Source of the DNA: Verrucomicrobiota bacterium
GTDB taxonomy: Bacteria; Verrucomicrobiota; Verrucomicrobiia; Limisphaerales; Palsa-1400
Reading direction: 5' to 3'
Length of the DNA stretch: 53,019 bases
Assembly: GCA_049510745.1 (NCBI GenBank)
Contig: JBEKYR010000038.1
Coordinates: 1 to 53,019, forward strand
Part shown: piece by piece, positions 1 to 53,019 of the stretch
How positions within the stretch are numbered: the stretch's first letter is position 1
Layout: each line of letters starts with the position of its first letter
The notes under the pieces: model-generated
The model's input: only the letters and a program-made list of their open reading frames with translations
Told to the model about the DNA's origin: nothing
The model's database searches: none
Program-made: the position numbers and the translations under genes

Positions 1-131
1 CCTGTCGCCGCGCCCTGATTTCCGCCGGTGAGATGCCGGCGGGAGGGACCGATCCCGCCTGCGCGCTGCGGCGGCGTCCCGGCCTGGGGATTGTCCAAAA
101 ATTGAGATGCGCCCCGCGTCCCCGGTCGCCT

Positions 132-1784
132 TCAAGGTTTGCGGGCTGGCGGGAGGCCCGGTTCCGCCAGGCTCTCTTGGAGGGTTTTCCTGATGCCGTT
201 GAAGATGTTCTCCGCCAACTGCTCGTTGCCTGCCGGGGTAAAGTGCAGGAGATCGGTGAATTTGCCGTGCTCGCCGTCGAGATGGGGCTGGGTGTTGACG
301 AAGCAGACCCAGGGGTATTTCCGCGCCAGTTCTTCCAGAATGAGGGAATGGACGGCGTTGGCCTTGACGGCCCAGAAGAGGCCCGGACCAAAACCGCCAG
401 CGTAGAAGCCGCTCACCGCCGGGTCGCTCTGCTCGTTGACGGCCATGGAGTAATTGGCGAGGACCAGGCAGATGCCGTTGGCGCGGGCCGCCTGGATCAA
501 TTGGCGGTAGGCGCCGGCGTACTCGGTGTCCAGGGGCCGGGAGATGTCGAGGCCGCCGGGAGAAACCGGCCCTTGCCGCTGGCGCCGGTACCAGGTCATT
601 TTCAGCCGGTATTCGCAATCGGCCAGAAGTTTGAGGGGGCGCTCGCGGTAAGCCGGGGCCGGAGGCCCCCGCGGCCGCTGCAAGGCGCGGTCAATCAAAA
701 AAAATCCATTGAAACCGTGATAGGAAATGATCATGTCCGGTTGAAGCGGAAGGATGTCCCGCGGCAGCCGGGCGAGGTTTTCGCGCAGCGAGTAATAGGG
801 AACGCCGGCGTTGATGACCTCGACCGGACGGCGGGCCGGGAGGCGCTGGCGGATCATCTGCTCCAGCAACTCGGGCCAGGTCTTGTCTTCGCGCCCGAGA
901 TTGAGGCCAAAGGTGGTCGATTCTCCCAAGGCCACAATGCGATAGGCCGGCCCCTTGTCCAGCGGGAACTCCGCCCCGCGAAATCCCCTGCTGTTGATGG
1001 AAATCGGATTGTCAAAGAAATGGCCGCGGCTGTTGGGCCGGAGGCGAAAAGGCAGGGAACCCGCCGGGTCCGGCTCAAAAATCTCCCGGCTCATTTGGTC
1101 CACTTGCTGTTGGTAACACTCCCACCAGCGCGCGAAGGCGGTGGGGTCCCCTTTGGCCCTCTCGTAGGAGTAGAATTCCCCGCCCGTGGGGTGTCGCATT
1201 TCCACGTAGCCGCGGGGGCGGATCATCCAGTCCGCCAACGGCAATCCGACCAACAATAAGATCAACGTGTTGGCCGCCTGCCGGCCCAGGAGAGAGAGGC
1301 GGAACCATGCCTGACACAGGATCAGTGTGGCCACGGTGGCCAGGACCCCGAAACCAAACCTTTCCGGCTCGTTTTGGAAATAGCCGTCCCCCAGCCAAAT
1401 CAGGTCCCCGAAAAACAACCAAGCCACCACCAGCAGTTTCCACGGAGCTTCTTCCGCGGCGTCAACGACTCGACAATACGTCAGGAAAATAGCCGCAGCC
1501 TCCACGCAGGCCAGCATCGTGTAGCAGGTGTCCCAGATGCCGGCCGTGAACAGCAGGCCGCCCCAGGCCAGCAAGCTGCCGCTCCACGCGCCGGCCCAGG
1601 CGGCTTTTCGCAGTCGCGCTGCCGTCGCAGCGGCGGAAAGGCTCAGAATGACCACCCCTGCTCTGGCGGGCCACCCAAGCGGTATCCACGCGACCATTCC
1701 GAGAGCGGCGCCGAGCAGGAGCATTTGCAGCAACCGGTTCAGCCACAACCATCGCCGCAAAACATCACGATGCAAAAACCTCAT
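132..1784 (-). CDS. Membrane-anchored SGNH/GDSL hydrolase family protein
   Basis: Multi-TM N-terminus; SGNH blocks ALGESTTFG, INAGVPYYS, YHGFN, DLLHFT. Confidence 0.8.
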   Translation of the reverse strand: MRFLHRDVLRRWLWLNRLLQMLLLGAALGMVAWIPLGWPARAGVVILSLSAAATAARLRKAAWAGAWSGSLLAWGGLLFTAGIWDTCYTMLACVEAAAIFLTYCRVVDAAEEAPWKLLVVAWLFFGDLIWLGDGYFQNEPERFGFGVLATVATLILCQAWFRLSLLGRQAANTLILLLVGLPLADWMIRPRGYVEMRHPTGGEFYSYERAKGDPTAFARWWECYQQQVDQMSREIFEPDPAGSLPFRLRPNSRGHFFDNPISINSRGFRGAEFPLDKGPAYRIVALGESTTFGLNLGREDKTWPELLEQMIRQRLPARRPVEVINAGVPYYSLRENLARLPRDILPLQPDMIISYHGFNGFFLIDRALQRPRGPPAPAYRERPLKLLADCEYRLKMTWYRRQRQGPVSPGGLDISRPLDTEYAGAYRQLIQAARANGICLVLANYSMAVNEQSDPAVSGFYAGGFGPGLFWAVKANAVHSLILEELARKYPWVCFVNTQPHLDGEHGKFTDLLHFTPAGNEQLAENIFNGIRKTLQESLAEPGLPPARKP

Positions 1785-1805
1785 GAGATGAAGTCCCTTC
1801 CACCG

Positions 1806-1961
1806 TTACTTGACAGGGTACATAAAAGGCGAGAGGGGGGGCGATCCTTGCGTGAAAAAAACCAAACCCGCCAGAACCAAAAAGAAGACCACCAACGGGA
1901 CCAGCCACCATTTCTTTTCCTGGCGCAAGAAACGCAGAGCGTCTTTAAAAACCTTGAGCAC
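1806..1961 (-). CDS. Small membrane protein, DUF5989-like
   Basis: GTG at 1961 with AGGAG upstream; pattern FLRQEKKWWLVP...SPFMY; directly upstream of the SGNH gene, a usual context. Confidence 0.75.
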   Translation of the reverse strand: MLKVFKDALRFLRQEKKWWLVPLVVFFLVLAGLVFFTQGSPPLSPFMYPVK

Positions 1962-2047
1962 AGGCTCCTGTATATCGCGCCGGGTTGAATCCGCAAGCGG
2001 TTTCAGGACGCTTCCCGCGGGGCTTCTCACCCGCCAACGCTGCGGCG

Positions 2048-2539
2048 CTAGTTTGGCGGAACCCGCGCCGTTTGCAGCACGGCCAGCATCGCCGCCCGCT
2101 CCTTGGCCGCCTGGTCCAATTCCCCGTGAACGCAGGCGGCAAAGACGCGGCCGCCGACGCCGAAGAGAACCACTTCCGCGTTGCCCGGATCGCCGTCATC
2201 GGCTTCCGTGCCGGGACCGAGCAACTGCCTTGCGGGAGCGCCGGAGATCGTGATCGTGTTGGTCGCCGTGGCTTTGAAGTTGACAAATTCGCTCTGGATC
2301 AACCCGGCCACGCCCGGAAGCGCGTCGTCCGGCGTTTTGGCGCCGGCCACCGTCCAGAGATGAAGGGCCAGGCTGGGGGTTTGAATGGCGGTGTGGCCGC
2401 CGGTCGTGGCAACCTTCGCGCCCCGGGGGACGCGTAGCGCCAGGACCGGCGCGCCACCCGCCGACACCGTGATGGGCGTGTCCTGGGCCGGGGCACAGGC
2501 GGCGAAACCGGCGATGAACAGAGTTGCGATCAGACGCAT
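2048..2539 (-). CDS. Secreted hypothetical protein
   Basis: Signal peptide MRLIATLFIAGFAACAPA; purine-rich RBS upstream of ATG 2539. Confidence 0.6.
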   Translation of the reverse strand: MRLIATLFIAGFAACAPAQDTPITVSAGGAPVLALRVPRGAKVATTGGHTAIQTPSLALHLWTVAGAKTPDDALPGVAGLIQSEFVNFKATATNTITISGAPARQLLGPGTEADDGDPGNAEVVLFGVGGRVFAACVHGELDQAAKERAAMLAVLQTARVPPN

Positions 2540-2599
2540 GGAGTTTCCTTTCCGTTGAGTCAATACTTGTTTTTTTCGTGACGGCGCTTCTTGAAAGGT

Positions 2600-3436
2600 T
2601 CAGGGGAGCGGCTTGGCGTCCTCCAGGGTGATGGTGACCTCGACGGGAACATTGGCCGGAGGCAGGTTGTTGGTGTTGGCGGTCCAAATCAGGTCGTTGT
2701 CGTGACCCTGGGCGATATTGTTGACCAAGGCGACGGGGTCCGTGACCAGGGAGACAATCGAGCCGTCCATCTGCGCCAGGAAACGGTTTCTGTTGATGAT
2801 CGAGCCGTTGTAAACCCAAAAGCCATGCCCTAAAGCGGACTGGGTGTTGGTATTGAAAACGAGTTCCTCGGCGGTTCGATTGACAGCCGCTCCGTCCTGC
2901 CGCCAATGCACGCCGAGAGCCACCTTGCTTCCCGGAATCGTTTCACTGGAGGGGTGGACGATGGGGCCGGGAACGCCGTTGGACGGGCTGCCGGGAAAAG
3001 CGCCGTTGCCCGCCGGCTGCGCGCCCAGAAGAAGCATGGCCAGGTGAATGTGGTACGGTTCAGCCTCCGTTTTGAGAATACTCTCATGCGTCTTGCCGTA
3101 GGTGGTGACCAGGAAGTATTCCATCGGCCCATGATCCTGGTTGAGAACAGCGGGAAAAGAAATGTGGCGACGGCCCTGGTCCAGCCGGACTTTTCCCACG
3201 TCAAAAATCCCTGGTTCCACCATGCGCAGCGAGGCATTGGTCAGGGCTTCCAATGAGCCTTCCATTGGTTTGGGAGGCGCCACCGGCTTGGGCGAATCAA
3301 CCGGTCGTGCCGGAACATGGGCCGCGTCCGCCGGGAGCCGGGCGGGGGCCACCTCGGCAGGCGCGGTGTCCTGGGCGCCGGCCAGCCCGGCGCCCAGCCA
3401 GAGCGCCGCCGCGAGATGGGCAGTTTTCACGGACAT
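2600..3436 (-). CDS. Secreted YdjY-like domain protein
   Basis: Signal peptide; motif EYFLVTTYGKTHES...HLAMLLLG and WVYNGS. Confidence 0.6.
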   Translation of the reverse strand: MSVKTAHLAAALWLGAGLAGAQDTAPAEVAPARLPADAAHVPARPVDSPKPVAPPKPMEGSLEALTNASLRMVEPGIFDVGKVRLDQGRRHISFPAVLNQDHGPMEYFLVTTYGKTHESILKTEAEPYHIHLAMLLLGAQPAGNGAFPGSPSNGVPGPIVHPSSETIPGSKVALGVHWRQDGAAVNRTAEELVFNTNTQSALGHGFWVYNGSIINRNRFLAQMDGSIVSLVTDPVALVNNIAQGHDNDLIWTANTNNLPPANVPVEVTITLEDAKPLP

Positions 3437-3609
3437 GAGTTATACCATTCCAAACTTCGCGCCAACCCGGCGCCATTGCCGCCAATACACAGGCCGCCTG
3501 CACGAAAGCCCGCGCATCACTTCACTGACCTGATAGTAATGGGTCTCTCCGTTTTTGGCACGCCGAGAAGTCATTGCCAAACGGCGCGGCTTGATTCAGA
3601 AATAGGGCG

Positions 3610-4254
3610 GTGCGCGACCCACATGCCTATCGTTTGGGGATTCTCGGTTCGGGCAAGGGTTCCAATGCCGCCGCCATCGCCGATGCGTGCGCGGCGGGGA
3701 CCCTTCCCGCCCGCGTCGCCGTGGTCATCAGCGACGTGGCCAACGCCGCGATTCTCGACCGGGCGCGCGAGCGCGGGCTGGAGGCGCTGTATATCGCCCC
3801 GGGCAAGTTCCGGTCGAAATTGGACGAAGCGGCGGAGGCGGCGTATCTCCAGGCGCTGCGGAAGGCGGAGGTGGATTTGGTGGTGCTGGCGGGTTTCATG
3901 CGGATTCTCAAGGGGGAAATCCTGCGGGCCTTCGCCCACAAGGTGGTGAACATCCATCCCGCCTTGCTGCCGGCTTTTCCGGGCCTGGAAGCCTGGAAAC
4001 AAGCCCTCGAGTACGGCGTCAAAACGACCGGCGTGACCGTCCATTTCGTCGATCAGGGCATCGACACCGGCCCGATCATCGCGCAGGAGACGACCCCGGT
4101 TTTGCCCGGCGACACCGCGGAAACCTTGCACGCGCGCATCCAGGAAGTGGAGCACAAGCTTTACCCGGTGGTCATCGGCGCGCTGGCGCGGGGAGAAATT
4201 TGGGTGGAAGGACGCCAGACGGTTTGGAGGAATCACGACCGAGAGGCCGCATGA
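3610..4254 (+). CDS. purN: Phosphoribosylglycinamide formyltransferase
   Basis: SGKGSN, LAGFMRIL, NIHPALLPAFPG, GVTVHFVDQGIDTGPII. Confidence 0.96.
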   Translation: MRDPHAYRLGILGSGKGSNAAAIADACAAGTLPARVAVVISDVANAAILDRARERGLEALYIAPGKFRSKLDEAAEAAYLQALRKAEVDLVVLAGFMRILKGEILRAFAHKVVNIHPALLPAFPGLEAWKQALEYGVKTTGVTVHFVDQGIDTGPIIAQETTPVLPGDTAETLHARIQEVEHKLYPVVIGALARGEIWVEGRQTVWRNHDREAA

Positions 4255-4385
4255 AAACCAAAAAGAAAAAGTTGGCTTTGCCGCGCCGGCAATGGAAAAT
4301 CTCCCCGGTCACGCGGGTCAAAGAGTCCGCCAAAAAGTATTCGCGTCCGCGGGCCAAACGCAACGCGGGACAATATGAGCCATAA
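4251..4385 (+). CDS. Small basic hypothetical protein (44 aa)
   Basis: ATG overlaps purN stop (ATGA); [32 protein letters not shown]...; end overlaps hisG start. Confidence 0.55.
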
Positions 4386-5256
4386 AGAAATTTTGAAATT
4401 GGGATTGCCCAAGGGCAGTCTGCAGGAAGCGGCCATCGCCAAAATGGCCAAGGCCGGCTTTCACATCCAGGTCAGCAGCCGTTCCTACGCGCCCTATGTG
4501 GATGACGAACATCTGATGATCCGCCTCATCCGCGCCCAGGAAATCAGCCGCTACGTCGAGCATGGTTACCTCGACTGCGGCCTGACCGGGCACGATTGGA
4601 TTGTGGAAAACGGCTCGAAGGTCCACGAGGTGGGCGAGTTTCAATTCAGCAAGGCGACCAGCCAGCCGGCCCGGTGGGTGCTGGCCGTGCCGGAGAATTC
4701 CCCCATCCGCTCCCCCAAGGACCTCAACGGCAAGCGCGTCGCCACCGAAGTCGTCAACATTACCAAGCGCTACCTGCGCCGGCACGGCGTCAAGGCGGAA
4801 GTGGAATTTTCCTGGGGCGCCACCGAGGTCAAGGCGCATGAGCTGGTCGATGCCATTGTCGAGATCACCGAGACCGGCTCCTCGCTGCGCGCCAACAACC
4901 TGCGCATTGTCGATACCCTGTTGGTCTCGACGCCGCGCTTGATCGTCAACCACGCTTCGTGGAAGGACCCCTGGAAACGGCAGAAGATAGAAACACTCGC
5001 CCTGCTCCTGCGGGGCGCGCTGGAGGCGGAAAGCAAGGTCGGGCTGAAAATGAACCTGCGGCAAAAGGACCTCGCGCGGCTCTTGCAGACCCTGCCCGCT
5101 TTGCGCAACCCGACGGTGAGCAGTTTAAGCCAGCCGGGCTGGGTGGCGGTGGAAACGATCATTGACGAGAAAGTGGTGCGGGAGTTGATTCCGCAACTGA
5201 AGGCGGCCGGGGCCGAAGGAATTATTGAGTATCCTTTGAATAAAGTGGTATATTGA
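4375..5256 (+). CDS. hisG: ATP phosphoribosyltransferase (long form)
   Basis: [42 protein letters not shown]-terminal regulatory domain. Confidence 0.96.
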
Positions 5257-5280
5257 GGCCGCGTAATTAAACAAATCATT

Positions 5281-5382
5281 ATGGGATCACTAAAGAAACG
5301 TCGCAAAAGCAAGATTAACAAACACAAGCGGCGCAAAAAGCTGCGCGCCAACCGCCACAAGAAACGCACCTGGCAGAAGTAA
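5281..5382 (+). CDS. bS22 / AURKAIP1-COX24 (DUF1713)-like small ribosomal protein
   Basis: Read by hand, below the ORF-track cutoff: [33 protein letters not shown]. Confidence 0.85.
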
Positions 5383-5459
5383 GCCAGGCTTGGGATGACC
5401 GGGCGCCGCGGCGCCCCCTCCCGGGCGGAAACGGGTGCCTTTTTGGCGTCGATCTACGC

Positions 5460-7181
5460 ATGAACGCATTTTATTCCATTCTGGCTCTCGGATTGGGCGG
5501 CGTTCTGGTGTCCGGTTGCGCCACGGCAGCCAAGCATCCTTCACCGGCGCCCGTCTCGCAGGAGGCCGGCGCGGAGGAGGACCTGACACCCGATGAGGCG
5601 CGGGAAAGAGCGGCCGGTTTGCCCCTGCCCAAGGGGAACCCGGAGGCCTTTGCCCGCTACGCCGCCGGCGTCAGTTATGAGTTGAACGACGAGGACGAGC
5701 AGGCGGTGCAGCAGTTCGACGAGGCCGCCCTGGCCGATCCGGCCAACGAGCCGTTGGTCGAAGAGCTGACGCGGCGTTTCCTGCGCGACAAGCAAACCGA
5801 CAAGGCGCTGGCGCTGTTGTCCACGTCCGCCCGACGCCCCGAAGCCTCGGCGGAACTTCTAAGCTGGCTGGCGCGGGCACAGTGGCAGGCCGGCCTGACC
5901 AACAAGGCCCTGGCCACCGCCAAGCTCGCCGTGCAACGCCAGCCGGATTTGCTGGACGGCTACGAGTGTCAAGTTGAAATCCTCTTCCACAACCGCCAGT
6001 GGGCCGAGGCGCTCAAAACCCTCCAGCGGGCCGCGGCGGAAATCCGGGCCGATCCCTCCGCCCTGGCCGCGTTGGCCGGCCTCTACGCCGCCTATTTGAA
6101 AGACCACCCCAACGACACCCAGGCCAAAAGCCGGGCCGTCGCCGTCGTGGACCGGGCCGCCCAAATCAAGTTCACCGACGCCCGCCTCTGGCAGCGCCTG
6201 GCCGACGCCTACAGCCGCCTGGACCAGCCCAGGAAAGCGGCCGACATCTACGTGCGGCTGCTCTCCGAGTACCCGGATGCCTCCATGATGCGCGACACCA
6301 TCCACGAGAAGCTGGCCGGGATTTATTTCGAGGTCGAGGACAAGACCAACGCCGCCAAACAACTGCAAGCCATCGTCCGCGACAACCCTACCCGCTACCC
6401 GCGCGCCTGGCTTTTCCTGGGTGAACTGGCCTTCGAGGACAACAAGCTGAGCGAGGCGGTGGACGACTTCCAGAACGCCCTCCATTGGGACCCGTCGATC
6501 GAACAGGCCTATTACGACCTGGCTCTGGCGCAATTGGACCTGCATCAATCGACGGCCGCGTTTCAGACGCTGGATCAGGCCCGCCAACGGTTTCCAAAGA
6601 CGTTCTCCTGCGAGTTTTACACCGGGGTGGTCCATGCCCATGTCAAGAATTATGCCGAGGCCATCCGCCACTTCAAGGAGGCCGAAGTCATCGGGCTGGC
6701 GACCGACGCCTCCAAGCTGGACCAGCGGTTCTACTTCCAGTTTGGCGCGGCCTGCGAGCGCAACCAGGACTACGGGATGGCGGAGGAATACCTGCAAAAA
6801 TGCGTCAACCTCGCGCCCGATTTCGGCGAAGCGCTCAATTATCTGGGCTACATGCTGGCCGACCGCGGCGAACAATTGCCCCGCGCGCGCGCCTTGATCG
6901 AGAAGGCGGTCAAGCTCGAACCCCGGAACGGCGCCTATCTCGACAGCCTCGGCTGGGTCCTCTTCAAGCTCCACCAGCCGGAGGAGGCCCTGCCGTGGCT
7001 GCTCAAGGCCCAGCAATACACGCCGGAAGCCGACGCCACCGTGCTGGATCACCTGGGCGAGGTCTATATGGCCTTGCATCAGACGGGCAAAGCCATCGAA
7101 GCCTGGAAGAAATCCTTTTCCATCGAAGCCAGCGACGCAGTCAAGCGCAAGCTCGACCTTTATTCCGGCGGCAGTTGGTGA
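5460..7181 (+). CDS. TPR-repeat lipoprotein
   Basis: Lipobox LVSGC; many TPRs; C-terminal ALNYLGY...YLDSLGWV...DHLGEVY. Confidence 0.85.
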   Translation: MNAFYSILALGLGGVLVSGCATAAKHPSPAPVSQEAGAEEDLTPDEARERAAGLPLPKGNPEAFARYAAGVSYELNDEDEQAVQQFDEAALADPANEPLVEELTRRFLRDKQTDKALALLSTSARRPEASAELLSWLARAQWQAGLTNKALATAKLAVQRQPDLLDGYECQVEILFHNRQWAEALKTLQRAAAEIRADPSALAALAGLYAAYLKDHPNDTQAKSRAVAVVDRAAQIKFTDARLWQRLADAYSRLDQPRKAADIYVRLLSEYPDASMMRDTIHEKLAGIYFEVEDKTNAAKQLQAIVRDNPTRYPRAWLFLGELAFEDNKLSEAVDDFQNALHWDPSIEQAYYDLALAQLDLHQSTAAFQTLDQARQRFPKTFSCEFYTGVVHAHVKNYAEAIRHFKEAEVIGLATDASKLDQRFYFQFGAACERNQDYGMAEEYLQKCVNLAPDFGEALNYLGYMLADRGEQLPRARALIEKAVKLEPRNGAYLDSLGWVLFKLHQPEEALPWLLKAQQYTPEADATVLDHLGEVYMALHQTGKAIEAWKKSFSIEASDAVKRKLDLYSGGSW

Positions 7182-7564
7182 AGGTTGTGCATTTCTCCCA
7201 ACATTACACCGTGCCCGAAGCGCGCGCCCTGCTGCCGAAGGTCCGCCAATGGCTGGGCGATTTGGAGTCGTGCCAGAAGCGCCTCCTCGCGCTGGACAAA
7301 GGCGTGGGCGCGTTGACCGCCCGCGGCGACGACGCCGGCGGCGAAGCCGTCAACCAATTGGTGCGGGCGTTGGGTGAAATCCAGGAAATTCTCCTGCAAT
7401 TTCAGCGGCGCGAAATCCAGGTCAAGGACGTGGACCGCGGCCTGGTCGATTTCCCCTCGTTACGCGAGGGGCGCGAGGTCTTTCTCTGCTGGGAAAAGGA
7501 CGAGGAAGACATCGAGTTCTGGCACGACCTGGAATCCGGCTACGCCGGCCGCGAACGGCTCTGA
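7178..7564 (+). CDS. DUF2203 family protein
   Basis: GTG overlapping upstream stop; YTVPEARALLP, GLVDFPS, LCW, WH...GYAGR. Confidence 0.85.
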   Translation: MKVVHFSQHYTVPEARALLPKVRQWLGDLESCQKRLLALDKGVGALTARGDDAGGEAVNQLVRALGEIQEILLQFQRREIQVKDVDRGLVDFPSLREGREVFLCWEKDEEDIEFWHDLESGYAGRERL

Positions 7565-7640
7565 CTGCGGCATCGCTGCAAAGGCCCGATTTTCGATCTC
7601 ATGTCAGTCCCAAATCCTAAGAACCGTTGCAGTACATCCC

Positions 7641-7691
7641 GGGGAGCGCACGCGCCCTCGCGTGCAGCGGTCGGCGCCCCCGCCGACCGCT
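7641..7691. repeat. REP-like double hairpin
   Basis: GCACGCG-ccct-CGCGTGC (7648-7665) abutting AGCGGTCGGCG-cccc-CGCCGACCGCT (7666-7691). Confidence 0.6.
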
Positions 7692-7812
7692 TCTTCGCTC
7701 GCCACGCCGCCCGCCGCCCCATCCATTGGACAAAAGTTTGCACAGCGCCCTTTTCCCTGTCGGGGGTTTTTCCCTTGATTATTCGGCGTCAGAGCTTTAC
7801 TCAAGGCGCAGA

Positions 7813-9069
7813 ATGAACACGAATCTGACCATTCCTGATGGGCTTGCGCCAGGCCAGGACCTTTTACAGATGGCAAACGAGTTTCTCGAAAATTTTCGCC
7901 CGTACGAAACTGAGGTTGGCGGCGGTCTCGTTCTTTATTGTGACGTAAAAAGCGCTGCTTATTATTTGCTGTGTCATCTTAGGGCTTCATGTTTGGCTCA
8001 ACGTTGCGACCTGGAGGCGACTATTGACGAAGGCGAAGAAGACGAAATCTACAAACTCAATCGAGACATCACTGAAGACGAAGGTGCGTATAAGGCGATG
8101 GAGGAAGATGCTAAAAACGGAAGAACATTCGAGGATATGGTGCTTGAGTACGATACATCATACCGAAAACAAAAGCCTCTTAAGGTTTACGGAGGACAAC
8201 ACCGCATTAGAGCCATCACGAAGGCCTTTGCCACAAAGGTAGATCGAATTCATGGGGTACGCGTTTATTTTTTGCTTTCCCGGGAGCAGAAAGTTGAAAT
8301 TGCGACAGTGAATAACACGTCTATTGCGGTCCCGAATGATTTACTGGACCGAATGCGGGAGCAGTTTTTAGGTAGCGAACTGCGAACTTGGTGTCAGACC
8401 GTCGGTTTGCTTAAGCAAAACCAAGATTTTGCCGATAGGCGAGATCCGGAGATTCCAACTGTCAGAGTAGCACGGACATTGATCGTAAATTTTTATCTCG
8501 GAAGTAGCGCCGACCTCAATGCCTTTCATGAGCCGACGGTTTGTAAATCCGGAGGAATTGATGATGTTTATCTGCGAATTCGTGAGAAAGTGGATTGGAA
8601 AAATGAAGGGCTGATTTCGATGGGTAAAGAATTCGCCAGGTTACACAAAACACAACGCGAAAGAGTTGCGGGGCGCGATAACGACAATTATGCAGAGTTT
8701 GCTCGGAAAGCTTTGTCAATAGCGGTTCTTGCGAGTTGGGCCTACGCGGCGGGCTTGTTTCAGAAGCATCCTGAATACTTGAGGACTCATTACGCTCTTC
8801 CGGATTCAGTAGCAGCACCCGATGATCCGCTGAACGCAAAGGCTCTTTCACAGGCACGAATGAAAGGTATCGATCCTGATACTTATCGTGGCCTTGGTAC
8901 GAGGAGCGGACCTGCCGAGCTTGGCCGAATGCTGGAAGTCTTCTTGGTTCAGTCGATGAAGGCCACAAGAAAGAAGAGGATAACAAAAGAATTGGCAAAT
9001 GCTGCAATACAGTCTTATGAGGCTAAAAAAGCACATCACAGTGCCAACAAAGCTCTTGGAAAGCTATAA
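7813..9069 (+). CDS. DndB/DGQHR-like (ParB/Srx-fold) protein
   Basis: ATG 7813; LNRD...LKVYGGQHRIRAI...VRVYFLLSREQKVEIATVNN follows the DGQHR pattern; visibly AT-richer than flanks. Confidence 0.65.
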   Translation: MNTNLTIPDGLAPGQDLLQMANEFLENFRPYETEVGGGLVLYCDVKSAAYYLLCHLRASCLAQRCDLEATIDEGEEDEIYKLNRDITEDEGAYKAMEEDAKNGRTFEDMVLEYDTSYRKQKPLKVYGGQHRIRAITKAFATKVDRIHGVRVYFLLSREQKVEIATVNNTSIAVPNDLLDRMREQFLGSELRTWCQTVGLLKQNQDFADRRDPEIPTVRVARTLIVNFYLGSSADLNAFHEPTVCKSGGIDDVYLRIREKVDWKNEGLISMGKEFARLHKTQRERVAGRDNDNYAEFARKALSIAVLASWAYAAGLFQKHPEYLRTHYALPDSVAAPDDPLNAKALSQARMKGIDPDTYRGLGTRSGPAELGRMLEVFLVQSMKATRKKRITKELANAAIQSYEAKKAHHSANKALGKL

Positions 9070-9071
9070 TT

Positions 9072-9608
9072 ATGTTCGAGGAATACCTACAGGACGCTTC
9101 GGCGTTTATTGAGATCGCACAGGATCTCACAGACAAGCCAGACAAGAGGTTTGCTCGACGATATTACAGGGCGTCTGCTTTTTGCTTGGCGGGAGCGATA
9201 GAATCCTTCGTCAATTATGTCGCCGACTCGTTCGCACAGGCCGAGAAGCTTCCAGTTCATGAAATCGCTTTTCTAAATGATAAAAAGTTTTCTCCCGAGA
9301 AGGGTGAATTGGTTCAAAAGCCTGAATTTCATCGACTTGAGGACAAACTGAAAATCTTACTGAAGCGCTTTGTCCCGCATTTCGACTTCCAAAGTGGGAT
9401 GTGGCTTTGGTTTATGGAGCTAAAGGATTTGAGGGATTCGTTAATTCATCCGCGGCAAATGGAGGATGAAATGACTCTAACCCAATATCACACGAAACTT
9501 GACAGAGGAATGTCGGGGCTGCTCGACCTTATGGACTGCCTTTCCAAAGCAATATTCAAAAAGCATTTAAGAAAGCAGATTCTTGACCTCAAGCCGGATG
9601 TTTCATGA
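9072..9608 (+). CDS. HEPN-like protein (putative RNase)
   Basis: Helical 178 aa; AIESFVN and RDSLIH (RxxxxH); 2 nt after the upstream stop. Confidence 0.65.
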   Translation: MFEEYLQDASAFIEIAQDLTDKPDKRFARRYYRASAFCLAGAIESFVNYVADSFAQAEKLPVHEIAFLNDKKFSPEKGELVQKPEFHRLEDKLKILLKRFVPHFDFQSGMWLWFMELKDLRDSLIHPRQMEDEMTLTQYHTKLDRGMSGLLDLMDCLSKAIFKKHLRKQILDLKPDVS

Positions 9609-10460
9609 AGTGAAGTGAAGGTGAAGGGGTCGGTGAAGGGGTCGGTCCTAGGAAATGGGTCGTGAAGAGGTCGGTCCTATGAAATTGGTAAAGCGGCGGG
9701 TCGGGGGTCGGTCCTAGGAAATTGGTAAAGTGGTAAGGGAGTCGCCCATCGGCTCGCCCGCTTTTTAAGTTTTCTCGGTGATTTCAGCGAACGCGGCGGC
9801 GGCTCAAACAATCGGTTTTTCCCTGATTCGCTTTTTGGACCGGCCAAAACATCCTGGTTATCCTGTAAATCCCGCAAAGGGGTCGGTTCCTAGCATGTCA
9901 ACATTTTATGCTTCGCAGGGGTCACCGCAATGATCGCCCGATTCTTAAGTTTTCTCGTTGATTTCAGCGAACGCGGCGACGGCTCGCTTTTTGGACCGGC
10001 CAAAACATCCTGCTTATCCTGTAGATCCTGTCCAAAATTCCCCGCCCCCTTTTTCCGTGTATTCCGAGTATTCCGTGGTCAACATCGCCCCCGCCATTCC
10101 GCACCCTCATAAATTCACTGATTCAAACCTCACTCATTCTCCTACGATTCCGACTCTGCAATTTTCCGGCAAAAAGCCCTTGACAAGTTCCATAACACAG
10201 TGGTATTTCTTCCTTCGATGACGCCAAATCGTCACATCGGTCAAGGCCGGCTTCGGCGCCAGGCGCTTTGCGCTTCCCGCGCAATCCCTTCGGCGACGGC
10301 GGATTCGTCCCACTGGTCCGATTGGTCCCTTTGGCCCCCCAAATCAAACCAAATCAGACTAAATCAGACTAAATCAAACCCCAAACAACAGGGGGGGAGG
10401 GGGGCCAAAACGGAGCAAGACGGACTAAAACTGAGTAAAACTGAGTAAAACCGAGTACTT
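9609..10460. repeat. Composite non-coding repeat field
   Basis: About 7 GGGTCGG(TCCTAGGAAATTGGTAAAG) copies, a ~95-bp direct repeat (9754-9872 / 9934-10028), 9-mer triads and 10-mer tandems. Confidence 0.85.
10180..10209 (+). promoter_or_regulatory. Putative sigma70 promoter
   Basis: TTGACA (10180-10185), 18-nt spacer ending TGg, TATTTC (10204-10209). Confidence 0.45.
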
Positions 10461-10501
10461 TTTTATTTTTCATGCCGCCCAAAGACACGAACAGCGGCGC
10501 G

Positions 10502-11977
10502 TTAAAGCCCCTTTTTCAGCGCCTTGACTTTCGCCGCTTCCGGTTTCGCGCCGTAGTAATTGTCCAGCGGGTAGCAGCCGCTGACCATCCCGTTGCGCGG
10601 TGCGGTGGTGCAATCGCTGAATGTCCGGCAGATGGACTTCGGCGTCAGCGCCCCCTTTTTCAGCGCGTCACTCGGCAGCGCCGGATAACTCAGGATCATT
10701 CGCCCCAGTCCGATCATGTCGGTCCATCCCTCGCGCACCACCGCCTGCCCGACCAGCGGCAGAAATTCCTGCAAGTAGCTGTAGGCCGAGCCGACAATGA
10801 TCAGGTTCGGCGGCGCCTGGCTTTTGATCTGGCGCGTCACGTCGATCTGCCGCGCCACGTCGATCAACGGGTCGTGCGCCGGCTGGTAGCCGTCGGAGGG
10901 CGGATAAGCGGCCGGCCGTTGGATATGCGGGTTGTAATAGGGCGAGCCGGCGCTCAGATTCAGAATCTTGATCCCCAACTCCGAGCACAAGCGCGCGAAC
11001 CGGTGGGTTTCGGAAAGGTCGTATTCCAGCGGATTATTCTGATTGACGCCAAACGCGTACGGATAAGGCACGGGAAACTCATCCGGTATGCCCGGCCCCA
11101 GCCGGCCCGGTTCGCCGCGGGCCGGGTCGGGCTTGAAGGGCACGGTGTCAAAGGCGCTGAGCCGCACTCCCAGGTCGATCGGGTTGCCGCTGGCGCGAAT
11201 CCCGGCCACGATCTCGCGCAGGAGGCGCGTGCGGTTTTCAAACGAACCGCCGTACTTTCCCGCACGCGTGAACGCCCCCAGAAACTCGTGCAGCAGATAC
11301 CCGTGGCAATGCTTGAGATCGACAAAGTCCGCCCCCGCTTCCCACGCCAGCCGGGCGGCGGCCACGTAATCGCCGGTCAATTCGCCGATCTCGGCGTCGC
11401 TGAACATCTGCGCGTCGGAAGTAACGTTGAATTTCCTGTCAAGAACCGGATGGCGGAAGGCGACGCGCGGTTCCAGCCGCGTGTCGTTGGGCCGGCAAAA
11501 GCGCCCGGAATGCGTCAACTGGAAGCCGATCACCAAGTCGTCCGTCGTCCCGTGGTGTTGGCGGTGCGCCGCCAGCAGAGTTTCGCGCAACCGCGCCAGA
11601 TCGGCTTTGTTTTCCGGGCGGATGATGAGTTGATGGGGGTTGGCGCGGGCATCGGGGCGGACCGCCATGGCTTCCCCGCCGAAGATCAGCTTGGCGCCGC
11701 TCTCGCCAAAGCGCGCCCAGCGCCGCAGCATAGTGTCGGTCGCCCCGCCCGTGCGCGTCCCGTCCCAGCCTTCCATCGGCTGGACGGCGAAGCGGTTGCC
11801 GATTCTCTTGCCGTTAATCTCCACGCGCCCGATGGGCTGCTGGAGAGGCGAGGACGCTCCCGTCTCAATCACATCGTCGCAGGGCAGAGAAAGGCCGAGC
11901 GAAGCGGTGTAGCGGCGAAAATTCTCCGGTGTCTTGAGCGCCGGCACGCGCACCCATTCCTGTTTTGGTTCGGGCAT
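10502..11977 (-). CDS. NADH:flavin oxidoreductase (Old Yellow Enzyme family)
   Basis: NRFAVQPMEG, QLTHSGR, DLKHCHGYLLHEFL, YGGSFENRTR, GLGR. Confidence 0.92.
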   Translation of the reverse strand: MPEPKQEWVRVPALKTPENFRRYTASLGLSLPCDDVIETGASSPLQQPIGRVEINGKRIGNRFAVQPMEGWDGTRTGGATDTMLRRWARFGESGAKLIFGGEAMAVRPDARANPHQLIIRPENKADLARLRETLLAAHRQHHGTTDDLVIGFQLTHSGRFCRPNDTRLEPRVAFRHPVLDRKFNVTSDAQMFSDAEIGELTGDYVAAARLAWEAGADFVDLKHCHGYLLHEFLGAFTRAGKYGGSFENRTRLLREIVAGIRASGNPIDLGVRLSAFDTVPFKPDPARGEPGRLGPGIPDEFPVPYPYAFGVNQNNPLEYDLSETHRFARLCSELGIKILNLSAGSPYYNPHIQRPAAYPPSDGYQPAHDPLIDVARQIDVTRQIKSQAPPNLIIVGSAYSYLQEFLPLVGQAVVREGWTDMIGLGRMILSYPALPSDALKKGALTPKSICRTFSDCTTAPRNGMVSGCYPLDNYYGAKPEAAKVKALKKGL

Positions 11978-12067
11978 GGCAGGCGGAAATTAAGGCGAAA
12001 TTCCGGCGGGGGCGAGCGGAAAGAATTTTCAGTCCCCGGTCCGCCGCGAAAGCACCGCTCCGGCGCG

Positions 12068-12931
12068 TCAATTCCTGGAGGTCGTCCTCTGGGTGATCCA
12101 AACCAGGTCCGGGTTGTTGGGCGAGGGGACATCGTGAGGGATAAACACATCGCCCGCCGGCACCCCGATCATGGTTCTGGCGTCCTGCCACTTGTGGGTC
12201 TCAACGTGGCTGTCGGCAAATGCCACCACGCCCCGCTTGCGGTGCAAATAGGACGGGAAATGGATAAACTCCTGAGCCGTCATATCGACCCCGAAACCGG
12301 GCGTGCAAATGCTGGCCGGGTTGACATCCATGAAGACAAAGCGATTGGCCGCCGGGGCCGCGGCCAGTTGCGCCCACTTCATATAGACGCGGTAGCCGGG
12401 AGTCTGGGCCAGCGGCATCACGAGGTTGGAGCCGGAAGCGCCGATGTAGCTGTTCATGGAATAGCTGCGCAACTCGAACACTTTGGTCGCGACGTCGCCC
12501 GCGGACCATTTGGAGACATCCGCCGGGCACTTGTAGAGCGGCGCCGAGGGCTGAACCCCGGCCAGGAGCGCATAGTTGGCGCCGACCAAATACTGCGTGT
12601 TGGTCAGCGTGGGCGGGTCCCCGTGGTTGCCCCCGTAAACCCACAGATGCGCCAGTTCGCCGGGCCGAAGTGCCGTGCTTGTATCCCCGCCGTTGAGGAC
12701 CAATACGTCCCGGTTGTCACCCGAATAAATGGACCAGGCCACCATCAACTCCTTCTGGTTGTTGACGCATCGGATGCGCACCGCCTCCGACTTGGCGACC
12801 GCCAGGGCCGGCAGGAGCAGCGCGGCCAGCAGCGTGATGATGGCAATCACCACCAGCAGCTCGATCAGCGTAAACGCCGCCCCGGCGGGAAGCCGGGCGG
12901 GCGTTTCGACGGAGGATGACGTCGCGCGCAT
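12068..12931 (-). CDS. Prepilin-type N-terminal cleavage / H-X9-DG (DUF1559-like) protein
   Basis: [29 protein letters not shown]-x9-DSH. Confidence 0.88.
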
Positions 12932-13121
12932 GGATTTCGGCCAACACTACCGCAATCCTGGGGCACGGCAATCAAAATCGCCGTTTTAAAATCACAGCAT
13001 CAAAATCGCCACAGACCGATGAAGTTCCTCCGCTCATCGGCTCCTCGGTGTGGCGCTCATGGGCCATTGACCAGGGCATACAGAGTCCCGTCCTCGGACC
13101 CAAAATAAACCGTGCCGTCCG

Positions 13122-13361
13122 CTCTCCGACTTCAAGAATCCCTTTTACGCCGGCAAGGAATACGCCCGTCCGCCGGCGGAAATAATTCTTTACACCTATG
13201 ACGCCCTCCGGGCCTGGACCGGCGAGCAGGGGATCGAGCCGCGGCCCGGGCAAACGGCGCGCGAATTCTGCCAGGCGATGGCCGGCCCGCTGCCCGAGGC
13301 GGCCGCGGCCCTGCGCCATCTCTCCTACCTTTACGCCCACGCCGCCAGCGTTCCCCAATAG
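13122..13361 (+). pseudogene. DUF4129-like C-terminal fragment
   Basis: Frame with no start codon at its 5' end: LSDFKNPF...YDALRAWTGEQGIEPRPGQTAREF...LSYLYAHAA, ending early next to the NTase module. Confidence 0.45.
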
Positions 13362-13407
13362 CGATCTGGATGCGCGATGGCGGGCCGAATCCCGGACTGG
13401 AATTTGA

Positions 13408-14220
13408 TCAGTCGCCGCCCTGGGAACTGGATCGTGGCGGCTTTGATTTGGATTGCAGCCCCTTCACCCAATCTTTGATATCCTCTGTCATCGCTAATTT
13501 ATCTTGGACTTCCTGTGTCCAAGCGGGAGCTTCCGTTTCCGCCCAATCTGACAGAGGCGGCTTCCCAAGACGCCACTTTTCGACGGGAACGGCATCAAGA
13601 AAGCGCAGCTTATATCTGCGCTGAATTTCCAGCCCCGCATGAGTGTTGGCATGGGCTCTTAAGCGCGTTGCCCACGCCAGCAGAACTTCCGCAGTGCGGC
13701 CGCCAGAGGGCGCGGAAAGATATTCCCTGCAATTGGCGATGGATAACCGCAAATGCTTCTCATCCTGCCGGCCAACTACTTGCTGGTCCAGAGTCAGCAG
13801 ATTTGCCGTCTTGGCCTCGACGCACAGCACCGGATGCAGGACCTGCAACGGGATGTCCCCGTGCTTGAGCCGAACCGCCGTGTGCAAAGCGTCCGCCGTG
13901 TTCAGACCATTCGCCGTATGAAGAATATCGATGTCGATTTCCGGGTGTCGACAGTGGACCTTCGCAATGTTTGGCGTGTGTGCCGGATCCGTGGGCCACT
14001 CGATTTCCGCTTGGAGATCAACGCCCAGGATTCTCACGTCCGCTTGATTGCCCAGCAAGTCAACGTCAACACTGGTGAAGGGTTGCGAGTCCTTCCACGG
14101 CGCCTCTCCTGGTCGTTGCAGCCGCTCGGACCAGAGGTTGACAGCCTGTCCTCCGATCAATATGGCCCCCGTCTTGCCGAGAGCTTTCAGAACGGGCCGG
14201 ATCTGTTGGAGGGTGAACAT
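13408..14220 (-). CDS. Putative nucleotidyltransferase-fold protein
   Basis: ILIGGQAVNLW...TSVDVDL, IDIL, LHP..CVEAK, QDEKH. Confidence 0.65.
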   Translation of the reverse strand: MFTLQQIRPVLKALGKTGAILIGGQAVNLWSERLQRPGEAPWKDSQPFTSVDVDLLGNQADVRILGVDLQAEIEWPTDPAHTPNIAKVHCRHPEIDIDILHTANGLNTADALHTAVRLKHGDIPLQVLHPVLCVEAKTANLLTLDQQVVGRQDEKHLRLSIANCREYLSAPSGGRTAEVLLAWATRLRAHANTHAGLEIQRRYKLRFLDAVPVEKWRLGKPPLSDWAETEAPAWTQEVQDKLAMTEDIKDWVKGLQSKSKPPRSSSQGGD

Positions 14221-14223
14221 GCC

Positions 14224-14412
14224 TCAGTCAAGAACCTCTCCTCCCAGAGGCTTGGGCATGTTCTCAATGGTCCACTCCTTCGGGTTTGGAACAAATCGGT
14301 TGCGAGCCTGGCGTTGCGCGGCTTTTCCGTTCCGGACGGCCTGCCCATCCAGCAGCCGCTCTTGCGCCTTCTGCTTCTTCCGTTTCTCGACGCTGTAACG
14401 TCCCATTTTCAC
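14224..14412 (-). CDS. Small basic protein, partner of the NTase gene
   Basis: 62 aa; ends 3 nt before the NTase ATG with GGAGAGG inside its 3' end. Confidence 0.55.
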   Translation of the reverse strand: MKMGRYSVEKRKKQKAQERLLDGQAVRNGKAAQRQARNRFVPNPKEWTIENMPKPLGGEVLD

Positions 14413-14460
14413 GAGTAATACGACATTGCAATCATGCCCTTTTCCCGCTATGTGTCAAAC

Positions 14461-15897
14461 ATGGTCTTCATGCCGCCAGAGTTGGAAAAAATCCTGCGGG
14501 AAACGCCGGAATTGCAACGGGCGTTCCTGGTCGGCGGCAGCGTGCGCGATGTGTTCCTGGGCCGGCCCCCGGGCCAGGATTTCGACATCGAGGTCTTTGG
14601 CCTGGATTATGACCGGCTCCGCCAGGCCCTGGCCCGCTGGGGCAGGACGGATTTGGTGGGGCGTTCTTTTGGCGTCGTCAAGCTTTCGACCGGCAGCGGC
14701 CAGACTTACGATTTTACCGTGCCGCGCAAGGATTCAAAGGTCGCGCCCGGCCACAAGGGCTTCGACGTCGAATTCGATCCGGCCATCACCCCGCCCGAGG
14801 CGGCGGCGCGGCGCGATTTCACCATCAACTCGCTCATGTACGACCCGCGCGCCGGCCAGGTGCTGGATTTTTTCGGGGGCGCGGCGGATTTGAAGAATCG
14901 CGTTCTGCGCCACACCAGCCCGGCCTTCAGCGAAGACCCGTTGCGGGTCTTGCGCGGGATGCAATTCGCCGGGCGCTTCGACCTGCGCGCGGCGCCGGAA
15001 ACGGCCGCGCTGTCGCGGCAGATCAAAGGCAGCTTCCCCGAACTGGCCGTGGAGCGGGTCCGTGAGGAATGGTTCAAGTGGGCGCAACAGGGCGGGCGGC
15101 CGTCGGCGGGCCTGAGGTTTCTAATTGACACTGAATGGATCGATCACTTTCCGGAAATCAAGGCGCTGGCCGGCACGCCCCAGGAACCGGAGTGGCACCC
15201 GGAAGGCGACGTTTTCACGCACACCTGCCATGCTTGCGACGCGCTGGCGCGGTTGGACGCCTGGCTCGCGGCGGACGCGGAGTCGCGCTTGGTTTATATG
15301 CTGGCGGTTCTGGCGCACGACTTCGGCAAGCCCGCGACCACGCAAACGAGTTTGAAAGAGGGCCGGCAGCGCCTCGTCTCGCCGGGGCATGACGAAGCGG
15401 GGGCGGAACTGGCGAAGATTTTTCTGGAGCGCCTGCGCGCGCAGGGGGCGATTGTGGAACGGGTCGTTCCGCTAGTGCGCAACCATCTGTTTTACCACGG
15501 CAGCGTCACCGACCGCGCGGTGCGGCGTCTGGCCAAGCGATTGGAGCCGGAAAGCGTCGAAGGCCTTTGCCTGGTGATGACCGCCGACAGCATGGGGCGT
15601 CCGCCGCTTCCGGCCCTTGAGCCGGAGAGCGTCCAAACCCTCCTGGCGCGGGCGCGGGACTTGAACGTGCGGGCCAAGCCGCCGGAACCGATTCTGATGG
15701 GGCGTCATTTGATCGAGGCCGGTTTGCGGCCGGGGAAGGACTTTGCCGGCATCCTCGGCCAGGCTTACGACGCGCAGTTGGAAGGGGCGTTTGGCGACCT
15801 GCCCGGGGCGTTTGCCTGGCTGGCCGGCAGCGCGGCCTTTGCGTTTTCGGAGGATGTCAAGACTAGATTGCGCGCGCGCGCGGAGGGCGCGGCTTGA
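14461..15897 (+). CDS. cca: CCA tRNA nucleotidyltransferase with HD domain
   Basis: VGGSVRD, DFDIE, RRDFTIN, EDPLR, HPEGDVFTH, LAHDFGK; start uncertain (14434/14461/14470). Confidence 0.85.
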   Translation: MVFMPPELEKILRETPELQRAFLVGGSVRDVFLGRPPGQDFDIEVFGLDYDRLRQALARWGRTDLVGRSFGVVKLSTGSGQTYDFTVPRKDSKVAPGHKGFDVEFDPAITPPEAAARRDFTINSLMYDPRAGQVLDFFGGAADLKNRVLRHTSPAFSEDPLRVLRGMQFAGRFDLRAAPETAALSRQIKGSFPELAVERVREEWFKWAQQGGRPSAGLRFLIDTEWIDHFPEIKALAGTPQEPEWHPEGDVFTHTCHACDALARLDAWLAADAESRLVYMLAVLAHDFGKPATTQTSLKEGRQRLVSPGHDEAGAELAKIFLERLRAQGAIVERVVPLVRNHLFYHGSVTDRAVRRLAKRLEPESVEGLCLVMTADSMGRPPLPALEPESVQTLLARARDLNVRAKPPEPILMGRHLIEAGLRPGKDFAGILGQAYDAQLEGAFGDLPGAFAWLAGSAAFAFSEDVKTRLRARAEGAA

Positions 15898-15902
15898 CAG
15901 GC

Positions 15903-18900
15903 TCAACCCGCCGGCGCGGGTTCCCCCGGCCTGCCCAGGACGCGGTACGAATCGGTCCAGGGATCGAAACGGCAGATGCCCTGGTACTCGCAGTGGTCGC
16001 AGGCCCGCTCGCGGCCTTTCTGAAAGGGGTTCGGCTGGAGGGCGCCGCCGTAAATCTCCCGGCCCATGCGGATTAACTCCGCCTCGACGTGGTCCAGCAG
16101 CTTCCGAAAATCCGCGGACGACATCACGTCGGCGCTGCGGGCGTCGGGGTGGCCGTCGGCCTTGAGCTTGAAATTGAATTGCGCGGATTCCTTTGCTTGA
16201 CTGCTGTCGAGCCAGGGCAGCGCCGCGCCGTCGAATCGGCCGCTGTGCTGGTAACGGCGGCGCTGGAATTCCTCGCGCGTTTCCAGGACCTCGGTGCGGG
16301 TCTCGCCCCGTTCGGTCTGGCCGCGCAAATTGACGTAGAACACCCCCGCCGGAACCAGCCGGCCGACGCCGAACGCGGCCTTCGGGTCCGCCAAATGACG
16401 AAGCACGCCCAGGTAGGCGGTCAGTTGCAGTTGCAGGCCGTGCGCCATCAGGATTTTGTCCAGCCTGCGCGCGCTGGATTTGTAATCGATCACGACCGTC
16501 AGCGCCTCATCGGCGGAGAGGCGGCGGCACAGATCGACGCGGTCGATGATCCCGCGCAGGACCAGGCGGCGGCCCGCTCCCAGATCCAGTTCCCACGCGG
16601 GGAGCGGGTCGTCCGCGCGCCCGAAGCCCAGTTCGACTTGACATGGATCGAACTGGTAATGGTCCATCCAACTCACGGTGGCGGCGACGAAGTCTTGCAG
16701 CGAATCGGCCACGGCGCGGGCGGCGAAGCGGGTTTGCGCGCGCGCCGCGAGCAACCCTTCCCGGAATTGCGGGGTCAGGCCGGCGACGGCTTCGCCGACG
16801 CGGCGGCGGGCCTCGTCGGGGGAGAGGTCGCGCCAGTTCTTTTGTTCCGCCCGCAGCCCCCGGTGAAAGAGGGCGAGCGCTTCGTGCTGGAAGCTGCCCC
16901 GTTCGCGCACGTCCAGTTCAAATCGCTGCCGTTCCTCGGCGCGCAGGCCGGAGCGGACAAAGAATTTGAAGGAACAGGCGGCGAAATCTTCCAGGCGGCT
17001 GACGGAAGTGCGCAGGGCCGGCCCGTAAAGCTGCCCGGCCAGGTCCGGCGCAAGGCCCTCCCGTTCGCCGGCAGCGGGCAGCAAGGCCATTTGTTCCCGC
17101 AGCGAGGCGAAGGCCGGCCGTTCCAGCAAGGCGCGCAAGACCGGAGTCCGATTGTTGACATGGGTGACCTGTCCGGCCAGTTCGCAGGGGTGTTCGGCCT
17201 GGGTCCAGTCCGGTCCGGCGAATCTTTCCTCGGTCAATTTTGGAAACAGCCTCCGCAGATGGGAAAAGAACGGGGAGGGATTCAGCGGCTGGCCGCCATC
17301 GTCCCGCTCCGCGCACGTCACCACCAGCCGCTGCCGCGACCGCGTGCAGGCGATATAACCGAAGAAACGCTCGCGGCTGAGAAACTCGCGGCGGCTGGGA
17401 CCCAGAAAAATCTCCCACTGCCCGAGTTCTTCGCGGTCCGCGTCGCCAAGCAAATGGCCGGCGGAGGGCGCGGCGGGAAAAACCGATTCGTTGACGCCCA
17501 GCAGCAAAACCAGCTTCAGATCGGGATTGCGCGAGCGGTCGATGGTTCCGACCAGGACCTGGTCGAGCGCGGGCGGGATGACCCCGATGCTCAAGCCGGT
17601 CAAGCCCGCCTCCAAGATCGGCAGCCAGTCGCGCAACCGCATGGATTCGCCGGCAAAGGCCAGGGCGACATCGTCGAGCCAGGCGTTCAATTGCTGCCAA
17701 ACGGTGGCGTGGACGGCGTTGCCCTCGAACGGGCCGGCGCTCCAGTTTTCCAGCGTGTTTTCCACGGCCAGATCGCGCCAGAGTTGGCGAAGGGCTTGCG
17801 CCAGTTGCGGGCCGTTGGGGCGGAACGAAAGGCTCCCGCACAGGAAATTCCGGAATTTTGCGAACGGCGGCAGCCATTTTTGGCGGGACCGCTCGGCCCA
17901 GTCCGAGGCGTCGCTGTCCGGCGGCAGAGGCGCGAACCAGGCCTCGCCCGCCCAACCGCGGGCCAGCGCTTCATTCTCGAGCCGGTCGATCGCTTCCTCA
18001 TCCGGCGCGACCAGGCCCGTCTTGAGGGCGCCGAACCAATCGTCATGCCGCCAGCCGAAAACGGCCGCGCCCAAGGCGCTGCGCGTCAACTCGGCCAGCG
18101 GGTGTTGCCCGACCAGTTCGCGGCGGTCGAGGAAGAAGGGAATTTCGTAGCGCGAAAAGACGCGGCGCAAATGATCGTGATACCCCTCCATGCCGCGGAG
18201 CAGCACCGCCGCATCGCGCAGGCGGCCGCCGGCGCGGGCAAACTGCAAAATCTCCCGCGCCGCCAGAACGGCTTCCGCCGCCGGATCGGCGCAGACGGCC
18301 AGGCGCAACGAATCGTTCAACTTGACACCTGGGCCGTCCGGGAAGGCGGCGGCCGGCTCCCAGTGTTCTTCCAGGTGCCGCAGGACGGGGTTTTCGGTGA
18401 AGCGCCCGGCCGCCCTGTGGCGGGCCAGGACCTCGACGGTCAAGCAGGCGCCGGGCAGCGCGGAAAAGCGGGTCCGGCATTGCTGAAAGGTTTTGCCGAT
18501 GCCCGTCCAAATGGAGAGCCAGGAGCCTTTCGCGCCGGAGGGCGCGCCTTCCAGGCAAAAAGCCAGCGTCATTTTTTGGCAGCGCAGCGCCAGGGCGGCG
18601 AGCAAATCCAATTCCTGGGGCGTCATCTCGGCGAAACCATCCAGCCACAGCGCGGAGATGGAAAGTGTTTGGGCGGAGGGCCGTTCGAGGGCGCCGGCCG
18701 CAAGGTCCAGCAGAGAATCGGCGTCCTGTAAATGATGTTGACGCAGCCAATCCAAGTAGTCTTCGAGCAGGCGGGAAAGGTCCTGGAGTTTGCGCCGGAG
18801 CGATTCGCTCACGCCCGGCTGGGCGGCGAGGGCGCGCAGACCTTCCGGCGCCAGGCGGCGCCGTTGCAACTCGCGCAACTGGAGGCTGAGTTGTCGCGCA

Positions 18901-19256
18901 AAGCCCGCCAGGCCCGCGCTGGCATGGAAAATTTGCAATTCCTTCCGGCGCCGCGCCAGCAACGCGCGCAACACCATCGTTCGCCCGTCCTCGGACAGCA
19001 GCGGCGGCGGGGGCTGGCGCAATTGTTCGAGGACATAATCGGCCAGGCGCTCGAAGGAAAGAATCTGCAAGCGGGTGTAACCGGGCAGCGACGGATCGGC
19101 CAGGAGTTGCCGTTCCAACTGGAATGTGGCTTGCTTGGGCGCCAGCAGCACGAGCGGCGGGCCGGACGGTTCCGCCAGCAAGGCCTGGCGAATCTCCGCC
19201 AGGCAGAGGAAGGTCTTTCCCGTTCCCGCCGGACCGAGCAAAAAGCGCGCTTGCAC
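15903..19256 (-). CDS. addB: ATP-dependent helicase/nuclease subunit B (AddB/RexB)
   Basis: GPAGTGKT, LDGF, SVSRLE..AACSF, RGIIDRVD, VIDYKS, LQL..Y, CDHCEYQGIC; GTG start inferred at 19256. Confidence 0.88.
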   Translation of the reverse strand: MQARFLLGPAGTGKTFLCLAEIRQALLAEPSGPPLVLLAPKQATFQLERQLLADPSLPGYTRLQILSFERLADYVLEQLRQPPPPLLSEDGRTMVLRALLARRRKELQIFHASAGLAGFARQLSLQLRELQRRRLAPEGLRALAAQPGVSESLRRKLQDLSRLLEDYLDWLRQHHLQDADSLLDLAAGALERPSAQTLSISALWLDGFAEMTPQELDLLAALALRCQKMTLAFCLEGAPSGAKGSWLSIWTGIGKTFQQCRTRFSALPGACLTVEVLARHRAAGRFTENPVLRHLEEHWEPAAAFPDGPGVKLNDSLRLAVCADPAAEAVLAAREILQFARAGGRLRDAAVLLRGMEGYHDHLRRVFSRYEIPFFLDRRELVGQHPLAELTRSALGAAVFGWRHDDWFGALKTGLVAPDEEAIDRLENEALARGWAGEAWFAPLPPDSDASDWAERSRQKWLPPFAKFRNFLCGSLSFRPNGPQLAQALRQLWRDLAVENTLENWSAGPFEGNAVHATVWQQLNAWLDDVALAFAGESMRLRDWLPILEAGLTGLSIGVIPPALDQVLVGTIDRSRNPDLKLVLLLGVNESVFPAAPSAGHLLGDADREELGQWEIFLGPSRREFLSRERFFGYIACTRSRQRLVVTCAERDDGGQPLNPSPFFSHLRRLFPKLTEERFAGPDWTQAEHPCELAGQVTHVNNRTPVLRALLERPAFASLREQMALLPAAGEREGLAPDLAGQLYGPALRTSVSRLEDFAACSFKFFVRSGLRAEERQRFELDVRERGSFQHEALALFHRGLRAEQKNWRDLSPDEARRRVGEAVAGLTPQFREGLLAARAQTRFAARAVADSLQDFVAATVSWMDHYQFDPCQVELGFGRADDPLPAWELDLGAGRRLVLRGIIDRVDLCRRLSADEALTVVIDYKSSARRLDKILMAHGLQLQLTAYLGVLRHLADPKAAFGVGRLVPAGVFYVNLRGQTERGETRTEVLETREEFQRRRYQHSGRFDGAALPWLDSSQAKESAQFNFKLKADGHPDARSADVMSSADFRKLLDHVEAELIRMGREIYGGALQPNPFQKGRERACDHCEYQGICRFDPWTDSYRVLGRPGEPAPAG

Positions 19257-19305
19257 CCCATCGTTGTCGCCCAAAACGGCGGCGGCGGAAAGATTTTTTG
19301 CGGGC

Positions 19306-20955
19306 CTACTTGACGCGGAAGACGACATATTCGTCGGGGGGAGCGGCCCCGAAAACGAAGGGGGCCGGCCCCCAGCCGTCCGAATAATAGCCGGCGCCGG
19401 CGGGAACGCTCATCAGGGTCATCCAGGGCGGGGGCAGGACGCGATAATCGGCCCAGGGTTGGACGCGATCGGCGGGGAGGGCGAAGATGAAGCTATTGTT
19501 GACCGGAACGACGATCATCTCGTTGGGGACCAGGCGGGGGCTGGCCCGATCCAGGGGTTTGGCCCCCAGTTGGTCCATGTAGTACTGAAACCCCCAGTGG
19601 CCCTCATAATCGATCTCGCTGGCGCGCCCGGCCAGGGCCTGTTGCACGGACAGGGCCGCGGCGCGCGCCGCATTTGCCGCCGCCCAATCCGCCCGCGCCG
19701 CCATCAATCCGGCGCCCAGCGAGAGAAGCAGCGGCCACCACAAATAATCGATGGCCCCGGGCCGGGATTCGAGGCGGCGTATCAACAATAAAGAGGCCGC
19801 CGGGGCCAGAGGCAGGAAATTCCGGCCCGACACCGTCCAGTTCACCGCGGAGGCGAAGAGGAATGTTCCGGCAGTCCAGAGCAGGAGCAGGACCGACGCC
19901 GGCGTTCGATGCTCAAGCGCATCCGCCACCGCCAGGGCAAGCACGGCTGCCCCGCCGACGGCCAGCGCCGCGAACTGGACGACGAAGGGCCATTTGACAT
20001 GGCCGGCCTCGATCATCGAAAAGACACCCAGCGTCTTGAGGCCGACGACGAGCCCTATCATCGCCACGGTGAGCGCCAGGCCCGCGGCCAACCCCTTCCT
20101 GCCCCAGGCCGCCGGCAGAGCCGGGAGGGAGAAAAAGAGGCATCCGCCCGTAAACGCCAGCGCGGTGAGCGTTTTGGAAGCCAGACCGGCGGCCACGCGT
20201 CCGTGGACGGCATAGGAGGCCGCGTTCAGCAACAATCCCCTGCCGTAGAGCTTGAAGGTCAGCCATTGGTAGCACGCCAGAACCGCGACAGGGAATAAAA
20301 GATAAAACAGCCACCAGCCGGCGCGGCGTTCTCGCATGGCCGAGTACAGCAGCAACAAGGGGAGCAGGCAGACGCCGAAGTATTTGGTCAGACAGCAGGC
20401 CGCGATCAACAGGGCCGCGAGCCACAGCTTGATCGGACTTTTCCCCTCGAGGCCGTCGATCCACAAAAGGACCGACCACACCCACAGCGCCAGCATCGGG
20501 GTGTCGCACATGAGACTGGTGCCGGAGAGGAGAAAGACCGGCGTGGCCAGCGTCAGCAACGCAGCCGCGAAAGGATGCGCGCAAAAACGGCGCGCCAGAA
20601 AGAACGTTCCCAGCACCGCGGCCAGGGCCGGGAAGAGACCTCCGCAATGCAGGGCCGGCTCGCTCCAACCCAGGAGCCGTCCGACCGCCGCCAGATAGTA
20701 GGCGGACAGCGGCGGGTTTTGGGTGACAGCGGACATCGGCATGGGGCGCGCCTCCCAGGAAACACGGAACCCGTAGAAATCCAACGGGTCGGACTGAATA
20801 TGACGGGCAGTCCAGAGAAACAGCGGATCGTCCATGTGAACCGCCTTTCCCAGGAAAGGAAGCAGGCAGGCGAGCGTGACCGCCGTGAGGAGCACAACGG
20901 AGACGGCCCATTCCGGTTCTTTCCATCTGATCCGCTGGACCGGGTCGGTGCTCAT
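19306..20955 (-). CDS. ArnT/GT39-like (GT-C) membrane glycosyltransferase
   Basis: Multi-TM; HMDDP, NPPL, MCDTP, LTKY. Confidence 0.8.
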   Translation of the reverse strand: MSTDPVQRIRWKEPEWAVSVVLLTAVTLACLLPFLGKAVHMDDPLFLWTARHIQSDPLDFYGFRVSWEARPMPMSAVTQNPPLSAYYLAAVGRLLGWSEPALHCGGLFPALAAVLGTFFLARRFCAHPFAAALLTLATPVFLLSGTSLMCDTPMLALWVWSVLLWIDGLEGKSPIKLWLAALLIAACCLTKYFGVCLLPLLLLYSAMRERRAGWWLFYLLFPVAVLACYQWLTFKLYGRGLLLNAASYAVHGRVAAGLASKTLTALAFTGGCLFFSLPALPAAWGRKGLAAGLALTVAMIGLVVGLKTLGVFSMIEAGHVKWPFVVQFAALAVGGAAVLALAVADALEHRTPASVLLLLWTAGTFLFASAVNWTVSGRNFLPLAPAASLLLIRRLESRPGAIDYLWWPLLLSLGAGLMAARADWAAANAARAAALSVQQALAGRASEIDYEGHWGFQYYMDQLGAKPLDRASPRLVPNEMIVVPVNNSFIFALPADRVQPWADYRVLPPPWMTLMSVPAGAGYYSDGWGPAPFVFGAAPPDEYVVFRVK

Positions 20956-21115
20956 GGGCCGTCACGCTAGAGAAATCCCGGCCCGTTGTCCACCCCGGCT
21001 TCACGGGGGCGCCTTCAGCCGCGGGGCCAGCCAGCGATGGACGAACGCAAGGGAAATCAGCGGCGCCACTCTGTTGCGGACTTGGCGTCCCGGTTCCGCT
21101 ATGATGGCCAGTGCC

Positions 21116-21784
21116 ATGCGCATATTAGTCGTTGAAGACGACAACAAGATAGCGTCCTTTGTGGTCAAAGGACTCAAGCAGGCCGGCTTCGCGGTGGACC
21201 GCTGCGCCGACGGCGAGGAGGCCCTTGTCCTGGCCGAAACCACCACTTATGACGCCGCGGTGGTCGATGTCATGCTGCCCAAACTGGATGGGTTGAGCTT
21301 CATCCAGCGATTGCGCAGCCGGAAAATCCAGGTGCCCGTCATCATCCTCAGCGCCAAGGCCTCGGTGGATGACCGGGTCCGCGGCCTGCAAGCCGGGGGG
21401 GACGATTACTTGACCAAACCGTTTGCCTTTTCCGAATTGACCGCCCGGTTGCAGGCCCTCATCCGCCGCGCCACGCATACGGCCGAACCCACCCGCCTGA
21501 TCGTCGGCGACCTGACCCTGGACCTGCTGACGCGCGAGGTCGCGCGCGCCGGCCAAAAAGTCGAGTTGCAGAGCCGCGAATTCGCCCTGCTGGAATACTT
21601 GATGCGCAACGCCGGGCGGACGGTGACCAAAACCATGATTCTCGAACACATCTTCGATTACAGCTTCGATCCCCAAACCAATGTCGTTGATGTGCTGGTG
21701 CATCGGCTGCGGGCGAAAATGGACCCGGACAAGACGCGCCTGCACACCCTCCGCGGAGTAGGATATGTTCTTCGAGCCTCGTAA
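21116..21784 (+). CDS. OmpR-family response regulator
   Basis: [31 protein letters not shown]. Confidence 0.95.
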
Positions 21785-23150
21785 AATGCTGCGCAGTTTC
21801 GCCTTCCGCTTGAGCCTTTGGTACGCGTTGATCTTCGCGCTCAGCGCCGGCGTGCTGCTGGCGCTGGTCTATTATCTGGTCGCCGGCGCCCTGCAACGCA
21901 AGGAGCAAGAAGTCATCCTGGCGCGGCTCAAGGAGTACGCGGCCGTGTACATCGCCGGCGGGGACGGGGCGTTGAAACGGATCGCCATCGAGGAAAACAA
22001 TCCGTCGGACGAACGGTCCTTTTACGTGAATCTGATCACCAAGCGGCTGTCCAACCCGATATTGGTCCCCGAGGGATGGCTGGGATTCAAGATCTTGCCG
22101 GGACATCTGGAGGTGCAGCAATTTGAAATCAACCGCGTGCCCAAAAACGCGGAAAAGGATTTTGCGTTCGCCCGCGCCGACATGCCCGACGGCTCCCATT
22201 TGATCGTCGGACGGAGCACGAACAACCGCGATTTGCTCTGGCAACCGGCGCGGGAAACCTTCCTGCCCACCGTGGTCATCATCGCGCTGCTGGGGGTGGT
22301 GTTCGGCTGGTTCTTTGCCCATCGCGCCCTGCTGCCGGTGCGGCAAATTGTCACCACCGCCCGTGGCATCATTTCCACCGGCAATCTCGACGCCCGCGTG
22401 CCGGCGCGGCCGTCCAGCGACGAGTTGGACGAAATGGTGCGCCTGTTCAACGCCATGCTGGACAAGAACCAGGCGCTCATCCGCGCCATGCGGGAGTCGA
22501 TGGACAACGTGGCGCATGATTTGCGCACGCCGTTGACGCGCCTGCGGGGTTCGGCCGAACTGGCGTTGCGGCCCAGCGCCGATCCGGCCGCCCTGCGCGA
22601 GGCCCTGGCGGATTGCGTGGAGGAATCCGAGCGGGTCTTGAGCATGATCAAGACGCTGATGGACATCGCCGAAGCGGAGGCGGGAACGATGCGCCTGGAA
22701 CGGCGCACGGTCGATCTCTGCCAGCTCATCCGCGAAGTGGCCGAGCTTTACGAATACGTCGCGGAGGAGAAGAAAATCACCGTGACGACCGACCTGCCGC
22801 CGAGTTGCGAAGCGTCCGTCGATGCGACGCGGATGCGGCAGGCTTTTGGAAATATACTGGACAACGCTCTCAAGTACACGCCTGAAGGCGGCGCCGTGAC
22901 CATCGCCGCGCGGCGCGACGCCCGCCAGGCCGTGGTCCGCTTCCGCGACACCGGCGCTGGCATTCCCGAGGCCGAACAGAGCCGGATTTGGGAGCGACTC
23001 TATCGCGGGGACAAAAGCCGTTCGCAGCGCGGCTTGGGCCTTGGGTTGAGCGTGGTCAAGGCGGTGGTGCAAGCGCACGGCGGGAGCGCGTCGGTCACCA
23101 GCGCCGCCGGCCAAGGCTCGGAATTCAGCGTGACGCTGCCGGCGGCGTGA
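21765..23150 (+). CDS. HAMP sensor histidine kinase
   Basis: 2 [34 protein letters not shown]. Confidence 0.95.
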
Positions 23151-23158
23151 ATGAGGAT

Positions 23159-23590
23159 TCACGCGTGGCTGGCTTCATACATGACCTTGCCTTCGCTGAG
23201 GATGCCGCGGGTGAAGCTGCCCGGCTTCCGTTGCTCAGACGGACGCCAGACCAGCAGGTCCATCGGAAACGGCGCTTCCACCCGGCCCCGAATCTCTACT
23301 ACCTTGTCGGTGGTCGAGCCGCGAAATGGCATGACCACGATCAAATCCACGTCCGAGTCGGGCGTGGCGGTGCCGGTGGCGTAGGAACCAAAAAGAATAA
23401 TCTTCAATGGCTGAAACTCGCGGGCGACAGCACGGCAGTACGCTTGTATCTGCGCAGCGCGGACTGGCCGGGTGCCGTTCCACAGTGGACCCGGCACATC
23501 AGGATGCCAAAACTGCCCCACCGAGTGCTGACCCGGGTGCTGCCAGGCTCCACCCGACTCCCGTCGTCCGATCTTTTCGTTGCGTCGCAT
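23159..23590 (-). CDS. Minimal nucleotidyltransferase (MNT-type)
   Basis: IILFGSYATG...DSDVDLIVV, PMDLLV, EGKVMYE; start uncertain. Confidence 0.8.
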   Translation of the reverse strand: MRRNEKIGRRESGGAWQHPGQHSVGQFWHPDVPGPLWNGTRPVRAAQIQAYCRAVAREFQPLKIILFGSYATGTATPDSDVDLIVVMPFRGSTTDKVVEIRGRVEAPFPMDLLVWRPSEQRKPGSFTRGILSEGKVMYEASHA

Positions 23591-23647
23591 GACCGTTCAA
23601 CCAGTAGCAGATGAAGTCGCCGTGCGAAAGAGGAAAACCAGTTCCAT

Positions 23648-24217
23648 TCAGTCCAATCCCAAAATCCTGCGGCCGTCGGCGGTGATCATCGACTGATGCC
23701 ACGGCGGGTCCCACACGAGGTCCACCACGGCTTCTTCCACGCCGGGCAGGTAGAGGAGCTTTTGCCGGGCCTCCGACGCGATGACCGTCCCCATGCCGCA
23801 ACCGGGGGCCGTGAGCGTCATCTTGACAAGCACCTTGCTGTTCCCGCCCGGCAGCGGTTCGAGATGCAAATCATAGACCAGGCCCAGATCGACAATGTTG
23901 ACGGGGATTTCCGGGTCGAAACAGGTCTTGAGCGTGTCCCAAACTTGCTTCTCATCCGCCGGGCCGGCGGTGTCCGGCTTTCTGCAAACTTCCTCCATCA
24001 GGCTGGTCGATGGCCCGAATCCCAGCGCGTCCGCGTCGCCCGCGCCGATGCGAAAGAGGCCGGCCATCGTGCGGACGGTGTAATTGCCGCCCAGCGTTTG
24101 CGTCACCTCCACCAGGGTGCCGGCCGGCAGCGTGACGGCAGCGCCGAGCGGAATTTGCACCGCGGCGCAATCGCGATTCAATTTGACGCCGGCTTGGTCC
24201 AGGATCGGTTCGCTCAT
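23648..24217 (-). CDS. sufT: Putative Fe-S cluster assembly protein SufT (DUF59)
   Basis: QTLGG, DPEIPVNIVDLGLVY, MTLTAPGCGMG, WDPPW; ATGA overlap with galM stop. Confidence 0.88.
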   Translation of the reverse strand: MSEPILDQAGVKLNRDCAAVQIPLGAAVTLPAGTLVEVTQTLGGNYTVRTMAGLFRIGAGDADALGFGPSTSLMEEVCRKPDTAGPADEKQVWDTLKTCFDPEIPVNIVDLGLVYDLHLEPLPGGNSKVLVKMTLTAPGCGMGTVIASEARQKLLYLPGVEEAVVDLVWDPPWHQSMITADGRRILGLD

Positions 24218-25302
24218 GGCATGGTCGAAAGCTTGAAGATAATCGTATTGCGATAGACCTGTCCGGGCTTGAGCACGACACTGGGAAAATGGGGTTGATT
24301 GGGAGAATCCGGGAAATGCTGGGCCTCGAAGCAAAAGCCGTGGCGGCGCTGAAAGACGCGCCCGCCTGTGCCCTTGATCGTTCCGTCCAGAAAGTTGCCC
24401 GTGTAAAACTGGACGCCCGGCTCGGTCGTCAGGACTTCCAAAACCCGGCCGGTCGTTGGCTCGGTCACACGCGCCGCCAGGTCCAGGCGTCCGATGGGGT
24501 GATTGAGAACAAAGGTGTGGTCGAAGCCGCCGGCGAGTTTCAATTGCTCGTCGTTGGCATCGATCCGGGACCCAAGGGCGGCGGGTTTGCGGAAATCGAA
24601 GGGCGTGCCCTCGACCGGCCGGAGTTGACCCGTCGGGATGAGCGCGGCGTCCGCCGGCACGAACCGATCCGCGTCAATATAAATTTGGTGCCCCAAAACG
24701 TCACCCTTCCCGGCCAGATTGAAATAGGAATGCTGGGTCAAATTGACGATCGTGTCCTTGTCGGTCGTGGCCGTGAAATCCAGGCACAATTCGTTGCCGG
24801 CCGTGAGCGTATAGACGGCGGTGACGCGCAACGCGCCGGGATACCCTTCCTCGCCATCCCGGCTCAGGTAAGTCAGTTCCAAGGCGGGTCCCAGCGCGGC
24901 CTGTTTGGGCCGGGCCTGCCAGACGACTTTGTCAAAACCCTTGAGTCCGCCATGCAGGGAGTTGGGGCCGTTATTGATCGCCAGGGAATAGGTCACGCCG
25001 TTCAGGGTGAATTTGCCCTTGGCGATGCGGTTGCCGAAGCGCCCGATCAACGCGCCCAAATAGGGGCTGTTGGGCCGATAACCCTCCAGACTGTCGCAGC
25101 CGAGCACAACGTCGCCCATCTGGCCGCGACGATCGGGGGCGGTCAATGAAACGACGATCCCGCCATAGTTGGTGATCCGCGCTTCGAGGCCGTTGACGTT
25201 GCGCAAGGTGAAAAGCTCAACCGAGGCGCCTTCCAAAGTTTTTCCAAACGGCGCGCTGGTGATGCCGGCAACGGAGGAGGTGGGTGATGCGGTATAAGGC
25301 AT
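24214..25302 (-). CDS. galM: Aldose 1-epimerase
   Basis: GRFGNRI, LHGG, GYPG, NLTQHSYFNL, QFYTGN, FEAQHFPDSPN. Confidence 0.95.
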   Translation of the reverse strand: MPYTASPTSSVAGITSAPFGKTLEGASVELFTLRNVNGLEARITNYGGIVVSLTAPDRRGQMGDVVLGCDSLEGYRPNSPYLGALIGRFGNRIAKGKFTLNGVTYSLAINNGPNSLHGGLKGFDKVVWQARPKQAALGPALELTYLSRDGEEGYPGALRVTAVYTLTAGNELCLDFTATTDKDTIVNLTQHSYFNLAGKGDVLGHQIYIDADRFVPADAALIPTGQLRPVEGTPFDFRKPAALGSRIDANDEQLKLAGGFDHTFVLNHPIGRLDLAARVTEPTTGRVLEVLTTEPGVQFYTGNFLDGTIKGTGGRVFQRRHGFCFEAQHFPDSPNQPHFPSVVLKPGQVYRNTIIFKLSTMP

Positions 25303-25435
25303 AAAATCAATGTTTAAATCGGAGGCAGGGAAGGATATTTGAGCCAGGATGTCAACCCATTCTTAAAGTTTTGAGCGATTCAATAGATGGAAAAAAGAAT
25401 TGTTTCCGGCGGGTTCTTCTCCCAGGCTCGTGGCC

Positions 25436-25798
25436 ATGGCAAAGCAAGTTCTGGGTCGGGATTTGGGCGCGCTGCTGGGGCGCAAGCCCAAGGAGAGCGC
25501 GCCGTCCGCGCCGACTGCGCCGGAAGGGGCGCCGGTGGGCGCGGGCGTTCGTTCCTTGATGCAAGGACATCGGGCGCCGGCCTCCGCGGCGGCGCAAAAG
25601 GGAACATTTCCGCGCTGGTATCTTTTCGCCGCAGACATCGTGCTGGTTGCCCTGGCGCTGATCACGATTTACAGAAGCCCGCGGCCTGTTTCGTGGAAGA
25701 CAGAACTTTTCTGCGGCGCAACGGTCCTTCTGGCGGCGGTGCTGGCCGTGATTGCGATATTGACGCGCGAAGGCAAGAACCCGGATTCCCGCGGTTGA
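25436..25798 (+). CDS. Small 2-TM membrane protein with ParB-like N-terminal peptide
   Basis: MAKQVLGRDLGALLG, Pro/Ala linker, two C-terminal hydrophobic helices. Confidence 0.65.
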   Translation: MAKQVLGRDLGALLGRKPKESAPSAPTAPEGAPVGAGVRSLMQGHRAPASAAAQKGTFPRWYLFAADIVLVALALITIYRSPRPVSWKTELFCGATVLLAAVLAVIAILTREGKNPDSRG

Positions 25799-25833
25799 GC
25801 CGGATTTTTCAAATAATTCCACAGGAATAAATG

Positions 25834-26664
25834 TCAGGCGCTGGCGCTGGTGTAGCGCCGGATGGAGAAACGCCAGAAAAGCTCCGACACGAAAAAACAA
25901 GCGCCCCCCATGCCGAACAATAGAAGCATCGGCCCCGGCGATTCCAGGCGGTTGAGCAACAGTTGCGCCGGCACGTTGGCCACCAGCAGCATCGGAATGG
26001 CGAAGGTGAAGAAGGCCCGGAAAAATCCCTGGAACGCCGCGTCCGGCAGCCGGGCGACGTTGAAAAGGCTGTAGTAGCCCCAGACAATTCCCTGCGCCCG
26101 CACGGTCCAAAACGCCACGCTGGCCAGGAGGAACATGAGCGAGTAGTGGATGAAGATGCCCGCCGCGGACAGGAGGAGAAAGCCGAGGATTTGCGCCGCC
26201 GAAGGCATGGCGTGCAATTGGCGCGCGGCGTAGGCCATCACCGCCAGAGCGGAGGCGGCGTTGACAAATCCGCCCAGGTCCACCTGCCGCAAGGAAATAA
26301 GGAAGCGGGTGTTGACCGGCAGCAGCAGCATGAAATCCAGGCGCCCGGTGCGGATCAGATCGGAAAGCTGGGTGCAGTTGGTCAAGAAGAAGGCCTGGAA
26401 AATTTGCTGGATGAAATGGCTGGCCCCCACCAGCAGGACGACTTCCCATTTGGTCCAGGTGGCAATGTGATCGGTGTGCAGATAGATCACGCCGATGAAG
26501 CAAAGTTGGAGCGCGAACCACAACACCTCGACCACGATCCAGAGCAGGAAATTGCTCTTGAAACTCATTTCCCGGACGACGGAGTTGCGCCAGAGGGCGT
26601 GATAAATGACGGCGTAGCGCCGCAGCCGCGCCGTGAAGTTGGAAGATTCAGGCATCGGGTTCAT
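25834..26664 (-). CDS. ABC-2 family permease (DUF990-like)
   Basis: IRTGRLDFMLLLP, multi-TM; ATGA overlap with the upstream permease. Confidence 0.85.
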   Translation of the reverse strand: MNPMPESSNFTARLRRYAVIYHALWRNSVVREMSFKSNFLLWIVVEVLWFALQLCFIGVIYLHTDHIATWTKWEVVLLVGASHFIQQIFQAFFLTNCTQLSDLIRTGRLDFMLLLPVNTRFLISLRQVDLGGFVNAASALAVMAYAARQLHAMPSAAQILGFLLLSAAGIFIHYSLMFLLASVAFWTVRAQGIVWGYYSLFNVARLPDAAFQGFFRAFFTFAIPMLLVANVPAQLLLNRLESPGPMLLLFGMGGACFFVSELFWRFSIRRYTSASA

Positions 26665-27461
26665 CCTCCAACGGCGGAATACTTGCGAATGCCGCGGTTC
26701 CACACCGCCCGCGCCAGCAGGTAAAAGAGCAGCGTCCAGCCCGCCTCCATGCCCAGCCCCTGCCAGAGAGCGGCGCCTTTGACCTGTCCCAGATAGACGC
26801 TGACGGGAAAAAAGAGCAGGTACGGAAAGGGCGTGCAGTTGAGCGCCTGTTCGACGGCGGGAGGCAGGATGTTGAGCGGAAAGAGATGGCCGCCGGCGAT
26901 ATACTCGAAGGCAAACATGATGAAGATGAACGTCGAGACTTCCAACAGCCAAAAGGCCGCCAGCGCCATGGTGTAGGACATGAAAAATTGCAGCAAACCG
27001 GTCAGGAGCGTCGCCAAGAGAAAGCAGCCCAAGGCCGTCCCGTCCGGCGGCGCGACCAGGTATTTGCGCATGAAAAAGACAAAGCATCCGACGGGCACGA
27101 GGGAGACGGCGGTAAAAATGATTCTTCCGGAGAAAAAGAGGCAGAGGCGGTAGGCCAAATAATTGATCGGCTTGAGCAGGAACTGGCTGATGTTGCCGTC
27201 CTTGATGTCGGCCGCGATTTGCCAGTCGTCCTCGTTGACGGCGGTGAGGGTATCGACAATCGTGACAAGCAAATAATAGGAGGTCATGCCCGCCAGGCTG
27301 TAGCCGGCGATCTGGGAGCTTTGACCGCGATAGACCGCGCGCCAGAGGTAAATGGTGGCCAGCAGCGGAATCAGACCGAAGGCCGCGCGCACGAAGAAAT
27401 TGACCCGGTAAACGAGCGTGTTCTCGAAGCCGATCTTGATGACGTGCCAGTATTTTTGCAT
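26661..27461 (-). CDS. ABC-2 family permease (DUF990-like)
   Basis: YRVNFF, IKDGNISQFLLKP, GHLFPL, ends YSAVGG. Confidence 0.85.
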   Translation of the reverse strand: MQKYWHVIKIGFENTLVYRVNFFVRAAFGLIPLLATIYLWRAVYRGQSSQIAGYSLAGMTSYYLLVTIVDTLTAVNEDDWQIAADIKDGNISQFLLKPINYLAYRLCLFFSGRIIFTAVSLVPVGCFVFFMRKYLVAPPDGTALGCFLLATLLTGLLQFFMSYTMALAAFWLLEVSTFIFIMFAFEYIAGGHLFPLNILPPAVEQALNCTPFPYLLFFPVSVYLGQVKGAALWQGLGMEAGWTLLFYLLARAVWNRGIRKYSAVGG

Positions 27462-27488
27462 GGTGCGCCGCGAGGGCCAACGCCGGCC

Positions 27489-28076
27489 TCAGGGCGGGGG
27501 CGAAGGGGCGGTGAAGGCGGCCAGGGCCGCTTCCAGCCGTTCCAACGGCAGGCCGATGACGTTGCTGAACGAGCCGGAAATCGACGCCACCAGAACGTCG
27601 CCCTTCTCCTGAATGCCGTAGGCGCCGGCTTTGTCCAGGGGATTGACCTGGGCGTGGTAGCGCCGGATTTGCGCCAGGGTCAGCGGGCGAAAGGTCACCT
27701 CGGTCTGCTCGGAAAAAAGCAATTGGCGATGCGCCCGCAAATGGATCAAACACACTCCCGTCACCACCAGGTGGGTCTTCCCCTGTAGCGTCAAGAGCAT
27801 TTTCTCGGCTTCCGCCAGGGTGGCGGGTTTACCGAAAAGGGCGTTGCCCAACGCGACCACGGTATCGACGCCCAGGGTGAGGGCGTCGGGAAACTTTTTG
27901 GAAACGGCGCGGGCCTTGCGGTAGGCGTTGATTTGGGCGACTTCGCCCGCGCTGAGTTGGCCGCCCGGCACTTCGGGGAGGTCAGGGGGGACGATTTGAA
28001 ATTCCAGGCCGAGTTGCCGCAACAATTCGGCGCGGCGCGGCGAGGCTGACGCCAGGATAAGGATCGGAGTGTTCAT
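27489..28076 (-). CDS. maf: Maf family nucleoside triphosphate pyrophosphatase
   Basis: LILASASPRRAELL, GVDTVV, GKP, DKAGAYGIQ, NVIGLP. Confidence 0.93.
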   Translation of the reverse strand: MNTPILILASASPRRAELLRQLGLEFQIVPPDLPEVPGGQLSAGEVAQINAYRKARAVSKKFPDALTLGVDTVVALGNALFGKPATLAEAEKMLLTLQGKTHLVVTGVCLIHLRAHRQLLFSEQTEVTFRPLTLAQIRRYHAQVNPLDKAGAYGIQEKGDVLVASISGSFSNVIGLPLERLEAALAAFTAPSPPP

Positions 28077-28630
28077 GGCCAACATTCCCTCTCGGATTCG
28101 GTTCGCCGAATCGTCCGGGAAAACTACGGCACTGGCAGGGCCGTTGCAACTGTTTCCGGGGCCTGAGGGTGATTTGGTTTGATTTAACCGCAGAGAGCGC
28201 AAAGACCACAGAGATAAAGGCTTGCAACGGACAGAATCCCAAAGAACCGACAAACCCCCAAAAAAAATGTTAAATGTGTTCCGCGCCGACGAGATTCTTC
28301 TGCCAAAAACAGGAATTCTCAAGCTCCGCGATTTGTAAGCTGCTTTTGTTGTGTGGGTTGGAAGCGAATCAGTGAGTGGCTGTCCGAAGTGAGAAGGATG
28401 AAGGATGAAGGAAGAAGTGAGTGGGCGGCGCGGGCGGTTACGGTTTGGGGTTGGCGGATTTCAGATCACCGTCATGCTGCCGGAAGAGGATTGAACGGCG
28501 TTGTTCAGCCGTTTCCATTTTTTTCCATTGCACACACTGGCAGACTGCTTAAAACTTCTTGCCATGAGCACAACCGACATAACCCAAACCAATCCGGCGG
28601 GATTAAGAATTCCTTTTTGCATCAATTGAC

Positions 28631-30991
28631 ATGGACCAAACAGATCAAAACAAAGCTGCCTCGTCAAACGCCTTGGATACGCGTGTCCAGCAGTCCCTGC
28701 GGACTTGCTATGAATCGCTCTTGAAACGCGGTGAACTGTTGACGAAGGAACGTCTTTCCGAATGTTACGCGCTTTTCCGGGAGCGTTTCGGCCCGGATCG
28801 TCTCAAAGGTCTGGACGGCGAGGTGCTGTTGAACACCATGCACGCACACGGCAGCCAAGACAGCCTTGTGTATTGGCTGGAATTTAAGAGCGACGCCGAA
28901 TTTCCTACCCGCCAGTTCGGCAGTATCTCTGGCGGCAGTGCGCTCAAATTCGGACTTTATAAAAGCAAGGATTCCGGCGAATGGATGGCTGGCCATCCGT
29001 CCAACCAAATCACGTTGCCGATAGCCGAGGCCATCGCCATCGCGCGGAAACACCGCGACCAGTTGGTCACCGCCGTGGCCGTGATTCAGGATTTACCCGC
29101 CGGAGCCGACGATCAGGCATACCTGGCCTTGCAGAATAAACTGGACGAGGTTGCACCGGATGTTTGCCGTTTGGCTTGGGGCCACAAATATGTAAGCCTA
29201 CTTTTCCCGGACAAGCTGGACGATTTTCACGCCGAATATTTCCAGCGGCATAATCTCATTAAATTGCTTCAACTGCCGCCCTCTCAGCCCGGCCTGTATG
29301 TCTCCGCAGGCCGATTTGTCAGCTTTGCCAATCAAATGGGTTGGCCCATGAATCACTTGACCGCAGCGCTCAATGAGCGAAACGGCACGCCAACCAAATA
29401 CTGGCGCATCGGCACCAAGTTGGGCGAAGGAAATAACGCACAAGATATTTGGCCAGCCATGAGAGCAGGCGGCTATGCAGCCGTTGGTTGGGCAGACTTG
29501 GGGGATTTATCCGCTGTGCTCGCTGGCGACAATGTGAAGGAAACAATCGCGGAAATGCTGATTAAGGGATACCAGTATGATGCAAATGTCGCTTCGCGCA
29601 AAGCCGGTGAAATTAGGAACTTTGCCAAGGACATGGAGGATAATGATGTAGTGCTCGCGGCGGACGGCGAAAGGATTCTCGGCATCGGTCTGGTTAAAGG
29701 CCCATACCGTTATGAGAAGACACAGCCGGAAGACGCACCGCATCGTCGCCAAGTTGAGTGGCATACGACCCCGGAATGGAGGCTGCCGGTCACGGAAGGG
29801 TTGAGAACCACGGTCTGGAAATTGCGTAAGGATGACCGGAACTTTGTCGCCGTGGAGCGCCAGTTTTTGGAACCGTCGTTGCCAGAGTCGCCCGCGCCCG
29901 CCGCACCAAAGCCGGTTCAACCAAAAACAATTAGCAAAATTGTCCGCTTGGAAGGCGTCATCCCTAGCAAATTGCAGGCGATCTTGGAACGCAAAGGCCA
30001 AGCCATTCTCTACGGCCCCCCAGGCACCGGCAAAACATATTGGGGTAAACAGACCGCCCTTGACTTGGCAGCCATCGGGGCTTTTGGGTGTCTGTATTCA
30101 GACCTCACTCTCCAACAGAAGGTGACTGTCAATGGTGACGGCTCAAATCCTGGCTTGTTACGCTGTTGCACGTTTCATCCGGCATTCGGCTATGAGGACT
30201 TTATTGAGGGCTACCGCCCGCAAAAGGGCACAGGCGGCCAGTTGATCTTTGAAAAGCGCGACGGTATTTTCAAAAAGCTCTGCCATGATGCCGCTGCTTC
30301 GGATGAAAAATTTGTTTTGCTCATTGATGAAATCAACCGTGGTGACATCCCACGCATCTTTGGTGAATTGCTGACGCTACTCGAAAAAAATAAACGCGGA
30401 CAGGAAGTGATTTTGCCTTTGTCTGGCGACAAGTTTTCCGTCCCTGCAAACGTCTTGGTTATCGGCACAATGAACACGGCCGATCGTTCAATCGCCTTGC
30501 TCGATACCGCCTTGCGCCGTCGGTTTGGATTTGTCGAGTTAATGCCAAATTCGTCCACGCTGGTCGGTGCGATTGCAGGTGAAACGATTCCGCTCGGCCA
30601 ATGGCTCGAAGCGTTGAATTCGCGTATCCGCGAACACATCGGCAAAGACGCCCGCAATTTACAAATCGGCCATGCCTACCTGATGGATGACAACGGGAAG
30701 CCAGTCACAGATTTTGCCAAGTTTTCCCGCATCATCGCCGAGGACATCATCCCGCTGCTGGAGGAATATTGTTACGAGGATTACGGCGCGCTCACGGAAA
30801 TCTTGGGCGGGGCCATGATTGATGGTGAACGACAGCGCGTGCGTGAGGAATTATTTCTGCCCGCCCGCCGTCAGGATTTGATTCAGGCTTTGCTGGCACC
30901 CACGCCAGAATTGTCAACGACGATTGAGGCCGTTGCCCAATTAACCCCAACACCGGAACCAGAGGACGAACCTGAAGAACCGGCTAAATGA
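28631..30991 (+). CDS. mcrB: McrB-family AAA+ GTPase with extended N-terminal domains
   Basis: GPPGTGKT, FHPAFGYEDFIEG, IDEINRG, MNTADRS, LRRRF, IGHAY. Confidence 0.92.
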   Translation: MDQTDQNKAASSNALDTRVQQSLRTCYESLLKRGELLTKERLSECYALFRERFGPDRLKGLDGEVLLNTMHAHGSQDSLVYWLEFKSDAEFPTRQFGSISGGSALKFGLYKSKDSGEWMAGHPSNQITLPIAEAIAIARKHRDQLVTAVAVIQDLPAGADDQAYLALQNKLDEVAPDVCRLAWGHKYVSLLFPDKLDDFHAEYFQRHNLIKLLQLPPSQPGLYVSAGRFVSFANQMGWPMNHLTAALNERNGTPTKYWRIGTKLGEGNNAQDIWPAMRAGGYAAVGWADLGDLSAVLAGDNVKETIAEMLIKGYQYDANVASRKAGEIRNFAKDMEDNDVVLAADGERILGIGLVKGPYRYEKTQPEDAPHRRQVEWHTTPEWRLPVTEGLRTTVWKLRKDDRNFVAVERQFLEPSLPESPAPAAPKPVQPKTISKIVRLEGVIPSKLQAILERKGQAILYGPPGTGKTYWGKQTALDLAAIGAFGCLYSDLTLQQKVTVNGDGSNPGLLRCCTFHPAFGYEDFIEGYRPQKGTGGQLIFEKRDGIFKKLCHDAAASDEKFVLLIDEINRGDIPRIFGELLTLLEKNKRGQEVILPLSGDKFSVPANVLVIGTMNTADRSIALLDTALRRRFGFVELMPNSSTLVGAIAGETIPLGQWLEALNSRIREHIGKDARNLQIGHAYLMDDNGKPVTDFAKFSRIIAEDIIPLLEEYCYEDYGALTEILGGAMIDGERQRVREELFLPARRQDLIQALLAPTPELSTTIEAVAQLTPTPEPEDEPEEPAK

Positions 30992-32301
30992 CCACACAGG
31001 TCGTAAATTTGACTGAATGGGAGAGACGAGAACCAAGCAAGGGTAGCCCGCTTGTGGGGCCGGTATTGGCCAACCATCCGGCCGCTCAACGCCTAGCCGA
31101 GACGCTTACCCGCGATCGCCGCATTGAAATTCTTGAACTTGCGCGTGGATTGGAATTGAGGGCGTCATCTTTCGTCGGACGTTTCGCCTTGGGCGAATTG
31201 CTCATTACGATTAAGCCCAAGATTTCCGGCGTGCCGCTAATGAATTTGCTTCGCTACGCATACCGGCTACGTCATTTGCAGTTGTTCGCCGAAGTTGGCT
31301 ATGCGACCTCACAGGCCAGTTTCGAGGATTTATTGATTCATCAGTTGGCTGCGGAATCGTCCGAATTGCTTTCCCGTGGCCTTCATCGTGATTATCTTCG
31401 CACCGAATCCATGCTCGCCAGCCTGCGCGGGCGGATTGATTTCGGTGGTTATATTCAGGTAGCCGCAAATGGTGGCGTCCCTTTGCCCTGTGTTCATTAT
31501 CCCCGCAGCGAAGACACCTGCCTGAATCAGGTTTTGCACGGCGGCTTGGAACTAGCCGCCCGGATGACGCTGGACAGTGAATTAGGCGGGCGCGTACGGC
31601 GCTTGGCCAAAAGCTTCGCCGGACGGATCACGCCGAAAAAATTAGATGCCGCCGCTTTTGCCGAAGCTTGGTATTCACTCGACCGCCGCACCAGCGCCTA
31701 CCGGCCAGCGTTGACGTTAATTCAAATGCTTCTTAATACCCACGGCGCGGCCTTGACCGACACCACTTCGCCGACTCCCGCCGCTGGATTCCTGTTTGAC
31801 ATGAATCGTTTTTTTCAGGCACTCCTTTCCCGCTTTCTTGGCGAAAACCTCATCGGCTACGAAGTTCGGGATGAACGGGTATTGCGCGGGGTTTTCACCT
31901 ACGACCCGGCCAATAATCCTCGTAATCGTCGCTCGCCGTCACTTCGTCCCGATTTTCTCGTGCTGCGCAATCACAAGGTTGAAGCCGTTCTGGATGCCAA
32001 ATATCGTGATCTTTGGGATACAAATCTGCCGCCTGAGATGTTATATCAGCTCGCGCTTTACGCTTTGGGCCAAGAGAGCGGTAATCGCAGGGCAACCATC
32101 ATTTATCCGACATTGGAAGCCGCAGCCCGTCAGCAGACCATTTTCGTCAAAGACCCACTCCGTGGCGCTTCGACGGCGCAAATCATATTGCGCCCGGTGA
32201 ACCTGCTGATACTTGACCAGCTTTTGCGTGATAAAAGCGTTCAAGCCCAGCGCAGTCGCACTGAGTTTGCCCGGTGCCTGGCATTTGGACCATCACCATA
32301 A
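30988..32301 (+). CDS. mcrC: McrC-family PD-(D/E)xK nuclease
   Basis: ATGA overlap with mcrB; FVG, LRGRID, FDMNRFFQ, RPD..LDAKY, YQL..Y. Confidence 0.9.
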   Translation: MTTQVVNLTEWERREPSKGSPLVGPVLANHPAAQRLAETLTRDRRIEILELARGLELRASSFVGRFALGELLITIKPKISGVPLMNLLRYAYRLRHLQLFAEVGYATSQASFEDLLIHQLAAESSELLSRGLHRDYLRTESMLASLRGRIDFGGYIQVAANGGVPLPCVHYPRSEDTCLNQVLHGGLELAARMTLDSELGGRVRRLAKSFAGRITPKKLDAAAFAEAWYSLDRRTSAYRPALTLIQMLLNTHGAALTDTTSPTPAAGFLFDMNRFFQALLSRFLGENLIGYEVRDERVLRGVFTYDPANNPRNRRSPSLRPDFLVLRNHKVEAVLDAKYRDLWDTNLPPEMLYQLALYALGQESGNRRATIIYPTLEAAARQQTIFVKDPLRGASTAQIILRPVNLLILDQLLRDKSVQAQRSRTEFARCLAFGPSP

Positions 32302-32366
32302 TTCGAGCGGGGCCTCAGAACTTTGAACCTTGAACTGGCCAAGGCAAGTCCCTACGCTACGCGGGA

Positions 32367-33581
32367 ATGAATAAAGGTGTTCGTTGCAAGCTCTTCGTGA
32401 TGATGGTGCTGGAGTTTGTCATTTGGGGGGCGTGGCTGCCGCTGATTTTCAGCTATCTCCCCAGCCTGGGCTTTTCCGCGTGGCAAACGGCCGCCATCCT
32501 CAACGCCTTTCCGGTCGCGGCGCTGGTGGCGATGTTTTTCAGCAATCAGTTCGCCGACCGGAATTTCGCGGCGGAGAAATTTCTGGCCTTCAGCCAGTTG
32601 GCCGGCGGGCTGGCGATGATGGGGCTGGCGTTCACGCGCGATTTCTGGACGTTCTTCGCGCTGATGCTGGCGCATTGTCTGTTGTATGTGCCGACGCTCT
32701 CCATCGTCAATTCCATCGCCTTCACCCATTTGAAGGATTCGAGGGATTTCGGATTGATCCGCATGGGGGGAACGATCGGGTGGGTGCTGGCCGCCTGGCC
32801 CCTGACGTTAATCAAGATGGACGTCAGCGACATTCGCTGGACTTACGTCATCGCCGGGATTGCCTCGCTGGTGCTGGCGGCGTTCAGTCTGGCCTTGCCG
32901 CACACGCCGCCGAAAAAGGCGGCGGCCGCGGAGGACAAATTCGCGTGGGTCGAGGCGGTGCGGTTGCTGGGCCAGCCGTTCGTGCTGGTGCTGTGGATCG
33001 TCGCTTTTGTGGATGCCTTCGTTTTGAACGCGTATTTCAACTGGGCGAGCATGTTTTTGGGCAGTCCGCAAGTGGGGATCGCGACCAAATGGATCATGCC
33101 GATCATGAGCATCGGGCAGGTGGCGGAAATACTGACGATGGCGATCCTGGCGATGACGCTCAAACGGCTGGGCTGGCGGCTGACGATGATGCTGGGAATT
33201 CTGGGACACGTCGTGCGCTTCGGGGTGTTCGCGTTTTTCCCGCAGGCGACCGCGCTCATCATTGTAGTCTTTGCGTTGCACGGCATCTGTTACGCCTTTT
33301 TCTTCGCGGCGGTCTATATATTCGTCGATGAGTATTTTCCCAAGGACGTGCGGGCCAGCGCGCAGGGCCTGTTCAACGTGATGATCCTGGGCTTGGGAGT
33401 CATCGCCGCCAACACGCTCTGTCCCTGGCTGAAGGACCGTTACACCGCCAACGGCGCGAGCGATTTTCGGAGTTTGTTCGTGATCGCCGGCGGCGTGGCG
33501 CTGGCCGCGACGATTACGCTGGCCTTGTTTTTCCATCCGCCCGGGCGCGGCGCCGCCGCGGAACAAAGCGGTGGAACATGA
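32367..33581 (+). CDS. MFS nucleoside:H+ symporter family transporter
   Basis: LEFVIWGAW, FADR, RMGGTIGW, GQVAE, LHGICY, RASAQG. Confidence 0.88.
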   Translation: MNKGVRCKLFVMMVLEFVIWGAWLPLIFSYLPSLGFSAWQTAAILNAFPVAALVAMFFSNQFADRNFAAEKFLAFSQLAGGLAMMGLAFTRDFWTFFALMLAHCLLYVPTLSIVNSIAFTHLKDSRDFGLIRMGGTIGWVLAAWPLTLIKMDVSDIRWTYVIAGIASLVLAAFSLALPHTPPKKAAAAEDKFAWVEAVRLLGQPFVLVLWIVAFVDAFVLNAYFNWASMFLGSPQVGIATKWIMPIMSIGQVAEILTMAILAMTLKRLGWRLTMMLGILGHVVRFGVFAFFPQATALIIVVFALHGICYAFFFAAVYIFVDEYFPKDVRASAQGLFNVMILGLGVIAANTLCPWLKDRYTANGASDFRSLFVIAGGVALAATITLALFFHPPGRGAAAEQSGGT

Positions 33582-34141
33582 AAGAATTCGACTCGTTACG
33601 CGGCCAACTCGACACGTATTTGCGCAAGCAACCGGTGTTGGGGAAGGGCGTCTATATCGCGCGGGGGGCGGTGGTGGTTGGGGACGTGACGCTGGGCGAG
33701 GGCGCCAGCGTGTGGTACAACGCGGTGTTGCGGGGCGACATCAACCGCATCGTGGTGGGCGCGGGGACAAATATACAGGACAACGCCGTGGTGCATCTGG
33801 CCGACGAGTTTCCGTGCCTGTTGGGCAACTATGTGACGGTCGGGCATGCGGCGATCGTTCACGCCTGCACGATTGGGGACGAATGCCTCATCGGGATGGG
33901 AGCGGTGGTGCTGGACGGGGCGGAGATAGGGCGGCAATGTTTGATTGGCGCGAGAGCGTTGATCACGCAGGAGACGAAAATCCCGGAAGGTTCGCTGGTC
34001 CTGGGCGCGCCGGCGAAAGTGGCGCGCGCCCTGACGTCGAAGGAGCGGGCCGGATTGAAGTACTGGGCGAGAAAATACGCCGCCAACGCCGCCTACTGCC
34101 TGGAACACAAGATCAACGTCGGCGGCCCGCTGCGGAGTTAG
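33578..34141 (+). CDS. Gamma carbonic anhydrase family protein
   Basis: Hexapeptide repeats; LRGD, NIQD, VH, VGH, VHAC. Confidence 0.92.
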   Translation: MKEFDSLRGQLDTYLRKQPVLGKGVYIARGAVVVGDVTLGEGASVWYNAVLRGDINRIVVGAGTNIQDNAVVHLADEFPCLLGNYVTVGHAAIVHACTIGDECLIGMGAVVLDGAEIGRQCLIGARALITQETKIPEGSLVLGAPAKVARALTSKERAGLKYWARKYAANAAYCLEHKINVGGPLRS

Positions 34142-34148
34142 TTTCCCC

Positions 34149-34216
34149 TACGCCAGGGTGATCTTGTCTTCTTTTCTGAGGGTGACGATGGCCTTTTTCC
34201 AGCGGGGGGGCGCGGC
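34149..34216 (-). repeat. Displaced copy of the rplW 3' end (att-like direct repeat, left)
   Basis: Matches 43049-43115 with 2 substitutions and 1 extra G; encodes WKKAIVTLRKEDKITLA*. Confidence 0.95.
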
Positions 34217-34253
34217 TCCGAGAACGTTGCCAGGCAAGCGGGCGAGAGAAAGT

Positions 34254-34284
34254 TCAAAGGATTTGTCGCTGGCATTTGTCGTAA
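34254..34284 (+). promoter_or_regulatory. Putative ECF sigma promoter (autoregulatory)
   Basis: TCAAAGGATTTG-N11-TGTCGTAA; same motif and spacing at 41130-41160. Confidence 0.7.
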
Positions 34285-34301
34285 GGGTGAAATAGCAAAG
34301 C

Positions 34302-34856
34302 ATGGTGGAACCGGATGAAGAGCGGGATTGGATACGCAAAAGTCAGCAAGGCGACCTCGAGGCATTTGAGGCACTCGTCAGGCGCCATCAGCGGATGATT
34401 CATTCACTGACATATCGGATGACCGGATCGCTGCCCGACGCGGAGGACTTGGCGCAGGACACGTTCCTCCAGGCCTTCCGGCAATTGAGCGGGTACCGGG
34501 CTGAAGCGCGGTTTTCCACATGGGTCTATCGCATCGCGGTGAATCTGTGTTTGAATTGGAAGCAACGCCGGAACCGGCAGGAACGCCTGCAGGCTGATTG
34601 GAGCCAGAATCAGGCAGCGTCGCGCCGTTCCGACAGCCCGGCGCTCGAGCAGGTTCAAGAGGCCTTGCTGAAATTGCCGCCCAAGCAAAGGGCGGCGGTG
34701 ATCCTGACGGCCTACGACGGGTTGAACCACGCGGAAGCGGCGCGGATTCTGGGATGTTCGGAAAGCACTGTCTCGTGGCGCGTGTTCGCCGCCCGCGCGC
34801 ACTTGAAGAAGCTCCTGGCCAATGCTCAAAGCGGGAATTTGCACCATGAAGAATAA
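34302..34856 (+). CDS. ECF RNA polymerase sigma factor
   Basis: GDLEAF, DAEDLAQDTF, FSTWVYRIAVN, LPPKQRA, EAARILG. Confidence 0.94.
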   Translation: MVEPDEERDWIRKSQQGDLEAFEALVRRHQRMIHSLTYRMTGSLPDAEDLAQDTFLQAFRQLSGYRAEARFSTWVYRIAVNLCLNWKQRRNRQERLQADWSQNQAASRRSDSPALEQVQEALLKLPPKQRAAVILTAYDGLNHAEAARILGCSESTVSWRVFAARAHLKKLLANAQSGNLHHEE

Positions 34857-35457
34857 CGAACTGGATCGCCTGCTGCAATCGATTCGGGAGCCCGAACGCG
34901 CGCCGGAGTATTGGAATGAGTTTCCGAAGAAAGTAGTGGCGCATTTGCACTGGCGGGTTGGAGGGCCGTCTGGCGCGGATCCGAGGCCGGCGCCGGGAAT
35001 AAGAAGGCTGGCGGGTTGGACACTAGGACTGGCCACAAGCGGTGTCATCGTCGCGCTGGCGGTGGTGTTATGGCGGGAGCATGAAAGCCGGCCGGAGGCG
35101 TCGCAAATGCTCCGCATGGGAAAATACTACCAGGAGATCGAGGCGCTGTTTCCCAACCAGCTTGAGACGATCGTTTTTGACCCGCAGGGGACGCATCTGG
35201 TTCTGGCGCCGGAGGCGGATGTGCCGGCTTCGCCGCCGCTTTACGTGCGCATTTGCGACGGCAAAAACTGTTCCTCGTTCGTGACATTCAGCGGTCAGGA
35301 GATTCAACTGGCGGGGCAAAAGATGACCGTGCTGTCAGACGCGCATGGCGGCATTATTCTGACGGGTGATCGGTTTCTCTGGTCGAGCGCGGAGCGGATT
35401 GATGGGGGCAGCCACTGGCAAATCGAAGCGCGGAATCTAAGCTCGATTCCGCTCTGA
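34846..35457 (+). CDS. Putative single-TM anti-sigma factor
   Basis: Overlaps the ECF gene; short N-terminus with YW motif, one TM, periplasmic domain. Confidence 0.6.
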   Translation: MKNNELDRLLQSIREPERAPEYWNEFPKKVVAHLHWRVGGPSGADPRPAPGIRRLAGWTLGLATSGVIVALAVVLWREHESRPEASQMLRMGKYYQEIEALFPNQLETIVFDPQGTHLVLAPEADVPASPPLYVRICDGKNCSSFVTFSGQEIQLAGQKMTVLSDAHGGIILTGDRFLWSSAERIDGGSHWQIEARNLSSIPL

Positions 35458-35461
35458 GCAG

Positions 35462-38400
35462 ATGAAAAGGGCTTTCTTAATTCTGGCCATTTTAATTTTT
35501 GCGCCGCCGCTGCCGGCTCAAACCAACGAGCGGGTCCGGCTGGCGTTGATTGCCGATTCGGACGAGGCTTCCGCCGCCCTGGATGTTTTGACGGTCGAAC
35601 TTTCGGGCGATAAAAAAGTGGAGTTGCTGGAGCGAAACGAGATCCAAAAGGTTTATCGTGAGCAGGGCTTGTCGGCGCTGAACCAGGATTATTTGAAACT
35701 GGGCCGAATCCTCGGCGCGGACGGATTGCTGGTCGTCCATCTGTCCAAAGAGGGAGATTCCGCGCTGTTGAGCCTGCGGTTGGTGGCGGTGAAACCGGGG
35801 ATCGCGCTGGATCAACATGAATATCCGTGGCCCTTGGATGATCCGGGGCAGTGGAGCAGTCTGGTCGCCGCGCAATTCCGGTCCTGGTTTCCCAAATTGG
35901 CCGTCTTGCCCCAGGACGCCGTGCCGATTTCGATTTTAAATCTCCGCTCGGCGCTGGCGTCCGCCGGTTCCGAGGCGCTGGAGCGGGAATTGACCTCATT
36001 GCTCTACAATCGGCTGGTGAAAGAAAGGGACATTTTTGTGCTCGAACGGCGCCGAATGGAACTGCTGACGGAGGAAAAGGAACTGAACAATGCCACGGAG
36101 AGTTCCTTTTGGAACGGGAGTTTTCTGATAGAAGGTGTGATTGACAAGCAGGGGTTCAACCCGAACAAGCTCAGCCTCGACATCCAGCTCACGCCGCGGA
36201 ACACAAAGGAAATTGTTTCCCTGGCCGTGACCGGTCCGCGCACCAATTTGCCGGCGGTGATAAACGATCTGGCGCTGCGGATTCTGGCCGCGGTCAAATT
36301 GGAGGGCGCCCCCACGAAGTGGGATCCCCAAGCTGAGGCTGAGCGATATTATGCCGAGGCAAAGTGGATGTTCAAATGGCATCTGTTCCAGGAGGCCAAG
36401 GCGGCGTCTGAGGCGGCCTGGGCATTGGGCCAAAAATCGCGGGAAGTGGCGGACCTAAGGATCAGGGCCTATGAGGGATCCGCCGGCGATCCGGGAATGT
36501 GCGTCATTCAGAACGAAATCCATCACGTCGTCTTTGGCGAGCAGTTCAAAGCGCGCCATCATGATCCCAGCCAGATAGCCGCTTTTGCCAAGGCGCCCGC
36601 GCCGGATCGGTTTGCAGACATGGTGGGCGCCCTGGAACTTTACGCCGAGGCCTTTCGGTTGTTTGTTGCTCCCGGGCAAAAACCGGATGCCGCCTGGCTG
36701 AACTTGGGAGTGCAACTGGTCGATCGCGCGTCGCAGTGGTTGCGGTATCATTATTTTACGGTCGAGGCCCGTTCGGGCCAGGAAGGCAGGATTGAGGAAG
36801 CAAAACGATTGTGCCGCGAAATAGCCGGGACGCTGGCCGGCAACCCGGACCTTGCCGCGGCAGACACCAATCACGCGATTTTGACAATCCAGGCCGAACA
36901 TTCGGCGTTTTGGATGGAGACGCCGGAGGAGGGTTTGGAGATTTATCGCAAACTGGTGGAGGCAGGTCAATGGCCGCTGGTCCGCCGCCGCTTTTTTAAC
37001 GCGGAATCGTTTCACCTCAGCCTGCAAGGGCACCAATACGGAATTACCCGCCGCGGAATTTCAGACGGGATGCAAGAGTATTACAATGGGCCGCCGGGGC
37101 ACCTGGCCAATTTAGCCAATCCGTGCCTGGCCGGGTGGAAGTGGGAAGACCGAAAACGCGGGCCGGCCGTCTGGAGCGGCTTTATTGACGAACTGTGTCG
37201 TTCCTCCAAGCCATTGACCCTGCTTGAAGGCCGGATATTGCAATGTTCTTACTCGTGGTCGGAAGAGGATTTTGAAAACAATTTGAGGCAGCTTCTCTCT
37301 TTGGTGCAGGAGCAAGAGGAGGCCCTGGTTGCCGCCGGCCTGGCGGAAACACTCTTGAATGATTTACGCACCCTCGTTGAGGGCCGAAAGGACAGCCTCA
37401 CGGACGCGCGCCGCGCCCGGATCAAGGACGAGGTCTGGGCGGACTTTGAACGACAATTCAAGGAATTCCTCAAACAAAAGGAGCGCGCGTTAAGGGATCT
37501 GAAGGACCAGCAAAAGCGTCTGACTATGCAGGACGAAAGGAAGAATTACCTTGAGACCCAGACTAATTTTGACTTTATGTCCTTCGCAAAGATTTTGCAC
37601 CAAGCTGACTATACCCCTGGGGAAGCAAACGAACTGCTGCCATTGCTGACCAATTACGCAATGCGCATAAGCAGCAATAACGCTGCCACAACCGCGACCC
37701 AATTGGAGCGTAGGCGGAAGGAAGTGAACCAAAAGCAAGCTAAGTTTTGGATTGGCACATTGGAAAATAAATTAACCGCGGTCATTTCGGGTCTGCCGCC
37801 CCGAACCAACGCGGCGCCGTTGCTGGCGACCGCCAAAACGCCTTCTCCTGCGGCCGCGGTTGCGAAGCCAGGTGAAGCCCCGGCGCCGCCGGGGGCGAAA
37901 TCTCCCTTGGCAACGGCAGCCGTAAAGCCGCTCAGTGTCAGCCGCTTTTGGCAAATCCCAATTCCGGATGATCTTTCAACGCCCGACACGGCCAATGGGG
38001 GTATCCCTTCTCCGTTCCAAGGCCGGGCTTCTCTGCGTCAAATTGCCTGGGCTTGCTACCGTGATGGAAAATTGTGGACGGAGGTCCGATACGATCAACT
38101 TGGGATTGCGGGACGGGCTGATTTTTTTGGCATCGACTTAACGACATTCGCGGCTGAGAAAATTTCATTTGAAGACCAAAGGTTTTCCCTGCCCAACCTG
38201 ATCTCCGGTGATCGCGCGGGAGCGTTTGAAGTGCATCGGGGGTATCTTTATCTTTCGCTCCAAGACTCTGTGAGCAGGTGTTCATTGAAAGATGGTTCCT
38301 GGAATCAATTTCCAGTGCCCGCAACGGGCAAAATCGGGGTGGCGCGTTTGGGTGACCGGCTGTTCTTCACCACGGAAAACAGCATTCTCGAATATAACCC

Positions 38401-39796
38401 GGACGGATCATTCAGGGTGCTCGCCAGCAGCCGTCGCCAGCCCGCCGCGAGCTTGCTGGACACGGTGGAGGATTACGGATCACCCCATCTTTTTCTCACT
38501 GCCGACCGCACGCTGCATGTTTGCGTCGGCAATGACGTCTATGCCTTCTCGTCCGCCACGAACGATTGGATACATATTGCCACGGTGCCAAACATGAAGA
38601 CTTCCTTCTATTTTGCGTGGGATGACGGTTTCCTAGCTTCGGTCGGCTCCTTGGGCGGTCAATGGTGGGGGATGTTGGGCACGCTCTCTTGCCCGGAACC
38701 TTTGTTCCGGAAGCCACCGCGTCGCGGACAGGTGATCGCCCCCCGCCTGGGTCCCCAACAGGAAAAGCGTCCGACGCCACGGTGGCCGAGTTCCATGCCA
38801 AGCACCGATGTTTGCTCCGAAGGCGACCAAATATGGTTTTTGGTGGATCCCAGCGAATCCAAGTTCGGCGCCTATGCCAAAGGTCAAATGCAACCCGCGC
38901 AACAAGAGACAGACCAGGGCTTGTCGCTGGTTGGATTCAAAGTCGGCGAAGAAAAACCCATCAAGGTACCACTGCTGTTGGCCAAGGATGGATTCACGAC
39001 CGTGAGGGGGCAGCCCAACCGGCCGGTCGGTCCGCGGTGGAATCAGTGGATTCTTCAGTGGACACCCCAAGGGTTGATGGCCACCCATAACGGTGTTCCT
39101 GGATTCTGGCTCATTCCCAAAGCTGAATTGGATCAAGCCGTTGAATCCAATTACGCTCAACGTCGTCTGGAACAGGACGCGTTAAAGGCCCAGCATGAAA
39201 AATGGCGCCAGGAACTGCTCGCCGCTTACGACCGGAATCACAACGGGGTCTTCGAGCCGGAGGAAAAGGAAGCCATGCTGGACGACCCGCATTTTCTGGA
39301 ATTGTCGCTTCCAGACATCGACGCCAACCACAATGGACTGTTGGACGCGGAGGAACTGCGCTTTTTCGACGCCAACACAAACGGCGTGCTCGAACCCCAA
39401 GAGCAGGCAGCCATTGAGCAAACCTTGTCTTTGTTTGCCGACAAACTCATGGCCACGCTTGACCCGGACGAGGAGGGCAAGATTGACCCAGCCGACCTTC
39501 CAGCAGAACTATACATTCCAAGTCCTTTCCCGCAAAGGATCGGACCAAGGTTAATAAATCCGCTGGGTGAATACCGTGATGGTAGAATCGGCCATGATGA
39601 AGTGGTCGACCTCATGCAATCTTACCTGATCGGCAGCACGCGCGTTCGAGGCAACCCTGCTATTCCCCGCCGGCCGCCGTTTGAAAGGCCACGACAGGCT
39701 ATGGATGTCAAGTCGTTGTTCAAAGAGCGGGTGGAGACGTATTGGCGATCCTCCAAGCCGCTCAACAGCAGCCAGGCTGCGCCGGCCAAGCCTTGA
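35462..39796 (+). CDS. Large secreted protein with CsgG-like N-terminal repeats and EF-hand-like motifs
   Basis: Signal peptide; LLERNEIQKVYREQ and VLERRRMELL; DRNHNGVFEPEE, DANHNGLLDAEE, DANTNGVLEPQE, DPDEEGKIDPAD. Confidence 0.65.
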   Translation: MKRAFLILAILIFAPPLPAQTNERVRLALIADSDEASAALDVLTVELSGDKKVELLERNEIQKVYREQGLSALNQDYLKLGRILGADGLLVVHLSKEGDSALLSLRLVAVKPGIALDQHEYPWPLDDPGQWSSLVAAQFRSWFPKLAVLPQDAVPISILNLRSALASAGSEALERELTSLLYNRLVKERDIFVLERRRMELLTEEKELNNATESSFWNGSFLIEGVIDKQGFNPNKLSLDIQLTPRNTKEIVSLAVTGPRTNLPAVINDLALRILAAVKLEGAPTKWDPQAEAERYYAEAKWMFKWHLFQEAKAASEAAWALGQKSREVADLRIRAYEGSAGDPGMCVIQNEIHHVVFGEQFKARHHDPSQIAAFAKAPAPDRFADMVGALELYAEAFRLFVAPGQKPDAAWLNLGVQLVDRASQWLRYHYFTVEARSGQEGRIEEAKRLCREIAGTLAGNPDLAAADTNHAILTIQAEHSAFWMETPEEGLEIYRKLVEAGQWPLVRRRFFNAESFHLSLQGHQYGITRRGISDGMQEYYNGPPGHLANLANPCLAGWKWEDRKRGPAVWSGFIDELCRSSKPLTLLEGRILQCSYSWSEEDFENNLRQLLSLVQEQEEALVAAGLAETLLNDLRTLVEGRKDSLTDARRARIKDEVWADFERQFKEFLKQKERALRDLKDQQKRLTMQDERKNYLETQTNFDFMSFAKILHQADYTPGEANELLPLLTNYAMRISSNNAATTATQLERRRKEVNQKQAKFWIGTLENKLTAVISGLPPRTNAAPLLATAKTPSPAAAVAKPGEAPAPPGAKSPLATAAVKPLSVSRFWQIPIPDDLSTPDTANGGIPSPFQGRASLRQIAWACYRDGKLWTEVRYDQLGIAGRADFFGIDLTTFAAEKISFEDQRFSLPNLISGDRAGAFEVHRGYLYLSLQDSVSRCSLKDGSWNQFPVPATGKIGVARLGDRLFFTTENSILEYNPDGSFRVLASSRRQPAASLLDTVEDYGSPHLFLTADRTLHVCVGNDVYAFSSATNDWIHIATVPNMKTSFYFAWDDGFLASVGSLGGQWWGMLGTLSCPEPLFRKPPRRGQVIAPRLGPQQEKRPTPRWPSSMPSTDVCSEGDQIWFLVDPSESKFGAYAKGQMQPAQQETDQGLSLVGFKVGEEKPIKVPLLLAKDGFTTVRGQPNRPVGPRWNQWILQWTPQGLMATHNGVPGFWLIPKAELDQAVESNYAQRRLEQDALKAQHEKWRQELLAAYDRNHNGVFEPEEKEAMLDDPHFLELSLPDIDANHNGLLDAEELRFFDANTNGVLEPQEQAAIEQTLSLFADKLMATLDPDEEGKIDPADLPAELYIPSPFPQRIGPRLINPLGEYRDGRIGHDEVVDLMQSYLIGSTRVRGNPAIPRRPPFERPRQAMDVKSLFKERVETYWRSSKPLNSSQAAPAKP

Positions 39797-39802
39797 GAGA
39801 CC

Positions 39803-41089
39803 ATGAATCCGAAACCTCACCTGCGAATCAACGTCCGCCACGTTCTCCTGATTCTGCTCCTTTTCATGGTTTCCGCCGGGCGCGCTCAACCAACCATTGC
39901 GACCAAGAATTCTTCCGCGGCAAACCCGCTTGCTCTTTCGTCAAATGTCGCCTCTGCCCGGTGGACGAGCATGTCCTCACCCGAACTTCTCCGGGCGGCT
40001 GAAGCTGGAGAGGCCCAGGCTCAATACTTCTATTGGTCCCGCCAAGAGAAGGAGGCGAATGAGGAAGAGGGGCGTTTATACGACGAAATCTTTGCCCTGG
40101 AGCATCGATTGAAAGGGGACGAACAACAGTGGGCAGAAGCCAGGTGGGGGGCCGGCGCGCGAGTTGAACTGGGCAAAGTGCCCCAATACGGGGATAGCGG
40201 CGCCCAAATCTCTCTTGACAGGCAGAAGGTGGATCAAGTGATTCAACGTGCGGTCAAAGCGTTTGAATGGCTGGAAAGATCGGCAAACCAGGGACTCCCC
40301 TTGGCCGAATATGACGCCGCCATCCGCTATCTTGGAGAGAGCGGCTGGATGATCATTAAGATGGACGAGTCGAAAGGCCTCAGTTTCTTGCAGCGGGCGG
40401 CTGATCACGGATGGGCAGCCGCGCAGTATAAACTGGGTGAGGCCTGCCTCGTCGGTGAGTTTTTGCCCCGGGACATCCCGAAAGCAATCGCATACCTGCA
40501 AAAGGCAGCCGACCAGGGCGGGCCCCGCTCACAATATACCCTTGCGCAATTATACGCCAACGGCGAGGGCGTTCCGCGCAGCGATGCCGACTCGCCCGTG
40601 GCGTTGCTCCGCAAGTCAGCCGGAAGCGGCAATCATCTTGCCTTGCATGCGCTGGCTGATCGTTACCGCACGGGCCTGGGGGTGCCGGTTGACTATGTCC
40701 GATCCATTCGCCTTTACCAGGCCGCGCTCGAAGCCGAAGCGAAGATAAGCTCGTATCCGCAAGGGCGCGACGCGGACATATTCCAATTCCTTGACGGCAA
40801 TCTCGATCCCAGGCCCGGTTTCAACGGGGACTTTATAAACTTCGCCAAGGTCTTGAGCATTTACCTCAAAGCGACCGAGCGAGAGGACGCCGCGGCCATG
40901 AGCCAACTGGGCGATTGGTATGTCGCCGGACGATTTGTGCCCAAAGATTTGGTTCAAGCCTGCCGCTGGTACAATCGGGCCGCGGTTCGTGGCGCTCCAG
41001 ATGCCGTCGAAAAGCGGGACCGCATGAAAGCCAGGCTGAGTTCCGATCAAATCAGACAGGCGTTGAGATCTTCCGATGAGCCGGAATAG
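39803..41089 (+). CDS. Secreted Sel1-repeat protein
   Basis: AQYKLG, KAADQG, LAQLYANGEGV, LGDWY..G..VPKD..QACRWY. Confidence 0.85.
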   Translation: MNPKPHLRINVRHVLLILLLFMVSAGRAQPTIATKNSSAANPLALSSNVASARWTSMSSPELLRAAEAGEAQAQYFYWSRQEKEANEEEGRLYDEIFALEHRLKGDEQQWAEARWGAGARVELGKVPQYGDSGAQISLDRQKVDQVIQRAVKAFEWLERSANQGLPLAEYDAAIRYLGESGWMIIKMDESKGLSFLQRAADHGWAAAQYKLGEACLVGEFLPRDIPKAIAYLQKAADQGGPRSQYTLAQLYANGEGVPRSDADSPVALLRKSAGSGNHLALHALADRYRTGLGVPVDYVRSIRLYQAALEAEAKISSYPQGRDADIFQFLDGNLDPRPGFNGDFINFAKVLSIYLKATEREDAAAMSQLGDWYVAGRFVPKDLVQACRWYNRAAVRGAPDAVEKRDRMKARLSSDQIRQALRSSDEPE

Positions 41090-41129
41090 GATTTGTTCCC
41101 ATTCACCGGATTTTCGACCATGATTTTTA

Positions 41130-41160
41130 TCAAAGGATTTGCCGGCCGGAACTGTCCTAA
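41130..41160 (+). promoter_or_regulatory. Putative ECF sigma promoter (second copy)
   Basis: TCAAAGGATTTG-N11-TGTCCTAA, 9 nt before ATG 41170. Confidence 0.7.
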
Positions 41161-41169
41161 TAGTAAGAA

Positions 41170-42003
41170 ATGAGATCGCTCAAGGCATCCATGCTGCTGG
41201 CGGCGGCCTGCTCCTGGCCGGGCCTGGCTGGCGCGCAGTTGGAAATGGTCACCAACGCCGAACCGCAGCGGCTTTTTGCCGGCCCCGGAAAACCGGTCGC
41301 CGTGGTTTTTCACAATCCGGGCCAACAAGCCTTTGAGGGCGAAGTTCGCGCGCGAGTTTTGGAAACCGGTTCGACGACGGCGGTTCGATGGAGCGACACG
41401 GCGTGGAAAAGGCTGCAAGTGCTGCCGCAGCAAACGGTGCTGGAATCCGCGCGCCTTGATTTTCCGGCGGTGAGGGCGGAGACGACGTTTCTCATTCAGT
41501 GGCTGGAAGACACAAACCGGGTCATTGGGCTGACCCAAGTATGGGTCTATCCGTCCAATCTGCTGGCGGAGTTAAAACCCCTGGCGGGCGCGGAGCCTGT
41601 GGGCATTTTTGATCCACAAAACCAAATCAAGCCGCTGCTGAAAAACCTGCAATTGCCCTTCACGGATTTGGAGATTTCCGATTTGGAAACCTTTCCGGGC
41701 AAACTTGCCCTCATCGGCCCGTTCCAATCGAGGGCGCAGATGCGCGAAGGTTTGGCGGAGCAAATCCAGACGCTCGCCAAGAAAGGCGCGGCCGTGGTCT
41801 GGCTTCAGCCGCCGCCCGAGCGGCATGACGCCATCGTGCCATCGTTCTATGCCGTGCCGGAAGGCAAAGGCGCGGTGGTGATTGTCGGGGCGGATTTGGT
41901 ATCGGGCCTGTCTGAAAACCCGCAAGCCCAACTTCATCTGGTTCAGTGTTCCCGGTTGGCGCTGAATCCAAAACCGTTCTGTCTGCCCAACCTGACGCGC
42001 TGA
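41170..42003 (+). CDS. Secreted hypothetical protein
   Basis: Signal peptide; beta-rich N-terminal half. Confidence 0.6.
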   Translation: MRSLKASMLLAAACSWPGLAGAQLEMVTNAEPQRLFAGPGKPVAVVFHNPGQQAFEGEVRARVLETGSTTAVRWSDTAWKRLQVLPQQTVLESARLDFPAVRAETTFLIQWLEDTNRVIGLTQVWVYPSNLLAELKPLAGAEPVGIFDPQNQIKPLLKNLQLPFTDLEISDLETFPGKLALIGPFQSRAQMREGLAEQIQTLAKKGAAVVWLQPPPERHDAIVPSFYAVPEGKGAVVIVGADLVSGLSENPQAQLHLVQCSRLALNPKPFCLPNLTR

Positions 42004-42023
42004 CCTTAAATCAAAAACAGATT

Positions 42024-42953
42024 ATGAAAACACGAATTCCATTGTTGCTGGCTCTGTTGTTGTCCGCGTGTGCCACTGCCCATGCGGCCGGGACCGGGGT
42101 TCTTACCGTTGCCGTCTTCGACTTCGAATCCAAGGATGAGGCTGTGCATGACCTGGGGCCGAAAGTCGCCACCCTGGTCAACGCCACTCTGTCGGCCGAA
42201 TCGAACCTGGTCACCGTTGAACGGGTGGACTTGGAAAAGGCCCTCAGCGAACAGGAACTTGGGCTGTCGGGCACCGTGTCGCCCGAGACGGCCGCCAAAG
42301 TGGGAAGCTTGACCGGGGCCAAAGTGCTGGTCACCGGCCGGGTGTTCAGAACGGACAATGAATTGATCGTGGTGGCTAAAATAATCGGCACGGAAACCAG
42401 CCGTGTGTATGGCGAAATCGTCAAAGGAGCCGTGCAGGGGTCCCTCGCCGATTTAGCCGCGAGTTTGGCGAAGAAGATTGCCGCGGACGTGGCCGAGAAA
42501 GGCGACACGCTGGTGGCAAAGGTCGAGACGCACGAGGAGCGGGTGGAAAAAATCAAAAAGGCGCTGGATGGCAAAAAGCTGCCGGCTGTTTCGGTGAAAA
42601 TTGCGGAGCAACATTTCGGGCAGCATGTCATTGACCCGGCGGCGCAAACCGAGATGTCGCTCATGTTGCAGCAATGTGGATTCACGGTGGTGGACGACAA
42701 ATCGCCGCAGAAGGCGGAGGTCGAAATCACCGGCGAGGCGCTGAGCGAGTTCGGCCTGCGCAAAGGCAACCTGCAATGCTGCCGCGCGCGCATCGAAATC
42801 AAAGTTCATGAGGTCTCCTCCGGCCAGGTTATTTCCGTGGATCGTCAGACCAGTGTGGCGGTGGATCTAAGCGAGCATATCGCGGCTAAAACCGCGCTGC
42901 AAAATGGCGCGGAGGCATTAGCGGGGCGGTTGTTTCCCAAATTGGGCAAATGA
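42024..42953 (+). CDS. CsgG/HfaB family protein
   Basis: Signal peptide; VAVFDF, VERVDLEKALSEQELG, AAKVGSLTGAKVLVTG. Confidence 0.8.
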   Translation: MKTRIPLLLALLLSACATAHAAGTGVLTVAVFDFESKDEAVHDLGPKVATLVNATLSAESNLVTVERVDLEKALSEQELGLSGTVSPETAAKVGSLTGAKVLVTGRVFRTDNELIVVAKIIGTETSRVYGEIVKGAVQGSLADLAASLAKKIAADVAEKGDTLVAKVETHEERVEKIKKALDGKKLPAVSVKIAEQHFGQHVIDPAAQTEMSLMLQQCGFTVVDDKSPQKAEVEITGEALSEFGLRKGNLQCCRARIEIKVHEVSSGQVISVDRQTSVAVDLSEHIAAKTALQNGAEALAGRLFPKLGK

Positions 42954-43047
42954 ATCAACCGCCGCGGTCTTGTCCGCCACCCCGTCATGCGGCGTAACCG
43001 CCGAATGCCGGCCGGAATGTCCGCAAAGCCCAGGTCAAACGGACGCC

Positions 43048-43329
43048 TTACGCCAGCGTGATCTTGTCTTCTTTTCTGAGGGTGACGATGGCCTTTTTCC
43101 AGTGGGGGGCGCGGCCTTCGAAAGGGGTGCGGCTGCGGCGGGCTTTGCCGCGGACGTTGAGGGTGTTGACCCTGAGCACTTTGACTTTGAACAGTTCCTG
43201 CACGGCCTGGCGGATTTCCCCCTTGTTGGCGCGGCGGTCGGCCACGACGGTGTACTGATTGTACTTCTCAGACTGGCGTGTGCCCTTTTCGGTCACGCGC
43301 ATGGTCTTGATGATTTCGTAAGAGTTCAT
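43048..43329 (-). CDS. rplW: 50S ribosomal protein L23
   Basis: TEK, ANK.EIRQAVQELFKVKV..VNT, WKKAIVTL. Confidence 0.96.
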   Translation of the reverse strand: MNSYEIIKTMRVTEKGTRQSEKYNQYTVVADRRANKGEIRQAVQELFKVKVLRVNTLNVRGKARRSRTPFEGRAPHWKKAIVTLRKEDKITLA

Positions 43330-43330
43330 T

Positions 43331-43957
43331 TTATTCCTTGGCCAGCCGGCGCTCAACGTGCTCGAAAGCGCCGCGGGTGAAAATCAGTTTGTCGCGCCGC
43401 AAGACCTGGTAGGTGTTGAGGGCCTCGCCGGTCGTGACCTCGATGTCGCGGATGTTGCGCGAGGCGAGGCGCAGGTTCTGGTCGGCACCGGTGGAGACGA
43501 ACAGGGCGCTGCCTTGAATTTGCAGGGCGTCCAAAATGGCGAGAAATTCCTTGGTCTTCGGGGTGGCGAGCTTGATGTCGTCAAGGATAAGAACATCCCC
43601 GGCCTGCAGGCGCGCGCTCAACGCCTTGCGCAAGGCCAGTTGCCGGGTGCCACGGCTGACCTTGTTGGAAAAATCGCGGGGCCTGGGGCCGAAGACAACG
43701 CCGCCGCCGCGCCAGAGGGGAGATTGAAAGGAACCGGCGCGCGCGCGGCCCGTGCCTTTTTGGCGCCACGGCTTTTTGTTGGTGCCGGCGACTTCGCCGA
43801 CGTTCTTGGTGGAGGCGGTGCCCATGCGCTGGGCGGCGTTGTGGGCGACCACGGTTTGGTGGACGGCTTCGCTGCCCTTGCCGTTTTCGATCACGGGGAA
43901 TTTGACTTCGAATTCGCCCTGATCCTTGCCCTGGATGTCTTTGACCGTAAGCTTCAT
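43331..43957 (-). CDS. rplD: 50S ribosomal protein L4
   Basis: [28 protein letters not shown]. Confidence 0.98.
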
Positions 43958-43960
43958 AAA

Positions 43961-44743
43961 CTATTTGTTCTGGGCGGCCGGTTTGGCAGGAGCGGCGGCA
44001 GCCGGTTTGGCAGGAGCGGCAGCCGGCTTGGCGGCTTTCGGGGCCTTGGGGGCCGGAGCTTCCGGGGCGGCGGCGGCCTGGAGGGCCAGGCGGCGCTTGG
44101 CCCGCTCGGAGCCTTTGGGCAGTTTCTTGGCTTCGCGGATGACGACGTAATCGTTGTTCGCTCCGGGAATGGCGCCCTTGATCAGCAATAAATTGTCGGC
44201 TTCGCGCACCTGGATGACCTGGAGGTTTTGGGCGGTGCGGCGGACCTGGCCCATGTGGCCGGGCATTTTCATGCCGCGCATGACGGTGCCGGGAAACAAG
44301 CGCTGGCCGATGGCGCCGGAACGCCGCCGCCAGCCTTTGGCGCCGTGCGAGGCGTCGCCGCCGCGGAAATTGTGCCGCTTCATCACCCCTTCGAAGCCGC
44401 GGCCTTTGGTGATGCCGATGGCATCCACAAAATCGCCCTGGGCGAAGATGCCGGGGCCGACGATGTCGCCGGGTTTGACTTGGAGGGTGAAATCGCGAAA
44501 TTCGCGGACGCGCTTGACGGCGGCGGCGCCAAATTTCTTGAAATGGCCCAGCAACGGCTTGGTGACGCGATGTTCCTTTTGGTCGTCAAAGCCCAGTTGG
44601 ACGGCGTTGTAGCCGTCGGATTGGACGGTTTTGGTCTGGATGACGCGGTTAGGCCCGGCCAGGACAACGGTGACCGGGACGAGGACGCCATGAGCGTCAT
44701 AGACGCTGGTCTGGCCGAGTTTTTTTCCTAAAAGTCCGAGCAT
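43961..44743 (-). CDS. rplC: 50S ribosomal protein L3
   Basis: GKKLG, DGYNAVQ, KGRGFEG.MKRH, KMPGHMG, KGAIPG. Confidence 0.98.
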   Translation of the reverse strand: MLGLLGKKLGQTSVYDAHGVLVPVTVVLAGPNRVIQTKTVQSDGYNAVQLGFDDQKEHRVTKPLLGHFKKFGAAAVKRVREFRDFTLQVKPGDIVGPGIFAQGDFVDAIGITKGRGFEGVMKRHNFRGGDASHGAKGWRRRSGAIGQRLFPGTVMRGMKMPGHMGQVRRTAQNLQVIQVREADNLLLIKGAIPGANNDYVVIREAKKLPKGSERAKRRLALQAAAAPEAPAPKAPKAAKPAAAPAKPAAAAPAKPAAQNK

Positions 44744-44755
44744 GGGAAGGGGGGG

Positions 44756-45064
44756 TTAAATCTTAATGGTGATGTCCACGCCGGCCGGGAGGTTCAATTT
44801 CTTGAGTTCGTCCACCGTCTTGGCCGTCGGCTCGATGATGTCGAGCAAACGTTTGTGGGTGCGTTGCTCGAAGGTTTCCTGCGACTTCTTGTCCGAGTGC
44901 GGGGAGCGCAGGACGGTGAAACGCTCGATGCGGGTGGGCAAAGGGATGGGGCCGGCGACTCGCGCCCCGGTGCGTTTGACGGTTTCGACGATGTCGTGCG
45001 CGGACTGGTCGATGACCCGATGGTCATAGGCCTTCAATCGGATGCGGATGCGTTGTCCAGCCAT
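44756..45064 (-). CDS. rpsJ: 30S ribosomal protein S10
   Basis: [27 protein letters not shown]. Confidence 0.98.
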
Positions 45065-45110
45065 AAAAAGAACAAATTAAAGAACAATTTTATAAAGAAC
45101 AGTTTTAAAC

Positions 45111-47309
45111 TTAACTCCTGGCGGCCGGCTTTTTGCCCGCCTGTTCCAGGATGACGCTCAGAATACTGGACGGAACCTGCTCGAACGTCAAGGGCTCCAT
45201 CGAGTAAGCCGCGCGGCCCTTGGAGAGCGAGCGGATCGCCGTCGCATAACCGAACATCTCGGCCAGCGGAGCGTGCGCGTTGAGTATGGTCTGTCCGTTC
45301 TTGGCGTCAATGCCAATTATTTTGCCGCGGCGGCGGTTGATGTCGCCCAGCAGATCGCCCTGGTATTCGTCGGGGGTGGTGACCTCGACCTTCATGATCG
45401 GTTCGAGCAGGATCGGGCCGGCTTTCTTGAAGGCGTCTTTGAGGGCAAAAATGCCCGCCATTTTGAAGGCCAATTCGTTGGAATCGACTTCGTGGAACGA
45501 CCCATCGATGATCTCCACCGTGATGTCGATGACCTGGTAACCGGCATAAACGCCGCTCTTGCAGGCTTCTTCGATGCCGTCGATGACGGCGGGGATGTAC
45601 TCCTTGGGAATGGCGCCGCCGACGATCTTGTTGAGGATTTCGACTCCCTTGCCGCGGGCGGCGCGGGCGATTTTGACGCAGGCATGGCCGTATTGGCCGC
45701 GGCCGCCGGATTGGCGGATGTACTTGCCCTCGCCCTCCGCGGCGCCGGTGATGGTTTCGCGGTAGGCGATTTGCGGCGCGCCGGTGCTGGCATCGACTTT
45801 GAATTCGCGCTTGAGGCGGTCCACGATGATTTCCAGGTGCAATTCACCCATGCCGGCGATGATAAGCTGGCCGGTTTCCTCGTTGTGAAAGCAGCGGAAG
45901 GTGGGGTCTTCCTCGGCCAACCGTTGCAACCCTTCGCCCAGCTTCTCGCGGTCGGCTTTGGTTTTTGGCTCGACGGCCATGCTGATGACCGGCTCCGGAA
46001 AGGTGGGTGGTTCGAGCATAACGTCGTAATCCTCGTCGCACAAAGTGTCCCCGGTCGTGATGTTGCGCAGACCTACCAGCGCGGCGATGTCGCCGGCATT
46101 GACGCGATCGACGTCCTTGCGTTCGCTGCCCTGAATGATCATCAGCCGGGCGACGCGCTCGCGGCGGCGGGTGCGGGGATTGTAAATGATGTCGCCCTTC
46201 TTAAGCTGGCCGGAATAGACGCGGAAAAAGACGAGCTTGCCCGCATAGACATCGGTCCAAAGTTTGAAGGCGAGGGAGCAGAATTTGCCGTGGTCATCGG
46301 CTTCGACCACGACGGTGTTGTCGGTGCCCGGTTCGATGCCCCTGGCGGATGGGATGTCGAGCGGGCTGGGCAGATAGTCGATGACGGAGTCGATGAGGGG
46401 CTGGACGGCCTTCTTTTTGAAAGCGGAGCCGCAGAGGACGGGGATAAACTCGTTCTTGCAGGTGAGGCGGCGAATGGCGGCTTTGAGGACCAGCGGTTCG
46501 ATGGGTTTGTCTTCGATGACCAATTCGGCGATTTCGTCATCCTTGTTGGAGACGGCATCGATCAACTCGGAGAGGGCCATCTGGGCTTTCTCGCGGGATT
46601 CCTCCGGTATGTCGATGATGGCGTAGCTGACGCCCTCTTTGACGACTTCGCCCTTGCCCCAGGTGATCGCCTTCTGATTGATGATGTCGATGACGCCTTG
46701 AAAGTTCTCTTCGGCGCCGATGGGCAGGAAAATGGGGTAGGCGTAGGCGTTGAGCTTCTTGCGCATGTCGTTGAGCGCATGCTCGAAGTTGGCGCCGGTG
46801 CGGTCCATTTTGTTGATGAAGGCGATGCGGGGCACCTTGTATTTGGTCGCCTGGCGCCAGACGGTTTCGGACTGGGGTTGGACGCCGGCCACGCCGCAAA
46901 AGACAGCCACGGCGCCGTCGAGCACGCGCATGGAGCGCTCGACTTCCGCGGTGAAATCGACGTGTCCGGGAGTGTCGATGATGTTGACGCGGTGGCCGAT
47001 GCCGGCAAAGAGCTTGGCCATGCCCTCTTCCTTCCTGGGCACCCAGTAGCAGGTGACGGCGGCGGAGGTGATGGTGATGCCGCGTTCGCGTTCCTGCTCC
47101 ATCCAGTCGGTGACGGTGTTGCCGTCATCGACATCGCCGATCTTGTGGATGAGGCCGGTATAAAAGAGGATGCGCTCGGTGGTGGTGGTCTTGCCGGCGT
47201 CGATGTGCGCGGCAATGCCAATGTTCCGAGTCCGCTCCATCGTGTAGGGACGAGAGGGCGAGTTCACTTCTTTTCTTTCCAAATTCTTTTCCAAAATTGC
47301 TTCAGTCAT
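45111..47309 (-). CDS. fusA: Elongation factor G
   Basis: AHIDAGKTT, ERGITI, DTPGHVDF, NKMD, GMGELHL, QSGGRGQY. Confidence 0.98.
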   Translation of the reverse strand: MTEAILEKNLERKEVNSPSRPYTMERTRNIGIAAHIDAGKTTTTERILFYTGLIHKIGDVDDGNTVTDWMEQERERGITITSAAVTCYWVPRKEEGMAKLFAGIGHRVNIIDTPGHVDFTAEVERSMRVLDGAVAVFCGVAGVQPQSETVWRQATKYKVPRIAFINKMDRTGANFEHALNDMRKKLNAYAYPIFLPIGAEENFQGVIDIINQKAITWGKGEVVKEGVSYAIIDIPEESREKAQMALSELIDAVSNKDDEIAELVIEDKPIEPLVLKAAIRRLTCKNEFIPVLCGSAFKKKAVQPLIDSVIDYLPSPLDIPSARGIEPGTDNTVVVEADDHGKFCSLAFKLWTDVYAGKLVFFRVYSGQLKKGDIIYNPRTRRRERVARLMIIQGSERKDVDRVNAGDIAALVGLRNITTGDTLCDEDYDVMLEPPTFPEPVISMAVEPKTKADREKLGEGLQRLAEEDPTFRCFHNEETGQLIIAGMGELHLEIIVDRLKREFKVDASTGAPQIAYRETITGAAEGEGKYIRQSGGRGQYGHACVKIARAARGKGVEILNKIVGGAIPKEYIPAVIDGIEEACKSGVYAGYQVIDITVEIIDGSFHEVDSNELAFKMAGIFALKDAFKKAGPILLEPIMKVEVTTPDEYQGDLLGDINRRRGKIIGIDAKNGQTILNAHAPLAEMFGYATAIRSLSKGRAAYSMEPLTFEQVPSSILSVILEQAGKKPAARS

Positions 47310-47314
47310 ACAAT

Positions 47315-47346
47315 AAAAATGCCCCGAAGGACTTTCGAGCCGGGGC
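47315..47346 (-). terminator. Hairpin plus U-tract between rpsG and fusA
   Basis: Minus strand GCCCCG-N14-CGGGGC-ATTTTT. Confidence 0.45.
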
Positions 47347-47364
47347 GTTCAGGCTGTAAAATGA

Positions 47365-47838
47365 TTACCAACGAAAATGCGCGAAGGCCTTGTTGGCCTG
47401 TGCCATCTTATGCACCTCATCACGTTTGCGGATTGCGTTGCCCTGGCCCTGGTAAGCATCCAGGATTTCGCCGGCCAGCGCCTCTTTCATGGCCGTCCCC
47501 TTGCGAGCGTCGGCCAGATCGACCAGCCAGCGCATGGCCAGGGACAACTGGCGGTCGCCGGGGACTTCGACCGGCACTTGGTAAGTGGCGCCGCCGACCC
47601 GGCGGGGCTTGACCTCCAGGCGCGGTTTGGCGTTATCGACCGCGCGCTGGAGAATCTCCAGCGGGTTGGAGTTCGGATTCTTGGCCGCAATCTGATCGAA
47701 GGCGCCATAAACAATCCGCTGCGCGGTGGTCTTCTTGCCTCTGCACATGACCGTGTTGACCAGGCGCGACACCAGCGTGCTGTGGTATTTGCTGTCTTCC
47801 AACAGCGGTCTCTTAACTGCTCGACGACGTCGGGACAT
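47365..47838 (-). CDS. rpsG: 30S ribosomal protein S7
   Basis: RRVGGATYQVP, MAQANKAFAHFRW. Confidence 0.98.
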   Translation of the reverse strand: MSRRRRAVKRPLLEDSKYHSTLVSRLVNTVMCRGKKTTAQRIVYGAFDQIAAKNPNSNPLEILQRAVDNAKPRLEVKPRRVGGATYQVPVEVPGDRQLSLAMRWLVDLADARKGTAMKEALAGEILDAYQGQGNAIRKRDEVHKMAQANKAFAHFRW

Positions 47839-47845
47839 AAATCAG

Positions 47846-48256
47846 TTATTGCGTCACTTCTGCCGGTTTAGGGGCAGCTTTTGCCTCTTTCGGGCGTTTC
47901 ACACCGTATTTCGAGCGGCTGACCCGCCGCTTTTCCACTCCCGCAGCATCCAGCGTGCCACGGACGATGTGGTAACGAACGCCGGGCAAATCCTTGACGC
48001 GTCCGCCGCGCACCAGGACAATGGAGTGTTCCTGCAAATTGTGGCCTTCATCGGGGATATAGGCGATCACCTCGAACCCGTTGGTGAGACGGACTTTGGC
48101 GACTTTGCGCATGGCCGAATTGGGCTTCTTGGGGGTGCGCGTCATCACTTGGATGCAGACCCCGCGGCGAAAAGGCGAGTTCTGCAAGGCCGGAGCTTTG
48201 GACTTGCTGCGCAATTTATTTCGTCCTTTTCGGACGAGTTGATTAATCGTCGGCAT
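47846..48256 (-). CDS. rpsL: 30S ribosomal protein S12
   Basis: [28 protein letters not shown]. Confidence 0.98.
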
Positions 48257-48308
48257 TTGAGCGTAAACGTCTTGCCCCCGCTTTCCCTACTTGGGAAACG
48301 GAGCGCGG

Positions 48309-48337
48309 AATATAATAGACGGCCATCCCCGTGGCAA
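48309..48337 (-). promoter_or_regulatory. sigma70 promoter of the rpsL operon
   Basis: Minus strand TTGCCA-17 nt-TATATT, 52 nt upstream of the rpsL ATG. Confidence 0.7.
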
Positions 48338-48573
48338 CAGTTTTTTTGAAAAAACCAACACCACCCTGCAAAATAGGCCAAAACCGGCCTCTTTCAAGGG
48401 GCAAAAACCGCTTCCCGGACTCCACCGCCGGGAATCTGGCCCGTAATTACTTGGCGTTAATATACATGCCAATCCGGGAATGAAAAGAGAATTCTTGGAT
48501 GTCCCGTGATGACGGGACGTGGCGGCAGATTTGATTTGCTGATTTCATCCAATTGAACCACAATCTTCAAGTC

Positions 48574-48798
48574 ATGCGCGCGCCAGCCGAAAAGGAACAA
48601 GCCACCGGAGGCGTGCCGCCGGAAGCCATCCGGTTGGCGCGCTCGGCTTTGTCCAAATATCCGGATTGCTTTTGGACGCGGCGGCCCGAGGCGCCGGTGG
48701 TGGATCGGAGTGACGTTGAACTGATCGTTCGCCGGCTGCGTGAGAATGGGCAGGCTGCCGCTTGGGAAACCGCCCGCGAGATCGAAGCGTGCCTCTGA
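48574..48798 (+). CDS. Small protein, putative antitoxin
   Basis: KYPDCFW...LIVRRLRENG; overlaps the downstream NTase start; start uncertain (48553/48574). Confidence 0.6.
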   Translation: MRAPAEKEQATGGVPPEAIRLARSALSKYPDCFWTRRPEAPVVDRSDVELIVRRLRENGQAAAWETAREIEACL

Positions 48799-49574
48799 CA
48801 TCCTTCCAATCTGAAGTCCTCCGTCGGCTGGCTGGCAACCGCTCTTCGGAGAGCTATGTGGCCGGCGGCATCGCCCTCAACGCGCGCGAGAATATCCGCT
48901 GGAGCGCCGATGTGGACGTTTTTCACGACGCGGAGGAAGCGGTGATGCGTTCCAGTGAAAAGGATGTCCAAACTCTGGACCAAGCCGGATACGCCGTGCG
49001 GCGGGACATTTGGACGCCAGCCTTTCGCCGGGCGTGGGTGGCGCGCGGCGCGGACGGGGTTAAACTGGAATGGTGCCAGGATTCGGCCTGGCGATTTTTC
49101 CCCATTGAGCCGGACGATTTGCTGGGGTGGAGGCTGCACCGGTTCGACGCCTTGACCAACAAGGCTCTCGCCATGGCCGGACGGGCGGAAACGAGGGATT
49201 TGGTGGACATCGTGGCCAACGCCGCGGAGTGTCCGGTTTTCGCGCTCATTTGGGCCGCTTGCGCCAAAGACCCAGGCTACAATCCAATTCTGCTTTTTAA
49301 TCAAATGCAACGCAACTCGCGCATCAACCCCGCGGAATTACGGGAAATGGGTGCGCGTTATGAACCCCAAGCTCTGAAAGTCCGCTGGCTTGCCCTGGCT
49401 GAGGCGGCGCAGAGCCAGATCGAGCGCGCAGCAGCGGCAGGGACTGAGCCGGGAGTGGCCTTTCTCAACCCGGACGGTCGTATTGGGTGGTTCGACGTTC
49501 CGGGCTGCACCGCGCATAAAGCGGTGTTGGGTGGTTCGCTGCCGCGATTGGTGGGTGTCCACTACGGCGTTTGA
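48789..49574 (+). CDS. AbiEii-like nucleotidyltransferase
   Basis: YVAGGIALN, RWSADVDVF, NKALA..GRAETRDLVD. Confidence 0.72.
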   Translation: MPLTSFQSEVLRRLAGNRSSESYVAGGIALNARENIRWSADVDVFHDAEEAVMRSSEKDVQTLDQAGYAVRRDIWTPAFRRAWVARGADGVKLEWCQDSAWRFFPIEPDDLLGWRLHRFDALTNKALAMAGRAETRDLVDIVANAAECPVFALIWAACAKDPGYNPILLFNQMQRNSRINPAELREMGARYEPQALKVRWLALAEAAQSQIERAAAAGTEPGVAFLNPDGRIGWFDVPGCTAHKAVLGGSLPRLVGVHYGV

Positions 49575-49702
49575 TCTGCGCCCTTCTGCTGGTCATCCTC
49601 CTCATCGTAATCTTAATCCTGTCCCGCCCTCCGGCCTCTCGGCTAAGTTCTTCCCTCAAGCCCTCCGCCAACTCCCAGACCACAATAGAATTCCAGACAT
49701 GG

Positions 49703-50032
49703 TTAGACCCTCGTGAACGCCTCGTGACAGGCGTCGCACAGCAACTTAATCCGTCTATCATTCTCCCAATAAGTGTAACCGTCTTTGATGGTGAACCAGC
49801 AAACGGAGCAATGCTCGTGGTCCCACATGCCTTCGACCAGATCAAACTCCGATTTGTCATATTGCTCGCCATGATAATCTTTCCACATTCGATGACCGTT
49901 CAGCGGCTCTTTGGCAACGAGTGCAGGCCGCGAGGAGAAGGTGCGCTGCTCGAAGTGGCGGTCCCGAATCTGAGCGAATGCCTTGCGATAATATTCGTCG
50001 TCGCGAGAGATGGAATAATCGCCGGATTTCAT
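49703..50032 (-). CDS. Hypothetical protein with His/Cys metal-binding motif
   Basis: WDHEHCSVCW and LCDACH. Confidence 0.6.
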   Translation of the reverse strand: MKSGDYSISRDDEYYRKAFAQIRDRHFEQRTFSSRPALVAKEPLNGHRMWKDYHGEQYDKSEFDLVEGMWDHEHCSVCWFTIKDGYTYWENDRRIKLLCDACHEAFTRV

Positions 50033-50074
50033 TTATGTCAACAATTAACGGACAAACATCGGTTCGTATATTAA

Positions 50075-50095
50075 AAAATCAAGCCTTCAACGCGA
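50075..50095. repeat. 21-bp direct repeat (copy of 50989-51009)
   Basis: AAAATCAAGCCTTCAACGCGA at both sites; includes the stop codon of the 51001-52842 gene. Confidence 0.85.
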
Positions 50096-50220
50096 CCGTC
50101 CTTTTCCACATCGCCGTTGCGTGATTTCCGCAATGACAAATTGAAAATTCTCGATTCCCAATTTTCAATTCCGCCGCAATCTTTTTGTCGAATACTTCCC
50201 TCATGCGGTGAGGCGATTTT

Positions 50221-50814
50221 TCAGGCCTCTTCATCGCGTTTCTGAGCAACAAGACCCCTCACTTTCTCCTCGACAGATTTCACCTCGCGAATGGCCAGGA
50301 AACCGACATCAGTGGAAAACCTGTCACTGTCGCTGTCACGGCGGATGTCTTGCGCGAACACCAAGTCGCCGGAACCGTCCGGATTCTGCTTGCGCCGCAG
50401 ATCAGTCAGACGTTCCGGCTCGAACGAACGCACGGTGATACTGCCGCGCCAACCAGCGGCCAGGACAATCGCCCGGCGATTGGTCAGAACGTAAACACTG
50501 CGTCTGGCTCTGCGACGCATCCAATAGGGACTCGACAGCATCCCCAAGCCGAAGAGAATGAATGGCAACCCAAACAACGGAAACGCATGGAACAGGCCGG
50601 AACCGCCTGCTTTGGACATGCCCGACGCGGCGCTCGCAGTCCAGAAAATCGCGAAGGCCGTCCAAGGGATTCCGAACCAAACAGCCGGCATTGCTTTCCG
50701 GGCCAAACGTCCCGGCAGCGGCTGTGCTGACCACGTCACACGCTCCCCGCCGGTCAGCTCGGAGTCAATCATTCTTTGCAGCTCACGAGGAATTTGAGCG
50801 TCCGGGATCATCAT
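50221..50814 (-). CDS. Membrane protein with bacterial PH-like domain
   Basis: GERVTW..QP, two TM, YVLTNRRAI, DGSGDLVF. Confidence 0.65.
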   Translation of the reverse strand: MMIPDAQIPRELQRMIDSELTGGERVTWSAQPLPGRLARKAMPAVWFGIPWTAFAIFWTASAASGMSKAGGSGLFHAFPLFGLPFILFGLGMLSSPYWMRRRARRSVYVLTNRRAIVLAAGWRGSITVRSFEPERLTDLRRKQNPDGSGDLVFAQDIRRDSDSDRFSTDVGFLAIREVKSVEEKVRGLVAQKRDEEA

Positions 50815-51000
50815 GGCGCAAGCCTTGCGGAAGTCATTCGGCGGAAGCTCTTGCGCTGGCCGCGGAGCGCTGTTGCCGCGCCTGCCTCAGGCGATGTCTC
50901 GACTCTCTCAAAAGGCTTCCAGTTCATTGGCCGAACGAATAAAAGCTGGGACGGTTTCTGACCGCAAAGAATGTCGCCGCCAGCACCCAAAATCAAGCCT

Positions 51001-52842
51001 TCAACGCGATTGTCTTTCTTTCAGTATCTTGATTCCAAATTCGCCGTCTTTGGTCCAGTCGTGGCCGATCAGGCAGACGGGCTGGTAGGCGCGGTTGATC
51101 CACTGCAGGAGTTCGCGGCCGAAGCTGTCGGTGTCGCCGAAAAAATTCACGCCAAATTCGCGGGTGTCCACGCCCAGCAACAGGATGTAGTCCGGCCTGG
51201 CCTGCTGGAGGGCGCGGGTCATGTTGGCCTGGCCAAAGACGGCCAGTTCGGGCGGATTCCAGCGGAGGTAAGGGGTGGGATTGGCGCGGCGCAGCATGTA
51301 ATTGAGCATGACGCCGGCCGGCAGGACGGCCATCGTGGAACCGGCGGGGGTGTTGGCTTGCATCCAGGACAGGGCCTGGCCCATGAGCGCGCCGGTGGGC
51401 CGGAATTCCGGGCGAAACGTCCACAGCTTGTCCGCGCCCTCTCCCACAGAAACGGTTTTTTGCTGATAAACACCTTTGGAGACGAGGATCAAGTTGGTGA
51501 AACCGGTCAGCAGCAGGATGCAGGCAAGGCCGCGCCACCAGTTCGGAGGCACGGCGAATCTTCCCAAAAATTCCGGCACGACGCGCAGCAGGAGAAAGAT
51601 GGCGGTCAAAAACGCGGGCATGGCGAGGGCAAATCCGTAATGCCAGATGCGCGCGTACAACCCCAGCTTGGCCAGCAAAACCAAGCTGAAGACCGCCCAC
51701 AGGGTCATGAAAATCGAGGACGGATTCCAGCCGCCGTTCCGCGCGCGCCAGAGGAGCCAGGCCAGCACGATGACGCAGAGCAAGGGAAGGCTGTGGCCGC
51801 ATTCCACCCAATCAAACAACCACGCCAGCGCCGCCAGCGGCGCGGCCACCAGGATAAAAACCGCGGCATCGCGCCCGCTTTGGCCCCGCCCGCGAAAGAG
51901 AAAGACGCTGACGACAACGATGGCGCCGAGGCCGAGCAAATCGCCCAGCATTCGCGCCACGTGAAAGCCGGGCGTGTCCAACCCCAGACACCACCGATAG
52001 AGCGGGCTTTCCGCCGCCGATGTGGTCAGCACCGGCACCCAGGCCCAGCAAGTCCATCGCAGGCTTTGTTGAAGATTGGCAAACTGAAGAAAATAGACGA
52101 CAAAGACCAGCAGCGGGACCGCGCCCGCCAAGGTCATCAGCCCCAATCCTTCCACCGCCGCTTTGGTCTTTCCCGTCGTGCGCCACGCCAGGAAAAGGCC
52201 CGCCGCGACGGCCGCCGCCAGCGCGAGGAAGACTTCCGGTTTGGTCAAAAACACCAGGCCGCAACAAAAACCAGCCGCCAGCGCGGCGCTCCTTTTTTGC
52301 GCCGCTACCCATTTGGCCAGGAGCGCGACCGCCGCAATCGAGAGGATCAGCCCGTGATAAATTTCCTGGCAGTAGGGCGCGACATAAGTGAAAACCTCGA
52401 AGTTGCTGTAATCGCCGAAAGCGAACACCAGCAGGATGGCCAGGCCGGACATCAGGGCGGTCAGTTGATCGGCGGCCTGATAAAAGCACCGGTAAACCAA
52501 CCCCAGGAGCAGGGCCAGGAGGACCAGGTTGGCCGCGGCCAGTGTCAAGAATGAAACCCCGAAAACCCGGAACAAAAGCGCGTCGAAGCATTGCGAAAAC
52601 GGGCCGCCGGTCATGTAAGCCAGGTCCCGATACAGCACGGCCCCGGTGGACATCTTCCAGGGAATGTAAAGTTGCAGCCCGAAATCCAGCAGCAGGTCGG
52701 GCCATTTGCGCCAGCTCAGCGCGACCAGGCCCGCCAGCACGCATCCGAGGACCGCCGCGGCGAACAGAAAGTCCCGCCGGGCGGAGTGGCCGGCTGGCGT
52801 TTGAGGGTCTGCAGCGGGCATTGGCTCCGACATCATGGGCAA
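51001..52842 (-). CDS. GT-C fold membrane glycosyltransferase-like protein
   Basis: DFG.QLY, GAVLYRD...GP, LTKPE, multi-TM. Confidence 0.7.
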   Translation of the reverse strand: MPMMSEPMPAADPQTPAGHSARRDFLFAAAVLGCVLAGLVALSWRKWPDLLLDFGLQLYIPWKMSTGAVLYRDLAYMTGGPFSQCFDALLFRVFGVSFLTLAAANLVLLALLLGLVYRCFYQAADQLTALMSGLAILLVFAFGDYSNFEVFTYVAPYCQEIYHGLILSIAAVALLAKWVAAQKRSAALAAGFCCGLVFLTKPEVFLALAAAVAAGLFLAWRTTGKTKAAVEGLGLMTLAGAVPLLVFVVYFLQFANLQQSLRWTCWAWVPVLTTSAAESPLYRWCLGLDTPGFHVARMLGDLLGLGAIVVVSVFLFRGRGQSGRDAAVFILVAAPLAALAWLFDWVECGHSLPLLCVIVLAWLLWRARNGGWNPSSIFMTLWAVFSLVLLAKLGLYARIWHYGFALAMPAFLTAIFLLLRVVPEFLGRFAVPPNWWRGLACILLLTGFTNLILVSKGVYQQKTVSVGEGADKLWTFRPEFRPTGALMGQALSWMQANTPAGSTMAVLPAGVMLNYMLRRANPTPYLRWNPPELAVFGQANMTRALQQARPDYILLLGVDTREFGVNFFGDTDSFGRELLQWINRAYQPVCLIGHDWTKDGEFGIKILKERQSR

Positions 52843-53019
52843 GCTACCAGTCTCCCGGCCGCAGACAAGTTCTCAATTCCCATCTTCGGACCCAAATCTC
52901 GTATAGCTTCCCCGACGTTGTTCATCGGCTGAGCAAGGGCGCCCCGGTTTGCCCCTCCGCTCAGACGGTGAACAACGTCGTCGCCGCGCGCCGAAGGCAA
53001 ATGATGCTTCGATTCCCAT

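Follow-up and report, generated by a model that had tools for sequence, protein, structure and literature searches.

An ECF-controlled operon inserted behind rplW between duplicated gene ends in a Verrucomicrobiota genome, and its possible origin

Overview

The window analysed here (53,019 bp; GenBank accession number JBEKYR010000038.1) carries a self-contained ECF-controlled operon of regulatory and envelope-protein genes that is inserted behind the ribosomal protein gene rplW and bracketed by two copies of the rplW 3′ end. In structure, though in structure only as it is not a restriction-modification (RM) unit, the locus is an insertion with long target duplication. The best mechanism for its formation, to which we assign a probability of about one half, is integration of a donor fragment with a homologous gene end through one crossover. 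The earlier note on this sequence had read the locus as an insertion that left rplW intact, which is upheld, and had offered a recombinase acting in trans, a lost recombinase or homology-driven insertion as explanations; the last fits best, and the reading of rplW as a recombinase attachment site was not supported.

Duplicated rplW ends and their assembly support

The intact rplW gene (43048..43329, minus strand), encoding L23, closes a truncated S10 operon, with rplB onward found on contig C8. A direct repeat of its 3′ end was identified at 34146-34216 and 43046-43115 (71 alignment columns, 94.4% identity, E 2e-22), the copies being 8,900 bp apart, start to start, as the earlier note had described. 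The copy inside intact rplW (43046..43115, minus strand) includes the TAA stop codon (43048-43050), and the orphan copy distal to it (34146..34216, minus strand) includes a TAG stop codon (34148-34150) and a one-base insertion close to its inner edge. The copies differ at four places, namely one synonymous Thr codon change, a His-to-Arg change, the extra base (a G) in a G/C run, and TAG in place of TAA, again as originally reported, and identity extends 2 nt beyond the stop codon. An identical 45 bp core (34158..34202, partner 43058-43102) would be the crossover interval. No further match of more than 19 nt was found in the 5.6 Mb genome, which thus holds two copies only. The orphan TAG is 6 nt from the stop codon of a convergent gamma-carbonic-anhydrase-like gene (gamma-CA; 33578..34141, plus strand). 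A reading frame across the orphan copy (34148-34339, 64 aa) had a low coding score and was not counted as a gene.

As the genome is a metagenome assembly, the junctions were compared with other assemblies. In a separate metagenome assembly, the right junction was present in contig L086 (100%) and the left junction in contig L087 (99.98%), and in run X4, which is not marked as a source, a single contig (33186-36227) crosses the left junction. Contigs from run X3 break at the 45 bp core, but the depth of the insert (15.9) fits that of the flank contigs (12-18). With the four differences between the copies, these data make an assembly artefact, which the earlier note had named as a concern, extremely improbable. 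The insert contig showed no depth excess that would point to an excised circle or amplification; however, the core is longer than the 31-letter words used, so filled, empty and circular forms look alike in contig data. The X3 insert contig does end in the core, yet the organism's own rplW allele is missing from the contigs of that run, and the contig end was not taken to indicate a circle.

The six-gene insert

The unique insert (34217..43045, plus strand; 8,829 bp, GC 0.576) is densely coding and is occupied by six plus-strand genes. GC3 is 0.65-0.72 for all six, compared with a 25th percentile of 0.735 and a median of 0.785 in the genome, showing that the codon composition of the insert is foreign. 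A putative ECF autoregulatory promoter (34254..34280, plus strand), with the core CAAAGGA followed by a GTC-type box, is located 37 nt inside the left boundary, and this core was found upstream of homologous ECF genes in exact form in 15 of 18 cases and as a variant in the other three. It is followed by genes for an ECF sigma factor (34302..34856, plus strand; Sigma70_r2 and r4_2 domains) and, judging by position and a membrane span, a probable anti-sigma factor (34822..35457, plus strand), which had no family match and no close homologue above the best other cluster (52% identity). The third gene encodes a 1444-aa exported protein (35462..39796, plus strand) with a CsgG-like N-terminal domain and an EF-hand-like C-terminus; assignment to XopAW was rejected (24 bits against a cut-off of 120), as the match was due to the EF-hand-like repeats. 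The fourth encodes a Sel1-repeat protein (39803..41089, plus strand).

A second copy of the promoter-like motif (41130..41156, plus strand) precedes the last two genes, which encode a 277-aa exported protein of an unnamed family (41170..42003, plus strand; an Atlas cluster of 666, mostly Verrucomicrobiota) and a CsgG-like protein (41946..42953, plus strand, convergent with rplW) that had no solved relative by sequence. The motif matched twice in the window and never in 100 shuffles. Scans for promoters and terminators gave no more than expected by chance. Consistent with the earlier note, no recombinase was found inside the bracketed region: none of the six proteins had a recombinase or transposase match in Pfam/NCBIfam, and tblastn searches with 12 recombinases of the genome (E<=0.01) found no match anywhere in the window. 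No restriction or modification gene is present among the six. McrBC was found 1.8 kb outside the repeat.

rplW as an attachment site

If rplW were an attachment site, the locus would be a CIME-like relic, in which an integrative element entered at the rplW 3′ end, its attB, and brought a replacement end, and its integrase was later lost or acted in trans. The view in the earlier note that such targets are usually tRNA or tmRNA genes is too narrow, since ICEs, IMEs and integrase-less CIMEs are described at the 3′ ends of rpsI, rpmG and rplL, where CIMEs of 1.2-13 kb are common (PMC7563491). Like a CIME, the locus lies between att-like direct repeats formed from the end of a conserved gene and lacks a recombinase. 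The genome contains 14 tyrosine and 2 serine recombinase matches that could act in trans, and five of its six tRNA-anchored repeat-bounded islands are without recombinase similarity, so integrase loss may be routine and the locus may be a decayed element. In addition, L241 carries the same operon within a tRNA-Val island, with integrase-like genes on either side.

However, the rplW site was not seen to recur in the order. The rplW-end pattern matched 295 of 401 genomes of the order (Limisphaerales/Pedosphaerales), with two matches only in G000 and G412, though decayed copies could escape such exact-match patterns, and among 31 family genomes only G000 and G013 had two rplW ends. In G412 and G013, the additional copy belongs to a nearly complete gene on a small contig. 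Viral contigs gave no match to the rplW end, and integrase-like matches at two of 30 rplW-downstream loci lay 8 and 14 kb away and were not associated with a repeat. Thus, neither the integrases that the earlier note had suggested looking for beside rplW 3′ duplications in related genomes nor any element family with an integrase targeting this site was found in the order genomes, viral contigs or adjacent loci, and a dedicated rplW-targeting integrase had no support. An insert that is densely coding and begins this close to the promoter motif leaves no space for a remnant, and the same scar occurs at a dozen other, unrelated targets (see below), each of which would require its own lost integrase. 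An attachment-site origin is therefore unlikely.

The rplW locus and the operon in relatives

Removal of the insert would leave rplW adjoining gamma-CA, and the earlier note had expected relatives with this empty site. None was seen: rplW was within 1.5 kb of gamma-CA at 0 of 21 gamma-CA loci in relatives, and gamma-CA was present at 0 of 30 rplW-downstream loci. As the closest relatives are only ~80% identical and synteny is heavily scrambled, the neighbours of rplW and gamma-CA varying in nearly every genome, this result neither confirms nor refutes the predicted empty site. Likewise, none of 61 loci and none of 20 loci (the sets may overlap) had the operon next to rplW, as expected of a donor. 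In 28 of 39 genomes, the S10 operon breaks off after rplW, so a site behind rplW is probably tolerable.

The sites of the operon and of the toxin-antitoxin pairs described below differ from one relative to the next. In another genome (L227), the operon is exactly bracketed by a 43 bp repeat at a different target, with no integrase match. In the congener G001, it is at another place and its proteins are 45-69% identical, compared with 80-91% for flanking core genes, indicating that it was not simply inherited within the genus. This bears on a further explanation, that the locus is the scar of an intragenomic rearrangement: a native segment would have been duplicated in tandem and then have undergone deletions, which placed a resident operon behind rplW and reduced the second rplW to a stub. 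The scrambled synteny, the location in G001 and second copies with internal deletions at the C59 and comM loci of this genome would be consistent with such an event, but the low GC3 of all six genes and the protein identities in the congener make it very unlikely.

Sibling insertions

From 49 unique repeat pairs in the genome, 14 pairs at 13 loci were picked by eye. They flank inserts of 0.8-9.5 kb at the ends of unrelated genes, and the repeats are 36-234 bp. The cargo of the siblings includes toxin-antitoxin pairs and genes for secreted proteins. No recombinase similarity was found inside the 12 sibling regions, the single match being external to the C41 insert, and across 18 cases the inserts had neither inner ends in common nor inverted repeats. 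Transposons of the IS1634/IS1549 type produce long variable target duplications, and were rejected given these ends and the lack of a transposase in the rplW insert. Single-copy empty sites were found in relatives for three of five sibling loci tested (C41, C59 and C57; C48 and C33 were also tested). As one of a dozen or so comparable insertions without an enzyme in the genome, the rplW insertion looks like a known general kind rather than a new rplW-targeting mobile element.

In the relative G017, two inserts form a double junction in the order geneA end, insert 1, orphan geneB end fused to orphan geneA end, insert 2, geneB end. This is the remnant expected from a circularised fragment of a second allele, and it supports single-crossover integration. 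In G004 and G046, geneA lies next to geneB, separated by other spacers.

Differences between the repeat copies

Synonymous changes made up 35 of 67 copy differences in this genome, against 0.27 expected under pure decay (p 1.5e-5), and 6 of 7 and 6 of 8 in two G017 pairs. Under a fairer null (0.43), in which an identical duplication is followed by decay and synonymous drift, the bias in this genome was not significant (p 0.08), and p 0.007 was reached only when the two G017 pairs, chosen after being seen, were added. The C77 and C7 pairs resemble random decay, one sibling pair is identical (56/56), which is the state expected just after a target duplication, and outgroups of 75-88% identity did not polarise the differences consistently. 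The rplW pair has three substitutions and one indel, too few for this test.

These data bear on a true target duplication during break repair, in which non-homologous DNA was captured at a break and a 70 bp stretch of the recipient was copied on both sides, the copies being initially identical. This would require no donor of the same neighbourhood, which fits the donor searches, and it agrees with the different siting of the operon and toxin-antitoxin pairs in each relative and with the identical sibling pair. Such insertions are described, with repeats often spanning a start or stop codon, and this model was proposed for RM genes (PMC2853133). However, the synonymous bias, the G017 double junction, the lack of a restriction or modification gene in the insert and the failure to find Ku in the 94%-complete genome all argue against it, making it an unlikely origin, if the least so of the alternatives. 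Ku-dependent end joining was rejected on the same Ku result.

Proposed mechanism

In the preferred single-crossover mechanism, the operon would have been added behind rplW without any element-encoded enzyme. The donor would be a related strain or species whose operon adjoined an rplW end, so that a DNA fragment from it carried the gene end along; the fragment may have been trimmed and then circularised, or its far end joined illegitimately, and would have entered by a single host-catalysed homologous crossover within the rplW end. The product would be intact rplW, the operon and an orphan rplW end that was later frameshifted. Donor, circle, RecA role and DNA uptake are all conjectural steps. 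Only duplications that include the gene end keep the gene working, so such events survive, and rplW would offer such a site because it is where the S10 operon stops in this lineage.

Support comes from the synonymous-biased copy differences and the circle-like double junction in G017, and also from the sibling scars, the three empty sites, the E. coli precedent described below, the presence of ComEC in the genome and the 43 bp repeat in L227. Against this mechanism stand the missing empty site and donor, the p value of 0.08 under the fairer null, the decay-like C77 and C7 pairs and the identical 56/56 pair. It also gives no account of how the operon first arrived at a new site.

Significance

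On its own, the locus is a modest addition, providing rplW as a new target and non-RM cargo for a described insertion class; literature searches found no paper on rplW as an integration target or inserted-island repeat, and none on Pedosphaera direct repeats with insertion by horizontal gene transfer. The many scars in this genome and relatives, some with empty sites and allele-like differences, are a test set for how long-target-duplication insertions form, and they illustrate that a duplicated gene end is by itself no evidence for an integrase site. It is possible, though on balance doubtful, that recombinase-free additive integration of circularised fragments of relatives' chromosomes is a main route of gene gain in Limisphaerales/Pedosphaerales, placing toxin-antitoxin pairs and entire operons after the ends of arbitrary genes, with a few such sites in each megabase, leaving fossil circle junctions as in G017 and maybe driving the scrambled gene order, including the S10 break after rplW.

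Comparison with known systems

In E. coli, e14 and icdC likewise show a protein gene whose displaced 3′ end differs at several positions from the restored one, but e14 encodes its own integrase.

The insertions with long target duplication described by Furuta, Abe and Kobayashi (2010; PMC2853133) share with the rplW locus an insert of <20 kb, a repeat of >30 bp that is unique in the genome, and no mobility gene. In both, the repeat spans the stop codon, so the target gene remains intact. However, that class was defined for restriction-modification cargo, whereas the rplW insert carries an ECF/CsgG-like operon, and the single-copy empty site that belongs to the definition was found for three of five siblings tested but not for rplW. 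The mechanism of formation is left open in that description.

The CIMEs at ribosomal protein gene ends (PMC7563491) share the duplicated 3′ end, a cargo-only content and a size range (1.2-13 kb) that includes this insert. Unlike those described there, the rplW locus has no cognate integrase family, tandem ICE/IME or site reuse in the genomes searched.

Classical homology-facilitated illegitimate recombination is reported to yield deletions, not duplications (PMC3240628, PMC5361080). In E. coli, however, trimming, recircularisation and a single crossover accounted for 56 of 60 clones, with gene-end duplications of 109-950 bp (PMC3240628). Those systems used a laboratory plasmid substrate, whereas the rplW donor is conjectured and its 70 bp repeat is shorter than 109-950 bp. 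As at the rplW locus, the outcome of this one-sided-homology integration is foreign DNA flanked by a partial gene-end duplication of variable length (PMC3240628, PMC5361080).

The insert at rplW

Two copies of the final 23 codons of rplW, with 2 nt past the stop, are present in the window (34146–34216 and 43046–43115), and their alignment (71 columns, 94.4% identical, E 2e-22) contains a 45-bp identical core with four differences placed at both edges around it, all four as listed in the earlier note. Beyond these copies, no match longer than 19 nt was found anywhere in the genome. The 8,829 bp between them include six genes. None of the six proteins resembles a recombinase or transposase, and a tblastn search of the window with 12 recombinases of this genome gave no hit. 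Both junctions were found in a separate metagenome assembly, arguing against misassembly, and the left junction was spanned in one further sequencing run not marked as source. DNA of the organism was found in peat and wetland sequencing runs.

Elsewhere in the window, an McrBC-like gene pair of lower GC content (28631–32301), situated 1.8 kb to the left of the repeat, separates maf from a transporter gene; a DNA search did not find it beside the transporter in related genome G002. A low-GC stretch (47–48%; 7627–10028) includes ORFs of 480 and 178 aa that match none of the families checked; short direct repeats come next (9640–10028). A two-gene pair (81 and 270 aa; 48553–49574) upstream of rpsL has no Pfam hit and is toxin-antitoxin-like by layout.

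Cargo of the insert

The genes, all on the + strand, encode in order an ECF sigma factor, a probable anti-sigma factor, a CsgG-like/EF-hand-like protein of 1444 aa, a Sel1-repeat protein, an exported protein of 277 aa from an unnamed family and, last, a CsgG-like protein. The 277-aa protein has homologues in 59 of 401 genomes of the order (Limisphaerales/Pedosphaerales), and in the 20 loci retrieved the ECF, anti-sigma and CsgG-like genes accompany its gene in a recurrent operon, indicating that the cargo is a unit. Among these loci, the six-gene order is identical in G006 and G017, and the surroundings differ every time. The two copies of a 43-bp repeat flank one homologue precisely (locus L227), upstream of a tRNA-Leu gene and with no integrase match at the locus, and another homologue (L241) is within a tRNA-Val island between integrase-like genes.

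A promoter-like motif, its core exact in 15 of 18 cases, is conserved upstream of the ECF gene among homologues, and may mark the regulon of an unnamed Verrucomicrobiota ECF/anti-sigma/CsgG-like system. Two copies are in the insert (34254–34280 and 41130–41156), and as the left boundary is 37 nt upstream of the motif, the insert starts just ahead of its own putative promoter. GC3 is 0.65–0.72 in all six genes, below the 0.81 of the core genes on either side and the genome-wide median of 0.785, and the operon proteins of the congener are only 45–69% identical, thus lateral acquisition is likely from composition and divergence. The donor was not among the sampled sequences.

rplW as a candidate attachment site

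The rplW gene (43048–43329) is at the point where the S10 operon is broken, as rplB and the remaining S10 cluster are on a separate contig (C8, around 20651–21544) behind their own upstream region. Of 39 genomes in which rplW was matched, 10 have rplB directly after it and 28, this genome among them, do not; one is cut by a contig end. rplW is thus an operon end. The genes downstream vary from genome to genome.

The earlier note had proposed rplW as an attachment site. Exact degenerate patterns, which decayed copies can escape, matched the rplW end in 295 of 401 order genomes, twice only in this genome and G412, and in 29 of 31 family genomes, twice in this genome and G013; the extra match in each of G412 and G013 is to a nearly full-length gene on a small contig. 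Viral contigs gave 0 matches. The site is thus reused in none of the other genomes searched with exact patterns, and the proposal gained no support. The predicted empty site, rplW beside gamma-CA, was likewise not seen: neither the repeat nor gamma-CA was found in 30 rplW-downstream loci (3–20 kb), and rplW was within 1.5 kb in 0 of 21 gamma-CA loci of relatives. An integrase-like match was found in two of the 30 loci, 8 and 14 kb away, neither with the repeat. A CIME-like relic, a decayed integrative element flanked by att-like repeats, is conceivable because five of six tRNA-anchored islands in this genome also have no recombinase similarity, and is judged quite improbable.

Similar inserts in this genome and relatives

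Self-comparison of the genome revealed 49 unique same-contig repeat pairs, of which 14 at 13 loci were chosen by eye as insert-like, excluding tandem paralogues, intragenic repeats, tRNA sites, comM pieces and intergenic pairs. Repeats of 36–234 bp, at 3′ ends, 5′ ends or borders of unrelated genes, flank inserts of 0.8–9.5 kb carrying toxin-antitoxin pairs, putative defence genes or secreted proteins. Recombinase similarity was found in none of 12 sibling regions (C57:16775–23642, C41:36972–39670, C59:18148–22616, C48:30226–33168, C33:43783–46927, C23:28699–29762, C4:53745–54644, C77:2639–4563, C7:162528–163877, C24:65538–66396, C2:99821–109444 and C4:101393–102773), and no inner ends were common among 18 insert cases. 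When five of these loci were compared with five relatives, C41, C59 and C57 had empty sites, each with a single repeat copy, and C48 and C33 showed no synteny. In 797 kb from G001, G002 and G017, nine pairs passed the filter, four with the same gene-end layout.

Separately, tRNA-Arg (57 kb; C13:52655–110328) and tRNA-Lys (70 kb; C4:125023–195130) islands have att-like repeats and no recombinase similarity. Several comM pieces are found at C1:278027–293637, one being a second copy (84% identical) that carries an internal deletion and in which 54 of 76 differences are synonymous.

Possible route of insertion

Plain duplication followed by decay of the second copy predicts ~27% synonymous coding differences, and decay plus drift in the intact gene ~43%. 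Synonymous differences account for 35 of 67 in the pairs of this genome (p 1.5e-5 versus 27%; p 0.08 versus 43%) and for 6 of 7 and 6 of 8 in two G017 pairs; with the latter, added after inspection, the pooled value is 47 of 82 (p 0.007 versus 43%). At the G017 locus (L214:2996–5041), two different toxin-antitoxin-type inserts lie between two convergent genes, and the orphan end of the right gene is joined directly to that of the left gene between them. This junction looks like a fossil circle junction, and is what would be predicted had a second-allele fragment circularised before a single crossover.

We give a probability of about one half to this route for the rplW insert, in which a fragment of a second allele would close into a circle and the circle would enter the chromosome by one crossover. 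In E. coli, PMC3240628 records trimming, recircularisation and single crossover as the outcome in 56 of 60 clones, with duplications of 109–950 bp. ComEC is present in this genome, though it is widespread and hence weak support, and Ku was not found there. Single-crossover entry requires a donor in which the operon adjoins rplW, a layout found in 0 of 61 loci. A true target duplication at a break requires no such donor and agrees with one repeat identical at 56 of 56 positions, but is considered unlikely. That additive single-crossover integration of this type is a main route of gene gain in the order is doubtful.

Comparison with known insertions

The rplW insert is real and belongs to an already described kind of insertion, and the locus taken alone is of modest significance. 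According to PMC7563491, integration at the ends of ribosomal protein genes is known, and integrase-less CIMEs are found there; no report of rplW as an insertion site was found in the literature searched, a scope with few subscription journals. In size and repeats, the insert agrees with the 'insertion with long target duplication' of PMC2853133, where the repeats often cover a start or stop codon. However, the class as presented there is confined to restriction-modification cargo, whereas the rplW insert carries an ECF/CsgG-like operon.
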